DNA of 62,544 nt, counting the filler, from Jimgerdemannia flammicorona (taxonomy: Eukaryota), in assembly GCA_003990765.1 (NCBI GenBank). It is 3 parts of 3 records of this genome, joined end to end, with 100 filler letters (N's around TTAATTAATTAA, not from the genome) between each part and the next. Parts side by side here need not be neighbours in the genome. Positions count along the whole stretch, not along the records: positions 1 to 20,798 come from RBNJ01001587.1; 2 more parts are not named here. The stretch is one strand, 5' to 3'. Made by a program: the position numbers and the translations under genes. Positions within the stretch are counted from its first letter, which is position 1. Every line of letters begins with the position of its first letter. Positions 1 to 62,544 of this stretch are shown here, piece by piece. The notes beneath the pieces were generated by a model, which saw only the letters and a list, made by a program, of their open reading frames with translations, had not been told where the DNA came from and made no database searches.

Positions 1-1190
1 GGACCTAATGGGGAGCAGATTTACTTAAGAGTGGTTTGTGGGTTATTAAATAGATTTATTCACTATTCATGATATTGCTATACTAGGAGTAGTTGTGTGA
101 AGGAGTATTGTGGGGAAGTGTTCAGGAATGTTCTTGTATATTTGAGTCTGAGATTCTGAGGTCTGGGGGAGGGGGTATTTATACTAGTGAGGGGCTATCT
201 GGACTATGCTAAATATGGATGTAGCACTTAGTGCCTTCTGAGTCAGAATGCAGTCACATAGTACAAGTGTGATCTGACATATCAAGAGATCATCTGACTG
301 CTGAGTTAGTTCACAGTCATGTTGTATAGGGCTAATCTAACTATACTATGACTATTAAGCTATTTATAAGTTTAGACGCTGTCTGGTTAGTCATTGATGA
401 TATCACTATTGATGACATCATCACTGGCAAGGTCTGAACAGTATTCTGACTTCTGACATCATCAGTTTCAAGATGTCATTACTTCTATCTCTTGCAAGAT
501 TAAGACTGTCCTTGGTAGCAGTTGTTGTACAAGGATAACAGGTCTTGGTTCTCTTTTTTTTTGGTCTGCTGGTACATTTGCAAGGACTGGCCATTCTCGT
601 CTAGAGCAAGGGCTCCCAATATCGCAGCTGGGGTTTCGAACCTCTTGGAAATGATATTTTCTGTAATCCAAGACAATTTCTAGTGGTAATATCTATTATG
701 TAGATAACTTGAGATTGGTTTCGATGATGTTGGCTTTCTTGAGTTCAGATGAAGCATCCATCACTCTCCAACAGAGGTGACACAGATAGAGCAAACAGAG
801 TTGTTCAAATGCATTTTGCTTCTGCTAAGTAATGAGGTCTTATATAGTCACAGTGTATCTTGGTCTTGAGTTGATAAGTGCAGTTCGTGAATCTTTTGGT
901 AGATGAGATAGGGTTCTTCTTGTCTCAATTTGAGTTCGGTACTTTCAGTTTCCTTTTGTAATAGTACAGTACACCAAACTAGTTATAGCAGTTCAGAGTC
1001 AGTCTTATAGTTGTAGTACTTCTTCTAGTATTCTTATATCTTGGTGGTGGGTTCTCGTGCTTGCTGGCATATTTCATATAACCAGATGATCTCTTCAGTA
1101 ACTTGTTTTGTAGTCTTGCATGTAGTTTCCAAATTAGTTCTGAGAATGCCATGTGATTTTAGTGGCTTGGAAGTTGTGTGCTTACAACTA
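1..1190 (-). mobile_element. Degenerate 3' end of a non-chromo Ty3/gypsy element (integrase C-terminal region ~830-1190, conserved 3' block ~530-830, probable LTR ~1-482)
   Basis: Minus-strand translation EEIIWLYEICQQARE...RQEEPYLI resembles the integrase tail of B/D (EIRRLHQIRKKAKD...KWEGPYLV). 530-830 aligns by eye with 15600-15890. A TATAAATACCCC motif lies on the minus strand near 172-183, as in the other LTRs. Confidence 0.55.
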
Positions 1191-1229
1191 TAATAGAAAG
1201 TATATATGATTATAGGTACAGTCTTTTCA

Positions 1230-2723
1230 TCAGTAACTGGAGTCCTTCATAGAGAATCTGTCAATGAGAATGCTATTGAAGGAGCAGTATATAGGCCACT
1301 GATTAGTACTGAAGAGTTTGGATAATGAGGTGTTACTACTCAATAGCTGGCAAGTAGGGCTCTGAAATATTAAGTATAGTTTTGGAAGATAACTAGTAGT
1401 CAGAAAGATACGAAGATATTGATATAGGCTGAGGACTATGAAGAGATCAGGGTTATATTGAGCTCAGAAAAGGTACTAACTGAGCAATATACTATTATTA
1501 GTGATCTTAGCAATGTATTTTATGTAGAAGAATATATAGTAGTTAAAGAGAGCAGACCAGAAAAAGGATATTAAAAAGAGGATGAAGTCAGTAGCTTAAG
1601 TAAAGAATGGTGTTAGATCCATGAGACCAGAATAGAAATTATGGTGAATACTGAAATAGATGAGGAGTGTGGTCAAGAAGGATGGAATATTAGAGAGATC
1701 TTTAATAAGAGATAGAGACTTCCATAAGAAGACCCATGTACTGGCTTCATTAAGGAACTTGATAAACTAGGTCTCTGGAGAGAGACTATTCAAGATATAT
1801 TATATTCTAAGAAACAGTCAAGTGAGGTAGTGGAGAATGAGTTATTGACTACTATAGTGAGGAGATATTAGTTGACATTGGTATATTTCAGAGAGAGATT
1901 GATGCCCTGAACAATAGTATAGAATAGAGCTGCTGGGTAATTGATTAGTATAGTAGACAACTTACTATGAGAGGTATCAGAGGGGTCTTGGCCACTGGGT
2001 AAGCTGGAAGCAGGAATTACTATAGGGGCTGTAAAATAGACATAATAGTGATAGAGATAGAAACCATGAGGCAGTGGTGGCTTCCTCTCAAGTTCTGGAT
2101 AGTATGGTAGTGGATGCTGAGGAGGAATGTTATGTTGAATTTCTGTGCTGGGCATCTAGTAGAGGGTAGCCAATTTGATTATGAGAAGTATTATAATATA
2201 GGGCAAGTTGGGGGTTCTGTACAAATGCCTGAACATTGGCTGGAAGAGTGTGAGATTCTGAGGGACTTTTGGATAGCAGTAGGGAATTGGTTGGGTGTGG
2301 TAAGGAGACTGGATGGAGAGAGAGGTCACTGGGAGGATTTGAAATCTCGGCTAGTGGGTGGTGTGGGTAATGGCTGGCTGGCTTGCTGGACATTGGCTCT
2401 TTGTTTTTGAGGAGGAGTGATAGATGGGTGTACAGGAGAAGTTGTTAAGGTAGGAGGGGTTGATGGGGGATCTGCTGACTGGGTGGTGGGTGGGTTGGGG
2501 TCCCCAGGGTGGTAAACATCACTGCCTGGTAGAAGAAATCTGTGAACAAAGTGGTGGGCAGGTGGAGATAGTGTTAGACAAAGTGGTCTTTCATTGAGTA
2601 GAGGTAGGAGGGGGGGGGGCCCCTAGGGAGATCAGATAGGGTTGGGCATTGTGTATTATTTAGAAGATAGATAGTATATTAATAAAGGAAGAAGTCTGAG
2701 TGATTATAAAAAAAAAAAAAAAA
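1230..2723 (+). mobile_element. Degenerate 5'-truncated L1/Tx1-like LINE ending in poly(A)
   Basis: 2070-2640 is a decayed homologue of 4735-5330 (LRRNVMLNF..GHLV..PEHWLEEC). AATAAA then A16 at 2708-2723. The 5' boundary is approximate. Confidence 0.7.
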
Positions 2724-5700
2724 GAGGACTTGCTGAGATACTGGAAGAGTTGAGTAGAGTAGTGGAGCAGTGGGCAAAGGCTTTGAAAGCTTTTGTGGAG
2801 TCAACACACTTGGAGGTGGTAGATGGGAAGTGGATTCAAGTGGACAAGGGGCAATGGGAAAATGCTCAGGGGCATAAGTATCAGAAGGAGCTACTAACTA
2901 AGATGGAAAGTCGACCACAGAAGGAGGTAGGTGGAATGGTGGAAACAGGGGGTGCCAGGGCAAGTGTCTGGGCTGGCATGGATGGTGGGAGTGTAGAGAA
3001 GGAGACAGGAGAGGACAGAAAAGCAGCTGGCAATGACCTGTATGTGGATGGTATGTTAGAGATCTGGGAAGAGGACTGGGAGGGATCATCTACCCCTACT
3101 TCTCTTATCAGGCAAGGTCTAGCAGGATGGGAGAGGATGTGTAAATGAAGGGGGCCCAGCAAGTGCAATTTGGAGTTTCTGAGGTGGCGAATGGGGGGCA
3201 GGTGATGGTGGTTGGAGAGGAGAAACTGGTGGATGTCCCAGAGGTGTGGGATGAGGCTGCAAGTGCCAGGGCTGACACCACAATGTTGGATGGTGGGAGA
3301 CTGGTGACCCCTGGGGGGAAGGAGGTGGGAAACCTACTTTGGATGTGCAGGATGATGATCAATCTGGTGGCTGAAGAGTTGGGGGAGGTGGACTTAAGAG
3401 TAATGAGTGATCAGCATTGGGCACAGATCCTGCAGGGGGAGGGTGTGGGGTTGGCATTGAAGGCCGAGATCCTTGCAGTGTATCTGAAGGAGGAAGGGTA
3501 TGAGGTGGATAAGGAGTGGGAGGCAGAGCTAGCAGGGGTTGCTGGCAAGAGGGCCAAATACTGTTGAGTCAAGTGACATAGATTGCAGCTCTGGCAGGAG
3601 GCCTGCCTGGAGTTAATGGCCACAGGGGAGTGACCTTTCCCCTGGGATGTGGGGTGCCACAAGGGGACCCCTTGTCACCCATATTGTATGCTCTTTCTCT
3701 GGAGCCCCTACTGGACAGAATTCGGTGTCGGATTGGGGGTTTGGACATTCTAGGGGTTAATTGGAAGGTGGGGGCCTTTGCTGATGATATGGTGGTCGGG
3801 CTGGGCTCTCTGGTGGATGTAGGGGAGTTACAAAGGTCTGTGGAATGGTATGAGAGGGGCTCTGGTGCTAAACTGAACTGGCATAAGTGTGAGACTCTGG
3901 TGCTTGGTGCAGGGATTGTCAGTGGCGATGTCATTGGGACAGTGGTACCAGCTGGAGAACCAGTGCGATATTTGGGGATCTCCTTCTCAGTGTTCGGATC
4001 CCTTCTTCCCCAGGTATGGTGGGATCATAAGCTATTGGAGTGGGGAAATGTTCTGCTGTGGTGGGGAGGCCGGCATATGTCCCTAGCTGGAAGGGTGATG
4101 GTGCTGAATGTGTATTAGATGCCAAAGCTGTGGTATGTGGGATATCATTTGGACTTCCCAACCTGGGTGGTCAAGGGGCTGTTGAAGATGGCGAGGTCAT
4201 GGATATGGGGAGGGCAGCAGAGCCAGGTCAGTTGGGAGGTGCTCACACTGCCCTTGGAAAGAGGGGGGCTGGGCTTAGTGGACTTTACTAAGCAGCTCCT
4301 TTGCCTTAGAGCTTGGTGGCTGCGAAGGGCAAGTGAGCTTCAGGGTTGGGAGTGGGTGACCCTCATGCAGAGATTGTGGGAGGTTCGGTACTCCCCATGT
4401 GGTGATTCTGGTGACTTGCTCGCAATGGTGGCCATGGAGGTGAGTGGGAGGATGCGGTTTACTGGCTTCTGGTGGGGGTGGTGGATAGTACTAAGAAGAT
4501 CGGCCTTCGGTGGCAAGGTGATGAAGCCGAGGAGGATTGGGGACCGCAGATGTGGCGGTGGGACAGATTGCTACTAGGTGGTGTTCTGGTGGAGGACTTT
4601 CAGCTTAGCAAGGGTCTGGAAGTGCCTGCGAGGCCTGAGTGGCGACCTGTGGCCTGAAGCCTGGCAGAGGGTCAGAATTGGGGAGGAGTGGGATTGGAAT
4701 GGACTCTGGTACTGGAGCAAAAGGGTGAGGCAGTGGCTGCCCCCCAAGTTCTGGGTGGTATAGTGGCGGGTCCTACGGCAGAATGTAATGTTGAACTATC
4801 GGTCTGGGCACTTGGTGGATGGTGGAGTATTCAAGTGTGAGGAGTGTTTCAATGTTGGCCAGGAGGGAGGGGAGATACAAACGCCTGAACATTGGCTTGG
4901 TGAATGTGTGGTTTTGGAGGGGTTTTGGGGAGGTATTATGTACCGGGTGGGGCTGAGTGTTTTGGAGGGAGGAGGAGGGGGGAGATGGGGAGAGCTCTGC
5001 TGGCGACTGGTGGGTGGAGTTGGGGACGAATGGCTGACCCTTGGTTGGGCATTGGCTATGTGGGTTGGGTTGGCTGGACATTGGGTTCATGTATTTGAGG
5101 AAGGGCGTAGGGTTGGGGTTGGGGACAAGTTGGCACGCTGGGAATGGTTGCTTTTGGACATTTTGAATGGCTGGTGGCAGGGTTGGAGATTGGGTGGAGG
5201 GAACTGCAGGGGGTTGGTGCAGCGCATCTCCCAGAAGAGTGGTGTAAGGATTCGGGTAGTAGGTGATCGGGTGGTGCTCAGGCAGGGGGAGAATGTGGGG
5301 GGTGATCTGGGCCCATGGGGCATTGGGTGAGGGTGAGTGTGGCATTGTATTGTTAGTACTATAGAATTCAGTAATAAAGGGCAGTCCAAGTGACTGTAAT
5401 TATAAAAAAAAAAAGAGGCCTGCCTGGAGTACTAAGAGAAGTTTGAGGAGAAGGCAGATGGGGAGATGAATGAGCTGTTGGCCAGATTGGAGGCTCAGAG
5501 GGCTGAAGAGGAGGTGGTGACTGTGGAACATAATCTGGACATGGCACAGGAAGATATGAACATGGAGCAGTAGAGATGGACTGAATAAACACACCATACT
5601 TTATTATGAATCGTATAACCAACATTTTTTCTTTGAACATAAATAGGTTATGGAGTGCTTATCAATGTAGGAATATTTTTACTTGGCTGAAGGAATTGGA

Positions 5701-5804
5701 GACCGATCTCTTCCTCTTGCAGGATATCAGGTGTAAAGATGATTTGGATAGACTGGAATGGATGAAGGAATGGGGAGATGAGGCAGTTTGGAAGAGAAAG
5801 GTTG
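2724..5804 (+). mobile_element. Host LINE: ORF1 C-terminal half (2724-3613 + 5431-5573) and start of ORF2 APE endonuclease (5606-5804), split by later insertions
   Basis: KEDLL..LEELSRVVEQWAKALKAF..EVVDGKWIQVDKGQWE matches ORF1 at 42078-43217 (EKEDLLEALEDLTGAVERRRLAWKEY..EIVEGKKIRMDRGTWE). The frame is continuous across the 3614-5430 insertion. 5606 MNRITNIFSLNINRL..IFTWLKE..DLFLLQD is an APE motif I/II pattern. Confidence 0.75.
3614..5414 (+). mobile_element. 5'-truncated L1/Tx1-like LINE (RT C-terminal half to poly(A)) with 16-bp TSD
   Basis: GVPQGDPLSPILYALSLEPL, AFADD, YLG and GGLG RT motifs; C-terminal CxxC..H..C; poly(A) 5404-5414; GAGGCCTGCCTGGAGT at both 3598-3613 and 5415-5430. Confidence 0.9.
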
Positions 5805-6597
5805 TGTAATAGAATGAATGAGCAAGCAAACAGATGGGATGCGATGAGTGATGAGCAATTACATGACCTGGCAAGTGATGACATCATCATATGAACAAAG
5901 CATGACATATGAAATACAAATGACAAATGATACGAAATGATGCAGAAAATGATATCCAGCTTATCCCCAACAATTAGCACTGCAGCAACTGTTGCCACAG
6001 CCACTGATCATTGCCTAGTAATTGAGGTCCTAATCACAAAGTTGTTTCTTTGCCAAAAACCACCTGACAAAGGTCACAATCACAAATCTCATTATAGTTA
6101 CCAAATTAGTTACTCATACTTAGTCAAAAATTGCAGACCAACTTGTATAAATACCCCCCAGTTTCTATCCGAAATAAAGCAGTTTTGTTCAGTCCTTGAT
6201 ATAAGAATCAAGTCCCACCCCCCACACACACACATTCCCCTGAGTCTTAGTAATGACATCTAAGTGACTCTAGTGTTTCTGACTAAACTCCAGAAGCCTA
6301 GCTAACTTCTGCCAGAACTGAGACTGGTATATAAACCCCCAAAGACTTAAGTAAACCCATTGAACCTGAATTCCAAGGCGAATTCAGTCTGTGCACAGCA
6401 AAGAACAAGACCCTTGAATTAGGGCACAAGAGAAAGACCTTTGAAATAGAAGGCACTGCTGCTACAACTACTTACAAGTGAGCACTTCCTCAAACTGAAG
6501 GCTTCTTGGTACACATTGTGTACTAAGTTCCTAAGTAATAGTCCACTTCTCTAATTATCCAAAGGATAAGAGAGGGGTAGAAGTGAGAGTTATTACA
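5805..6597 (+). repeat. 5' LTR of A1 (793 bp)
   Basis: TGTAATA...TATTACA termini; reverse complement of 13758-14538; TATAAATACCCC near 6146. Confidence 0.92.
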
Positions 6598-6600
6598 ACT

Positions 6601-6612
6601 TGGTAGCAGCAG
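6601..6612 (+). promoter_or_regulatory. Primer-binding site of family A (TGGTAGCAGCAG), possibly initiator tRNA-Met
   Basis: TGG begins 3 nt after the LTR end; the same sequence is at 20635-20646 on the minus strand. The tRNA assignment is inferred from TGGTAGC only. Confidence 0.7.
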
Positions 6613-7467
6613 ATTACCAGCCAAGAAGGCACCAAAGAACATACTCCTGAGAAGTTGGAACAAGACCAACCTTGGACAGGAGTAACCCCCAGAAACAACT
6701 GTAGATCCTCAAACCAGAGCCAGAGAAGCCCTTGCCATTAGGACTAGGTGGTACCAGGAAACCACAGATCCAAGGACCCACTAGATTGTAATTGACCAGG
6801 CTTACAAGGATCTATATCAGGCCTTTAGGACATACCACCCAGGACTTAGGAATATTGTTAGCCACCGTAGGTTCTACGAATTCCTCTGAGGACACATTGG
6901 AACCACTAGGACCCCAGAATCTACTGCTGCAGCCACTCAGGATTTTTTAGATTATATCACACCCTCTGCTGCAAGAGAAATAGCTGCTGAGTAGATAGCC
7001 TCTGACAGATATCATCACACCCCTATCAAGACCTCCCTCTACTACAGGCTAGTTGTATACTACACCTCTGCCATAACTAGGTATGAGAATGAGCAAGCAG
7101 GCCAACCATCCCCTACTGCTAAACAAAGAGCAGGCCCATCTACCCAGCCAGAGACTGATATCCTCTTTGAAGGACCTAGCCAGTATGAGGACACTCTATC
7201 TCATCAGAGAAGAGAGTCAGATGAAGACTCTACAGGTTACCAGCCTGATGATAGATAACAAGGAACAGCAGGCCTAGGAATTTACCAAGGAACCACAGGT
7301 CAAGAAGATCAGACCCCAGAACCAACCCAGCCACCTATACAGAGGTTTGGTTTGACTTGATATCCAGGAACCAAATAACCCCAAGTCATACAGCACCACA
7401 ACCCCACTAAGCAGAACAATCCTCAAGACAATCTACCCCAACAGGCCTACCACCAATAGTCAACACA

Positions 7468-10400
7468 ATGGTAGATACCAATATTGCAGCACTGACTACC
7501 AAGCTAGCAGCACTAGCAGGGATAGTAGGACAGATTGCTGAATAGAACAAGCCAACCAAGACCTTGCGAATCCTAATATTCATTGGAAAAAACAGTAACA
7601 TTGAAAACTTCATCAATGCAGTTGATACAGGCTACCAAGCAAACCAATGGAATAACAACCAAGTGCCTATAGGAATGCTCACCAATAACCACAACAACAC
7701 CCTTCAACAGCTGTTTGCCACATCAGCAGCACAAGTAGAAACAGTAGCCACATTCTTAACTGAAACAGCAGCCGAATTCTGGTATACCCTGGAACAACAC
7801 TCAGTAACCTGGGAAGTCTGCCCTCAAGTCAATGGACAAGTACCTGCCAACAATAGACCAGGTTGGGATGACTATGAAGCAGGCCCAGGACTCAAGGCCT
7901 TGCTACTGACCAAATTCTAAAATGCAGCCTACATATAAGAAACTTGGAACAAACTATTCCAGATGAAGTTCCACAAAAATGGCAAAGAGGACCTAGAGAC
8001 CTTTGCCACCAGAATAGATGCCTATCTCAAAACTGTAGGACTTACCTATCAGGAGAACAATTTGGCCATCAATGGTACCGGAGTCAACCATCTTTTTGCA
8101 GCCCTACCAGACTGGCTCACCCAGAAGATCAAGGAACAAGGTCTCCCCCAAGGATGCCCCCACTACTCATGGTGTTTTGCCCAAGTACAAAGAAGAGCCC
8201 ATGAAATCCTTGCTGTACAAGCTCCACAAAATCAAGAATACAAGAAGGATAACCAAGATAGGAGGAATCCTACCAGGAGAAATGATCAAAGGAATGATCA
8301 AAGATATGATCAATGGAATGATCAAAGGAACCAGTGAAATCCCGGAGGACCCAGACCTCCCACTGAGGATGAAAAGAAGCAGCTTCATGAAAAAGGATTG
8401 TGCTTCATCTGTAAGAAGGCAGGACACATCTCAGTCAAATGCCCTGAGAGGAGAAACAGATCAGGTGAACTCAGTAACCAGAACATTACTGTCATTGAAG
8501 AAGGTCCAGGGAAGAAGAACTCTGAGAATGTCATTAAAGTACAGAAAATATAGTACAAGGCTACCATCCCCACTAAGGCCCACCCAACTGATGCTGAATA
8601 TGAACTCTACAGTAGCCAAGATCTCACCATTCCACCAAGCACCAATGCTACAGTGTGAACAGGAATTGCAATGTAAGCTCCCAAAGGAACATACATCCGC
8701 CTTGCTGAGCAAAGCAGCCTAGCCAAAGAGTTCAATATTGGGCTAAGTGGAGGAGTAGTTGACTAAGAATTTACTGGCGAAATCTGTATCATCTTGTGAA
8801 ATTTTGGAGACACATCATTTGAAGTCAAAGCAGGCCAAAGAATTGCCCAAGCAATCATTGAAGAAATCCATCAAGATCTCACCATTGAAGAAGTCCCCGA
8901 ACTCTCCCAGACAGACTATGGCAAGAAAGGGTTTGGATCTACCAACAAACCTCCCAGTCAAAAGGTCACTACTATGAAGGAAGATGATGAAAACTGGTAT
9001 AAGAGAATTACAGATGGTTATGCACCATATGGATGATGCCCTCATTCTATTCAAATGTACTGCATGGAACATGTTGGTGAATGCCATGCATGTCTCTCCA
9101 AAGTTCTCAAAATTCAATCCGAGAAGTGTCAAGCCCAATAGACTGAGGAACCCCAACAAGACAACCCTCCTTGTGAAGGATGGGGAGAAACTGACTTTGA
9201 GGAGACTGACAGCAATTGGGACAACAATGAGGATGAAGAGCTCCACACTATCAAGAAGGAGGACAGTTGCATCAAGTTCACAGGCCAAGTCCACAGACAG
9301 AATGTCAATGTCTTGCTTAATAGCAGTGCTACTGGAAACTATATCAGCACTAAGACTGCGAAGAGGATTGGAGCCCAAAGCAGACCAGCTACTGAGAAAA
9401 GAAGTGTTACCTTCGGTGATGGCAAGACTATACCATTGACCACGATCTGTGAAGATCTCTTGCTCAAGATTGGCAAATATCAAGAGAAGTTGGACTTCAG
9501 CATTGTAGACCTCCCAGGACAAGACATTATCCTAAGAAAAGCCTGGTTGACCCAGCACAACCCAGATATCAACTGGAGAACCAATGAGGTTAACCTGACC
9601 CATGAAGACAGAAAGATCACCCTGATACCCCAGGAAGGTACCAACCACCAAGGAATTGAAATCATCTCTGCCATTCAAATGAAGAGACTCTCTCAAAAAA
9701 AGGAAAACACCTACTTTATCTGTACAGTACAAGAAGTCACTGAAGCTACAAGTAGCCCAATTCCAACAGCAGCTCAAGAACTGTTTGAAGAATTCCAAGA
9801 TGTATTCCAAGACCCCCAAGGACTTCCACCGAAGTGCCAAATCCAACATGAAATTGATCTTATTCCAGGATCTGAACCCCTATACAAGAGTATCTACCAA
9901 CTGGCCCAACCTGAGCTCAAGACCCTCAAGGATGAATTGATCAAACTACTGGCCCAAGGATACATTGAACCCAGCCACTCTCCATTTGGAGCCCCTATTC
10001 TATTTGTCAAGAAGAAGGATGGCTCTCTGCGAATGTGTATTGACTATAGAGCCCTCAACAAGATCACCATCAAGAACCAGTATGCCTTGCCTAGGATTGA
10101 TGAGTTGCTACACCAAATCTTCAAGGCCAAGACCTTTTCCCTACTAGATTTGTGAAATGGCTACCACCAGATTCTCATTGATGAGAAGGACATTGAGAAG
10201 ATAGCTTTTCAAACATGGTTTGGACACTACCAGTTCCGAGTCATGCCTTTTGGATTGACCAATGCACCAGCAACTTTCCAGTATCAGATGAATGACATCT
10301 TTGGACCACTCCTCAACATCTGTGTCCTTGTGTATATTGATGATATATGAATCTACAGTGAGACAGTAGAGCTACACTACACCCACCTCAGACAGGTACT

Positions 10401-12660
10401 GACTCTTCTGCAAGAACACCAGCTCTATGCCAAGATGAGCAAGTGTAAGTTCTATCAAGACCAGATCGAGTACCTAGAACATATCATCTCTGCTGAAGGA
10501 ATCATTGTGGATCTCTGAAAAGTATCAGCCCTCAAGGATATTCCTATCCCTACTACCCTCAAGCTACTCCAGCACTTTCTGGGTATTGCCGGTTATTATT
10601 AAAGGTTTATCTAAGGATACTCTGCTATTGCAGCTCCATTGACCAGCCTGGCCTGCAAAGGAGTGAACATCAAAGTTGAATGGACCCCCGAATGTACCTT
10701 AGCTATGGATCATCTCAAGAGACTCCTTACTGAGACCCTAGTACTAATTGCACCTGACTCTACCAGGCCATTCACCCTGACCACAGATGCCTCTGATATT
10801 GCTATTGAAGCAGTACTCAGCCAAGAAGACCACCCAGTGGCCTACCTTTCCCAAAAGCTCAAGCCAGCTGAGATCTGGTACACCACCCATAAGAAGGAGC
10901 TCCTGGCCATTGTTACTGCACTCCAGGAATGGTGCCATTTCCTCTTAGGACAACTATTTGTAGCCTATACTGATCACTATGCCCTATGGTATATTTACCC
11001 ACAACCTATGCTGATCCACAGACAAGCCCACTGGATAGAAATCATTGCCAACTTTGATATAGAAATCAAGTATATCCCAGACAAAACCAACTGTGTGGCT
11101 GATGGTTTCTCCAGGTATATGGAAGATGAACTTGTCTTCATGGTCGAAGTATTTGGAGACCTTACTCAAATGATCAAGGACAGCTACCAGCAAGACAGCC
11201 CCCTGATGAAATTCCTTCAATTCTGCCAAGACCCAGAGGCCGAGGTCCCAGAACCTATGAGGCAAATGGTCAAGAGATTCACTTACCATGATGGACTTAT
11301 CTACAGGGACCATAACAGAGTAGTTGTATCCAACAATGATACTCTGTGACTCAAGATCATACAGGAACTCCATAATACTTCTGCAGCAGAACACTTTGGT
11401 TTCGAAAAGACCTACAACCTCCTCTCAAGAGAATTCTACTGGCCAAAAATGACCAAGGACATCAAAGACTTTGTGGCCTCATGCAAGATATACCAAAGGT
11501 TCAAAAGTGGTAACAAGCTACCAGCAGGACTCCCACAACCCTTGTCTATTCCAAGCTACAACTGGGATCAGATTGCAATGGACTTCATTGTCTAACTCCC
11601 CAAGACCAAGGCAGGATGGGATGCCATCTTCATATTTGTGGACCGCCTAAGTAAACAAGCCCATTTTGTACCCATCAAGACTACTGCTACCGCACCAGAG
11701 ATTGCTGAGATTTTTCTCAATCAAGTATTCAGGCTACATGGCATGCCTAGCACCATTGGATCTGACCGAGATGCCAAGTTCACAAGCAACTTCTGAAAGG
11801 CTTTCTTCTCTCTCTGTGGAACCAAGCTGAAGTTCTCTACTGCCTACCACCCTCAGACCAACGGTCAAACCAAGTGAACCAACAGGACTCTCAAACAGAT
11901 GCTTAGCATCTTCTGCTGTTACAAGCAAAATGATTGGGACAAGTATCTAGCTCATGCTGAGTTTGCCTACAACAACAGTCAGCAAACCTCTACAAAGAAG
12001 ACTCCATTCTTTCTGAACCATGGTCAACGCTCAAGAACCCTGAGTACTACTGCAAAATCAGCAGTCCCAGCAGCCTAAGATCTGGCCAAGACCATTTCTG
12101 ACCTTATCCGAATGACAAGAGATGCTCTCATAGAAGCACAAGACTACCAGACCAAGTATGTGAATCCAAAGTGAAGAGAAGCCTCCTACAATATTGGTGA
12201 CATGGTCATGCTTAGAACAGACCACCTCCACCCAGACACCCTAGCACAACAACCAGCCAAGAAACTCTATGCTAGAAGAATTGGACCATACAAGATTGTG
12301 GAAAAAATCAGTGAAGTCAACTATAAGTTGCAACTTCCCCACAATGTCTGAGTACACCCAGTATTCCATATCAGCCAATTGGTGGACTACCATGAGAACT
12401 CATTTCCCGAGCATATAGTTCCCCCACCACCCCCAATTAGGATCAATGATCATGAGGAATTCGAAATTGAGGAAGTACTTGACCACAAGGTCTGCAAATA
12501 TCCCAAAACAGTCAAGCAGTTTTTCCTGATCAAGTGGAAGGGTTACCCCACCCATGATGCCATCTGGAAAAAAGAAGAAGCCCTGAAAAATTCATGCAAA
12601 GCCCTCCAGGACTACATGGAAACACTCACTCTCCAGCAAAGAAAGGAACTGCAGCTCTAA
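7468..12660 (+). pseudogene. A1 gag-pol in a single frame: gag-CCHC-dUTPase(~8533-8943)-Cys/His module(8995-9093)-PR-RT-RH-IN-chromodomain
   Basis: ORF pieces 7564, 7963, 9313, 10639 and 12379 share one frame and are broken only by stops. [77 protein letters not shown]. Confidence 0.92.
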
Positions 12661-13302
12661 GTACTGAAGCACATCATGAGCAGAAGGATACTATATATTT
12701 TATCCAGAAATATATAATACTAAATATTGTGAAAAAAGGAATACTATGGATAACCAACAAGGAGATACTCAAGCAAAGGACAATCTAGTACAGTACAGCA
12801 AAACACATTTGAACAACTCCATTTCATGCCATCTGTATCATCTCCGCTGGATGATGACAGATGCTTCATATAGAACTTAGGAAAGCCGACAATGTCGAAA
12901 CCAGTCTAAGTCCATCTACATAACAGATATTGTTACTAGGAATTGCCTCGGATTATAAGAAAAGTCTATTTCCGAGAGGTTTGAACCCCCAGCCATAACA
13001 ATGGGAGCCCTCACCCTAGACAAGAATGGCCAGTCCTCACAAATGTGCCAACCAGACAAAAAAAAAGTGGACCAAGACCTGTTAACCCTGTGTAACCACA
13101 GCTATGAGTGATGATATCTTTGAAATCAGGATTTTTTCATGTGACCAGCACATTCCCTGCTTAAAGTACAGGTCACACACTTTGCCAGAAAGTATGACCA
13201 AAGGAAGGTTACACCAGAGAGGTGAATAAGTATAAATACCCAAGACAAGAATACCCTGCAACCCTCATTCCCCTCTCCTCACAAAGAAAAGATAAGATAA
13301 GA

Positions 13303-13757
13303 ATGCCCACTACCCACAGCCAAGCTACCCACTACCAAACTTCCTGCAGTAGCCAGCCCCTCCCAATCCAGGTTGACTGCCTCTTTGGACACATCCAGGT
13401 TGCTATCCAAGGAAGGAACCACTGCTCAGAGGCCCTTAACCTCTCCAGCCAGGACCTAGGACATTATGTCCTTAACTGCCATAAAGTCATTGAAAGAACC
13501 TACCTTACCACCAGCCGCCTAGAGATCTGACATAAATACAAGATTGGCCATCAACTCCTCCAACAGGCAAAGGACCTGCCCATGGACCAAATCTCTGATT
13601 GGACCCACCTGGACAGGAATGAGCAAAGACTTGGCAAGAAGGCCTATTGAATTATGTGCCATGCACTCTTTGCAATCCCCAACCTCAACTATGTCCAACT
13701 GAAAGACTTCCAGAATCTCTCTTTCTTCGAGGTTGACAAACTAGAAATCAAGGTAGC
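13303..13757 (+). pseudogene. A1 3' accessory ORF of unknown function, N-terminal half (cut by A2 insertion)
   Basis: Homologous to 14550-15380; ends at ..DKLEIKVA directly against the A2 LTR. Confidence 0.8.
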
Positions 13758-14538
13758 TGTAATAACTCTCACTTCTACCCCTCTCTTATCCTTTGGATAA
13801 TTAGAGAAGTAGACTATTACTTAGGGACTTAGTACACAATGTGTACCAAGAAGCCTTCAGTTTGAGGAAGCGCTCGCTTATAAGTAGTTGTAGTGGCAGT
13901 GCCTTATCTTTCAAAGGTCTTTCTAGTTTGCCTTCTGTTTCAAAGGTCTTTCTCTTGTGCCCTATTTCGAGGGTCTTGTTCTTTGCTGTGCACAGACTGA
14001 ATTCGCCTTGAAATTCAGGTTCAATGGGTTTACTTAAGTCTTTGGGGATTTATATACCAGTCTCAGTTCTGGCAGAAGTTAGCTAGGCTTCTGGAGTTTA
14101 GTCAGAAACACTAGAGTCACTTAGGTGTCATTACTAAGACTCAGGGGAATGTGTGTATATGGGGGAGACTTGATTCTTGTATCAAGGACTGAACTAAAAC
14201 TGCTTTATTTTGGATGGAAACTGGGGAGTATTTATACAAGTTGGTCCGCGATTTCTGACTAAGTATGAGTGACTAATTTGGTAACTATAATGAGGTTTGT
14301 GATTGTGACCTTTGTCAGGTGGTTTTTGGTAAAGAATATCTTTGTGATCAGGACCTCAATTACTAGGCAATGATCAGTAGCTGTGGCAACTGTTGCTGTG
14401 GCGCCGATTATTGGGGATAAGCTGGATATCATTTTTTCTGTGTCGTTTCACATCATTCGTTCGTTTGTATACCATGCTCGATCGTATGATGACATCATCG
14501 CCGGGTCACGTGATCACTTGTCATTCATATCTATTACA
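13758..14538 (-). repeat. 3' LTR of A2 (781 bp)
   Basis: TGTAATA/TATTACA termini, preceded by a PPT, and matches 5805-6597. Confidence 0.92.
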
Positions 14539-14549
14539 TCCTTCCCCCC

Positions 14550-15380
14550 TTAGAAATCAATGTCCCCATTGATTGAGAAATTGAGAACCAGGGGAGAGAA
14601 AGGTGGGGCATCCTCCTCAGGGTTATTACCATCTTCTTCAGGGGCAGGGGGGGTGGTGGTTGCAGATGGCTTGCTGTCCAGGATGGAGAAGTCAATGAGA
14701 TCTGCAAATGGTTCTTGCATTGGAATAGGTGCTGGTGTAGGGGTTCTCCATCTGATGCGGTTGGGGCCATCCAAGTAGGGCTCTTGATCTTCATGCCTGG
14801 GAATATCCATTCAGATAGGTGGTCCTTCAAAGAGATCAGAGAGACCTTGGAGCCATTGGTCAGGGTTGTCATTCAGGAGGGGGCTCCAGTAGGGTTTGCA
14901 GTCAGTAGACTTGAGGGCAATCCAGGAGTTGGCTTCTTGAGCGACCTTGACTTCTAGGGCATCAATCTTAGGGAAAGAGAGGTTCTGGAAGTCCTTCAGT
15001 TATAAGTAGTTGAGGTTGGAGATCGCAAAGGGTGCATGGCGCATGATTTGATGGACCTTCTTGGCAAGTCTTTGCTCATACCTGTCTAGGTGGGTCCAAT
15101 CAGAGACTTGGTCCATGGGCAGGTCCTTCGTATGTTGGAGAAGCTGGTGACTGATTTCGTATTCATGCCAGATTTCTAGGTGGCTAGTAGCAAGGTAGGC
15201 CCTTTCGATAAGTTCACGGTGGTCAAGCACATACTGTCCTAGGTCCTGGCTGGAGAGGTTAAGGGCCTCTGAGCGGCGGTTCCTTCCTTGGATAGCAACC
15301 TGGATGTGTCCGAAGAGGCGGTCAACCTGGCTTGAGAGGGACTGGCTATGGTGGGCAGTTTGGTGGCAGGTGGCAGGCAT
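14550..15380 (-). pseudogene. A2 3' accessory ORF, ~276 codons, unknown function (two internal stops)
   Basis: ORFs 15000-15461 and 14550-14810 are in one frame; the stops TAA and TGA are compatible with CAA/CGA decay; the final stop abuts the PPT; homologous to the D LTR ORF. Confidence 0.8.
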
Positions 15381-16024
15381 TCTTGTCTTGTCTTTTCTTT
15401 GTGAGGAAAAGGGGATGAGAGTTGTGGGGTATTCTTGCCTTGGGTATTTATACTTATTCACCTGTCTGATGTGACCTTCCTTTGGTCACACTTTCTGGCA
15501 AAATGCATGACCTGTGCTATAAGCGGAGCATGTGCTGGTCACATGAGAAAATCCTGATTTCAAAGAACTCGTCACCTATAGTTGTGGTTACACAGGGTTT
15601 ACAGGTCTTGGTCCACTTTTTTATTGTCTGGTTAGCGCATTTGCGAGGACTGGCCATCCTTGTCTAGGGCGAGGGCTCCCATTGTTATGGCTGGGGGTTC
15701 AAACCTCTCGGAAATAGACTTTTCTTGTAATCCGAGGCAATTCCTAGTAATAATATCTGTCACATGGATGGACTTAGACTGGTTTCGACATTGTCGGCTT
15801 TCCTAAGTTTCACATGAAGCATCTGTCATCATCCAGCGGAGATGACACAGATGGCGTGAAATGGAGTTGTTCAAATGCATTTTGCTGTACTATACTAGAT
15901 TGTTCTTTTGCTCGGGTATCTTCTTGTTGGTTATCCATAGTGTTCCTTTTTTTGCAATGTTTGATATTATATGTTTCCAGATAAAAATATGTGGTATCCT
16001 TCTGCTCGCTGTATGCTCCTATAC

Positions 16025-19000
16025 TTAGAGCTGTAGTTCCTTCCTTTGCTGGGGGGTGAGTGTCTCCATGTAGTTCTGGAGAGCTTCGTGTGCATTCCTC
16101 AGGGCTTCTTCTTTTTCCCAGGTGGCGTCATGGGTGGGGTAACCCTTCCACTTGATCAGGAAAAAGCACTTGACTGTTTTAGGATACTTGTGGACCTTGT
16201 GGTCAAGTACTTCCTCAATTTCGAATTCCTCATGATCATTGATCCTAATTGGGGGTGGTGGTGGAACTGTATGCTCAGGGAATGAGTTCTCAAGGTAGTC
16301 CACCAATTGGCTGATATGGAATACTGGGTATACTTGGATATTGTGGGGAAGTTGCAACTTGTAGTTGACTTCGCTGATTTTTTCCACAATCTTATATGGT
16401 CCAATTCTTCTAGCACGAAGTTTCTTGGCTGGTTGTTATGCCAGGGTGTCTGGGTGGAGGTGGTCTGTTCTAAGCATGACCATGTCACCAATATTGTAGG
16501 AGGCTTCTCTTCGCTTCAAGTTCGTGTACTTGGTCTGGTAGTCTTGTGCTTCTATGAGAGCATCTCTTGTCATTCGCGTAAGGTCAGAAATGGTCTCGGC
16601 CAGATCTTGGGCTGCTGGGACTGCTGATTTCGTGGTAGTACTAGGGATCCTTGGGTGTTGACCATGGTTCAGGAAGATTGGAGTCTTCTTTGTGGAGGTT
16701 TGCTGACTGTTGTTGTAGGCAAACTCAGCATGGGCTAGGTACTTGTCCCAATCATTTTGCTTGTAACAGCAGAAGATGCTAAGCATCTGTTTGAGAGTCC
16801 TGTTGGTTCACTCGGTTTGACCATCAGTCTGAGGGTGGTAGGCAGTAGAGAACTTCAGCTTAGTTCCATGGAGGGAGAAAAATGCCTTCCAGAAAATGCT
16901 TGTAAACTTGGCATCTCAGTCAAATACAATGGTGCTAGGCATGCCATGTAGCCTGAATACTTGGTTGAGAAAGATCTCAGCAATATCTGGTAGTGTAGCA
17001 GTGATCTTGGTGGGTGCAAAATGGGCTTATTTACTTAGGCGGTCCACGAATACCACGATGGCATCCCATCCTGCCTTGGTCTTGGGTAGTTGGACAATGA
17101 AGTCCATCACAATCTGGTCCCAATTGTGACTCGGGATAGGCAAGGGTTGCAGGAGTCCTGCTGGTAGCTTGTTACCACTTTTGAACCTTTGGCACATCTT
17201 GCATGAGGCTACAAAGTCTTTGATATCCTTGGTCATCTTTGGCTAGTAGAACTCTCTTAAAAGGAGGTTGTAGGTCTTTTTGAAACCAAAGTGTCCTGCT
17301 ACAGAAGTGTCATGGAGTTCCTGCATGATGTTAAGTCACAGAGTATCATTGTTGGATACAACCACTCTGTCATGGTCCCTGTAGATAAATCCATCACGGT
17401 AGGTGAATCTCTTGGCCATCTGTCTCATGGGTTCTGGAACCTCGGCCTCTGGGTCTTAGCAGAATTGGAGGAAATTCATCAGGGGGCTGTCTTGCTGGTA
17501 GCCATCCTTGATCATCTGGGTGAGGTCACCAATTACTTCGACCATGAAGACAAGTTCGTCTTCCATGTACCTGGAGAAACCATCAGCCACATGGTTGGTT
17601 TTGCCTGGGATATACCTGATTTCCATATCAAAGTTGGCAATGATTTCCATCCAGCGGGCTTGTCTGTGGGTCAGCATGGGCTGTGTGTAAATATACCACA
17701 GTGCATGGTGATCAGTGTAGGCCACAAATGGCTGTCCTAGGAGGAAATGGCACTATTCCTGAAGTGCAGTGACAATAGCCAGGAGTTCCTTCTCATGGGT
17801 GGTATACCGAGTCTCAGCTGGCTTGAGCTTCTGTGAAAGGTAGGCCACTGGGTGGTCTTCTTGGCTGAGCACTGCTCCAATAGCAATGTCAGAGGCATCT
17901 GTGGTCAGAGTGAATGATCTGGTAGGATTAGGTGCAATTAGCACTGGGGCCTCGGTAAGGAGTCTCTTGAGATGGTCCATAGCCAGGGTGCATTTGGGGG
18001 TCCATTCAGCTTTGATGTTCACTCCTTTACGGGCCAGGCTGGTCAATGGGGCTGCAATAGCAGAGTATCCTTGGATAAATCTTTGGTAATAACCGGCAAT
18101 ACCCAGAAAGTGCTAGAGTAGCTTGAGGGTAGTAGGGATAGGGATATTCTTAAGAGCTGATACCTTTTGGGGGTCCACATTGATACCTTCAGCAGAGATG
18201 ATGTGTCCCAGGTATTCAATCTGGTCTTGATAGAACTTACACTTACTCATCTTGGCATAGAGCTGGTGTTCTCACAGGAGAGTTAGTACTTGTCTAAGGT
18301 GAGTATAGTGTAGCTCTATGGTCTCGCTGTAGATTAATATATCATCAATATACACAAGGACACAGATGTTGAGGAGCAGTCCAAAGATGTCATTCATCAG
18401 ATACTGGAATGTTGCTGGTGCATTGGTCAATCCAAAAGGCATGACTCAGAACTGGTAGTGTCCAAACTGTGTTCGGAAAGCTGTCTTCTCAATGTCCTTC
18501 TCATCAATGAGAATCTGGTGGTAGCCATTTCGCAAATCTAGTAGAGAAAAGGTCTTAGCCTTGAAGATTTGGTGTAGTAACTCATCAATCCTGGGCAAGG
18601 CATATCGGTTCTTGATGGTGATCTTGTTGAGGGCTCTGTAGTCAATACACATTCGCAGAGAGCCATCCTTCTTCTTGACAAATAGGATGGGGGCTCCAAA
18701 TGGAGAGCAGCTGGGTTCAATGTATCCTTGGGCCAATAGTTTGGTCAACTCATCCTTGAGGGTCTTGAGCTCAGGTTGGGCCAGTTGGTAGATACTCTTG
18801 TATGGGGGTTCAGATCCTGGCATAAGATCAATTCCATGTTGGATTTGGCACTTAGGTGGAAGTCCTTGAGGATCTTGGATTATATCTTGGAATTCTTCAA
18901 ACAGTTCTTGAGCTTCTGTTGGAATTGGGCTACTTGTGGCTTCAGTGACTTCTTGTACTGTACAGATGAAGTAGGTGTTTCCCTTTTTTTGAAAGAGTCT

Positions 19001-20379
19001 CTTCATTTGAATGGCAGAGATAATTTTGATTCCTTGGTGGTTGGTACCTTCCTGGGGTGTCAGGGTGATCGTTCTGCCTTCGTGGGTCAGGTTAACCTCA
19101 TTGGTTCTCCAGTTGATGTCTGGGTTGTGCTGGGTCAACCAGGCTTTTCCTAAGATAATGTCTTGTTCTGGGAGGTCTACAATGCTGAAGTCCAGCTTCT
19201 CTTGATATTTGTCAATCTTGAGCAAAAGGTCTTCACAGATCTTGGTCAATGGTACAGTTTTTCCATCACCAAAGGTAACACTTCTTTTCTCAGTAGTGGG
19301 TCTGCTTCGGGCTCCAATCCTCTTGGCAGTCTTGGTGCTGATATAGTTTCCAGTAGCACTGCTATTAAGCAAGACATTGACATTTCGTCTGTGGACTTGG
19401 CCTGTGAACTTGATGCAACTGTCCTCCTTCTTGATGGTATTGAGCTCTTCATCCTCATTGTTGTCCCAATTGCTGTCAGTCTCCTTGAAGTCAGTTTCTC
19501 CCCATCCTTCACAAGGAGGGTTGTCTTGTTTGGGTTCCTCAGTCTGTTGAGCTTGGTGCTTCTCGGATTGAATTTTGAAAACTTTGGAGAGGCATGCATG
19601 GCATTCACCAACATGTTCCATGCAGTACATTCGAATGGAATGAGGGCATCGTCCACATGGTGCATAACTATCTGCAATTCTCTTGTACCAGTTTTCATCA
19701 TCTTCCTTCATGGTAGTGACCTTTTGACTGGGAGGTTTGTTGGTAGATCCAAACCCTTTCTTGCCATGGTCTATCTGGGAGAGTTTGGGGACTTCTTCAA
19801 TAGTGAGATCTTGATGGATTTCTTCAATGATTGCTTGGGCAATCCTTTGGCCTGTTTTGACTTCAAATGAGGTGTCTCCAAAATTTCGCAAGATGACACA
19901 GATTTCACCAGTAAATCCTTGGTCAACTACTCCTCTGCCTAGCCCAATGTTGAACTCTTTGGCTAGGCTACTTTGCTCAACAAGGCAGATGTATGTTCCT
20001 TTGGGAGCTTGCATTGCAATCCCTGTTCACACTGTAGCATTGGTGCTTGGTGAGATGGTGAGGTCTTGGCTGCTGTAGAGATCATATCCAGCATCAGTTG
20101 GGTGGGCCTTAGTGGAGATGGTAGCCTTGTACTATATCTTCTGTACTTTGATGACATTCTTGGGGTTCTTCTTTCCTGGACCTTCTCCAATAACAGTGAT
20201 GTTCTGGTTACTGGGTTCGCCTGATCTGTTTCTCTTCTTGGGGCATTTGATGGATATGTGTCCTGTCTTCTTACAGATGAAGCACAATCCCTTTTTACAG
20301 AGCTGCTTCTTCTCATCCTCAGTGGGAGGTCTGGATCCTCTGGGGTTTCGCTGGTTCCTTTGATTATATCTTTGATCAT
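16025..20379 (-). pseudogene. A2 gag tail-dUTPase-Cys/His module-PR-RT-RH-IN-chromodomain
   Basis: [31 protein letters not shown], RNase H and integrase motifs; C-terminal chromodomain; all pieces in one frame. Confidence 0.92.
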
Positions 20380-20798
20380 ACTGGCTCACTCAGAAGATCA
20401 AGGAACAAGGTCTTCCCCAAGGATGTCCCCACTACTCATAGTGTTTTGCCCAAGTACAAAGAAGAGCCCGCAAAATCCTTGCTGCACAAGCTCCACAAAA
20501 TCAAGAATACAAGAAGGATAACCAAGATAGAAGAAATCCTACCAGGAGAAATGATCAAAGAAATGATCAAAGGAATGACCAAAAATTGTTCCAACTTCAG
20601 GAGTGTGTTCTTTGGTGCCTTCTTGGCTAGTAATCTGCTGCTACCAAGTTGTAATAACTCTCACTTCTACCCCTCTCTTATCCTTTGGATAATTAGGGAA
20701 GTGGACTATTACTTAGGGACTTAGTACACAATGTGTACCAAGAAGCCTTCAGTTTGAGGAAGCGCTCACTTATAAGTAGTTGTAGCAGCAGTGCCTTA

Positions 20799-20898
20799 NN
20801 NNNNNNNNNNNNNNNNNNNNNNNNNNNNNNNNNNNNNNNNNNTTAATTAATTAANNNNNNNNNNNNNNNNNNNNNNNNNNNNNNNNNNNNNNNNNNNN
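20799..20898. other. Artificial contig linker / gap
   Basis: N44-TTAATTAATTAA-N44, which gives stops in all six frames. Confidence 0.97.
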
Positions 20899-21789
20899 CC
20901 CCCCCTCTCTCTCTCTCTGCTGTGTGGAACGCCAATTGATTATCATTACTTAAATATTCTACCCTCTTTTGGGCTTCACAGAAAAATTCTTCTCCGAAAT
21001 CGAATGTTGTGTTAGATACGATGAGGTTGTGGAGGCCGCTGAGGAGGTAGAGATGGAGCTCCTGCTTACATGATAGACGTCCTGCGGTTCCGCCGTCTGC
21101 GAATAGTTGGAATAGCTAAGCCGCGTCGCTGATGTTGAGGTTGTGGAGAGGTTGAGATGGCGTTCCTACCTATAAGACAGACGCCCCGCGGTGTCGCCTT
21201 CGGCGAATGGCTGCGAATTGATGGAATAGCAAAGCCGCGTTGGGTGCGAGTCGCTGATACTGAGGTTGTGGAGGCCGCCGAGGAGGTAGAGATAGCGTTC
21301 CTGCCCATAAGACGGACGCCCTCCCCCTCTGCCGAACCGGATGCACTTTTCTTTTTCTGCGCGTAACGGGCCCTATCCTCCTCCGCCCGGGTCTGCAAGA
21401 TGCGTCTTCTTCCTCCTCTTACTCGGCGATTGGAACTGGTCGTCCACGCCGGGTGCAAGCCGCTTGTTCCTGAACGCGCGGTGATTATCGACAAGCCATT
21501 CCTCATCATCATCCAGGACGGCTGCTGCCCGGGCGCCGCGCGGATCTCCAGGTCGGCGTCGCGGGATCGTCTAAAATGATTGTGAATGATGTGATCACCT
21601 CTGAATTGAGTGTCGAGTGTTCTCGGATAGCACCCATGATGTTGCGAACTATATGCAAAGTTGAACAAAGCACGTTAAACGCGAAACAACCCAACATACA
21701 ATCCCAAGAACTCGCCCACTACCACCACCACGCGCCTATCGACAGCCCAATCCCCCTTTCTCCTCAAACAAAATAACGCCAACACTTAC

Positions 21790-22960
21790 ATCCTTCTTGC
21801 ATCCCTCTGCCCCGCGGGCACGGCCTGCAAGAAGGCCGAGAGGATTTTGAAAAAGCGGACCATCATGGCCCTGGCATTACGGCTGCTGATGAGCTGGTAG
21901 CTGGCGGCCTTGGACACGGCGTACGTGATGTCGTCGCGGTGATGTGCTACGTGGAAACCTGCGAGGTCATCGCGCCAGCGCCGCCGGCGCTGTTACCGGA
22001 TTTAAGCGTCGGGTCCACCGAAGTGTGACGGCCGTCCATGTAGAGCTTGAAAGAGAACAGGATTGGGATTGAGAACCAAAACCGGGTATTTTATTTTTCC
22101 CTAAACAAACACTTAAATGATCGAAGAACGACAGCGAATACAAACCTCCGTATAAACCCTACAAACTACCGCCTGCTCGACCTCGACGAGCTGCTTAATG
22201 AAGTCGTCAACCTCCTGCCCAAACCTGCCGTACTGCTTCAGAAAGGGTTGACATCAAACACGGCCAGCATGACGAGCCTCGCGAGCGTACCCTGTGTGGT
22301 CTTGAGAACTCGATGGAATCGATCTTGGTAGAGTGATTGGTGTCTGCGGCAGCGGCGTTCGTTGCCTCTATAGAATAATGGACCGCATGTTAAATCATCT
22401 ACCTCCTCACATCAAGGAAAAAAACATGGTTCTCACAAAACCCACATTTATCCCCATTCCCTTTCCTCGTTGTTGTCTTCTTGCTACTCTCCCCCAGCAT
22501 CCCCACTACTCTCCCCGTTCTCACCACCGGCTCGTCCCTCACCCGCCTCAAACCTGTCTGCCCACCACCTGATCTCGGCCTCGACCAGCGCCGTACACCG
22601 CTACTGCACGTCCGTCAAGCACAGCTGTCGCATGTTTGGCGAATCAGGCGACCGGAACAGGTTGCTCGAGAAGGCCCAGTAGGTGTTGCCGAGGACCTAA
22701 GAATATGAAGACGAAGAGGGTACCCACAAACATATCAGTTATCCGATTCTCGGCCCCCACCGCGAAGACGGCAAAAAAAAAAAAAAAAAACTACCCACCA
22801 CCCTCTTCGCCGCCTTCACGTTCGGGTGAAATTGTCAAGAGCTTAGTCGCAGCGCTCCTTAAGCTCCTCGACGGCCTCGGCGGAGTCGTGGCCTGGCTCC
22901 TCAGGCTGGATGGCGCGGCACCTCCACATAAGAGTAGAAACACCCATCACCACGTTCGAA
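21790..22960 (-). pseudogene. Spliced fragment resembling the C-terminal part of cohesin subunit Scc3/STAG; stops and frameshifts
   Basis: Successive exons read LMWRCRAI..VEELKERCD*, VLGNTYWAFSSNLF..DVQ*RCTALVEAEI plus an acidic linker, LARLVMLAVFDV..QYGRFGQEVDDFIKQLV, and RAMMVRFFKILSAFL. The order recalls Scc3/STAG from memory. GTAAGT donor near 21790 and AG acceptors are present; a further exon may lie at ~21375-21550. Confidence 0.55.
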
Positions 22961-23126
22961 GACCATGACCGTGTCCGAAGAATACTATAGGATAAGATGG
23001 CCTGTGAGTATAAGATGTGGTGAGTGTCTGAAAAAGGTCTTAAGTGAAGGGTCGTAGGGTAAGCTGTCAAGGTTGAAAAGTGAGGTATTATTCCTATTTG
23101 ACGCGTCAAATGCAAACAACGGAAAG

Positions 23127-23170
23127 GGTTTCAGCCCTTACCAAAGGGCCTCATCAGTGCCCAGACCGGC
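23127..23170 (-). ncRNA. Degenerate type III hammerhead ribozyme motif
   Basis: GCCGGUC-UGGGCA-CUGAUGA-GGCCCUU(UGGU)AAGGGCU-GAAA-CC. The core and stem II are intact, stem I has collapsed, and stem III has only 3 bp. Confidence 0.6.
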
Positions 23171-23569
23171 TGTTAGCAGGAAACAAATGCTGCGGTATCA
23201 GGGTGGGGTTTGTGTGCTCAGCCTACTCACATAATGTTGAGAGAGAAAATCTACTTCCGCCCTGGACCGTTGATATCTTGCTGCCTGTCTCCTATGCCAC
23301 CCAGCGTCATATATTTATAGTGCCCACCTATCACAGGAGTAATGGACTTATCTTGGGTGGGATCTGGTACTCCAGCATCCGAACCTACGCATTATCTACA
23401 AGCTGTAGGCCAAGGTACCCCATTGGGAAGTTCGTCTTTTGAAATAAGTAAGCTTCTTGTGCAAACATATAGGACACTATACTCAACTTTTATGTGGCAC
23501 TGACGACAAAAGAAAATAGGTGAATAGAGTGGTGGGGGGGATAGTACGACATTCATGCGTTTCAGTCTA

Positions 23570-23750
23570 CGTCATAGAATATATTCATGAGCTGGGATGA
23601 ATATAGAATCTATGACCACTTTGAGCATCCTGCTCTCCGAGCATGTAGCGACCTTGTACGGAGGCGTTCTCATTCTACTTACCGAAAATGACCTATTAAG
23701 ACCTCCGTATAACTTACGAGGTGGACCGGCGATGAAAATTATGAACGTAA
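23570..23750 (+). pseudogene. Possible SAM-like domain gene fragment
   Basis: LYGGVLILLTENDLLRPPYNLRGGPAMKI resembles the SAM pattern G..L..LT..DL....GP..KI; upstream in-frame stop. Confidence 0.3.
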
Positions 23751-24126
23751 ATGTCCGATTGAAAGATAACTATCGTTAGATATATCATTCCAAGTATTCA
23801 GTGCATTCCTTTTTGGATATCAAGTCCAACGCCATCAACCGAATTGTCTTCCCCTCCCCTTCGTTTCATCCACCGGAAGGGATATCATACCCCTGAGTAC
23901 CCCGCCACATACCCTCTTCCACACCCTTGAACTCATTCAACCTGCCGGCTCAAATTATCTCCGATATCTGCACCAGAACCACCATACGGCTTCATCCCAG
24001 CGCTCAGATCTCTTGGCGATAAACCTCCGAGTGTACCGCACCACGCCTACTCCCGCGTCGCGATTCAGATCTTTTTTCCCCTTACCCCATCGACGGTGAA
24101 ACATTTCACCCGAATCGGCCTCCTGA

Positions 24127-25110
24127 TATGTCATCATCATAGATCTCTTCACAAAATGAATAGAAGCAGGACCCCTCAAAGAAGCCAATGCCTAGTCAAT
24201 GGCTGATTTTCTGAACAGAGAAAATATTTACTGATTTAAGACTCTAAAGTAGTGACAACAGACAGAGAAATGGAATTTGTAAACCAGCTCTTCAAGGTTC
24301 TCTACAAGAAGTATATGATATAGTACTCCAAGAAAATGGATAAGTAGAAATAACCAACAAGACTCTTAAGAATGTTATCACTAAGATCTGTAATAGCTAT
24401 AAAAATTAAGATTACTATCTGTTACTAATATTATCTGCTCTTTGAGATATATAATTACAAAATATCCATTTTACTTCTTAAGAATTACTATTTAGAGAAG
24501 AAAGTTTTAAAGAAAGTTTATTATCTAATAGAGATACAGTATGTGAATATAGAGATATAGAAACTATATCAGATAAGAAAAAAGACTAATAATTATATAA
24601 TTAAGATATAGATATTATAATAGAGTAATGTGAAAATATTTAAACTTATAGAGATTATCAAAATAGAAGACAAAGTTCTATAATAGAAGCTTTATAATTA
24701 CAAAACTGAAGCCTAAGTAGAAAAGATCTTACTTTATATATAATATAAAAGAAACCACCTTTTGGCTATAATAACTTTCAGATATAATTATTTCTACTAT
24801 TATTTATCAAAACTAACTTAAGAATTATTATGATCAATAAATATATTTAATAGTAGTCCTCAGGATCACCAGTACTATTTAATAAGTTATAGAGAAATAG
24901 TAGTATTCAACTAAGCTCTTGACTATAGAGAAATTCTTTAGTATTATATAGATCTATATATTTACTATAAATTTCAGACTTTGAGATATATATATTACCA
25001 AATTCAAATTAAGCCAAAAGATACCTCTAAGACTACTTTCATGACCTCCTTTAGACTCTATAAATTTCTAATTCTATCATTTGATCTCACTAATATACTT
25101 ATAAATTCCA
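24127..25110 (+). mobile_element. Heavily decayed Ty3/gypsy fragments (B-type integrase ~24127-24830; RT piece ~24950-25110)
   Basis: YVIIIDLFTK*IEAGPLKEANA..TTDREMEFVN; YYQIQIKPKDTSKTTF..FRLYKF. Confidence 0.75.
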
Positions 25111-25760
25111 GACTCTCATTGTAATAAATCATTATATATCTATAAGCTACTGGAAATTTCAATGAAAATTCTGATGGAAATTTCTATAGAAATTTCTATG
25201 AAATTTTCAACTAGTAGTTATAGTTACTCAAAATAGTATAAATATATAATGTAACATAGCAGACACTTACTCTTGAAAGTATGTCAGATTTCTGTATCTT
25301 GAAAACTTGACTGTTCTGACTCTCACAGAGTCTTTTGAGTTGTAGGGGAGAGTGGGTGAGTTTGAAGTATATCTGCCTGCAGGCTTACTAGTTCCTTTGC
25401 TATCTCTTTGCTTTGAACTATTTTGATCTGAGGTTTATTCACTCTAAGATACTGGGTTATTTATACAAGTTTTGCTAACTATAAGGTGGCTAAGTAATAG
25501 CTCATTTCGCAAGTATTGAATCTTTTAACATCTGCTAAGATTTTGCTGATCACAAAGATTTTAACATCTCCTAAATCTTTGCAAACATTAAAGTTTCTGC
25601 ACTTTGTGGAATATGGCTGCTATTTATGAGGCTAAGCTATATTGGGAATCAGATTCAGATACCACAATCAAATGTCTAATTCCCCTATTTCATATTACTA
25701 ATTCGGATCAGCTGTCACATCTTTCTCCTGAATAGGTGATTCATCTTAGGAGTATTCTAT

Positions 25761-26126
25761 TCACTCAAATTCCCAGGCTTCTACAATTTGTATTTCCTTA
25801 TACTGTGAGATTTGTATCATTACATTCTTCCAATGTTGTCTGTTGACATATCCAAAGTCTCCTGGAGTTACTCCTTGGAAATGGGCTATGGCTGACTCAT
25901 CATCTTTGAATAACTTGTGCACTCTTTTTGCAATTGTGATCTGAATATAGGAGAGCTGACATTCTCTGATCCAGTCTTCTTTTCCCATCTTCGGTCTTGA
26001 ATTCAGTAGCTGTCCCAACTTGAAGTATTCCTGGAACTCAGTTTGGTTCTGGTAGGCCTTGAAATGTAAGATTCGTGATAAGTGTGTTTGCACTATACTC
26101 TGGATACTGTCAAAGGATTCTTCCAT
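25761..26126 (-). CDS. B1 3' accessory ORF, 121 aa, open; distant homologue of the A/D accessory protein
   Basis: QEYFKLGQLL..IAKRVHKLF..AIAHFQGVTPGDF aligns with QEYEIGNLL..TAKKIHQIF..LIPNLEYVRVSDF; located between integrase and PPT. Confidence 0.7.
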   Translation of the reverse strand: MEESFDSIQSIVQTHLSRILHFKAYQNQTEFQEYFKLGQLLNSRPKMGKEDWIRECQLSYIQITIAKRVHKLFKDDESAIAHFQGVTPGDFGYVNRQHWKNVMIQISQYKEIQIVEAWEFE

Positions 26127-26202
26127 TGTTGGTGGCTCAGTGGAACACCACTGTCTTTCAATGGCTCACTGGGCTGTACTAGTAATTCTGAGGGCAGTAG
26201 TA

Positions 26203-27405
26203 TTACTTTGTTGACTGGTCATAATACTTCTTGAGTTGGTTTCAGTAGATGGTAGTGGAGATGATTGTGCCTGAGAGTTTTTGTAGCCAAAAGGTGGTTC
26301 CTTTTATATCTTGCACAAGGTAAGGTCCTTCCCACTTGGGCTCCAGTTTTCATGATCATGAGGCTTCTACCATGTTCCAATACATCAGGACTTTGTCTCC
26401 TATCTTGATAATCTCCAGGAGTTTGTGGGTTTTTTCTGCATTCTTCCATTATAGTGCCTGTGCCTTCATTATGTAATCCTTAGCCTTCTTCCTGATTTGG
26501 TGTAGTCTCCGTATTTCTCCATCCACATATCTCCATATAGCATCTCCATTGGATGATAGGATTTCTCGAGAACTTTCTTCTCTGAACAGCATCTCCCAAG
26601 GGGTAAAGTGGGTACTTTGTGATCTGATATTCTGGAGAGCAGATAATGCTATTGGCAAATAGTGATCCCAGTTTTCATAGTTATCACAGATCTTGGCGAT
26701 AACATTCTTAAGGATCTTGTTGGTCTTTTCTGCTTGTCTGTTTCCTTGAGAGTGATAGGCTGTGGTCCAAATGTACTGGATCTTATACTTCTTGTAGAGA
26801 ATCTCAAAGAACTGGTTCATGAATTCTGTTCCTCTATCTGTAGTTACTTGCATTGGGGTCTTGAACCAGCAGATGATTTCTTTGTGGAAGAAATCAGCGA
26901 TTGACTGTACATTGGCTTCCTTGAGGGGTCCTGCTTCTATCTACTTTATAAAAAGGTCTACAATGACAATGATATATCGGTTACCAGTCAGGGTCAAGGG
27001 TAGAGGGCTGATTACATCCATTGCTATGTGGGCAAATGGTACTGGTTCTATATGTACTGATCCTGGGGCTTGGTTTTGTTGGTCTTATTTCTGTTTCTGG
27101 TATTTGTTGCAGGTTCTAACAAATTGTCTGATATCTTTATCCATTCCTGGCCACCATATCATTCTTCTTGTCTTGTTGTATGTATTTATTCCTCCTAGAT
27201 GACCGAGTTCATATACTGATTTCATTGCTTGCTCCTTCTTGTGTTCTGGTATGACTAGTAGTTTTCCTTTCTTCAGTATTTGTCCATCAGTTTTGAATTG
27301 TTTCCATGTTCTGTTAATAATCATTTGTGTCTATTCTTCCAGATATTGGAGCATCTTTTGCTGTCTCAGATATATGATGATTTCATAGTAAAGTTCCTTA
27401 TTCAT
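26203..27405 (-). pseudogene. B1 integrase in its own reading frame (MNKELYY...; decayed HHCC, DDE core, GPY tail)
   Basis: The ATG at 27405 overlaps the RNase H-frame stop (CATGAATAA); TDRGTEF and KWEGPY motifs. Confidence 0.85.
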
Positions 27406-30400
27406 GATTGATTTATTGGTTGGCAATGTTTCAGAGTGTCCATGAGAGAGCATCTGCATTGGAATTTATTCTTCTAGGGCAGTATACAATGGTTACATCA
27501 TAGGCTTGTAGCTTCATTATCCATCTGGTATAGATTCCTTTGGGTTGTTCAGTTGTCAGTAGCCAGGTGAGAGCTGAGTGGTCTGTCTGGATGATGAAGT
27601 GTCTTCTGGCCAAATAGTAGTGGAATTTTTCTATAGCCCAGATGACTGCAAAGCATTCTAACTTATAGGATTCATATTCTTTTTCAGCTCCTCAGGTTCC
27701 GTGGCTAAGGTATATAATGATATATTCTTTTTTATCTTCCTTTTGAGCTAGGACTGCTCCTAGTCCCTGTGCACTTGCATCTGTCTACAGAATGAATTCT
27801 TGAGTCCAATTGGGTTGTCTGAGAATGGGTGCCTGAGTTAGTCTGATCTTGAGTTCATCAAATACTTTTTGTTGTCTGCCAGTCTACTGGAACTTGGTAT
27901 CCTTCTTATTGAGTTCATAGATTGGACCTGCAATGTTGGAGAATCCTCTAATAAATCTGCGATAGTAGGAGGCAAGTTTCATGAAGGCTTGAGCTTCTGT
28001 AATAGTGGTGGGTCTTGGGTATACTGCTACTGCTTGTATCTTGAGGGGGTCTGTATATGTTCCATCTCAATTAATAATATGGCCAAGATAGGAGATCTTG
28101 ATTTCTGCAAACTTGCACTTCTTGGGTTTGATGTAAAGGCCATGTTGTCTTAGTCTCTCCATTATCTGCTGTATGTGCTGCAGATGTTCCTCAGGTGTCT
28201 TGCTGTAGATGATTATATCATTGACATAGACTATCATCCATCTTCCTATGTCATAGCAGAAGATTTTGTTCATCATTTGCTGAAAGCTTGCTGGTGTATT
28301 GCACATCCCGAATGGCATTCATAGGTAGATGTAGGTTCTGTCTGGGGTGATGAAGGCTGACTTTTCACTTGCTATCTCTGTGAGTCCGATTTGGTGGAAT
28401 CCTGAGTATAAGTCCAAGGTGCTGTAGTACTGTGCTTCATCTCCCAGTATTATAAGGATGTCACTGATGAGGGGCAGTGGTTGGCAATCCTTCTTGGTAA
28501 CTGTATTGAGCTTTCTGTAGTTGACACAGAGTCTTGGAGTGAATTCTCCAGATTTACTTCCTTTTTTCGAGGCTAGTACAACTGGTGAAGACCAGGGACT
28601 ACTGGCTTCTTTAATAATACCAGCTTCTTCCATCTGCTTGATTTCTTCTCTGAGCCATTCTCTGTAGGCTGGTGGGATAGGTCTTGCCTTCTGGTAAATT
28701 GGTTCGGTGTCTCCAGTATCTACCTCATGATAGTAGTGTGGAGTCTTTCCTTTGATATCCTTGAAGTCAGTGGTAAGGATATCCTCAAATTCATGGAGTA
28801 TTTTCTTGAGTTCCTTCTTGAGTGGGAATTCATTTCTGATGGTATAGCTGTGCTTATTTGTGCTTTCCTCCTTCTTATGCTTCAGTTTGGTGATCTTGGT
28901 GCTGACGAATACTCCTCTTCCTGTAGATCTAAATCCTTTCTTTCCTCTTTTTGTTTCCTTCAGATCCTTGACTTCTATAATCCTTGGTTGTAGGATTGGA
29001 AAGATCAGTATCTGTGCCAATCGGTCCTTCTTCTTGACTGAGAATGAGATTGTAGGATTGTAATTCCTAACAATGAGCAGGATTTCTCCAGTATAGTCAG
29101 AATCGATGACTTCTCCTTCAATCGTAATTTTGCTTCTGACCAGGCTGCTTCTTGTCTTGAGGATCCCGACATGGTCTTTTGGAATAGTCATTTCCAGTCC
29201 AGTTGTAAGTAGGGTGGTTGTCTGGGGTTCTAGTATAACTTCTTCTACTGTGGCGATGTTTATTCCAACTGCATTTTCTGACTTGTATTCTGGCAGAACT
29301 GCATCAGAGTGGGTTCTTCGAATCTTGATATTGATTTATTCATCATCACTGTCCTTCAGGAGGGCTGGTGGTTCATCATCTTCCTCCTCCTTTTCTTCTC
29401 TGATCTGTTTTTCAAGAGCCTTCTGTCTTCTTTCCTGGTGAATCTTTCTGATTCTAATGGTACATTGATAGCAATCATTGATATGCTCCATATAGTACAT
29501 CTTGATTCTGTGAGGACAGACTCCTTGTGGTGCATAGCCTTCTGTGATCTTCTTGCACCATTTTTCTTCACTCAACCATCCTACTTTTCTCTTCAGAATA
29601 GTTACCATATAAGCTACCTCCTGCTTGCTTTCTTCTTCCTCCATGTCAGGCAAGACTCCTTTGTTGACATTGATGGGAATTCATATCCTCTGTCCCTGGT
29701 AGGTGATTTGCATCTTCTGGGCATTGAGATTGATTACTGCCCTAGCTTTGTGAAGCCACTGATTGCCAATAAGGATGTTATAGTTGGTGGTATTGGTTAC
29801 AATCATGTCTACTGAGATGGTTGCTCCTCCAATCTTGATGGAGACATCTCAGATCTTTCCCAGAGAGGTGGCTCTTGTGCCATCTGCTGTGACAAATACC
29901 AACTTAGTTGCTTCTTCAACCTTCCAACCTAGGTAGTCTGCTGCCTTCTTACTGAGAAGACATCCTCCTGCTCCAGTATTGATGATAGCTTCAAAGACTC
30001 TATCTTTGATTTGGTATATTGCATAGGCAGAGGTTTTGTGATTGTCTTCACTTTCTTCTCCTGAGTCCTCTTGAACGTTATTGGCCTTGGTTATCTTCCA
30101 TCCTTGCTCCTTGGTTGTTTCGGCAAGTCTGAATCTCATTTGTTGTCTGAATGTTGAGATTTCTGCAAGCTGACCAAAGGTTGTATTGACCTTTTGTTGG
30201 CTAAGGTTCTTGAAGATATTGTACTTGAAAGTCTTGGTCTTGCAAAGTTTCTTTTCTTTTTCTCCTTCACTGGCTGGGGTAGTTCCTCAGATAATATCTT
30301 AAACTGCTTGCTCCAGCTCCATATCTTGGTCCATCTCTTCAGCTTGGCTTTTGGTGGCTGTTTCTATCTGCTTTTCTACTAAGTTCTTCTTGGGTCTTTC

Positions 30401-31382
30401 TGCTGATCTCTTGTAGAGTTCCTTGCAAACATTCTTCTTGGTAGTCTGAGCAGGATAGGCCTCCCATTCTTCTTCATCAGAATCTCCAATTTCCTCGAAG
30501 GTAATTGTATTGGCCTGCTCCTTGTTTCATATAGCATTGCTTGGTTGAGCCTTGCACTTGGTTTCGCTCATACATTCATAGGAGTAGTGGCCTTCTTCTC
30601 TACAAGTATAGCAGGTGCCTTTCTTCTTGTCTGAGGTGGCAGCAAACTTCTGGACAGGGTGGCAGTCTCTTCCTCTGATCTCCTTTACTATATTCTCCAA
30701 GTGGGCAGCCATTTCTACAAACCTCTTGGTAAGTTTCTCCAAAGGATCACTGTTCTTTTGCTGCTCTGTAGCTTTGGGCTGAGGTGTATTTTGATTGATC
30801 ATTGTGGTAGAGATCACACTGGTTGACTTAGGTGCCTCAACTCTGACTCCTGTAACTCTCTCCATTGAATGGTCTTGTGGGTGTCTGGCTATCCAGTATC
30901 ACTGAGCATAGGTGACCTTCTATAGCAGATCCAGAATCACTAGTGATGAGCGGATGGCCATAGCTATTTCTGGGTGGACTTCTTTCATAAAGGTTGCTTC
31001 AGCTACTTGATCTCGGATAGCAGCAGCATAATCTGCAAGAATTATCTGATATCAAATTCTGGTATAGAATGTGTTTGGATCCTCACTCATTCCTTGGTAT
31101 GTTGTGTTGAGCTGATCCTTCAGGGCTTACTTGATCTCATCTATATAATATGTATTTCGGAGCCAGGTCTTCTGTGCTGTCAGTATAGCATTGGCATCAT
31201 TTCCTGCATGGGTTGCGGCTATGAATGCTGCTCTGGCAGGACCTCATAGGCTAAAGGGCATGAGGGCTACTTGCTGTGCTACTGTCAGGCCTTACAGCAG
31301 CATACTGCTCGAAATCATCAATGAAGGTAATGATTGATTCATCTGAGGTATATCTATGGAATACTGGTGATCTCATATCCAT
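27398..31382 (-). pseudogene. B1 gag-CCHC-PR-Cys/His module(29462-29560)-dUTPase(~28915-29340)-RT-RH
   Basis: CYTCREEGHYSYEC; IINTGAG; TRSSL, GEVIDSDYTGEI, DRLAQ, RGKKGFRST; SPWSSPVV, YVND, TDAS. Confidence 0.9.
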
Positions 31383-31966
31383 CTTGTCTGGGTATTGGGG
31401 CTTGGTTTGTATGGTTGTTTAGGTAGGGGTAGTTGTTCATTATTCAGCTTGAAAGTGAGGGATTCATCTTGAATCACTAGCCAATGGGCACCAAGTTATA
31501 ATATAGTGGACACTTACTCTTGAAAGTATGTCAGATTTCTGTATCTTGAAAACTTGACTGTTCTGACTCTTGTAGAGTCTCTTGAGTTGCAGGGGAGAGT
31601 GGGTGAGTTAGAAGTATATCTGTCCACAGACTTACTAGTTCCTTTGCTATCTCTTTGCTTTGAACTATTTCAATCTGAGGTTTATTCACTCTAAGATACT
31701 GGGTTATTTATACAAGTTTTGCTAACTATAAGGTGGCTAAGTAATGGCTCATTTTATAAGTGTTGAATCTTTTAACATCTGCTAAGATTTTGCTGATCAT
31801 GAAGATTTTAACATCTCTTAAATCTTTGCAAATGTTAAAGTTTCTGCACTTTGTGGAATGTGGCTACTATTTATGAGGCTAAGCTATATTGGGAATCAGA
31901 TTTAGATACTGCAATTAAATATCTAATTCCCCTATTTCATGTTACTAATTTGGATCAGCCATCATA

Positions 31967-34900
31967 ATAGATATACCATTTAGTTATAGTCTTAAATATA
32001 TTTAAATACTCTTTATACTAAATATATTATAACCTCAGCTCTACTTTCTTTGAATATAAGAATAAAGTAGTATTCTTATTACAGAACTCTCAGATCTGAC
32101 TTATTAATAATTCTGAGCCTAATCAACTTGAAATACAAAGATAATACTTCTATTAGTATAAGAACAAAGTAATATCTGGGCTCTGCTATAATAGATAATT
32201 AGAACTCAGTACTTTCTTAAAAACTTAGAGCTTAGGACCAATAGTTATTATTGACTATTTATAATATATTAATTCTATTAGTATATAGTTTTATTATAAT
32301 TTAGTAGTAATGAAGTTACTCTTTACTCATAAGCAATCTTTCCTTTAAAAATTTATTATAGATAATCAGAACTAGTCAATATTACTAATATTATTAGTAA
32401 TAGTTAAGAAGTATTTTCATTCTGAATATTTCTAAAACTTAAGCTAAAGAATCTAATAGAATTATTACTAAGTATACTAAAACTCATACTAACTAAGAGA
32501 AGTTTGACAAACTCAACAATAAAATCATTTAAGAAGTATTTAATATATATCTTCCTTATATTTAACACAGAAGTTCTATACTACTGAACTTAAGGAGGAA
32601 TTCAATAAGTTAATTAATAGCTACTTTTATAAGAAATATATATAAGAATCCATTGAGACTATAAGTGAATATTTTCTGAATCTTCTCTCAATAATTACTA
32701 TTATAAATCCAAAATCTTTCAGAACTATAAGAGATATTATATCTATTAAAAGAAATCTCACTTCTATTATTGATTTCTCTATATATAAGTATGAATAATC
32801 TAGTAATAAGAACTACAAGCTATTATATCTAGTGAGACTTCTGCTATATTATCCAAACTTAGAAAGATAATTAAAAAGATATCTGAACCTAATATTAGTA
32901 GTCTCAGTACTATTATAAAACTACTATTAAGAATATTAAGTCTATTAAAAATCACAGCAGATCTAATAGTTACCTCATCAAGACTACTAATCTATAAGCT
33001 TACTTATCTTAGTAATATTATAGAAAAGTCAATACTAAATCACAATCAATATACTATAATAATAGAAGAAAGACCTCAATAATCTTACTAAATAGATAAT
33101 AGAGATAGTAGAATAATATCTATAAATAATAAAATAGTAGTACTAGCTGAGTTCATCTATTGATTAAATGTAGTTCTTCATATAAGAATCTCATTCTAGA
33201 ATCAGGAGAAATGATTATCTTCAAAACCTTTGTATTATCTGACTTTAGAATCTTTTCTTCAAATCCAATGAGGATATAAAGAACCTAGATATAGAAGAAT
33301 ATATATTTCTTAACAAAATAAACCCTGTATACTTTTAAGTAATTAATCAAAGCTGAAAAAGTCTCATCCTGTCAAAATAAACTATTATAGACTATCTGGT
33401 ACCCTATCTCAATCAGATATATAAAGAAGTTTATAAACTAAACCTATTGAAAAATAGTAAAAGTCTTAGAAAAAAGAAAGAACCTCTCTATAATTCAGAA
33501 GAAAGTAAAGTCTTTTACCAATATTTGAATCTCAGTAATAGTAACAACTAGTAGAACTTCTTCATAAATACTAAGATATCTTTACTACAAACTATAGTAT
33601 CTGCTATATAACTCAATATACTACTATAGCATAAATATAGAAAATGCAATATCTATTCAGCAGAAGCCTTATAGAATACCTCATTATCTAAAGATATTTA
33701 AGAAAGAATACATCTAGAAACTCTTAGACAATAGAGTCATCTAGCCCCTGAGCTAGTTCTATACTTATTATATCTAAGAAGAGAAAATAAAGACTCTGTA
33801 TAGATTACAGAAAGCTCAACTTAGTTACAGAAAAAGATATCTACCCCTTATCCAGAATTGACTAATTACAAGATATCAGATACTTCTATAGTATAGACCT
33901 TTTTACAGAATTTTACAAAATCTCTATAGATTTTAAGGATATTTGGAAAACAGTCCTTCTTATCCTAAAAAAAACTGTTTAAATATCTCTAAATATTCTT
34001 TAGACTCTATAATATACCCCCTACCTTCTAGAGAATAATGAACTCAATCTATGGTCCACTTAATACTCTAAATGAGTCAATTTAAATCAGTTTAAATTCA
34101 TCATATGATCAATTCAAATCAGTTTTAATTCAATTCAAATCAGTTCAAATTCATTACATGATCAATTTGAATTGCCAAATTCAAATCTCAATTCAAATCA
34201 CTAAATTTATATTATATAAATCTTAGAAATAAAGCACAATATCTCCATGAATATTCATCCAAATTCAATGAAATAAACTGTGCTGTATTCACCTGATTAA
34301 GGGCCTTTCAGAAATATAGGGTACACTGAATTTGGACCAGTATTCATAGAGAAACTTAACAAAACATCCATAGGTCATAGTTGAGCCATATTCTGTAAAT
34401 ATTTTTGTTGATTTTCTTTATGAATACTGGTCAAAATTAAATGAAACCTATATTACTGAAAAGCTTTCAATCAGGCGAATACAGCACACCTTGTTTTGTT
34501 GAATTTGGATGAATATTCATAGAGATATTAGGTGATTTATATTGATTGTTTTGGTTAATTATTATTTTTTCCAAATTAGGATCCAATTTGAATTGATTCA
34601 AATCTGATTCAAATTCTATATAACTAGATTTGAATCAGATTCAAATCTGTCCAATTCAAATAAGATTTGAATCACACTGACTTGTTTGGAGCACTAGATA
34701 TACTGATCTGCTACTACTTGATTATATATATATAAGTTAATACTATTATAGATCATCTATATATATTCTGTCTTTTATATCTCTCTGCTCAAACCATACT
34801 ATAATAGTCTACACAAGTACTCAAACCAGACTTCTCACCTCTTTTAGTTAATAGTTATATTAAGTATAAAGTTGAGAAAATTCTTACTAAATATATATAT

Positions 34901-35060
34901 TACAATTATACTAAATATCTTATCAAATAAATAGGCTATCCTAAGTATGATAGTACTTAGAAACCTATTGAAAATCTCAAGAATACTTAATGAGCTCTTT
35001 ATGAATATAAACATTAAGGACAATATTCTCTTTCAAGTAAGAGAGAATGTAATAATCCTC
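31967..35060 (+). mobile_element. Very AT-rich decayed chromovirus remnant (RT ~33700-34050, chromodomain ~34860-34990)
   Basis: RLCIDYRKLNLVTEKDIYPLSRID; KYKVEKIL..YLIK*IGYPKYDST*KPIENL; purine tract followed by TGTAAT at ~35048. Confidence 0.65.
34061..34696. mobile_element. Non-autonomous TIR element (hAT-like MITE) with internal palindrome
   Basis: Left TAATACTCTAAATGAGTCA vs reverse complement of the right end TAGTGCTCCAAACAAGTCA differ only by transitions; subterminal (A)TTCAAAT repeats; degenerate 8-bp flanks GGTCCACT/GATATACT. Confidence 0.65.
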
Positions 35061-36384
35061 TATATACTATTTTTTTTTTATTAAATTATTATTTTTTCTT
35101 TATTATATTACTCAGGAGAACATTTTAGAATAGCTTAAAATAGTATAAAATTACTTAGTTATTTACCAAGAATCTGTTTTCTAAATAGTTCTACTAAGAT
35201 TCCATCAATTAATAATTGATGCTTAGTAACTCTCTATAATGTTTTACTAAGTTCTACTAAGTATAACTTATTGCTTAATATCTAACTTAGTATAGTTCTA
35301 TTTGTTTCTTTTTTTTTCTATTTCTCTTATATAAATATTCTCTCTAAATTCTTCAATAAAGCTCAGTTTAGTTAGTTATTATATATTTACTCAAATTTCT
35401 TATAGATAATAGAACTTTTCAAGCTCTATTACCTAAATCTAGTTATATATTTCTATTTGAAAATTTGCTGATATATAATCTAGTCTCAGATTTCATCTGA
35501 CTTAATTATATTAAAACTTTCTTATACTTTAATAAGTATGATTGTTCTCTATAATAGATATTCTGAAGATAGTATTATTGATCTTAAACAAGATATAGTA
35601 GATCTGAGTATTTTTGAAGGAGTTATTTCTAATCCTTCTGATTCTATAGTAGCTAGTCCTAATAGTAGTTTTATGAAAGAGACTGGTAGAGCTTCTGAGG
35701 GAAACTAAGATTGGACAATGAGGTTTTTAAGTTCTTATATAAGTTTATTGAAGTTTCTAGTAGAGCTATCTATATTATCTAATCAATCTAGTAATAAGTC
35801 TATTAGTACTAATTGAGAATTCTATACTATATTAGCTTTTGATTAAGATCTTTCTAATACTGAGAAATTGATAAGTTTTGAGATAATTACTTTTTTTCTT
35901 ATCTAAATACTAGTAATGACTTATTCTTCTATAGTAATAGAAATAAGTATTATATATATTAAATATATCTAGTTTAGCTATTGAATTCTTGTAAGCTAAA
36001 AAGTCATATAGATTTAAAGAAAATCTTTTCAGTTGAGCTCCCAAATATAATATACTAGCTCAATAGAGATAAATTATAAGGTTGAGAGATTGATATAGTT
36101 TGGCTTAAGTCTCTAGCTACTTTGTTAAAAAGTAATAAAATATTCTATAATTTCTGATTTTGATATTTAATAGTATAGTAGTCAAATCTGGATATAATAG
36201 TTAATTTCTCAGTATAGTATAATAATTTTTAAAAGTATGTAATTTCTAGCATAATAATCTTAGTGGACTTTCTTATTTTAATTTCTTAAATATAGTAATA
36301 ACTTAATTTTGGTAGATAACTTAGATAACTCAGATAGTATAGATTTCTTTTTTAGCAAAGATATCAAAGACTGGCTTTATTTAT

Positions 36385-37898
36385 TGTCATGTAGTGGTCG
36401 CTGAGTCCTTCAAATATGCCAGATTCTCTTCAAGATACATATATCTCTTAGACTAACTCAAGTTTGTTATAAGCAAGTTCTTATTGGAGTACCTTCCCAA
36501 GGTCTTATAGTCCTCAAACTTCTTATCTTTAACTGTCTTGTTATCTCTTAGATTGCTTGCAAGAAAGTGTGTATAAGTGAAACTGGAACTTGACTGACTT
36601 TATTCCAGAGGAAATAAGAGAGGTATTTATACAAAATATAATTCAATGGTTGCTAAGATATAAAGCTAAATATAAATTTCAATAACTAAAACTACTAAGT
36701 TCCAGGGCTGGTATTATTTAGTATTACATCAAAATGCCAGTGCTGGAACAATTTTGTGTCACCTCAGAATACTGGTGCTGGCATTATCCAGTATAACAAA
36801 GAACTTAGAGTAGAAAGTTCAGGACCATGGGAGCTTCATCATCATCATCACTGAAGGAGATGAGGTCCATGAATTCGTTGTGCAGGCCGCATGTCTCATG
36901 TACTTCGTTGTCATGTGTTTCATATACTTCGTGTGCTTTGGGTATGTCACACGGGATGATGTCATCAATGACATCATCACATTCAGCTGTGGCGGGGAAA
37001 TTGGGAACAAGGTCTGAAGCTCTCCAGTCTATGAGGTTCTCTTCCACAAAATAAGAAACAAATGTGGTATCTTGGGGAGATCTAACCTGGATGCTTGGGC
37101 CTTGGAATACTGAGATCAATCCTTGCAGGAATTGGTCTGGGTTGTCCTGAAGGATAGGGTGCCAGAAGTCTTCTACTTCTTCACTATTGAGGGTGATGAT
37201 AGACTGGGCTTCTGTGGCTACTCTGGCTTTTAGTGCATTGATACGGCAGGATGACAGATCTCTGAAGTCTGAGACTCTAACATACTCCAAGTTGGAGATC
37301 GACTATGGTGTATGTCTGAAGATCTGATGGATCTTCTTTGCTGTCCTTGCCTTATGTAGGTCCATGGGAGTGGCATCTTGTAGCTCTTGAGGGCTGGCCT
37401 GTGGGAACTCCTGGCAGAGGAGGTTTCCTATTTCGTATTCCTACCACATTTGAAGGCATTCAGTAGCAATGGTGATCCTTGTTTCCATTTTGCAGTGGTA
37501 GAGAATGAAGTGATAGGGGTCTGTGGTACCTAGGTTGACAATAGGAGTCCTTCTTGAGTGGGTCCTCATGGCTCTTCTGATGTCTTGGAACATCCTTTTC
37601 TCGACCGAGATACCTTGATGATTCCTTGACCTTGAGGTTTGGCAGACAGCAGGCATTTTGTTTATAGTAAGTCTTTGAGCTATTTTGGGATTGGTAGTTC
37701 TTATTGGTTACTGCTACTGCAGTTCCTTGATCCTTTTTTTATATTCTTCAGGATGCTCATGCTGTAGTCACAATGACTCACAGTTGGTCATCATTGCTCA
37801 TCTTATATGCTATATGATCTTCTTGTACTCCGATCTGGTGGCTTGTAAAGAAAGGCTGTCTCCTATACTAATGTCATCATTCTGGGGTCACCATTATA
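36385..37898 (-). mobile_element. Solo LTR of family D (1514 bp) with 4-bp TSD TTAT
   Basis: Reverse complement of 50188-51658 from end to end; TTAT at 36381-36384 and 37899-37902; no PBS or PPT adjacent. Confidence 0.92.
36805..37656 (-). pseudogene. LTR-encoded accessory ORF in solo LTR (~283 codons, internal stops)
   Basis: ORF pieces 37441-37656 and 36805-37290 are in one frame and match 50429-51250. Confidence 0.8.
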
Positions 37899-38499
37899 TT
37901 ATATATATAATTATGAGTTTACTGTAAAGTTATATCAAATAGACTAGCTTTGTGGCAAGATATAGACTTCTTGAAAATTATTATAGAATATTTGAAAAAG
38001 ATAAGTAGAGAGAAGTAAGATGTAGAAATTATATATTAATACTTGCTCATACTTTTATATATATTGATAATATTTACAGAATAATATAGTCAGGCTATAG
38101 CTATTCTACTAAATTAAGTTACTATAATTAAGATATTTCAATACTCTTACTGAATGAGATATATCTCAGAATATATAAATAAAACTAAAATATGACTAAC
38201 TGAATACTATTTAAATAACTGAAAAAGGTCCAACTTTTCTACTTATAAGTATAAAAATAGATCAAAAATATAGTAGAATATTAATAATATAGATTCAGAT
38301 ATATTTATAAATAAAGAGATATAAGTAATATTAGAGAGATGTATATATATAATATATAAAATATAGTGGGAGGCCTTTTAATACTCTGAAAAACTTTCTA
38401 TCATCACTATATTATTATTATTATTTGCTACTTACTGGTATAGTTACTGCTTACTGATATAAAATTGTCTATAAGTCCTATTTCTTATATACATAAGTT

Positions 38500-39075
38500 A
38501 AACTTTATCTTTAGAAGGGCTTTAGTCAATAAATCTACTATTATATATTCTATCAGAATATATTCTAGATATATTGTACTATTTTTCACATATTTCTATA
38601 TAAAATGATATTATATATCAATATGTTTAATCTTTATATAATGTATAGAGTTCTTTGCTATAATAATTGTAGATTAATTGTCTTATTAGAGTAGCATAGA
38701 GTACTGTTGTTTATATTCTAACTTTTTTTGTAGTTCCTGAAGCCATATAACTTCCTTTGTTGCTATAGACAGCACTTAGTACTCTGCTTATATAGATGAT
38801 ATTATCACTAAAGATATATTATATATTTGTTATAAAATAGCTCTATTTTCACTAATTTTAAAGAGATATCTGATTATAGACCATCTGTCATCTAGATCAT
38901 TGATCCAATTGATATTATATATATTAGATAACATTATAGCATTCCTGCTTGATCTATTGCTACTTAAATATAGTATATAATATACTATATCTTTAATATA
39001 TCTAAAAATGCACTTGATTTCTATCTAATGTGAATTGTCATAGTAGAATAAGTACTGCATCACTTTGTTGACTAT
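38500..39075 (-). mobile_element. Decayed Ty1/copia RT-RNase H remnant, target of the B2 insertion
   Basis: IFRYIKD; NWINDLDDRWSIIRY; KEVIWL; DN*STIIIAKNSIHYIKIKHIDI*YHFI; VDLLTK are the copia RT/RH signatures after C>T/G>A decay. Confidence 0.8.
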
Positions 39076-41672
39076 TGTGATGGTACAGCCAAATTTGGAA
39101 GAAGGAAATAGGGAATAGATACTTGATCACACCTAGTCCCAAAGTATTATAGCCTTATAGTTAGCAGTCCTTGATTTCGACATTGTCTAAATTTTGGACA
39201 TTATCCAAATCGAACACCCCAATTTAGTTTAGCATTTAGATATTGTCCAGATGTTTCGACAAAAGTCCAAATGACTCATTTATTACTTAAGCCACCCTCT
39301 CATAGCTAGCAAACTTGTATAAATAACCCAGTATCTTCGAGTGAATAAACCTCAGATTGAAATAGTTCAAAGCAAAGAGATAGCAAAAGAACTAGTAAGT
39401 CTGTAGGCAGATACACTTCGAACTCACCCACCCTTCCCTACAACTTCAAGAGACTCTGCGAGAGTCAGAACGGTCAAGTTTTCAAGATAAAGAAATCTGA
39501 CATACATACTTTCAAGAGTAAGCATCTGCTACGTTATAACTTGGTGCCCATTGGCTGGTGATTCAAGACGAATCCTTCACTTTCAAGCTGAACAATGAAC
39601 AACCACCACTATCTGAACAACCATACAAACCGAGCCCCAATACCCAGACAAGATGGATATGAGACTGCCAGTATTCCATAGATATACCTCAGATGAATCA
39701 ATCATCACCTTCATTGATGATTTCAAGCAGTATGCTGCCATAAGGACTCTGATAGTAGCACAGCAAGTAGCCCTCATGCCCTTCAGTCTACGAGGCCCTG
39801 CCAGAGCAGCATTCACAGCTGCAACCCATACAGGAAATGATGCAGATGCCGTACTGACAGCACAGAAGACCTGGCTCCAAAATACATATTACACAGATGA
39901 GATCAAGCAAGCCCTGAAGGATCAGCTCAACACAATATGCCAAGGAATGAGTGAGGACCCAAACACATTCTATACCAGAATTTGATATCAGATAATCCTT
40001 GCAGATTATGCTACTGCTATCCAAGATCAAGTGGCTGAAGCAACCTTCATAAAAGGAGTCCATCCAGAAATAGCCATGGCTATCCGCTCATCACCAGTGA
40101 TTCTGGATCTGCCACAGAAGGTCACCTATGCTCAGCAATACTGGATAGCCAGACACCCACAAGACCACACAATGGAGAGAGTTACAGGAGTCAGAATTGA
40201 GGCACCCAAGGCAACCAGTGTAATCTCCACCACAATGATCAATTGAAACACACCTCAGCCAAAAGCTACCAAGCAGCAAAAGAACAGTGACCCTATGGAG
40301 GAACTCGCCAAAAGATTTCCTGAAATGACCGCCCACCTGGGAGACATGGTAAAGGAAATCTGAGGAAGAGATCGCTGCCCAGTTCAGAAGTTTGCTGCCA
40401 CCTCAGACAAGAAGAAAGGTACCTGCTACAGCTGCGGAGAAGAAGGCCACTACTCCTATGAATGTATGAGTGAAACCAAACACAAGGCTCAACTAAGCAA
40501 TGCTACACGAAACAAGGTGTAGGCCAATACAATCACCTTTGAAGAAATCAGAGAATCCAATGAAGAGGAATGGGAGGCCTATCCTGCTCAGACCACCAAG
40601 AAGGATGCTTACAAAGAACCCTACAAGAGACTGCCAGGAAGACCCAAGAAGAACCTAGTGGAAAAGTGGATAGAAACTGACACAGAAAGCCAAGGACCAA
40701 TTGGCACAGATGTTGATCTTCCCAATCATACAGCCAAGGATCATAGAAGTCAAGAATCTGGAGGAAACAAAAAGAGGAAAGAAAGGATTCGGATCCACAG
40801 GAAAAGGAGTATTCGCCAGCACCAAGATCACTGAACTTGAGCACAAGAAGGAGGAAAACACAAGCAAGTACAGTTACACTATTGGAGATGAATTCCCACT
40901 CAAGGAGGAACTCAAGAAAATACTCCACAAATTCAAGGATGTCCTTGCCACAGATTTCAAGGATATTAAGGGAAAGACCCCACACTACTATCACAAGATA
41001 GATACCAGAGACACCGAACCAATTTACCAGAAGGCAAGACCTGTCCCGCCAGCCTACCGAGAATGGCTCAGAGAAGAAATCAAGCAGATGGAAGAAGCCG
41101 GCATCATCAAAGAAGCCAGCAGCCCCTGGTCTTCACCAGTTGTACTAGTCCCGAAAAAAGGAAGCAAACCTGGAGAATTTGCCCCAAGGCTCTTTGTTGA
41201 CTACAGGAAGCTCAATGCAGTTACCAAGAAGGATCGCCAACTACTGCAGTGACATCCTTATAACACTGGGAGATGAAGCAGAGTACTACAGCACCTTGGA
41301 CTTATACTCAGGATTTCACCAAATCAGACTCACAGAGATGGCAAGTGAAAAGTCAGCCTTCATCACCCCAGATGGAACCTACATCTACCTACGAATGCCA
41401 TTCGGAATGTGCAATGCACCAGCAAGCTTTCAGCAAATGATGAACAAAATCTTCCACTATGACATGGAAAGGTAGATGATGGTCTATGTCGATGATGTAA
41501 TCATCTACAGCAAGACACCTGAGGAACATCTGCAGCACATACAGCAGATAATGGAGAGACTAAGACAATATGGCCTTTATATCAAACCCAAGAAGTGCAA
41601 GTTTGCAGAAATCGAGATCTCCTATCTTGGCCATATCATCAATCGAGATGGAACACACACGGACCCCCTCAA
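39076..41672 (+). mobile_element. Family B copy B2 with internal deletion, truncated by gap
   Basis: LTR 39076-39538; PBS from 39542; gag from 39653; CYSCGEEGHYSYEC; gag joined to the dUTPase C-terminus at ~40693; RT YVDD. Confidence 0.92.
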
Positions 41673-41772
41673 NNNNNNNNNNNNNNNNNNNNNNNNNNNN
41701 NNNNNNNNNNNNNNNNTTAATTAATTAANNNNNNNNNNNNNNNNNNNNNNNNNNNNNNNNNNNNNNNNNNNN
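41673..41772. other. Artificial contig linker / gap
   Basis: N44-TTAATTAATTAA-N44. Confidence 0.97.
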
Positions 41773-43311
41773 GGGTCCACCAATGCGATCCTCCTTCCCG
41801 ACTCATCCCACTCCTCCTCCAGGACATCAAGAAGCTCCTCCTCACCTCCGACACCTCCCGGTACCCCATACTGCGGCTGTACTTCGACGCTCATCTCAGC
41901 GTCCTCCACCACACCGCCCTGCCCTCCTTCCCCACGGACCTCTTGGGCCACCCTTTGATCCACTCTGGGCTCTCCAGCCCAGTCACTTTCCCTCGATCCT
42001 ACTCCACTTCCTCCCACTCCACCCCCCACTGCGCCTCCTCCCAATTTCTCCAGCAGCTCCTTCTGAATACGCCTCCCCTACATCTTCTCCCAAGTTCCTC
42101 GATCCATCCTGATCTTCTTCCCTTCTACAATTTCCACCACCGTCTTGGCCTCATACTCCTTCCAAGCCAACCGTCTCCTCTCGACAGCTCCCGTCAGATC
42201 CTCAAGAGCCTCCAGCAAATCCTCCTTTTCCTCCAGCATTCCTTTCACCCGAGAGACCCTGCACTCAACTGGTCCCCATTTCAGTGTCGCCGGCCAGTCC
42301 CTCGCCTTCCCCATGTTCTCCTGACCAAATAAGCGTACTCTTACATCAACGTCTCCAGTCCTAAGTTCCGTACCCTCCCAGACTTTGAACCCGATATCGA
42401 TGACATCCCCATACTCCTTGACCACCTCTACAATCAACTCCCTAGCCCTCTCCCGCGACACTGTAGGAAGATCCAGCACCGTCAACTGCACCACTCTTGG
42501 GTCCCAGCGCATGCACCTCGCCATAGGAACTACCACTCCACCCACTACTACCCCTTTCTCTATAGCCTCCAGCATCGACACCTCTTCTTCAAACCCAACC
42601 TCAATCCCTTCCTTCCCCTTCATGAACTTGACCGTAGTTGCCCCCTTCACCTCCTGCGCCACCAGCCCCAGAATCATTCTCGCAGTCACTGCCAAGCCTC
42701 GGAAATACAATGTGACCACGAATTCTGACCTCGACTTTTTGAGTAATGGTGCTGACACCATGCCTATCACTCCATCAGCCAGGTCCCCGGGCCTCGTGCC
42801 CTCCTTCTGTCCGGATCTGCCAACCACCGTCACATCTGGATTTTTTTCCAGATTCCCTGTCACAGCCCCATCAACAGTCACATCTCCAACCCCTACTCCC
42901 CCTCCCCCCATACTGATTGAGGCTCCCATGGGGGATCCTCCCTGCCCTCCTGCTGAACCCGGCATCGCCTTCCCCAGTCCCAACCAACCATCCAGCCCTG
43001 TGGCCATCTTCCCCATCCTGACCTTGTCAGCAAAGGTCGCCCTCCCCCCACCTCTCTGCCTCAGTCCACCTCTCCCTCCACCTCCAGCGCCACTGCCCAC
43101 CACAGACGGCCCTGGCATTCCCAACCCATCTCCTCGTTTCCTCCCAACCTGCTGCCAGTCGAAGGCACGGCTGCCCCCCTGGCCAACCTGCCCACCAGTT
43201 TGCTCATTGCTCACCATGTTGATAGTAGCTTTTCACCAAAAACTTCGCAGAAAGTATTGTCCAAATCTTGTGTCACCTGAATGTTACCAAAGGAAGTTGT
43301 CATCAAAACTT
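41773..43311 (-). mobile_element. 5' end of an L1/Tx1-like LINE: short 5'UTR and ORF1 (ATG 43217; open 379 aa, continuing past one TAG)
   Basis: Homologous to the ORF1 that precedes the APE ORF at 2724-5804; Gly/RGG-rich N-terminus; abuts a B-type LTR fragment. Confidence 0.75.
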
Positions 43312-43475
43312 TAACATCTGTAAAATCTCAACATTTGTGAATATTTTAACATTTGTTAAAGTTGAAATATGACTGCTATTTAGAAGGCTATACTATATTT
43401 GGGAATCAGATTCAGATACTGCAATCAAATATCTATTTTTCTGATTCATGTTACTAATTTGGATCAACCATTACA
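43312..43475 (-). repeat. 5' part of a B-related LTR, cut by the LINE
   Basis: Matches 25610-25719 (GGGAATCAGATTCAGATAC..TTACTAATTTGGATC..ACA terminus). Confidence 0.75.
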
Positions 43476-43869
43476 ATATATAAGCAGATATATTTGCCTA
43501 TATTTAGTTTATATAGAATCTATATATATTATAAAGTATAAATTGTAGTATTTTACTCCAAAATTTTATAGAATATTTACCTATAATTAAGATTATAAAA
43601 TATATACTTATACTATAAGTATATATAGTATAGAGTGAGATATTTTATACTAAATATTTTTATAAATAAATTTATCTATATATACTATAGGATAAAGGAT
43701 AAGAACTATATATATAAAACTATATAGTTATTAGTAATCTATATATTTATTTTTAATAAATATATAGTTAAAGATATTTATAAGAGTAAAAATCTACTAA
43801 AACAGTTTTATTACTAGATATATAGCTGATTAATATAAAGATAGTAAGAAAACAAAAATAAAATATACT

Positions 43870-44340
43870 GTGATATATAGTATGAAATAGAAATAAGAAT
43901 TAGGAGAATAGATATTTGATTATAGTATTTAAATCTGATTTCCTAATTTATTATAATATAGAAATTATATTTACTATAGATACTATATCTAAAATATTAA
44001 GAGTGAAACTCTTGTTACTTTTGCAAAATTTAGATAGGATTTTATATGAGATTCTACCTGAGATATAAATAGAAATTTCACATAAAAAGACTTATTACTT
44101 AACTACATATTTAGTAGCAGAATTAGTATACAAACTTATATAAATATCCCCAGTATCTAGAGTGAATAAACCTTAGATCAAACCAGTTCAATTCAAAAAA
44201 TCTTCTTTACATATGTGTATCCTTCTTCTCTATTTCAAAATCCTATCAACTTACTAAGTTCTATATCTACTATATTACAACTTAATATCTATTAGCTGGT
44301 GATTTAAGATGAATTCTTACTTTTAAGCTAAAAAACAAAC
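43870..44340 (+). repeat. Decayed B-related LTR plus PBS/leader; second copy of its first ~300 bp at ~45750-46060
   Basis: GAGTGAATAAACC.CAGAT motif as in B LTRs; 44280-44335 is a decayed form of the B/D leader; 43900-44190 matches 45770-46060. Confidence 0.6.
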
Positions 44341-44396
44341 AACTGCCAGACTACTGGACTGCTGTATAGACTATTATATTATATATAGTATTTGTC

Positions 44397-44430
<34 letters not shown>

Positions 44431-44439
44431 TAGTATTTG

Positions 44440-45500
44440 TCTATACCATCTGTTGTTAATTGCTTGTTCTGATTGTCAGTCTCATTTCTATAAACTATTA
44501 GTATTAAATGATAGATACTTTGTAAAAGACCATATTGTTGAGTTAATAGCTGGGTTACTTCTTAGTTTGAGAGATAACATTATAAGAATTAATTACCAAA
44601 ATATCAAACAAACCACTATACTGAATAGACTGCTGTATGGACTACCACTGCTATCTGATTTTTGAAGACATTATTTATCTGCACCATCTGCTATTAATTG
44701 CTTATTTTGGTTATTAGTTTCATTTTTGTGAACTATTAGTATTGAACAATAGACACTCTACAAAGAATCATATTGTTGAGTTAATAGTTAGGTCACTCTT
44801 TAGTTTGAGAGACAATATTATAAGAATTAATCATCAAAATATCAAACAAACTACCATATAAAGGACTGCTATGGAGAATTAAAAGATATTATATATGAAC
44901 TATTACCTAAGTAATTATTTAAAGAATACTGTCTATCATACAAATATAAATGAATTATCACTCAAGTTAATTATTTGAAGAATACTACCTGTTATAAACA
45001 AACTATCTATCCAATATATGAATGAACTGCTCTAAAAAATTAAAAGATATTATATATGAATCTTCTAAGACAGTATACAAATAGAATAGACTACTCTGGA
45101 GAACTGAAGATACCATTATCCCAACTTTGAAGATACCATCATCTGTCTGACTTTTGAAGATATAAATATTACCTATCTGCTCTATTGAAGATATTATATA
45201 CAAACTATTTGAGTAAAGAATGCTATCATATAACTTTTGATGATATATGAATACCTCATGATATATGAACACCTCCTAATATATGAATGGACTGTCATAG
45301 AGAATTAAAGATATTATATATATATAAACCACCTAAGTGAAAAATACTATTATCTGACTTTTGATAACATATGAATTCTACCTGATATACAAATACCTCA
45401 CAATATACAAATGCCTCCCAACATATAAACAAACTGCCCCAGAGAATTAAAAAGATATCATATACAAACTACCTAAGTGAAGAATACCACCTGACCTTTG
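44440..45500 (+). repeat. Degenerate direct repeats (~180-bp pair at 44440/44678; ~35-bp motif GAATTAAAAGATATTATATA about four times)
   Basis: Visible duplications within the sequence. Confidence 0.6.
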
Positions 45501-46053
45501 AAAATACTATTACTCATCAAATACTATATATCACCCAATTTTTGAAGACACTATCACCCAACTTTTATCTAAACCACTATCTGAATTAAGACTTTTGGGA
45601 CCTCAAAAAATATTCTGACAACCACTTGGATATAATATTATAAACAAGTCTATATAGGGGGAACAAATGTATAAATATTATAATATAAGAATTTGAATAA
45701 ATATTTTTGTATCAAAAATAATCTATTCAGAGAGAAGATATGATATATAGTATAAAATAGAAACAAGAATCAGAGGAATAGACATTTGATCATAGTACCT
45801 AAATCTGATTTTCTAATTTATTATAGTGTAGAAATTACCTTTACTATAGATATTATATCTAAAACATTATCAGTAAAACTCTTGTTACTTTCACAAAATT
45901 TAGATAGGATTTCATATAAGATTCTACCTAAGATATAGATAGGAATTTCATATAAAAAGACTTATTACTTAGCTATATATTTAGTAGCAGAATTAGTATA
46001 CAAATTTATATAAATATTCTTAGTATCAAGAGTGAATAAATTTCAGATCAAAC

Positions 46054-48552
46054 CAGTTCAGCAGATTTTTATTGAAAAAGAACCTAGACTATATAGGCCA
46101 AAACTCTCCTCCACCTCCTCTCTCAAACACTGTACTCTCATTAATCTAAGCTTACTATTATCTAGTAGCTCTACCATATCAAGTACAGTAGAGCTATATA
46201 GCCTATATCTCATTCTATATACTATATTCTCTCTACTATCAGGGAGAAAATAACTATATATTAATAACTGAAAGTATATATCCAAAACCCCAACATATAT
46301 ACAAAACTATATCAGAGCTAAATAATAAAGCCCTCACCACTCTAAATAGAGTAATAGATAAAGAAAAAAACTCTCTAAAAGATATAGAACAGTGAGTAGA
46401 ATCTAGTTCTCTCTGATATAGTAAGTGAAGAACTTAAACATGAGATAAGAGGAGACCCCTAATACTTCACTACTCAAGCTTATGGATCTTAATTATATAA
46501 CTATATCAGCTCTCAGTTTTAGTTAAGTATAAACTAAATACCTAACTCAGATAGTTTTAGACCTCTCAATAACTCTAAATGACTGAAGTCTAACTCTATA
46601 TATTATTAAAAGCTACTGAAAATGATACCTACTATCTAACTATCTCATATTAATTAGAAGATCCCACTAATATAATATCTGCTCTAGCTTTAATAATTGT
46701 CATCAGTCTGACACTCAACTGGTTTATTATAATTATTCTTCTATCTATCTGTAATGGTCATCTTCTCTCCTATTTTAATACTATCTAAAAAGTAGTTACT
46801 TATATCAGAACTGTACTTACTAAGAAACTTACTAAAGTTCAGAAGACCTCACTATAGGTACTGAGGACCTGCAGATAACTTATACTAATACTTAATATCT
46901 AAGGTCAGCTGACTCTCAATATAGCTTATAATATATTAAAATGATATCTTATTAATAATAATAAAAGAAAAAAAGTACTATACTAAAATAAGTATATTTC
47001 ATATATAGTAAGAGATATCAGAAACTATAAAAAAGTGAAAAAAAAAAACACTAATTTAACACTAATAAAGAGGTAACTCATCATCATTGCCTCTCTTTTA
47101 CTATTTTGCAATAGGTATAATAAATCAATCTAAGGTAGAGAATAAATAAGTTGTAAAAAAGAAACTTAAAAGATTACTTACTAAAATCTTATAACTAATA
47201 TAATAGTAGAGAAAGAAATATATAAAGATAGTCTCAGTCTCAATTCTTTATATTAATTATATTTTTTACATTAGCTCTATATTTCATACTACTATATATA
47301 TTATTATCAATAATCTTATATATTTGTTCCTACTATCTAATATATTTACTCTACTTTATATAATATCATTTATTACTAATAATATATTTTCAGCAACTCT
47401 TTCTCCACTACCTTGCTGATCACAAGGTTTGGTAGATAACCTTCTGAGTCACTTTTTATAACTAATATCTTCTCTATCTTAGATTGATTTGCTATACCTA
47501 TTGTAGGACAGTAAGAGAGAGGCAATGGTGATGATTTACTCCTTTATTGATATCTGATTAGTATCTTCTCTACTTTTTTACAGTTTCTGGTACCTTCAGT
47601 TGCATCTAAGATATACTTGTTTTGATATGGTACTTTCTTCCTTTTATTATTATTAATGAGGTATTATCTAGAGTATTATAGGCTATATATAGAGTTGGCT
47701 AACCTTAGATATCAAGTATCAGTATAGATTACCTACAGATCTCTGGTATCTATGATAGAGCCCTCTGAGCTTTGACAAGCTTTCTGGTGAGCATGCTTTT
47801 AATATAGATGACTGCTTTTTAAATAGAGTTGGGGTGGAAGAGGAGATGGCTATCATAGTTAAGAAGAAGGGTAATTATAGTGGACCAGTAGAGTATTAGA
47901 CTGGGAGTAGTTGTCAGAGCTGGGGTGGGTATTGTATCAGTGGGGCCTTCTGATTGGTGTGGGGCAATTAGATAGTAGATGTCACTTTTGGCTTCTTTTA
48001 GTAATTTGGGGGTTAGGCCCCAGTCATTGGAGAGATCAGAGGACTTAAGGCTACTTATTTCAGATATCTTGACTATACTTAACTAGAACTAGAAGCTGAT
48101 ATAACAATGTGATCAAGGTCTACAGGCTTGAGTAGTAGAGTATTAGGGGTCTCCTCTTACCTCATATATAAGTCCTTTACTCATCTCATCTAGAAGAACT
48201 AGGCCCTACTCACTATATTATACTTTAATGGGGGTTTTTTTTTGTCTATCATTCTCCTTAGAGTGGTAGGGGCTATTCTATTTAGCTCAGATATAACCTT
48301 ATATATACATCAGAGTTTTAGATATGTATCTTTGGTCATGGGTATATGGTTGCCTCCCTCTAATAGTAAGGAGAGCATAGTATATAGAATGAGATATGAG
48401 TAACAATACTCTGCTATATCTGATATAGTTGAGCTGCTGGATAATAGCTAGCTTAGATTAATAGGGGTATAGTGCTCAGAGAGTAGTAAGAGAGGGTTTC
48501 AGCCTATATATATATGTAGTTTAGATTCTCTTTCAATAAAATCCATAGAACT
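46054..48552. repeat. Long imperfect inverted repeat, ~1.15-kb arms (46054-47216 / 47397-48552) with ~180-bp spacer
   Basis: For example TTTATTGAAAAAGAACCTAGACT vs AGTTTAGATTCTCTTTCAATAAA, GAGGAGACCCCTAATACT vs AGTATTAGGGGTCTCCTC, and CATTGCCTCTCT vs AGAGAGGCAATG. Confidence 0.85.
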
Positions 48553-49769
48553 TTGAGTCTATTAAAAAACAGTTTAAGTTTTTTACTTATTTTATATATA
48601 TTATAATACTATTGGTTAAATCTCTTATATTATTTAAAATAAATTATAGTTGTCTAGTAATACTGATTTATCATACTATTGATATATAAGATTTCATTAT
48701 CTATCTTATAGTTTATCATTTATCTTATATATAGTCTATTATCTATCTTATAGTCTATATTATCTATATATCTTATAGACTATTATTTATCTTATAGTCT
48801 ATTACCTATCTATCTATTCTATAGTCTGTCTTCTATTATAGTTTTGTAGCTGGTCTTTTATCTCTTATTATTCTATAGTATAGATTATATATATATGTGG
48901 AATTTCAGATAGAATTTTGAGTGATCTGAGTTATATATATCTCTTATATCATTGACAATTGGCAGGTAAATTTGTCTGCAAAATTTGTCTGCAAATTTTG
49001 CTATATAATTTATATGATACAATCAATCCTATTGGTCAGAATTTAGTAATATAAAAGATTCTCAGATAATAACTACTCTTTACTCTATTGAGAATAAGTA
49101 GTAAATAAGCTAGCTATTTATAGCAAGTAAGAGTAGCTAGTAGTTTAGTAGTGAATAATAAGTAGTAAGAGTAGTAAGCAGTAGTGATTAGAGAGTAGCA
49201 AACAACAGTCCAGCTATCTATTATTATCTATAGTCTAATATTATTTATCATCTTATAGTTTTGTAGTCTCTCATTACTAAATCTAGAATCTTAGCTAAAA
49301 TTAAGATATATAATAGTTTAAAGTAATTTTTATAGCTCTTTTAGAGTATCTTTCTGTAGTTCTACAGTTCTGTGGTCTCTTATCACTTATCTTTCTAAGG
49401 TTTCTCTTTCTGTAGTCTATCTTTATTATTTAGTTCATCATTATCTTACAGCTCTTCATCATCTGATCTATTGTCACCCTACAGCCCTTTGTCATCAGGG
49501 CCATTATCATCCTGCAGTATATATAGTCCATCAGCATTATATAGATGACAAAGAGCCTTTTGTTTAGAAGAGATGTAATTTTACAAATAAATATATAGAA
49601 AGAAGTATAAGATGTACTATCAATATATTTTATATAAAAGCTGTATCAATTGCTAGTCCTGTGAAATGAGTATAGTGTAAAGTTACTATGGCAAGAAAAA
49701 CAATATCCAAAGCTCACTATATAGATGTAAGTATGTGTAAGCATTGAAGTTATTATAGGCATATAATTA

Positions 49770-49940
49770 TTTCCTATGATCCTATGGACATTTTGTCAAT
49801 TTTCTCTGCAAATATTCATCCAAATTCAATGAAATGTATATTTCCAAAAAAAACCCTTAATCAGGTGAATCCAGCACACTTAGTTAAGTTGAATTTGGAT
49901 GAATATTTATACTGGTTGTAGTTTCTATTGACCAGTGCCC
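49770..49940. repeat. Short palindromic element related to the MITE core at 34238-34529
   Basis: AATATTCATCCAAATTCAA...TTGAATTTGGATGAATATT occurs in both. Confidence 0.65.
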
Positions 49941-50428
49941 ACATATGATAAAATCAGTCTTTAACTGTATTTGTGACTATTACCTGTATGTGGCAGAATA
50001 CCCCCTTCTACATGACGTCAATTTCAATTTGGATTCTTGAGAACTGTTCGCTTATATTTATTATATAAAATAAACCCATCTCATACTCATTTTAGACATT
50101 TGATTTACACATATTATTTTGAGATTAATAACTTGATACAGTTAATATAAAGAAAATATAATTAGTATAGATAAAATCATTATATATTGTAATGGTGACC
50201 CCAGAATGATGACATCAGCACAGAAGATGGCCTTTTCTTGCAAGCCACCAGATTGGAACACAAGAAGATCATACAGCATATGAGATGAGCAATGATAACC
50301 AACTTGAGTCATTGTGATCACAGTACAAGTATCCTGAAGAATATAAAAGAAGGATCAAGGAACTGCAGTAGCAGCAACCAATAAGAACCACTAATCCCAA
50401 AATAGCTCAAAGACTTACCACAAATGAA

Positions 50429-51250
50429 ATGCCTGCTGCTTGCCAAACCTCAAGGTCAAGGAACCACCAAGGTATCTCAGTCAAAGAAAGGATGTTCCAA
50501 GACATCAGAAGAGCCACGAGGACCCACTCAAGAAGGACTCCTAGTATCAACCTGAATACTGCAGACCTCTATCACTTTATCCTCTACCACCATGAAATAG
50601 AAACAAGGATCACCATTGCTACTGAATACCTCTAAATGTAGCAGAAGTATGAAATAGGAAACCTCCTCTGCTGGGAGTTCCCACAGGCCAGCACTCAAGA
50701 GCTACAAGATGCCACTCCTATAGATATATGTGAAATAAGGACAGCTAAGAAGATCCATTAGATCTTCAGACATGCACCATGGTTGATCCCCAACTTGGAG
50801 TATATTAGAGTCTCAGATTTCAGAGACCCATCATCCTGCCATATTAATGCACTAGAAGCCAGAGTGGCTACAGAAGCCCAGTCTACTATCACCCTCAATA
50901 GTGATGAAGTAGAAGACTTCTGGCACCCTATCCTTCAGGACAACCCAGACCAATTCCTACAAGAGTTGATCTCAGTATTCTAAGACCCAAGCATCCGGAT
51001 TAGATCTTCCCAAGACCCCACATTTGTCTCCTATTTTGTAGAAGAGAATCTCATAGACTGGAGAGCTCCAGATCTTATTCTCGATTTTTCTGCTGCCGAA
51101 CGTGATGACATCATTGACAATGATGTTGTCCTGTGCAATATTGAAGTATGCGAAATATGTGACCTATATGACAAATTTACAGATCTCATCTCCTTCAGTG
51201 ATGATGATGATGAGGATAAAGCCCCCATGGTCCTAAACTTTCTGCTCTAA
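50429..51250 (+). pseudogene. LTR-encoded accessory ORF, 273 codons, 5' LTR copy
   Basis: One frame from ATG to TAA, broken only by stops; TATAAAAG ~85 nt upstream. Confidence 0.8.
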
Positions 51251-51784
51251 GTTCTTTGTTATACTGGATAATGCCAGCATCAGTATTCTGATATGATACT
51301 GAATTATACCAGCATCCTGAACCTGTACAATCATCAGTACTGACCCTGGAACTTAGTAGTTTTAGTTATTGAAATTTATATTTAGCTTTATATCTTAGCA
51401 ATCATTAAATTATATTTTATATAAATACCCCTCTTATTTCCTCTGAAATAAAGTCAGTCTTCTCAGTACAATATACACACTTCCTTACAAGCAATCTAAG
51501 AGATAACAAGACAGTTAAAAATAAGAAGTTTGAGGACTATAAGATCTTGAAAAGGCACTCCAATAAGAACTTGCTTATAACAAACTTGAGTTAGTCTAAG
51601 AGATATATCTTGAAGAGAATCTGGCATATTTGAAGGACTCAGCGACCACTATGTGACAACTTGGTACCCATTGGCTGGTAATTCAAGATGAATCTCTCAC
51701 TTTCAAGCTAAAAAATGAATAACCCCCACAACAACTACCCTGACTACAAGAGTCACCCCTGCAATAATTCAAGATAAGATAGAA

Positions 51785-54700
51785 ATGCATTCCCCCACAT
51801 TCTATAGATATACTACTGAAGAGTCAATCCTGACCTTCATTGAAGACTTTGAACAATTCGCCACCATACGAGCCCTTGGTGTGGATGCTCAATTGGCCCT
51901 TCTACCAGTCAGTCTCAGAGGACCTGCTAGAGACAAGTTCAATATAGCCACCATTGCTGATGCTGGTGCAGCCAAACTTACCAACATGAAGGCCTTCTTC
52001 AGAACAACATATTATACCAAAGAGATCAAGCAAGCTCTCAAGGATCAACTCAATACTATCTGTCAGAGACTTAGTGAAGATCCCAACTCATTCTATACCC
52101 AAATCTGCCACCAGATTATCTTGGCTAGCTATGATGATCACCTCAAGGAACAAATAGCAGATTCAACTTTCCTCAAAAGAGTTCACCCTGAAATTGCCCT
52201 AGCAATCTGGTCTACCCCAGCTACACTGACCCTTGATCAGAAAGTGGTCTTTGCATAGAGATATTAGACTGCCAGACACCCTGCCAAACACTCAATGGAG
52301 AAAATAACTGGCATCAAGATGGAGCCATTAAAGCCAACTAGTATCTTACCTACTACAGTTGTAAACAGACAACCAACACCACCTACCCCCAAGACAGCCA
52401 AAGCTGACCCAGTGGAAGAACTCGCCAAGCAGTTCACTAAGATGACTACATACCTTGGTGATGTTGTTAGAGAGGTCTGAAGCACCAACAGGAGACCAGT
52501 GTAGAGATATGCAACTGCTACAAAAGAATGCAATATCGCATGCTTCAGATGTGGAGAAGAAGGCCACTATGCAAAGAATTGCATGACCAAAACAAGATGC
52601 AAAGCCCAACCAAGCAATGCTAACAGAACTAGAGAACAAACCAATACAGTAGTCATTGAGGAGATTGGTTTCACTGATGATGAAGAATACTATGAGGAGC
52701 TTGAATTCTACTCTGCTACTGAAGGTACTAGAACCTGGTCCAAGCCCTATGACAAGAAGAGCAATAGCAAGCTAGTTGGAAGACCAAAGAAGACCCTAGC
52801 TATCACTATTCAAAGCAAGACCCAACTCGAGGAGATTGATCAAGACATGGAGTTAGATGAAGCTACCTGCCAAATCATTGAAGGCACTACTCCAGTCTCA
52901 GGAGAAAGTGAAAGCAAGAAGAAACAGAAGCTGTGCAAGATCAAGATCCACCAGTATGACATCTACAAGGATCTCAAGGAATAAAAGGTCAATGCTACCT
53001 TTGGACAACTAGCCGAAGTCCCTGCCTTCAGATAGCAGTTGAGAGTAGGACTTACAACTACTACCAAGAATCAAGAGTACAAGATTGTAGAAGCTCACAA
53101 TGTACAGGAAGAATCTGAGAACTCAAGTGAAGAATCCAAAGACCAGCACAAGACATCAGCCTATATCTCATGTCAGATCAAAGACTATATCTTTGATGCC
53201 ATCATTGATACCAGTACTGGAGGATGTCTCATGAGCAAGAAGGCAATTGACCACCTAGGTTGAGATATTGAAGAGTCCACCAAGATGGTCTATATTATAG
53301 CAGATGGTATACAAGCTACCCCCCTTAGCAAAATCCAAGAAGTCCCCATCAAGATAGGAGAAGCTACCATCTCAGTAGATATAATTGTTACAAGTGCCAC
53401 CAACTATGATATCCTCATTAGCAATCAATGGCTTCACAAGGCCAAGGCCATCATTGACCTCAATGCCCAGAAGATGCAGATCAACTATAGAGGAAGAAAG
53501 GTACAAGTCTCTATCAATGTCTATAAAGGAGTTCTACCAGACATAGAGGAAGGAGATGAAGAAGATACAGAGGTCTTCATGTACTTAGTGAACAAGAACA
53601 AGAACAAGACACCTAAGCTCACAGATGAGCTGTGGTACAACAAGATCATCGATGGCTATACCCCTCAAGGAAGATGCCCCCATGATACTAGGATGTACTA
53701 CTCTGAACACCTGAATGACTGCTGGTCCTGTATCAGTGAAGTCAGGAAAATCTGCCAACAGAAACACAAGCAAGAAACTGCTGAAGCAAAAAGGAAAGCT
53801 GAAGAAGATGACCAGCCCCCAGAGCTCCAAGCTGACAGTGATAATGAGGAGAAACAAGAATCAGACATCACTCTCAAGGTCAAGAAGTTTCACCCCAAAG
53901 CCAAGATCCCAGAATATAAGACTGAAGGAGCCATAGGAATGGACCTTGCCAGTATTCAAGATGCTACCCTCGAACCACAGACCACTACTCTACTTGGCAC
54001 TGGAATTGGAGTCAAGCTGCCAGAGAACCCTGCCAGAATTATCAAGACCAGGAGCAGTCTGGCCAAAAGTGAAATCTCAGTTGAAGGAGGAGTAATTGAT
54101 CCTGATTACACTAGTGAGATCTTCCTCATAGTCAGAAATCACAACCACACCACCCCCTTTGAAGTCAAGAAGTATGACAGGATTGGCCAGATGCTGATCC
54201 ATGAAATCAAGAAGCCCAAGATCATTAAAGCCATCAAACTCATCAAGACCAAGAGAGGAGAACAAGGCTTTGGATCTACTGGAAGAGAAGTCTATACTAC
54301 TACCAATATTACCAAACTCAAGCACAAGAAAGACAAGGACCAGAACAAGCACACATATACCATTGGAGAAAACTTTCCTCTGGAGGAACAACTTCTCAAA
54401 ATCCTGTACTAGAATGAAGAAGTACTTGCTATGGACTTCAGGGATATCCACAATCAAGAACCCAAGTACTACCATGAAGTTGACACTGGCAATATCAAGT
54501 CCATCTACCAGAAAGCCAGACCCATACCGTCTGCCTACAGAGAGTGGCTGTGAGCAGAGCTCAAGGAAATGGAAGAAGCCAGGATCATCAAGCAAGCTAT
54601 CAGCCCCTAGGCCTCACTCATTGTCCTTGCTTTGAAGAAAGGAAGCAAGCCAGGAGAGTTTGCACCAAGACTCCACATTGACTACAGGAAGCTCAATGCT

Positions 54701-55793
54701 ATCACCAAGAAGGATAGGCAGCCCTTACCAAATATTCAAGAAATCCTTACTATTCTTGGAAGTGAAGCCAAATACTACACCACCTTGAATCTGTTCTCAG
54801 GCTTCTATCAGATTGATCTCACTCAAGATGCCAGTGAGAAATCAGCCTTCATCATACCTGATGCCACCTATATCTACCTATAAATGCCATTTAGAATGTG
54901 CAATACCCCAGCAAGTTTCCAGCAAATGATGAACAGAGTCTTTAGCAATGAGATTGGAAAATGGCTCTTTGTCTATGTTGATGATGTGATCATCTTCAGC
55001 AACACTGCACAGGAACATGTCAATTATATACAGCTAGCCCTCAAGAGGCTCAAGGAGCATGGCCTCTATATTAAGCCCAAAAAATATAAGTTTGTAGCTC
55101 AAGAAATCACCTACCTAGGACACCTCATCAATCAGACTGGAATCCACACAGACTCCATAAAGATCAAGGCTGTTGTAGTCTACCCAAGACCCAGAACAAC
55201 TACAGAAGTCCATGCCTTCCTTGGACTGACCAGTTACTACAGAAGATTCATCAAAGAATACTCCACCATTGCAGCACCTATCTATGAGCTACTGAAGAAG
55301 GAAACCAAATTCGAATGGACCAAGGAGCACCCAGAAACCTTCAATGAACTCAAGACCAGGTTGACTCAAGCACCTATCCTCAGAAGACCAGACTGGAATC
55401 TAGAATTCATCCTGCAGACAGATGCGAGTACTATAGAACTTAGAGTAGTCCTAGCTCAGAAGAAAGATGGACATGAATATGTCATCTCCTATACAAGCCA
55501 AGGTACCTGTAGAGCAGAACACTTGCAAGCTTAAATACTTAGCAGTAGTCTGAATAGTAGACAAGTTCCACTACTACCTAGCTGGGAAACACTTCACTAT
55601 TCAAACAGACCACTCTGCTCTCACCTGGCTATTCCACACTCTGAACCCCAAAGGAATATATGTCAGATGGATCTACAGGCTGCAAGAATATAGCTGTACT
55701 GTTAAGCACTGCTCAGGAAAGACCAACACCAATGTCAATGCACTCTCAAGGATACTCTGAAACACCCTCATTAAGACTATTCAACATGAATAA
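51785..55793 (+). pseudogene. D gag-CCHC-PR-Cys/His module(53633-53731)-dUTPase(~53870-54283)-RT-RH
   Basis: CFRCGEEGHYAKNC; IIDTSTG; GAIGMDL, TRSSL, GGVIDPDY, DRIGQ, RGEQGFGST; YVDD; TDAS; small copy-specific deletion near 55520. Confidence 0.92.
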
Positions 55794-56931
55794 AGAGCTA
55801 TACTATGGATTAATCAGCTACCTTGGGCAGCAGAAGATGCCCAACCACCTCGAACCCTGGATAATCAATATCATTAACCAGACTTGGAAACAGTTTGAAC
55901 TAGACAATACTACACTCAGAAAAGAAGGAAAGCTGGTAATACCTGAATACAAGAAGTATCAAGTAATGAAGGAAGTATACAAGCAAGAATACTTAGGAGG
56001 AACCAACATATATAACAAAGCAAGAAGAACTATGTGGTGGCCCAAGATGAAAGAAGACCTATGCCAATTTATTAAAGGGTGATCAAGAATTGAGCCTATC
56101 CCCTTCCACCACATTGCAATGAATATCATTGGACCACTACCAGTAATACTATCAGGAAACTGTTATATTATAGTTATTATAGACCTCTTCACCAAATGGA
56201 TAGAGGCAGGAGCATTACAAGAAGCCAATGCCCTCTCTATAGCCGACTTCCTGTACCGAGAAATCATCTACTGCTACAAGACACCAAAGCAAATCACAAC
56301 AGACTATAGAATAGAATTTGTCAATATATTCCATAAGATAATATATCAGAAATACAAGATCCAGTACATCAAGACCACTGTGTACTACCCTCAAGGAAAT
56401 AGACAGACAGAGAGAACCAACAAGACTCTCAAGAACATCTTAGCAAAGATCTCAGAGATATATGAGAATTGGGATAACTATCTCCCAACTGCCCTCTCTG
56501 TCCTATGAGACATATAGTCACAGAGCACACACTTTACCCCAAGAGAGCTACTCTTCAGAGAAGAAGATTCTGATGGAACCTCAGCCATGAATCTAGACCT
56601 AACTTGGAGATGGGTTGATGCAGAAATCCAGAGACTATACCAAATCAGGAAGAAGGCTGAAGATTATATCACCAAGTTACAAGCACTGACAAGGAAGAAT
56701 GTAGAAAAGAATTACAAGGCCCTAGAACCCATCTGAATTGGAGAAAAGGTTCTACTGTATCGAAATATGGTAGAAGCCTCATGGTCATGAAAACTGGAGC
56801 CCAAATAGGAAGGACCCTTCTATATGCAAGATATCAAGGAAACTACCTTCTGGCTTAGAAAAATCTCAGGGACCATACTGCCTACTATGGTACATAAGAA
56901 CAGACTTAAGAAGTACTACAAACCTATATAA
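55786..56931 (+). pseudogene. D integrase in its own reading frame
   Basis: ATG at 55786 within CATGAATAA; MNKELYY..; IDLFTKWIEA; K*EGPF tail; no chromodomain. Confidence 0.85.
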
Positions 56932-57537
56932 GAGAAGCAAAATATAATGACTGCCCATGAGGTTCTAGTCTATGAATCATAACAGCATGTCCCATGACTA
57001 GTAGGCTATCTGTCTGGACCATTCTCTAAGAGATACAGCACTGGCAACTACTCATCTATGAGACTTTCAAAGTCAGAGGAGTTCAAACCATCAACTGATT
57101 GGTCAAGATCAGAATCAGGCCCTTGCTCTATATGAAGAGAGTGACCCTTCACCATCATGCCAAAATACAAAGAGAAGATGCCAGCCCATAAATATCACTT
57201 TTTGACCCCTTGCCAGAGGTTATGAGATCAGCAAATTTTTCAGGACTGGACTAATGAATAAGGATGCTCAGGAAGATCCTTATTCAGGAGGAAGATGTAA
57301 TGGTGATTCCAGAATAATGACATCAGCATAGGAGATGACCTTTCCTTGCAAGCCACCAGATCAGAACACAAGAAGATCATATGGCATATGAGATGAGCAA
57401 TGATGACCAACTGTGAGTTATTGTGACCATAGTACAAGTATCCTAAAGAATATAAAAGAAGAATCAAGGAACCACAGTAGTAGTAACCAACAAGAACCAC
57501 CAATCCCAAAATAGCTCAAAGACTTACCACAAATGAA

Positions 57538-58359
57538 ATGTCTACTGCCCACCAAACCTCAAGGTCAAGGAACTACCAAGGTATCTTAGTTGAAGAAAGG
57601 ATATTCCAAGACATCAGAAGAGTCATGAGAACTTACTCAAGAAGGACTCCTAGTGTCAACCTGGGTACTGTAGACTCCTATCACTTTATCCTCTATTACT
57701 ATGAAATGGAAATAAGGATCACTATTGCTACCAAATGCCTCCAAATATGGCAGGAGTATGAAATAGAAAACCTCCTCTGTCGGGAGTTCCCACAGGCCAG
57801 CACTCAAGAGCTATAAGATGCCACTTCTATGGATATACATGAAATAAGGACAGCTAAGAAGATCCATCAGATCTTCAGGTATGCACCATGGTTGATCCCC
57901 AACTTGGAGTATGTTAGAGTCTCAGATTTCAGAGACCTGTTATTCCATCATATTAATGCACTAGAAGTCAGGGTGGCTACAGAAGCCCAGTCCACTATCA
58001 CCCTCAATAGTGATGAAGTAGAAGACTTCTGGTACCCTATCCTCCAGGACAACCTAGACCAATTTCTGCAAGAGTTGATCTCAGTATTCCAAGGCCCAAG
58101 CATCTGAATTAGATCTCCCCAAGACCCCACATTTGTCTTCTATTTTGTAGAAGAGAACCTCATAGACTAGAGAGCTCCAGATCTTATTTCTGATTTCCCC
58201 ACCACTGAATGTGATGATGTCATCACCGATGATGTCATCCTGCGCAACATCAAAGTATGTGAAATGCATGACCTATATGACAAATTTGCAGATCTCATCT
58301 CCTTCAGTGATGATGATGACAAGGATGAAGCCCCCATAGTCCTGAACTTTCTACTCTAA
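57538..58359 (+). pseudogene. LTR-encoded accessory ORF, 273 codons, 3' LTR copy
   Basis: Same length and frame as 50429-51250; its stops fall at different codons from those in the other copies. Confidence 0.8.
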
Positions 58360-58370
58360 GTTCTTTATTA

Positions 58371-58470
58371 TACTGGATAATGCCAGCACTAGTATTCTCA
58401 TGTAATACTGGATAATGCCAGCACTGGTATTCTCATGTAATACTGGATAATGTCAGCACTGGTATTCTGA
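58371..58470 (+). repeat. 35-bp tandem repeat (about three copies) in the 3' LTR of D
   Basis: TACTGGATAATGCCAGCACTRGTATTCTCATGTAA at 58371, 58406 and 58441; single copy in the 5' LTR. Confidence 0.85.
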
Positions 58471-60429
58471 TATGACACTAAATTATACCAGCATCCTGAA
58501 CCTATACAACCATTAGTACCAACCATGGAACTTAGTAGTTTTAGTTATTAGAATTTATATTTAGCTTTATATCTTAGCAACCATTGAATTATATTTTATA
58601 TAAATACCCCTCTTATTTTCTCTGAAATAAAGTCAGTCTTCTCAGTGCAATATATACACTTCCTTGCAAGCAATCTAAGAGATAACAAGACAGTTAAAAA
58701 TAAGAAGTTTGAGGACTATAAGACTTTAGGAAGGTACTCCAATGAGAACTTGCTTATAACAAACTTGAGTTAGTCTAAGAGATATATCTTAAAGAGAATC
58801 TGGTGTATTTGAAGAACTCAGTGACCACTACGTGACAATATGCAATTATATATAATAATAAAGATAATTGATATATTGAGCTATATGTATACTTCTGAAA
58901 TCTAAGCTACATATTTATTTATCCTTGAACTGAGCTATCAGACTCTCATAATACTCTTCTTATATAACTATTATTGTTCAGCTTACTAGCAATACTAATG
59001 TGATGAGAAAATTTAAGAGTTATTTAATATTATTATATCAGAGCAAGTAGAAGAGCTTATGTATAGATATTTGTTAAAAAGTGAGCAAAGATACAGAAAT
59101 TATCATGAAATATTTCAAATCACTGTAAAGTATCTCTTTTTCCATACCGAACTCTTTCTCCAAATAGTCTCAAGCAAGAATCCACCTCTCTCTATATGTA
59201 CAATCTCACTCCATACAGCTATTAGTATCACAATTGCCTTATTGCTCCATCACTCCAATCACTGTAGATGTACTATTTTAAACTGTACAAATGGAGCTTT
59301 GAAGAGAAAAAATGATGTACAAAAAGTAACCACCTTGCCACATATGCTTCAATTTTATGAGGTTTTTCATTTCCAACCTCATTAATAGATGTTGAGCAGG
59401 GCCCGTTGGATCAGATAAATATATATATTGAGTTTCTGTTAGCAGAGGTACAGTCAGAGGGTCGCTTCATCTAGATGAGATGACGCAACCATGTTGATGA
59501 AATACGAAATACGTTTTAGACGAAAAACATTAGAGATCTTCTATGGCAATAGCTGGGAAAACCCCAGAAGCTCACGAAACTCTCTTTCTGACTGCTAGTG
59601 GAGCATCCGTCTGCCACACACGAACCCCGTACGCAACGTCAAGCGCCAATATCTGGGTATTCTCCACCCTTCCCCCCCATACAAATCCCGTCCTCCCACT
59701 AGGGCGTTGTGGATATCTTCTTGATGACAGGTATGTCACTCCAAGACAAATCATCCTCCGCTGCCAACCCAGAATCCTCTGGTGCACGACGAACCTAATA
59801 GATTTCAAGGTACGAACATAAGTAAAGACCTGGAGAGCAGTAAAGATAATTCCCACGTTTCATATTGTGCTTGTCGAGGGTGTTTGCTGGGTTGTTGCTG
59901 GTTTCCATGACGTCGTTTGGTTGAGTACAGTGATGAAAACATTGAACATCACGAGCCAAAACAAGGTGAATGCTTGGGTCGCACGATGGGTAGCAGATCG
60001 AGGTAGATAAGCAGCCATAGATTTGAGTTTCAGTGAGCCGTGGCTGTAGATTATGCGACAATGCCAAAGGATGGCAGTGTATATGTCAAAATAACATCTG
60101 ATAGGCATGGAGTCACCTTTCCTGAAACTCTACTGTACTGCACCAAAACTCCTGAAGGCATCGTCATACCTCCAACCCCCATGCAATTCTGACCAATTCG
60201 TTTGAAACCAATCACTTATCTCTTCATCCCCCAAGCATGTCGTTGCTCAGATCACTGAATGGCCCCATCGGAAACTCGGGCCGTCTCAAACGTATGAGAC
60301 GCACGACACCGCATGGCACATTCTCGCTGCAGGACCACCTTCAGTCAATGACACATAGCAAGAGTTTGTGCGTTTTCCCACGACAATGAAAGATGGGTTG
60401 CGTGCAGACGGATAGGTATTTCTACAGAA

Positions 60430-60485
60430 CCGGTTTCGCCCTTGCTTAAGGGGCTCATCAGTTGGTTTATAGCAACCAAGACCGG
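60430..60485 (-). ncRNA. Type III hammerhead ribozyme, intact core
   Basis: 5'-CCGGUC^UUGGUU(GCUAUA)AACCAA-CUGAUGA-GCCC(CUUAAGCAA)GGGC-GAAA-CCGG-3'. All core nucleotides and three Watson-Crick stems are present. Confidence 0.9.
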
Positions 60486-61193
60486 CATAAGGAACCGGTC
60501 AAAGTAAAGTTAGTAGGTGTTTTGAATTTCGAAGATTATACAAGAATCACTACGTTGATATGAAAATACTTATCTACATAGAGTATTTAACAAACGTAGA
60601 AGCGCTAGTTGTAAGGGCGTAAGCCCCAATTCAGTGCCTTACAATGGTGCGGCCCTAGTTGGTTCGGGTCAAATGTCCAATAAAAGCCAACAGTAGCCGA
60701 CGCAGCACGGATGGGGGACGGCAACTACACCTCGAAAACTGCTGAGTTTATGCATTCATATGGCCTCGACAAGGAAATCGGCTACTCTTTGGTTTGAACC
60801 GACGAAAAAAAAAAAAATGACGTCACCCAATTATCAACGACTAGTCCAGTTTTTGAAGCCTGGAAGAATGTTTTGTGGGAAACTGAATCTCGTGAGCGAG
60901 CTGGTAAGAGGGAGAGACTGGTGGAGAGGGTAAAAGTGGATGGAGTCTCATCATCACCGCAGTGACAGCTACCTTGACCGTGAGTCTAAGCGCGATGGCC
61001 TCGATCGGGGTGTGCTTTGTGTGGGATGGATTGTTGGAACACTGACGCATCGGAACATGGGATGGCTCGCCCGACACCCCCGTTGAAAACTTTTCCATTT
61101 GCTCGTTCCTATGCCATGACTAGTGGGCTCAATGTAGTTCACAAAATATTATGCTCCTTAATAACGGCCGCTTGGAATTCCACGTGTATGTGT

Positions 61194-61368
61194 ATGGTCG
61201 AGTTGTAACCACCTCCTCCTCTCTACAACCACTCCCACACAAACCAGGAGGTCGCCATTGTCTCTGCCCGTCGGCTGCTTCAACAGCTTGCTCAAGGAGT
61301 TCTCTGTTATACAACACGGTACCATTGCCTCCAGGCCTGCCATAAATAGAGCAGGTGACGTGGTTTTT

Positions 61369-61417
<49 letters not shown>

Positions 61418-62441
61418 AAAAAGGGGGGTGAGGTGTGGGAGGTCCTAAGAGGGTGACTTGGCGATTTCATTTCATATCTAATTAATTGATTGATTGCTTT
61501 TCTTGTAATCATCTTCAATAGGCAGGCCGGACAAGGACAGTCGCCTGCGAGGCAGGTGATTATTGGTCTTGCATTCTCATCCCGATTTTTGCCTACGATC
61601 ACACATCACGCCTAATCAATCAACATCGCCGTGTTGCGCAGGTTGACCTGTCGCGACAGAGACCACCACCATCAACAGGGTCTGCGCGTCGGGCATGAAT
61701 GTCATCTCGCTCACCATACAGAACCTCCAGGGGTTGCCGGCGGGATGGAGGGCATTGCGTCGTGAGTGGTCATTAATTGGGGCACAGGGAACGTGTTCTG
61801 CCTACCGAGCCAGGCGCGAGCTGAGGCCGCAGGATCGTATTTTTTCTAAAAAAAAAAAACTTATAAAAAACATCTGTGGAACGCAGAAACTATGTCTGGC
61901 GTAACATCTATGTCCACGAGCAGCTCACTGACTCCATTATCAAGGACGGACTGTGGGGTGCGTACAATCAGTTTCAGCAAGTATGGGTGGTAATGATTGA
62001 AGAACTGTTGTGTGGAAACAATGGCAGCCCTCGGTGTCCACAGTGATCGAGATTCTAACAATCATGTTGTCATCATCTCCAAACCTATTCATAAGTGTAT
62101 ATACATATTATTTTATATATTTTTTTCCTCCTCTTTCCACCCCGCGTTCTGATCATGCTGCTTTATATCTCTCCTCTCCCTCTCCCCCCCCCCCGACACA
62201 CAAAATGAAAGGGTAATTACACCGAGAACACGGCTGCGAAGTACAAGATCATGCACGCCCATGTCATCGAGTCATACCGGGGGAGGTGAAGAACGGCCTG
62301 TTCAATGTCAATTGTACCCGTCACTATCAAGGACCAAAATGGGGAACATTGTGGGCAATTAATGTCAATGAAGGCGGGGAATACAAGAACGTATTGATTG
62401 AAAAAATCCCCGATCTGAAGACCCGTATTTCAAATGGATGG
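61194..62441 (+). pseudogene. Spliced acetyl-CoA acetyltransferase (thiolase) pseudogene, N-terminal ~60%
   Basis: Exons in order: QEVAIVSA/VGCFNSLLK..AINRAG|GT; QAGQGQSPARQVIIG; TTTINRVCASGM (catalytic Cys motif)../VAGGME; DSIIKDGLWGAYNQF; GNYTENTAAKYKI..IESY..IVPVTIKD..EYKNV..EKIP. Many frameshifts and small deletions. Confidence 0.88.
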
Positions 62442-62544
62442 TGAATTCTGGAGGATGGACAAGTTCGCTTTACAAGAGTATCGAATTCTTCTTATGGAGA
62501 ATGTAATCGCTGCAGCCAGTTGCTGCTTTTTTTTTTTTTTAACA

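Follow-up and report, generated by a model that had tools for sequence, protein, structure and literature searches.

An accessory ORF that lies 3' of pol or inside the LTR of gypsy elements of the fungus Jimgerdemannia flammicorona is, judged from its sequence, a real gene kept by purifying selection, and it has probably been transferred between element lineages. It was studied in a window of 62,544 nucleotides (the whole stretch of DNA that was analysed), a transposon-rich region in which three gypsy families, A, B and D, are relevant. Element A is present in two copies, A1 on the plus strand (about 5844-13758) and A2 on the minus strand (about 20800-13758); element B occupies 31959-25252 on the minus strand, element D 50188-58837 on the plus strand, and a solo LTR of the D family lies at 37898-36385. 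A is a chromovirus: its integrase carries a C-terminal chromodomain (Pfam Chromo, E 1.3e-12 in 16025-16435), and its pol order is dUTPase-PR-RT-RH-IN-chromodomain. B and D share the order PR-dUTPase-RT-RH-IN without a chromodomain and are about 60% identical in pol and 67% in DNA; neither contains a match to the integrase C-terminus and chromodomain of A. The PBS of A is unlike those of B and D, which are alike. Domain order and PBS comparison thus agree with a preliminary description of this DNA, according to which A and D differ in pol architecture and PBS.

Several other features of the region were recorded. In B (27460-27380) and D (55735-55800), RNase H ends in a stop and the integrase begins from its own ATG about 20-25 nt further on, in another frame. 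The 5' end of A2 (20377-20800) is rearranged, possibly as an artefact of assembly: after an LTR end and PBS comes a gag piece of 206 nt in inverted orientation, about 1.4 kb of gag are missing, and then there is an N gap. The segments 2067-5400 and 41700-43300 hold G-rich fragments of non-LTR-type reverse transcriptase (RVT_1, E 4e-14 at 3582-4115) and a skewed stretch that has long ORFs but no Pfam match. A GC-rich, CpG-undepleted segment (21000-23900) is probably host sequence, and its three longest ORFs have no Pfam match.

The accessory ORFs of A1, A2 and B are located between the integrase and the 3' LTR, in the sense of pol:

14550-15380, minus strand: A2 accessory ORF, 276 codons, two premature stops (ATG at 15380, TAA at 14552-14550)
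14539-14549, minus strand: A2 polypurine tract (PPT)
13758-14538, minus strand: A2 3' LTR, TG...CA, with its own TATA at 14236
16025-20398, minus strand: A2 end of gag and pol (chromovirus), broken by stops, in the domain order given above
13303-13758, plus strand: A1 accessory ORF, cut off by the A2 3' LTR
25761-26222, minus strand: B accessory ORF, 153 codons, one stop

The internal stops of the A2 ORF fall at codons 127 and 190, and its stop codon abuts the PPT. The B ORF starts with an ATG that overlaps the last 20 nt of the integrase and ends 41 nt before the 3' LTR. A decayed A-related element (516-820, minus strand) has about 305 nt of the A spacer in common (77%), followed by LTR-like sequence; the profile found no accessory ORF in it, and it is possibly a copy lacking the cassette. 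A heavily decayed, AT-rich B-like integrase end (24125-24950) carries a faint trace of the B ORF (iE 0.33).

In family D, the ORF is found within the LTR:

50188-51658, plus strand: D 5' LTR, about 1.47 kb, with its own TATA at 51420
50429-51250, plus strand: accessory ORF within the 5' LTR; 273 codons with four stops, and TATAAAAG at 50342
57296-58837, plus strand: D 3' LTR
57538-58359, plus strand: accessory ORF within the 3' LTR; 273 codons with three stops, and TATAAAAG at 57451
36385-37898, minus strand: D-family solo LTR with a 4-nt target-site duplication
36805-37656, minus strand: accessory ORF within the solo LTR; 283 codons with two stops, and TATAAAAA 87 nt upstream of its ATG

The D element is likewise flanked by a 4-nt target-site duplication, and the duplications of element and solo LTR fix the limits of the D LTRs. 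The ORF starts about 240 nt into the LTR and ends about 170 nt before the LTR's TATA; because this TATA (51420) lies downstream of it, the ORF is in U3. In 3/3 D LTRs the whole ORF is contained in the LTR upstream of the LTR's TATA, a sag-like layout. The approximately 355 nt from the integrase stop to the LTR (56940-57295) contain a frame that is open in part and has no relationship to the accessory family. The A and D LTRs carry CRE-like 8-mers in their first 50 nt (14538-14490 and 50188-50220), and A also an E-box-like site there; these are candidate host factor sites.

The relationship between the A and D proteins is evident from direct comparison. In tblastn within the window, the A2 ORF is 37-38% identical to the three D LTR copies along 213-241 aa (E 6e-46 to 2e-39); a multiple alignment gives 37, 39 and 37%, and each of the three pairs is significant against shuffled controls (z 62-72; 0/1000 shuffles reach the score). 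The motifs quoted for A and D in the preliminary description are present in the order given there, but its D-side quotations are composites of different D copies: WQEYEIGNLL and TAKKIHQIFRHAPWLI match no single copy of the window exactly, WHPILQDNPDQFLQ and PMVLNF are found in the 5' LTR copy and the solo LTR, and FADLISF in the 3' LTR copy. A1 and A2 are 71-73% identical in the accessory ORF and 93% in RT.

Single A/D copies resemble B weakly (z 2.7-5.5; score reached by 20, 0, 3 and 0 of 1000 shuffles), and the link to B, a family that the preliminary description had named as a carrier but given no evidence for, was made with profiles (A/D versus B, 61%, E 8e-5). Database searches yielded 5 A/D-type and 9 B-type proteins, 10 proteins among 1.84 billion representatives and 19 with a wider profile. 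All matches were unnamed or 'hypothetical' except P0029 (lancelet TERF2; E 5e-4 on 35 profile positions), which was dropped as spurious. The idea that the core belongs to an abundant family of hypothetical proteins of Glomeromycota was also abandoned, since no named fungal protein appeared among the 10 matches in 1.84 billion representatives. The database relatives revealed a fourth subfamily, E, of about 167 aa, as well as a protein (P0026) that mixes A/D and B motifs. The E profile matches that of B at 97% (E 6e-11) and that of A/D at 79% (E 1.5e-5). All three profile pairs beat 40/40 block-shuffled controls and the reversed control, but reversed B scored 26 against 37 for the real profile. 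The three gypsy families of the window therefore carry one accessory family in three positions, as had been proposed, with B tied in at the profile level. The common core spans about 100-130 residues, and only A and D possess the C-terminal 120 residues.

The relatives extend the range of positions. In the E protein P0072, a B/D-type integrase (44-45% to B and D, 30-32% to A) runs in frame straight into the domain, and in P0030 the domain follows a chromodomain in frame; as single predicted proteins, both fusions could be products of gene calling or frameshifts, and they still show the neighbourhood. In the A-type locus L001, whose protein is 58% identical to A2 and 39-40% to D, the ORF stands behind a spacer with its stop codon on the PPT, as in A, and the junction of stop, PPT and LTR is common to A2 (E 1e-6). 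The gene is thus met behind the integrase (B, E), behind the chromodomain (P0030), after a spacer and before the PPT (A, L001) and in U3 (D). Against Pfam, the accessory proteins of the window and sets of 14 and of 59 members gave no match above cut-off, the one exception being the chromodomain of P0030. The best hits reached E 0.008 in PHROGs and E 0.15 and 1.3 in PDB sequences, and a tblastn search of phages gave none. Pattern matches were confirmed in 0/65, 0/21 and 0/48 cases in viral contigs, in 0/21 and 0/69 in prokaryote genomes and in 1/175 in metagenome contigs.

All accessory copies in the window are dead, and stop-free relatives occur in metagenomes. The ORF is kept in 2/2 A copies (one truncated), 3/3 D LTRs and 1/1 full-length B. 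In 9/9 pairs its dN/dS is 0.22-0.55, with 0.22 for A2 against L001 and 0.26 and 0.30 for the D LTRs against the solo LTR; the highest values, 0.45 and 0.55, come from the two closest, most decayed pairs. RT gave 0.10-0.14 in the two closer pairs (A1-A2 and B-D).

The history of the accessory gene differs from that of pol. Integrase identity is 0.65 for B-D and 0.27-0.32 for A-D, and this ranking is reversed in the accessory protein, with 0.19 for B-D (19% versus 68% in RT) and 0.38 for A2-D. The integrase tree (5 rows) places D with B at 98/98 and rejects A+D (p-AU 0.010), and the tree of the accessory core (19 representative rows of 59, 106 columns) places D with A and rejects B+D+E (p-AU 0.027). 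In a larger accessory tree (52/59 rows, 7 short ones dropped), which carries a long-branch warning, A+D+P0026 is supported at 96/90 and the chromodomain-linked P0027 joins at 94/88. The accessory and integrase trees are incongruent by two AU tests, and these tests, along with the rank reversal, favour the earlier suggestion that the gene moved between lineages.

B and E have the short form behind the integrase, and between the integrase and PPT of D no B/E-type remnant was found. D is therefore the odd one, and the simplest history is a capture into its U3. Template switching between co-packaged RNAs is established retroelement biology. A chromovirus-type cassette with the long form, which D carries in U3, would have been the donor, a direction read from this distribution, and a template switch near PPT and U3 during reverse transcription of co-packaged RNAs would have been the route; LTR synthesis would subsequently copy the cassette to both ends. 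The alternative, which is rather unlikely, dispenses with transfer: the ancestor of A, B, D and E would have had two paralogues, or a slowly evolving long form, and the lineages would have lost one or the other. The occurrence of the accessory family on both sides of the split between chromoviruses and non-chromoviruses would agree with this history, and the synonymous sites of A and D are near saturation in both accessory gene and RT (dS 1.8-1.9), so that any transfer must be old. However, the A-D identity of the accessory protein (38-39%) equals that of RT (39%), although the accessory protein is the faster one in every closer pair; no element with both forms was seen; and L001 and D agree at 90% over 29 nt of leader and start codons, a similarity that would be difficult to maintain ever since the lineages split. 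The L001 leader is common to 3/3 D copies (0/500 shuffles each), and that of A2 is shared with neither.

Each copy of the gene appears to bring along a candidate promoter. The three TATA sequences in front of the ORFs of A and B are:

15445-15452, minus strand: TATAAATA, 72 nt before the A2 ATG
13231-13238, plus strand: TATAAATA, 72 nt before the A1 ATG
26301-26308, minus strand: TATAAAAG, 86 nt upstream of the B ATG and within integrase codons

The TATAAATACC reported earlier at 13231 was confirmed; it is part of the A1 copy, whose ATG at 13303 follows 72 nt later, and the same is found in A2 at 15452. Among 7/7 loci, which represent four lineages (A, D, B and L001), TATAWAWR is present 72-87 nt before the ATG, with a background of 0.006-0.014 per 40-nt window. 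No second TATAWAWR occurs on the sense strand in the stretches scanned, which measure 5830 nt in A2, 7158 nt in A1 and 5787 nt in B. At the site of the B TATA, D, which has no ORF behind its integrase, uses synonymous codons that give no TATA, and the decayed B-like copy retains a TATA at 24744. Position and rarity in 7/7 loci support the suggested internal promoter, as a candidate. The third gene would then form a self-contained cassette of TATA, a leader of about 50-60 nt and the ORF, and from the TATA seen here a short mRNA ending in the 3' LTR would very probably be transcribed. The 11 sequencing runs listed for this DNA are ten soil metagenomes and one from a single organism, with none listed as RNA. 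In a separate run (X6, RNA status guessed), one contig spans 14530-15403 and most of pol is uncovered (14/30 bins); the contigs give no RNA start, strand or level.

Structure prediction yields a helical core (about residues 47-150) with a pLDDT of 85-97 over residues 61-160, and the chances that it holds a helix-turn-helix (HTH) nucleic-acid-binding unit are about even. Among the 50 structural matches listed, six are ParB-family DNA-binding domains (ranks 1, 2, 4, 8, 40 and 43), with Z within noise, and all 11 listed matches that start at model residues 64-72 are HTH-type proteins; Raf1, ScpB, ChrA and QscR are matches that we take to be of this type. At the sequence level no ParB/KorB-type match was obtained (SopB was the one member compared: hhalign 0.09%, shuffle test 28/925), and no Pfam ParB domain was detected in 59 members. 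A look-alike pentapeptide in SopB gave no significant alignment and was discarded. An earlier model (B, 10 rows) reached a pLDDT of 55 with only generic helical matches. Foldseek and a second look returned nothing clear (a DUF3102 protein at rank 17, E 0.4). In the ESM Atlas, P0006 stayed under 0.9, and P0015 gave leads only, scoring 0.95 with unnamed clusters and 0.92 with one in which 15% of the members have HTH_3.

The A/D tails have a net charge of -6 to -17 in the last 60 residues and a pLDDT under 50, and are predicted to be disordered, with two short conserved hydrophobic motifs. One is the conserved DLI[DS]F-type motif noticed in the preliminary description, found as [DN]LIxF in 13/13 A/D-type tails and twice in P0024. 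As it is absent from 4/4 B proteins, P0026 and P0030, it is not the core function of the accessory family. F[IV]DF is present in the acidic tail of each of the 17 E proteins examined. The E tails (P0042, P0044, P0045 and others) end acidic with a near-terminal Trp, or Phe in a few, and the B end is similar. Such an acidic end with Trp is reminiscent of the acidic motif by which WASP-family proteins bind Arp2/3. In D-type proteins the N-terminus is basic, its first 60 residues carrying a charge of +2 to +8 in 5 proteins that are full or near-full; the same region has a charge of 0 in A2 and of -3 to -7 in E.

By analogy with foamy-virus Tas, which is made from an internal promoter and serves as the model, the protein may tentatively be seen, as the likeliest of several readings, as a nuclear regulator of element transcription. 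Its core would bind element DNA, and its tail would recruit a host factor, by which LTR transcription would be turned on or protected. A rather doubtful alternative is a post-transcriptional or anti-silencing factor, acting in Rev/CERV-like export of genomic RNA or as a shield against host DNA methylation. CERV of Cer1 sets a precedent for an RNA-export factor encoded by an LTR retrotransposon (PMC10309623); methylation pressure is likely, as the elements are CpG-depleted (o/e 0.06-0.21 versus 0.99 in 21000-23900), and the basic N-terminus of D would suit such a role, but it is not common to A2 or E, and neither sequence nor fold matched any such factor. An unlikely further option is a cytoplasmic adaptor whose core would bind element RNA, cDNA or the particle, and whose [DN]LIxF would attach to clathrin or a different coat protein, so that particles would be carried through the endomembrane system, for instance from one nucleus to another in an unseptated hypha. 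The presence of the motif throughout the A/D-type tails and of F[IV]DF in E would fit, and the LIDF of the A2 tail is identical to the non-classical clathrin box of Ack (PMC3038647) and to motif B of GTSE1 (10.1101/750034). The classical consensus, L-hydrophobic-x-hydrophobic-[DE] (10.1101/750034), is matched by 5/13 tails but missed by 8/13, including all 4 copies of the window that have a tail; the lack of the motif in B, P0026 and P0030 also speaks against the adaptor, as do, weakly, the DNA-binding domains among the top structural neighbours of the core. Some other job altogether is quite improbable.

In its most far-reaching form, which is itself unlikely, the regulator would be encoded by a swappable cassette common to the gypsy elements of this fungal group, as an HTH protein of the bacterial ParB/KorB type with a host-recruiting tail, a Tas-like transactivator outside the retroviruses. 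Four sites would have housed it: fused in frame to a preceding chromodomain or integrase, overlapping the integrase end, ahead of the PPT and inside U3, with solo LTRs acting on other elements in trans. If so, each solo LTR with the gene in U3 would be a free-standing expressed gene. Extra ORFs of LTR retrotransposons are mostly orphans whose job is unknown. The family described here spans chromoviruses and a non-chromovirus lineage, in a positional series from behind the integrase to inside U3. The candidate promoter at every position, the confidently modelled core and the stop-free relatives bring two questions within reach of a test: the role of non-env third genes, and the way in which an ORF enters an LTR. 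Third-ORF sharing has already been described (PMC5408684), the copies in the window are decayed and the function is only a proposal, which tempers this perspective.

The accessory gene belongs to a known kind, the additional ORFs of Ty3/gypsy elements. Its sense orientation and the lack of a transmembrane segment (at most 10-13 hydrophobic residues per 19-residue window in 17 proteins, a crude count, and no membrane-type Pfam match above cut-off) make it neither env-like nor antisense. The ORF-in-LTR layout is known from complex retroviruses: MMTV sag and lentiviral nef are ORFs in or overlapping U3. Family D resembles them in having coding sequence in U3 that is duplicated with the LTR, and differs in that there is no membrane anchor and no sequence match, and in A and B the gene lies outside the LTR. 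No retroviral transactivator or accessory Pfam family was among the 15 weak matches of 59 members. The likeness to the HTH domain of ParB, SopB, KorB and VirB (PDB 3vwb, 3mky, 3mkw, 1zx4, 1r71 and 8qa8) has a Z in the noise range and no sequence support. In searches of open-access text, neither this accessory family nor any gene encoded in the U3 of a fungal gypsy element was found described. In plants, aORFs are extra conserved genes between pol and the 3' LTR that are kept in most copies, and gene23 of Grande is nuclear and has its own promoter (PMC7264820). The present gene is likewise conserved 3' of pol in most copies; unlike them, it matches no described family and in D sits inside U3, and unlike the antisense aORFs of the Boty, Grande and Retand type it is on the same strand as pol in A, B and D. 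Fungal chromoviruses with a dUTPase have been listed with an 'add. ORF of unknown function' (PMC2864245), and a member could be among the elements of that survey. The LTR retrotransposons of bdelloid rotifers, dUTPase-bearing and gypsy-like, also have third ORFs that recur in unrelated lineages; as described there, these ORF3s are recognisable enzymes or env-like and typically expressed from spliced RNA (PMC5408684), whereas the fungal gene has its own TATA. The env of the Oikopleura Tor elements, an envelope glycoprotein and in this respect different, is expressed from an internal promoter (PMC4402516), as are tas and bel of foamy viruses (PMC7828637). Both systems share with the accessory gene the arrangement of a 3' gene with its own promoter inside the upstream coding or spacer region, which is represented here by a candidate TATA.

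What the first reader, a model, noticed from the sequence alone, without database searches (positions are those of the whole stretch)
50188..58837. A ~273-codon unknown gene inside the LTR of a Ty3/gypsy family, spread even by solo LTRs
Seen in sequence: both ~1.5-kb LTRs of element D and the TSD-flanked solo LTR (36385-37898) contain the same ATG-to-stop frame. It is broken only by transition-type stops that mostly differ between copies, so the ancestor was open. It has its own TATAAAAG ~85 nt upstream and ends before the second TATA box (TATAAATACCCC, ~51420), which places it in U3. Established knowledge: U3-encoded genes are known from retroviruses (MMTV sag, HIV nef overlap) but are not a standard Ty3/gypsy feature. 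Inference: this is a self-contained expression cassette that survives LTR-LTR recombination and could act in trans, for example as an anti-silencing or host-interaction factor in a genome that heavily mutates repeats.
Basis: partly seen in the sequence, partly recalled or inferred. Interest (0 to 1): 0.88.

Follow-up and report, generated by a model that had tools for sequence, protein, structure and literature searches.

The report
Conserved accessory gene inside a retrotransposon LTR
A family of Ty3/gypsy retrotransposons carries a real, once-selected 273-283 codon gene of unknown fold wholly inside its long terminal repeat, and sister families in the same window keep the same gene in the ordinary place just before the 3' repeat.

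Summary
Both LTRs of element D and the solo LTR (minus strand, 4-bp duplication) carry one 273-283 codon frame. Its 9 stops are all private to one copy; the other five frames have 9-26 shared stops. In four public runs, nearly all contig depth reads a sense base at the four stops of the 5' copy.

The frame is a gene. All 4 indels inside it are multiples of three, against 0 of 6 outside. pN/pS is 0.41-0.44 in frame and 0.99-1.43 in shifted frames. Intact relatives of 271, 323 and 342 aa exist. It is an orphan: 5 hits among 1.84 billion representatives, no Pfam family, no fold match.

The main revision concerns origin. The gene is not an LTR invention. Homologues sit in elements A/B and C between pol and the polypurine tract, the usual accessory-ORF place. 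Family D has it downstream of the tract, inside U3.

Expression from its own TATA box, and any function, remain inferred. I favour a soluble regulatory adaptor with an acidic tail. The window copies are dead.

The parts
50188..51659 (+). 5' LTR of element D (TGT...ACA ends), 1472 nt
   Evidence: Alignment with the 3' LTR and the solo LTR and blastn self-comparison. In all 4 runs laid, contigs that end at 50188 continue upstream into a polypurine tract (table 7).
50341..50348 (+). TATA box 1 (TATAAAAG), candidate promoter of the LTR gene
   Evidence: Read. The same GAATATAAAAG lies 65 nt before the ATG in metagenome contig L001. A TATAAATA lies about 70 nt before the ATG of the homologue in element B. 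Promoter activity is inferred.
50429..51250 (+). LTR gene, 5' LTR copy: 273 codons plus stop, 4 private stops (codons 69, 71, 111, 185)
51420..51459 (+). TATA box 2 (TATAAATA), 18 nt, AATAAA (51447-51452), then TCAGTC (51454-51459): inferred genomic promoter, poly(A) signal and start site, so that R is short
   Evidence: The same module with the same spacing is in the LTRs of A/B and C and in L001. Its function is inferred from position and conservation.
51662..51680 (+). Putative primer binding site (TTGGTACC...)
   Evidence: Element A has ACTTGGTAGCAG directly after its 5' LTR. No tRNA match was tested.
51719..56930 (+). Degraded gag-pol of D: zf-CCHC, protease, dUTPase, RT, RNase H, integrase
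   Evidence: Pfam hits on stop-to-stop ORFs. The end of pol was read.
57286..57295 (+). Polypurine tract AGGAGGAAGA directly before the 3' LTR
   Evidence: Homologous to CAGGAGAAAGA before the 3' LTR of element C.
57296..58837 (+). 3' LTR of element D, with a 70-nt tandem expansion after the gene
57538..58359 (+). LTR gene, 3' LTR copy: 273 codons plus stop, 3 private stops
36385..37898 (-). Solo LTR of the D family, 4-bp duplication ATAA
36805..37656 (-). LTR gene, solo-LTR copy: 283 codons plus stop, 2 private stops
14550..15380 (-). Homologous gene (ORF3) of element B, INTERNAL: 276 codons, 2 stops. TATAAATA at 15452-15445. Stop followed by polypurine tract 14549-14539, and the 3' LTR starts at 14538.
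   Evidence: tblastn 62% to P0016, HMM hit 4.3e-79, sequence read, translation.
13758..14538 (-). 3' LTR of element B (781 nt), without the gene
   Evidence: It matches the 5' LTR of A, 5805-6597.
13303..13758 (+). Truncated ORF3 of element A, cut where B's LTR ends
25761..26219 (-). Short ORF3 of element C (153 aa in intact relatives; the window copy has one stop, then 121 aa). Internal, followed by a polypurine tract and the LTR start at 25712.
   Evidence: hhalign to the long family gave probability 87%, E 3.8e-6.

Best explanation
The frame is a genuine protein-coding accessory gene, here called ORF3. It belongs to a small clade of dUTPase-bearing Ty3/gypsy elements, of which at least family A/B is a chromovirus.

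In families A/B and C the gene sits where accessory ORFs usually sit: between pol and the polypurine tract, with a TATA box in front. In family D the tract lies upstream of the cassette. Reverse transcription therefore copies the cassette as part of U3 into both LTRs, and it stays behind in solo LTRs.

Inferred workings. TATA box 1 starts a roughly 1.1-kb mRNA. It is polyadenylated at the LTR's own AATAAA, which lies between TATA box 2 and the inferred genomic start site. On this reading one LTR is a complete transcription unit.

The protein is soluble. It has a helical core of about 170 residues and a variable, strongly acidic, disordered tail that carries repeated D-L-(I/V)-x-F motifs and ends in a conserved (V/I/T)-L-N-F motif. 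My best guess is a trans-acting regulatory adaptor of the element: a transcriptional activator or an antagonist of host silencing.

The three D-family copies in the window are dead and decaying by transitions.

Odds:
- Real selected gene: 0.95.
- Lies in U3 in family D: 0.85.
- The internal position is ancestral: 0.7.
- Has its own promoter: 0.55.
- Activator or anti-silencing function: 0.3.
For: SHOWN: it is coding.
- 0 shared and 9 private stops in this frame, against 9-26 shared stops in the other five frames.
- 4 of 4 indels in the frame are multiples of 3, against 0 of 6 in the rest of the LTR.
- pN/pS against contig L001 is 0.41-0.44 in frame and 0.99-1.43 in shifted frames. Between the solo LTR and D it is 0.32-0.36 against 0.65-1.0. 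Between the two LTRs of D it is 0.55 against 0.45 and 0.78, as expected for neutral decay after insertion.
- Jukes-Cantor corrected dN/dS against L001 is 0.16-0.20.
- Intact relatives exist: P0002 271 aa, P0008 and P0010 323 aa, P0018 342 aa.
- Four runs read sense bases at the four stop positions of the 5' copy.

SHOWN: position.
- D's polypurine tract and LTR start lie upstream of the gene. The same junction is in contigs of all 4 runs.
- The solo LTR with its own duplication contains the gene.
- In B the stop is followed at once by GGGGGGAAGGA and the LTR start TGTAATAG. In C the short homologue is followed by CAGGAGAAAGA and TGTGACAG.
- Homology of C's form: hhalign probability 87%, E 3.8e-6. 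It has 10 intact relatives.

SHOWN: polarity clue. D's internal region is 66.6% identical in DNA to C's over 5.4 kb. It gave no blastn match to A/B.

INFERRED: regulatory signals.
- The TATA-18 nt-AATAAA-TCAG module is conserved in the LTRs of D, A/B and C and in L001.
- A TATA box lies 65-88 nt before the ATG in D, L001 and B.

Protein features.
- No membrane segment: the highest Kyte-Doolittle mean over 19 residues is at most 1.05.
- Tail charge is -11 to -27 in 7 of 7 sequences examined.
- The AlphaFold2 model has mean pLDDT 58 and pTM 0.52, with a helical core and a tail below 50.
Against: - No transcript evidence of any kind; see Tried and rejected. Promoter, poly(A) site and the U3/R/U5 limits rest on motifs and spacing alone.
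- TATA-like words are common in DNA of about 40% G+C.
- The TATA-to-TCAG spacing (A at +37 from the first T) is longer than the textbook 30 or so.
- B has a good pyrimidine tract plus AG just before its ATG, so a spliced message from the LTR promoter is a live alternative.
- The basic N-terminus (+5 to +8) holds only in two subfamilies. It is +1 to +2 in B and P0018 and -1 in P0019.
- No fold or family match supports any function.
- The head of D's LTR shows no significant similarity to the LTR heads of B or C (z 1.1-2.4), so how the cassette came to lie in the LTR is unknown.
- Polarity rests on three families in one window, without a tree.
- The host is not identified.
Confidence: 0.72

Rival explanations
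1. The gene is real, but it is expressed only from a spliced subgenomic RNA that starts at the normal LTR promoter, as for retroviral env, nef and part of sag. The upstream TATA box is then incidental. The copy in the 5' LTR and those in solo LTRs are silent passengers.
For: U3 of the 3' LTR is part of the genomic transcript, so no separate promoter is needed. B has a pyrimidine tract plus AG directly before its ATG. In bdelloid elements ORF3s are said to be expressed from spliced messages (PMC5408684, passage seen).
Against: A TATA box lies at 65-88 nt before the ATG in three diverged subfamilies whose flanks otherwise no longer align. The acceptor-like sequence is weak in D and L001.
Confidence: 0.3
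2. The genomic RNA starts at TATA box 1. The gene then lies in a very long R (about 1.1 kb) and is the first ORF of the full-length RNA, not a U3 gene.
For: TATA box 1 is a good TATA box. Nothing measured fixes the start site.
Against: The shorter LTRs of A/B (781-793 nt) and C (about 461 nt) contain only the TATA box 2 module, which must serve as their promoter and poly(A) signal. D keeps that module with identical spacing. In A/B and C the gene with its TATA box lies outside the LTR.
Confidence: 0.08
3. It is a transduced host gene fragment, or a diverged piece of gag, pol or env.
For: LTR elements do capture host sequence (PMC7264820, abstract passage seen).
Against: The profile search of 1,835,955,588 representatives gave only 5 proteins, all short and all of this family. 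There is no Pfam family, hhalign to gag gave probability 0.2, and there is no membrane segment. The gene is present at the equivalent 3' position in three element families. That is the mark of a conserved accessory ORF rather than of a one-off capture.
Confidence: 0.04
4. It is an open frame without coding function, produced by chance or by base composition.
For: The LTR is A-rich on this strand, and three copies are a small sample.
Against: See, and the intact relatives at 40-56% identity to P0002 (alignment A9).
Confidence: 0.01

Closest known systems
MMTV sag (superantigen ORF in the U3 of the betaretrovirus LTR)
   Same: An ORF of similar size lies wholly within a long (1.3-1.5 kb) LTR, upstream of the genomic promoter, and so is present in both LTRs. 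The position of sag is recalled. [quoted passage not shown]
   Different: Sag is a type II membrane glycoprotein of a vertebrate retrovirus (recalled). This protein has no hydrophobic segment and gave no match to anything outside its own family in the sequence and family searches; it was never compared with Sag directly. The element is a Ty3/gypsy retrotransposon without env.
Lentiviral nef and spumaviral bel2/bet, accessory genes that run across the polypurine tract into U3
   Same: These are 3' accessory genes whose position relative to the polypurine tract decides how much of them is duplicated in the LTR. The A/B and C versus D contrast is the same variable taken to its two ends. The retroviral layout is recalled.
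   Different: Those genes overlap U3 only in part and have no promoter of their own inside U3.
Foamy virus Tas with its internal promoter
   Same: A protein of about 300 aa encoded 3' of pol/env, with an internal promoter in front and an acidic C-terminal activation region. These properties of Tas are recalled. It is the closest model for how ORF3 may work.
   Different: No match to any solved or predicted viral structure, or to any family, came up; whether Tas is held in those libraries was not checked. DNA binding and transactivation are untested.
Sense additional ORFs between pol and the 3' LTR of LTR retrotransposons, and Grande gene23 with its own promoter
   Same: The ORF3 of A/B and C fits the class exactly. 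[quoted passage not shown]
   Different: The phrases 'within the LTR', 'in the LTR' and 'inside the LTR' occur 0 times in that review. gene23 is antisense. The plant ORFs are unrelated in sequence as far as Pfam can tell.
Fungal chromoviruses with dUTPase and an 'add. ORF' (PosPlaTy3, Tmt1, Phanerochaete elements)
   Same: A chromodomain integrase (element B) and a dUTPase whose place in Pol varies between families, as in PMC2864245 (passages seen). That paper's figure legend lists additional ORFs of unknown function.
   Different: I could not see the figure or those sequences, so whether any of those ORFs is this family is open. None is described there as lying in the LTR.

Membership tests
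Ty3/gypsy (Metaviridae) LTR retrotransposon | Two LTRs with TG...CA ends and a short target-site duplication | tested here: met
   TGT...ACA ends. 4-bp duplications ATAT (D) and ATAA (solo LTR).
Ty3/gypsy (Metaviridae) LTR retrotransposon | gag with a zinc knuckle; pol order protease, RT, RNase H, integrase | tested here: met
   zf-CCHC, RVP_2, (dUTPase), RVT_1, RT_RNaseH_2, Integrase_H2C2 and rve, in that order along 52505-56508.
Ty3/gypsy (Metaviridae) LTR retrotransposon | Primer binding site after the 5' LTR and polypurine tract before the 3' LTR | tested here: met
   The tract AGGAGGAAGA is at 57286-57295. A TGG-containing site lies 2-3 nt after the 5' LTR. The tRNA was not identified.
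Chromovirus | Chromodomain at the C-terminus of integrase | tested here: inconclusive
   Met for element B (Chromo 1.3e-12). No hit in D's degraded integrase tail (56518-56858).
Sense additional ORF between pol and the 3' LTR | Conserved ORF in most copies, in sense, located between pol and the polypurine tract | tested here: not met
   Met for B and C. For D the gene lies downstream of the tract, inside the LTR. D is a positional variant of the class.
U3-encoded retroviral gene (sag type) | ORF wholly inside U3 | tested here: inconclusive
   The ORF is wholly inside the LTR and 170 nt upstream of the conserved TATA/AATAAA module. The U3/R border is inferred, not measured.
U3-encoded retroviral gene (sag type) | Type II membrane glycoprotein related to Sag | tested here: not met
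   No hydrophobic segment and no Pfam hit.
Retroviral or errantiviral env | Signal peptide, membrane anchor, fusion protein fold | tested here: not met
   The highest 19-residue hydropathy is 1.05 or less in 7 of 7 sequences examined. The fold was not found; see Tried and rejected.
Tas-like transactivator with an internal promoter | Promoter directly upstream of the accessory gene | not testable with these tools
   A TATA box lies 65-88 nt before the ATG in D, L001 and B. Activity is unknown.
Tas-like transactivator with an internal promoter | Acidic C-terminal activation region; DNA-binding core | tested here: inconclusive
   An acidic tail with hydrophobic motifs is present in all subfamilies. 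No DNA-binding fold was recognised.

The most novel reading that the evidence does not exclude
In family D each LTR, including every solo LTR left by recombination, is a complete gene: own promoter, ORF, and the LTR's poly(A) signal. It encodes a trans-acting factor that benefits the whole family, for example an activator of the LTR promoter or an antagonist of the host's repeat silencing. Solo LTRs would then be a dispersed, recombination-proof reservoir of a shared accessory protein. That layout has not, to my knowledge, been described for Ty3/gypsy elements. Moving the gene across the polypurine tract would have been the adaptive step.
Probability: 0.15. Interest if true: 0.85.

Novelty: new variant of a known kind. 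Interest (0 to 1): 0.62.

Why it matters
Accessory ORFs of LTR retrotransposons are common but mostly without known function. A gene lying wholly in the LTR is textbook only for MMTV-type retroviruses.

This window holds a natural comparison. The same orphan gene lies before the polypurine tract in two families and after it in a third. That shows how a small shift of the plus-strand priming site doubles the gene's dosage and leaves a copy at every solo LTR.

If the cassette is transcribed on its own, solo LTRs cannot be treated as mere promoter relics in this lineage. The protein family, with clear conserved motifs and intact members in public metagenome and assembly records (JGI, ENA), is a tractable entry to what such accessory proteins do.

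Tried and rejected
Own genome. None is held, so copies could not be counted genome-wide.

Earlier notes of this scan. Nothing by place, sequence or words.

RNA evidence. No RNA holder was listed. All four runs laid are contigs, so they give no transcript starts or ends.

Family and fold searches.
- Pfam on the three window copies, first in a wrong register for two of them, then corrected: 0 families.
- Pfam on all 19 aligned members: only scattered hits at E 0.026 or weaker.
- PHROGs: one hit at E 0.093.
- PDB sequence profile search: best E 0.61, spectrin.
- ESM Atlas: best feature score 0.83, below the level that means anything. Its own model has pLDDT 0.35.
- First AlphaFold2 run with 10 sequences: pLDDT 34, unusable.
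- Second run with 19 sequences: pLDDT 58. With that model, Foldseek against PDB gave 0 matches at E 0.001 or better, BFVD gave 0, and VIA-align wide gave a best Z of 4.1. The model is only of middling confidence, so no known fold is excluded.

Related DNA.
- Metagenome scan: 1 locus of 317 candidate stretches.
- Viral contigs: 0 of 223.

Host identity.
- Rfam and tRNA scans of the window found nothing.
- The pol search gave 3 hits at 35% identity, without names.
- The Atlas on PR-dUTPase gave no usable taxa.
- Pfam on 20 further ORFs found only retroelement domains.

LTR heads. I considered that the first 35 nt or so of D's LTR are homologous to the head of B's LTR. A shuffle test gave z 1.5-2.4, so I dropped the claim.

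Arginine-rich RNA-binding N-terminus (Rev-like). The charge is not conserved across subfamilies, so I dropped it.

Literature. Searches, with the phrases 'ORF within the LTR', 'LTR-encoded', 'ORF in the LTR', 'ORF in the U3', 'ORF within U3', 'LTR ORF', 'LTRs encode' and 'ORF inside the LTR', returned MMTV papers and generic uses only. This is not proof that no such case is in print. Subscription journals are not searched, and the supplements of PMC2864245 were not opened.
Full report
1. WHAT IS THERE

Element D is a degraded Ty3/gypsy element.
- The 5' LTR is 50188-51659 and the 3' LTR is 57296-58837. They are 88-92% identical.
- Between them lie a gag zinc knuckle, protease, dUTPase, RT, RNase H and integrase.
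- A polypurine tract (57286-57295) stands directly before the 3' LTR.
- The flanks carry a 4-bp duplication, ATAT.
- The third LTR copy, 36385-37898, lies on the minus strand. It aligned poorly as given and well when reversed. It has its own 4-bp duplication, ATAA.

- Its coordinates are 50429-51250, 57538-58359 and 37656-36805(-).
- The frame from the first ATG is full of shared stops.

2. IS IT MORE THAN CHANCE?

The three copies carry 4, 3 and 2 stops, and none is shared.
- Eight of the 9 are a single transition away from the codon in both other copies.
- Over the same span the other five frames have 9-26 stops shared by at least two copies; this frame has none.
- In 2000 shuffles of the solo LTR the longest open run was 188 codons, against 273-283 here.
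- All four indel events inside the frame are 3, 3, 6 or 36 nt long. The six in the rest of the LTR are 1, 2, 2, 4, 4 and 70 nt.

Contigs of four public runs from three studies were laid on the 5' LTR. They are soil metagenomes and a coded organism.
- They cover it with hundreds of short pieces.
- At all four stop positions of that copy they read the sense base in nearly all of their depth (table 3).
- The stops are therefore private decay of the window copies.

3. IS IT A GENE?

A word-indexed search found five clusters of intact proteins on contigs of 0.5-2.4 kb.
- One cluster holds a full-length 271-aa protein, P0002. By tblastn it is 66-68% identical to the window copies (68-73% in the alignments).
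- A second subfamily has 323 aa.

A profile search of all 1.84 billion representatives added a third subfamily (P0016, and P0018 with 342 aa) and a distant fourth (P0019). In all it found only five proteins.

One relative could be read as DNA: contig L001. Nei-Gojobori counts gave the following.

Pair | pN/pS in frame | pN/pS in the two shifted frames
Window copies vs L001 | 0.41-0.44 (0.16-0.20 after correction; dS is near saturation) | 0.99-1.43
Solo LTR vs D | 0.32-0.36 | 0.65-1.0
Two LTRs of D | 0.55 | 0.45 and 0.78

- The two LTRs of D have diverged only since insertion, so no frame effect is what neutral decay predicts.
- Outside the frame, L001 and D no longer align, except at the two TATA boxes.
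- The gene was under purifying selection while the families diverged, and it is dead in this window.

4. WHERE THE GENE NORMALLY LIVES

Searching the family against the window found two more homologues, at 15380-14550(-) and 13303-13758(+).

Element B (family A/B).
- A and B are two copies of another family lying tail to tail.
- Family A/B is a chromovirus with dUTPase before the protease.
- In B the gene has 276 codons and 2 stops.
- A TATAAATA lies about 70 nt before its ATG.
- Its stop is followed at once by the tract GGGGGGAAGGA and by TGTAATAG, the start of a 781-nt LTR.
- That LTR equals A's 5' LTR, 5805-6597. In this family the gene is therefore internal.

Element C.
- C is the closest relative of D in the window: 66.6% DNA identity over 5.4 kb.
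- It has a short ORF at the same spot, followed by CAGGAGAAAGA and the LTR start.
- That tract matches D's AGGAGGAAGA.
- The short ORF has 10 intact relatives.
- It aligns to the N-terminal half of the long family at hhalign probability 87%, E 3.8e-6.
- D itself shows no relic of the gene between pol and its tract.

The gene is thus a clade-wide accessory ORF. What is special in D is that the polypurine tract, and hence the LTR boundary, lies upstream of it. Both the sister family and the more distant family have the internal position, so I take the U3 position as derived. This is an inference; no tree was built. The LTR heads gave no significant similarity, so the rearrangement that did this is unknown.

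5. SIGNALS AND LIKELY EXPRESSION (INFERRED)

All LTRs of the clade share a module with fixed spacing: TATAAATA, 18 nt, AATAAA, then TCAG 2-3 nt later.
- The plain reading is promoter, poly(A) signal and start site, with a short R. This is the arrangement recalled from retroviruses with short R.
- In D the gene ends 170 nt before this module. It therefore lies in U3.

A second TATA box lies 88 nt (D), 65 nt (L001) and about 70 nt (B) before the ATG.
- If it works, an RNA of about 1.1 kb would start there and end at the LTR's own poly(A) signal.
- One LTR would then be a complete transcription unit.
- The alternative is a spliced message from the genomic promoter. B has a good acceptor-like sequence before its ATG.

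6. THE PROTEIN

It belongs to no Pfam family and has no PDB relative. It is unrelated to the element's gag and has no membrane segment.
- With 19 sequences AlphaFold2 gives a helical core at pLDDT 60-90 and a disordered tail.
- No structural match stands out.
- Conserved blocks are W-x-E-Y-E-I, A-K-K-x-H-Q-I-F-R-H-x-P, W-N-P-x-L-x-D-N-P-D-Q and F-x-G-P-x-I.
- The tail is 47-126 residues long, with net charge -11 to -27. It carries repeated D-L-(I/V)-x-F motifs and, except in P0019, a conserved (V/I/T)-L-N-F near the end.

A soluble helical domain with a multivalent acidic-hydrophobic tail is the make-up of transcriptional activators and of adaptors that recruit host factors. I therefore favour a trans-acting regulator of the element at about 0.3. 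This rests on composition alone.

7. COMPARISON WITH WHAT IS KNOWN

- Sense accessory ORFs between pol and the 3' LTR are well known. One of them, Grande gene23, has its own promoter and encodes a nuclear protein (PMC7264820, passages).
- Bdelloid and fungal dUTPase-bearing elements carry varied or unknown extra ORFs (PMC5408684 and PMC2864245, passages).
- A gene wholly inside the LTR is known to me from MMTV. My phrase searches returned only MMTV-type papers.
- Family D is thus a new positional variant of a known kind, carrying an orphan protein family.

8. THE HOST

The host is not identified. Three things fit a soil fungus, but this is inference:
- soil metagenome holders;
- the chromodomain together with a dUTPase whose position varies;
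- a background G+C of 24-31%.

9. VERDICT

Expression and function remain open.

Noticed in passing
window 18446-20026(-), 53264-54412(+), 28319-29335(-): The dUTPase domain sits before the protease in family A/B (dUTPase, protease, RT) but after it in families C and D (protease, dUTPase, RT). A variable dUTPase position is reported for fungal chromoviruses (PMC2864245, passage seen).
   Followed up: partly
window 8305-13758(+) and 20380-14940(-): Two A/B-family copies lie tail to tail, 90% identical over 5456 nt. A's ORF3 is cut at 13758, exactly where B's 3' LTR ends. Around 8108-8313 and 20377-20582 there is an extra direct match that suggests a local inversion or an assembly problem.
   Followed up: partly
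window 51420-51459; 14245-14195(-); 6143-6195; 25473-25430(-); L001 1221-1260: A module of TATAAATA, 18 nt, AATAAA, then TCAG 2-3 nt later, with fixed spacing, is shared by the LTRs of all three families and by the metagenome contig. The poly(A) signal lies between the TATA box and the likely start site, which implies a very short R.
   Followed up: partly
window 50188-51659, 57296-58837, 36385-37898: Differences among the three LTR copies are 275 transitions to 37 transversions. C-to-T changes are frequent at CpA (41 of 127 sites), CpC (42 of 111) and CpG (9 of 10) but rare at CpT (8 of 101). Only 10 CpG remain (polarised only by majority of three, so rough). This looks like a repeat-directed or methylation-linked deamination signature.
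   Followed up: partly
window 58385-58455: The 3' LTR of D has a 70-nt tandem expansion just after the gene's stop, a unit of about 35 nt repeated. It is absent from the 5' LTR and the solo LTR.
   Followed up: no
window 1-6000 and 42000-44000: There are stretches with extreme GC skew: +0.28 to +0.48 at 1-6 kb, which holds an RT fragment at 3582-4118, and -0.40 at 42-44 kb. The latter has long overlapping ORFs on both strands (42078-43232 minus, 42325-43314 plus) without any Pfam family.
   Followed up: no
window 20799-20898 and 41673-41772: Two pairs of 44-base N runs, both inside retroelement sequence. The first hides the point where B's 5' LTR should continue, so that LTR could not be checked for the gene.
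   Followed up: no
window 25761-26219(-): Element C's short ORF3 has 10 intact relatives of 83-153 aa on short public contigs. A truncated form of the accessory gene, the N-terminal half only, is therefore itself conserved.
   Followed up: partly

Follow-up and report, generated by a model that had tools for sequence, protein, structure and literature searches.

A structurally complete type III hammerhead motif in Jimgerdemannia flammicorona, probably derived by permutation from Penelope-type type I hammerheads

A hammerhead ribozyme standing alone in a eukaryotic genome raises the question of whether it marks a mobile element, a small self-copying RNA or a ribozyme taken into service by the host. 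An earlier note on this DNA had read a complete type III hammerhead on the minus strand, placed it in CpG-intact DNA apart from any visible retroelement and suggested a small mobile RNA, a domesticated ribozyme or the trace of a tandem or circular unit. We address this question in the window, that is, the whole 62,544-nucleotide stretch analyzed, to which all coordinates refer (Table 1).

The motif, which we term copy 1, is a real and structurally complete hammerhead. On the minus strand, 60486-60429 holds the full hammerhead core with helices I, II and III of 6, 4 and 6 bp. The reading of a complete type III motif is thereby borne out by both sequence and fold, as are the cleavage position and the sizes given for the first two stems, whereas stem III, given as 5 bp, has six pairs: five Watson-Crick and one G-U. 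The conserved core comprises CUGAUGA, GAA, the A15.1-U16.1 pair (60434/60481), H17 (60480) and the G10.1-C11.1 pair (60454/60438). The topology is that of type III, with helices I and II closed by the loops GCUAUA and CUUAAGCAA, respectively, and helix III open. All three helices are recovered by our structural descriptor and in the isolated 60-nt RNA, in which the hammerhead is the minimum-energy structure (-18.6 kcal/mol). In all three sequence contexts modelled, five of the six helix I pairs have probabilities of 0.79-0.97, and the pair adjoining the cut has 0.40-0.64. If the minus strand were transcribed and the hammerhead folded, a cut would be expected after C60480. The motif is further distinguished by its palindromes: ACCGGT occurs at just two sites in the 62.5-kb window, both in copy 1, whose three CCGG modules all fall within 74 nt. 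The 8-nt direct repeat ACCGGTTC, also seen earlier, is indeed present at 60499-60492 and 60434-60427 on the minus strand, 65 nt apart.

Table 1. Features of the window discussed in the text
Feature	Position	Strand	Basis or remark
Hammerhead copy 1, including upstream repeat	60500-60427	minus	sequence
GACCGGUUC, then CUUAU, upstream of helix III 5' strand	60500-60492 (GACCGGUUC)	minus	sequence
Competing hairpin 5' arm, GACCGGU	60500-60494	minus	minimum-energy fold, pair probabilities
Competing hairpin 7-nt loop, UCCUUAU	60493-60487	minus	fold
Helix III 5' strand, GCCGGU	60486-60481	minus	sequence, RF00008 alignment, fold, descriptor
GCCGGU-C, also 3' arm of competing hairpin	60486-60480	minus	sequence, fold
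Cleavage-site C17	60480	minus	predicted cut between 60480 and 60479
Helix I, 6 bp: UUGGUU, loop GCUAUA, AACCAA	60479-60474 (UUGGUU), 60467-60462 (AACCAA)	minus	sequence, fold
Core box CUGAUGA (C3-A9)	60461-60455	minus	sequence, RF00008 alignment
Helix II, 4 bp, GCCC/GGGC, G10.1-C11.1; 9-nt loop 2, CUUAAGCAA	60454-60438	minus	
Core GAA	60437-60435	minus	sequence, RF00008 alignment
Helix III 3' strand, ACCGGU (A15.1 = 60434)	60434-60429	minus	sequence
Gypsy-type LTR element	50188-58838	plus	ends 1.6 kb from copy 1; hammerhead outside element
Decayed copy 2	23170-23120	minus	R1 match, blastn, sequence, alignment

The Rfam Hammerhead_3 model (RF00008), proposed earlier as a check, does match the motif (60485-60430), but its 32.0 bits fall short of the gathering score (48.5 bits); E-values are 5.8e-05 for a search of 601 bases and 0.0061 for the full window against 4227 families. 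At gathering level Rfam has no match in the window, and none of the motifs examined in this work reaches that score. The low score is what speaks for a chance resemblance to the hammerhead consensus. However, our own type III descriptor, which is much looser (at least 4, 3 and 4 bp in helices I, II and III), finds exactly one site in the window, copy 1, and 0 in 80 Mb of first-order Markov sequence of the window's composition, both strands being searched; hence the motif is not a product of chance. Moreover, the 36/37 and 15/15 identity of copy 1 to independent hammerheads extends to loops and helix I, parts on which the core makes no demand, and the window holds a second copy (both considered below), leaving coincidence with a practically negligible probability. 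R1, a roughly calibrated covariance model of the family described next and built with the window left out, gives copy 1 42.6 bits, over model positions 23-62 only.

The relatives of the motif come from a pattern scan of metagenome contigs, which returned 59 loci; the pattern was of our own choosing and fixed the helix II stem and GAAACCGG, so that independent agreement is confined to loop 2, the helix I strands and the GCU that follows. One further locus, L060, was added from a scan of genome contigs, and a scan of viral contigs for the motif gave 0 matches. L002, L011 (with two copies), L014, L036 and L051, on environmental contigs of eukaryotes, are type I hammerheads whose loop 2 has one difference from that of the window, that is, copy 1 agrees at 8 of 9 bases with the loop that these loci and L060 have in common. 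By blastn, L011 matches copy 1 at 60429-60465 (36/37) and 60471-60485 (15/15) in permuted order, the latter match, to the cleavage-site half, sitting after the ribozyme in L011, and L002, L014 and L036 match window positions 60429-60462 (33/34). The motif of L011 lies in 530-nt tandem units and that of L060 in 394-nt tandem units, while in L014 and L036 the hammerhead follows, by about 250 nt, an ORF with a reverse transcriptase (RT) YMDD region. This ORF has nine longer relatives, of which all five scanned gave an N-terminal GIY-YIG match, three of them above the Pfam cut-off. Descent is thus indicated by the 33/34 identity of copy 1 to motifs whose neighboring ORF has N-terminal GIY-YIG relatives. 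An alternative reading of L060 as type III was rejected, its Rfam alignment (28.5 bits) containing several non-canonical pairs.

Published elements extend this connection. [quoted passage not shown] In contrast to copy 1, which has its substrate strand upstream, a closed helix I and no element ORF, they have an open helix I and a different helix II and loop 2. The loop 2 of the family above was not found in the searched part of that file, which, its sequences being line-wrapped, shows little. Because the relatives lie beside a GIY-YIG and RT ORF and the available Chara braunii Chlamys module is identical, the earlier suggestion of a hammerhead unconnected with retroelements is not supported. 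Judged by its sequence relatives, which adjoin a GIY-YIG/RT-type ORF (Chlamys/Naiad-type) or sit in 394-530-nt tandem repeats, copy 1 belongs to a hammerhead family tied to Penelope-like elements.

The type I fold of these relatives is supported by covariation: in a 7-row alignment of six type I loci and the window, five of the six helix I pairs change on both sides, and 89.6% of helix I cells pair, a share that drops to 27-46% if the partner is shifted by 1-3 columns. In the window row the downstream bases form only two of the six type I helix I pairs, and the open helix I of type I is not found there. The relatives run from the helix I 3' strand through CUGAUGA, helix II and GAA to a helix III of a single pair, closed by the palindromic loop CCGG, and then to the cleavage-site C and the helix I 5' strand. 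The family (L002, L011, L014/L036/L051 and L060, with L043 more distant) shares with the window the GCU after helix I, but the two halves of the window motif are permuted relative to it. CCGGTC is absent from the 45 nt upstream of CUGAUGA in all seven of these loci, and after ACCGG the window reads UUC against UC in the relatives and has no downstream helix I strand. Public sequencing data touch the same catalytic half: in one run two contigs match 60429-60462 and 60429-60460 alone, differing there at 1-2 positions and having flanks unlike those of the window. The cover from two runs, at shares of 0.07 and 0.06, is confined to 60429-60462, between different flanks, and 61041-61350, and uncovered stretches carry no weight as evidence. 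The run consensus after 60429 is mixed (agreement 0.65), which is compatible with no call of type I versus type III.

The arrangement in the window is best understood against the dimeric hammerheads. Canonical type I motifs of Penelope-like elements and retrozymes have helices I, II and III of 6, 4 and 1-2 bp and a 2-4-nt palindromic loop (PMC4209133); the helix sizes of copy 1 fit this description, with A-CCGG-U at 60434-60429, and its relatives share the layout. Motifs with such a weak helix III are held to act as tandem pairs in which the palindromes join (Cervera and de la Peña, 2014; PMC4209133). Like copy 1, these dimeric hammerheads, described from metazoans and Penelope-like elements, have a 6-bp helix I and a 4-bp helix II, and their palindromic, active helix III joins two palindrome copies; unlike in the dimers, the palindromes of the window lie 46 nt apart on one stretch, making a second ribozyme copy unnecessary. 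A single motif with a dimer-mimicking helix III showed some cleavage in vitro (PMC4209133), and, by analogy with the construct as described there, copy 1 looks like its natural counterpart. The 'substrate' half (CCGGUC and the helix I 5' strand UUGGUUGCU) lies upstream of the 'enzyme' half, with a short loop between them, so that the dimer-type active structure is laid out in cis within a single type III hammerhead, its 6-bp helix III formed from two ACCGGU palindromes. In other words, with its halves permuted, a motif that is dimer-dependent in its relatives is self-contained here. We infer that everything between the helix I strands of a tandem or circularized unit was lost, perhaps by deletion or by a jump of the reverse transcriptase across the base of helix I.

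The surroundings of copy 1 bear on this reading in several ways. The CpG observed/expected ratio reaches 0.81 at 59400-61350, compared with 0.07-0.23 for the LTR elements and 0.0-0.02 for AT-rich stretches, and the flanks, which the note rightly called CpG-intact, have no further copies in the window. Both hammerhead copies lie in CpG-intact islands that make up roughly 14% of the window, and every recognizable transposon is CpG-depleted. Such islands suit young DNA, or DNA of host character, no less well than the debris of old transposons, which counts against a retroelement origin. The depletion is confined to CpG, with no CHG depletion, a pattern that speaks against typical land-plant methylation decay. 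The statement that no RT, Penelope ORF or LTR lies nearby was right for the Penelope ORF, although a gypsy-type LTR element ends at close range (Table 1). No Penelope-like RT or GIY-YIG remnant was detected anywhere in the window, either by tblastn with the nine relatives (best E 0.93) or by a profile search of 1879 six-frame pieces (best E 0.7); this, too, weighs against the retroelement reading. Three weak tblastn matches near the motif (E 2.4-9.3) are not collinear and were taken as noise. On both strands around copy 1 there is no gene model or Pfam domain, the 23 ORFs tested giving only sub-threshold noise. Gypsy-type elements are abundant across the window; the closest named relatives of their polyprotein are from plants and green algae (32-60% identity), and the dUTPase-bearing relatives are environmental proteins. 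For one unexplained ORF, a search of the Atlas yielded weak leads only (about 0.90).

Given these gypsy-type elements, which fill the window, and the type III topology, copy 1 might be a solo LTR or other fragment of a plant-type LTR retrozyme mobilized by them. Such a retrozyme would have two hammerhead-bearing LTRs 400-1000 nt apart, together with a primer-binding site and a polypurine tract. We sought the matching primer-binding site with a 12-nt motif, which we take to be that for tRNA-iMet: at two or fewer mismatches it has 4 matches in the window, where 6.4 are expected, all on the other strand and none near either hammerhead copy. Nor is there in the window a pair of hammerheads 400-1000 nt apart, the sole other copy being 37 kb off in window coordinates, or an LTR-size direct repeat around copy 1, and 58800-62544 shares only homopolymer runs with the rest of the window, so that no pseudo-LTR is seen there. 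Plant hammerheads are mostly isolated motifs or solo LTRs, and their predicted RNA holds the hammerhead in a blocked conformation (Cervera et al., 2016; PMC4918200). Copy 1 resembles these LTR retrozymes, as presented in that source, in its type III fold, its isolation and its predicted block (see below), and differs from them in that a repeat of LTR size, a partner copy and a primer-binding site are all missing, and in its relatives, which are of Penelope type. As its closest sequences are type I motifs adjoining a Penelope-like ORF and its Rfam type III score is well under gathering, we consider an LTR-retrozyme origin distinctly unlikely.

The second copy, in contrast to the first, is decayed. 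R1 matches 23101-23180 at 15.7 bits (E 0.0035, borderline given the rough calibration), and blastn aligns it with copy 1 over 40 nt at 80%. Its order is that of copy 1, with GCCGGUC (23170-23164) upstream of CUGAUGA (23157-23151); only 6 nt (UGGGCA) stand in place of helix I, which is therefore absent, and helix II (GGCCC/GGGCU, with an 8-nt loop) is followed by GAAACCC, the helix III 3' strand being mutated. A back-of-envelope estimate suggests that GCCGGTC is unlikely to lie upstream by chance. The two copies, 37 kb apart in window coordinates, are the only such motifs in the window. Their flanks do not align past about 60-90 nt, and comparison of the two CpG-intact islands by tblastx and blastn recovers nothing beyond the hammerhead core and homopolymers.

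A permuted order would also be expected from a circular or tandem template, so that copy 1 could represent one-and-a-bit units of a tandem or circular hammerhead element of about 55-65 nt, a 'mini-retrozyme', copied by more-than-unit reverse transcription of its self-cleaved, circularized RNA, with ACCGGTTC as the terminal redundancy. The direct repeats, 65 nt apart, do coincide with the only two ACCGGT sites of the window, a public run contains the catalytic half again between different flanks, and the eukaryote-like contigs L007, L012 and L032 hold type III motifs in about 90-nt tandem units with a partial unit at the end. More-than-unit copying of circular RNAs has, moreover, been proposed for Penelope-like elements (Cervera and de la Peña, 2014; PMC4209133). 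However, the redundancy amounts to 8 nt only, the bases preceding the first repeat differ from the unit end, copy 2 has no such redundancy, and a 55-65-nt circle would be far below the 150-1000 nt of retrozyme RNAs in the available descriptions. Tandem Repeats Finder and a repeat search find no array at copy 1, and the setting of a non-LTR retrozyme or satellite is therefore missing there. The tandem type I repeats of metazoan non-LTR retrozymes, as presented in PMC7229834, match L011 and L060 in layout, whereas the window has no array; a Penelope-like link for such retrozymes has been proposed (bioRxiv 10.64898/2026.07.22.740005, in its available part). Thus, the tandem or circular trace suspected earlier fits the permuted order, but nothing examined demonstrates a free small RNA or domestication, and so small a circular unit seems to us an unlikely source of copy 1.

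The upstream part of copy 1 bears on whether it would be active. The competing hairpin announced in the earlier note is present, as a 7-bp stem between 60500-60494 and 60486-60480, and it is part of the minimum-energy structure as soon as the upstream sequence is present. Its pair probabilities are 0.94-1.0, and those of helix III about 0, in three contexts of 85-251 nt, where folds that contain the hammerhead are at best 6.5-10 kcal/mol less stable than the minimum; since nearest-neighbor energies omit hammerhead tertiary contacts, the block is a prediction. The third ACCGGU, lying upstream, would capture the cleavage-site strand in a hairpin that is made first in transcription and is much more stable. 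Because the hairpin should form earlier and be the more stable, these models indicate that copy 1, as it stands in the genome, is most probably inactive as a ribozyme, except in transcripts that begin downstream of 60494.

Two stable folds that exclude each other could also belong to a domesticated ribozyme, or to a riboswitch-like element that processes a host transcript, with the upstream hairpin as the on/off switch. Consistent with this, the core bases and three helices are intact, three CpG-containing CCGG modules have been kept where transposons are CpG-erased, and both copies occupy the CpG-intact 14% or so of the window. Against it, the 23 ORFs tested yield no gene model or Pfam domain on either strand, the second copy is decayed, and the alternative hairpin is an automatic outcome of three palindrome copies and needs no selective explanation. 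We therefore hold domestication to be very unlikely.

Our preferred explanation, and a probable one, is that copy 1 is a retroelement-derived hammerhead, from a family of hammerhead-bearing Chlamys-type Penelope-like elements and non-autonomous tandem repeats. Being solitary and having no coding capacity, it is read as a non-autonomous or truncated remnant, not a host gene, and its past mobility would have relied on Penelope-like enzymes. An improbable but more far-reaching version is that this genome harbors a dispersed family of tiny elements, whose hammerhead, once a dimer-dependent type I motif of Penelope-like elements, was permuted to a self-sufficient type III, the upstream palindrome serving as a switch by which genomic or monomeric transcripts stay uncut.

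The tie of genomic hammerheads to Penelope-like elements and retrozymes is already well described, and no new class is at issue here. Hammerheads of this sort score below the Rfam gathering level, and a family-specific model picks up decayed copies that the general one misses. What is of interest is the particular form, type I and dimer-dependent in the relatives and type III in cis here, twice in one window, which provides a concrete natural case of topology change inside one hammerhead lineage. Copy 1 would lend itself to testing whether the dimer conformation can operate in cis and whether a competing palindrome can exert control. If the more far-reaching version were true, it would be a natural intermediate showing how the monomeric type III hammerheads of retrozymes and viroid-like RNAs can arise from the type I motifs of retroelements.

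The minus-strand reading of 60300-60660 contains all of the invariant hammerhead positions, G10.1-C11.1 and A15.1-U16.1 among them, and places the cut between 60480 and 60479, exactly where an earlier note had put it (copy 1; its parts are listed in the table). At the gathering level, Rfam returned no match in the window. Hammerhead_3, the family against which the earlier note proposed checking the motif, does match copy 1 with permissive thresholds, at 60485-60430, though its score of 32.0 bits stays below the 48.5 cut-off (E-value 5.8e-05 for 601 bases and 0.0061 for the whole window against 4227 families). Our own type III descriptor found exactly one site in the window, copy 1; even its loosest setting gave no hit across 80 million bases of first-order Markov sequence of window composition. 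Moreover, the minimum-energy structure of the isolated 60-mer is the hammerhead fold. Thus, the specificity of the descriptor, the complete core and the folding of the isolated 60-mer establish the motif as real, and the probability of a chance match is negligible.

Parts of the complete hammerhead (copy 1) and the second site (copy 2)
Feature	Position	Strand	Sequence
Copy 1, upstream module	60500-60492	minus	GACCGGUUC
Copy 1, linker	60491-60487	minus	CUUAU
Copy 1, helix III 5' strand	60486-60481	minus	GCCGGU
Copy 1, cleavage site C17	60480	minus	C
Copy 1, helix I	60479-60462	minus	UUGGUU, loop GCUAUA, AACCAA
Copy 1, core box	60461-60455	minus	CUGAUGA
Copy 1, helix II	60454-60438	minus	GCCC, loop CUUAAGCAA, GGGC
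Copy 1, core GAA	60437-60435	minus	GAA
Copy 1, helix III 3' strand	60434-60429	minus	ACCGGU
Copy 1, trailing bases	60428-60427	minus	UC
Copy 2	23101-23180 (span of the R1 model match)	minus	GCCGGUC, six bases, CUGAUGA, GGCCC-loop-GGGCU, GAAACCC

Metagenome contigs were scanned with a pattern made of the core, the helix II stem and GAAACCGG, giving 59 loci, of which most are unrelated hammerheads that do no more than fit it. The 9-nt loop 2 of copy 1 recurs, with one difference, in five of the loci (L002, L011 with two copies, L014, L036 and L051); a scan of genome contigs added a sixth close relative, L060, and L043 is a more distant member. As the helix II stem and GAAACCGG were fixed by the search pattern, the independent matches are limited to loop 2, the CCAA that precedes the core, UUGGUU and the following GCU; these are ample for homology. 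All these relatives are type I, and their alignments run in the order helix I 3' strand, CUGAUGA, GCCC-loop-GGGC, GAAACCGGUC, helix I 5' strand and GCUGG. Helix I covaries among them, with five of its six pairs changing on both sides, and pairing is seen in 89.6% of the alignment cells versus 27-46% with the partners slid (seven rows including the window, representing four independent type I lineages). By blastn, L011 matches the window at 60429-60465 (36/37) and 60471-60485 (15/15), the latter 15-mer lying 3' of the ribozyme in L011 and 5' of it in the window. In a public run, two contigs align to 60429-60462 and 60429-60460 alone, differ there at one or two positions and have other flanks, consistent with further copies of the motif somewhere.

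In copy 1, the substrate half (helix III palindrome, cleavage C and helix I 5' strand) lies upstream of the catalytic half, and a 6-nt loop joins them. The type I pairing of helix I with downstream bases fails, with only two of the six pairs forming; with the upstream strand, by contrast, all 6 bp of helix I form perfectly, and a helix III of 6 bp arises from the two ACCGGU palindromes. Thus, a structure that the relatives form only between two copies is present in cis in copy 1, with type III topology. A covariance model of the type I relatives built without the window (R1) scored the central part of copy 1 alone at 42.6 bits, and detected a second site, copy 2, on the same strand (15.7 bits, E 0.0035 with rough calibration). 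Here the cleavage module is upstream as in copy 1, helix I is missing and the helix III strand is mutated. The two agree at 80% over 40 nt, and their flanks do not align beyond ~60-90 nt. We take copy 2 to be a probable decayed copy of the permuted arrangement.

In L014 and L036, the hammerhead follows, at ~250 nt, an ORF with a reverse transcriptase (RT) YMDD region and precedes a coiled-coil-like ORF by ~150 nt. Nine longer relatives of the RT fragment were found; all five that were scanned show an N-terminal GIY-YIG match, which in three cases exceeds the Pfam cut-off. This GIY-YIG-first order is reported for Penelope-like elements of the Naiad/Chlamys clade (Craig et al., 2021; PMC8557442), and the Chlamys hammerheads of Chara braunii published in that work have the same GAAACCGGUC module. 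The hammerheads of L011 and L060 lie in head-to-tail units of 530 nt and 394 nt, respectively, with the layout of non-autonomous hammerhead repeats. The architecture described by Cervera and de la Pena, 2014 (PMC4209133) has helices I and II of 6 and 4 bp and a palindromic loop capping a helix III of 1-2 bp; there, such motifs are argued to work as dimers when arranged in tandem, and most genomic copies are said to be single, probably from truncated elements. We consider it fairly probable that copy 1 derives from a retroelement and belongs, in permuted form, to the hammerhead family of Chlamys-type Penelope-like elements, as a solitary copy with no coding capacity that is probably inactive where it lies, though the window yielded no remnant of a Penelope-like protein, which counts against this reading.

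Two of these loci have further peculiarities. L060 is a 523-nt contig from an actinobacterial whole-genome record, consisting entirely of 1.3 units of the 394-nt repeat with the eukaryote-type type I hammerhead of this family, which suggests either that the bacterial assembly is contaminated or that the contig is an overlapping assembly of a small circular or tandem element. The 530-nt tandem unit of L011 weakly matches plant SRP RNA at positions 468-644 and 998-1174 of that locus (minus strand; 22 bits versus a gathering score of 105), hinting at an SRP/Alu-like module in a hammerhead repeat.

ACCGGT occurs just twice in the 62.5 kb, on either side of the copy 1 motif, with a third CCGG module between, in agreement with the direct repeat noticed earlier. 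This 8-nt terminal repeat supports a very small tandem or circular unit, as does the analogy with ~90-nt type III tandem units in the metagenome contigs L007, L012 and L032, but there is no array at copy 1, and we regard such an origin as unlikely. These three contigs and L013, which has a single type III motif, are AT-rich and eukaryote-like; the ~90-nt units are head-to-tail, and the partial extra last unit ends at the cleavage site or shortly past it, a pattern to be expected if a small circular RNA were copied beyond one unit length.

Because the upstream module is palindromic, its copy at 60500-60494 forms 7 bp with the strand that holds the cleavage site (60486-60480). The earlier proposal that GACCGG could pair with CCGGUC and hide the cleavage site is borne out by the predicted folds: with 85, 141 and 251 nt of context, pair probabilities are 0.94-1.0 for this hairpin and ~0 for helix III, and the best hammerhead-containing fold is worse than the MFE by 8.3, 6.5 and 10.1 kcal/mol, respectively. 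The hairpin is also transcribed before the hammerhead. A transcript including 60494-60500 is predicted not to cleave, under energy models that ignore tertiary contacts. The hairpin could act as a switch; it needs no adaptive explanation, since the presence of one palindrome in three copies is enough to produce it.

The window, a eukaryotic stretch rich in transposons, has several gypsy-type LTR elements that encode polyproteins with a dUTPase. One of these elements (50188-58838, plus strand, LTRs 85% alike) ends 1.6 kb from copy 1. Other copies lie at 8000-12000, 13755-20798, 26000-32000 and 40700-41250; the closest full-length relatives of their polyproteins are environmental proteins, and the named relatives are from plants and green algae. 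The 3.7 kb around copy 1 has nothing but homopolymer runs in common with the rest of the window, and Pfam searches of 23 of the 50 stop-to-stop ORFs (at least 45 aa) in 58700-62544 gave sub-threshold noise only, a thiolase-like fragment on the strand opposite copy 1 among it. While the topology of copy 1 fits a fragment of a plant-type LTR retrozyme, it lacks a partner copy, a primer-binding site and any repeat of LTR size, and its relatives are Penelope-type, making that origin quite improbable. The CpG observed/expected ratio is 0.81 at 59400-61350 versus 0.07-0.23 in the LTR elements and 0.0-0.02 in AT-rich stretches; the earlier description of the surroundings as 'non-TE, CpG-intact' holds. 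Both copies lie inside CpG-intact islands, which speaks for a domesticated, switchable ribozyme; however, no gene is present around copy 1 and copy 2 is decayed, leaving domestication very doubtful.

More generally, the distribution of CpG is sharply bimodal. The observed/expected ratio is 0.6-1.1 in three islands (20900-24700, 41500-43000 and 59300-62544) and falls to 0.0-0.4 everywhere outside them, in LTR elements and stretches of 23-30% GC alike, many 1-kb windows having no CpG at all. The loss is CpG-specific, as CAG/CTG is not depleted (1.4-1.7). Thiolase-like fragments at 61647-62290 (plus strand; sub-threshold Thiolase_N match at 61647-61904), with frames broken on reading the sequence, are apparently a decayed gene piece within CpG-intact DNA. 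The segment 61041-61350 is near-identical in two unrelated public runs, one labelled soil metagenome, which otherwise matched only the hammerhead core from 59500-61350; this segment may represent an element that is conserved or present in several copies. The plus strand is strongly G-rich and C-poor over ~4 kb at 2000-6000 (GC skew 0.44-0.48), a stretch that includes an RT fragment (3630-4118; RVT_1, E 1.4e-13) and resembles a retroelement that has undergone strand-biased mutation. Two pairs of 44-base N runs at the joins between records lie beside an LTR end (20798-20898) and inside a CpG-richer stretch (41672-41772).

Hammerheads of Penelope-like elements and retrozymes, palindromic helix III and solitary truncated copies are already in print (PMC8557442, PMC4209133, PMC4918200). 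A non-exhaustive literature search found no type III member of the Penelope-like lineage with an upstream substrate strand; by that comparison, a Penelope-lineage hammerhead wired in this way appears to be new. If copy 2 truly has the same arrangement, the permuted order would be a property of a spreading element and not an accident of one locus.
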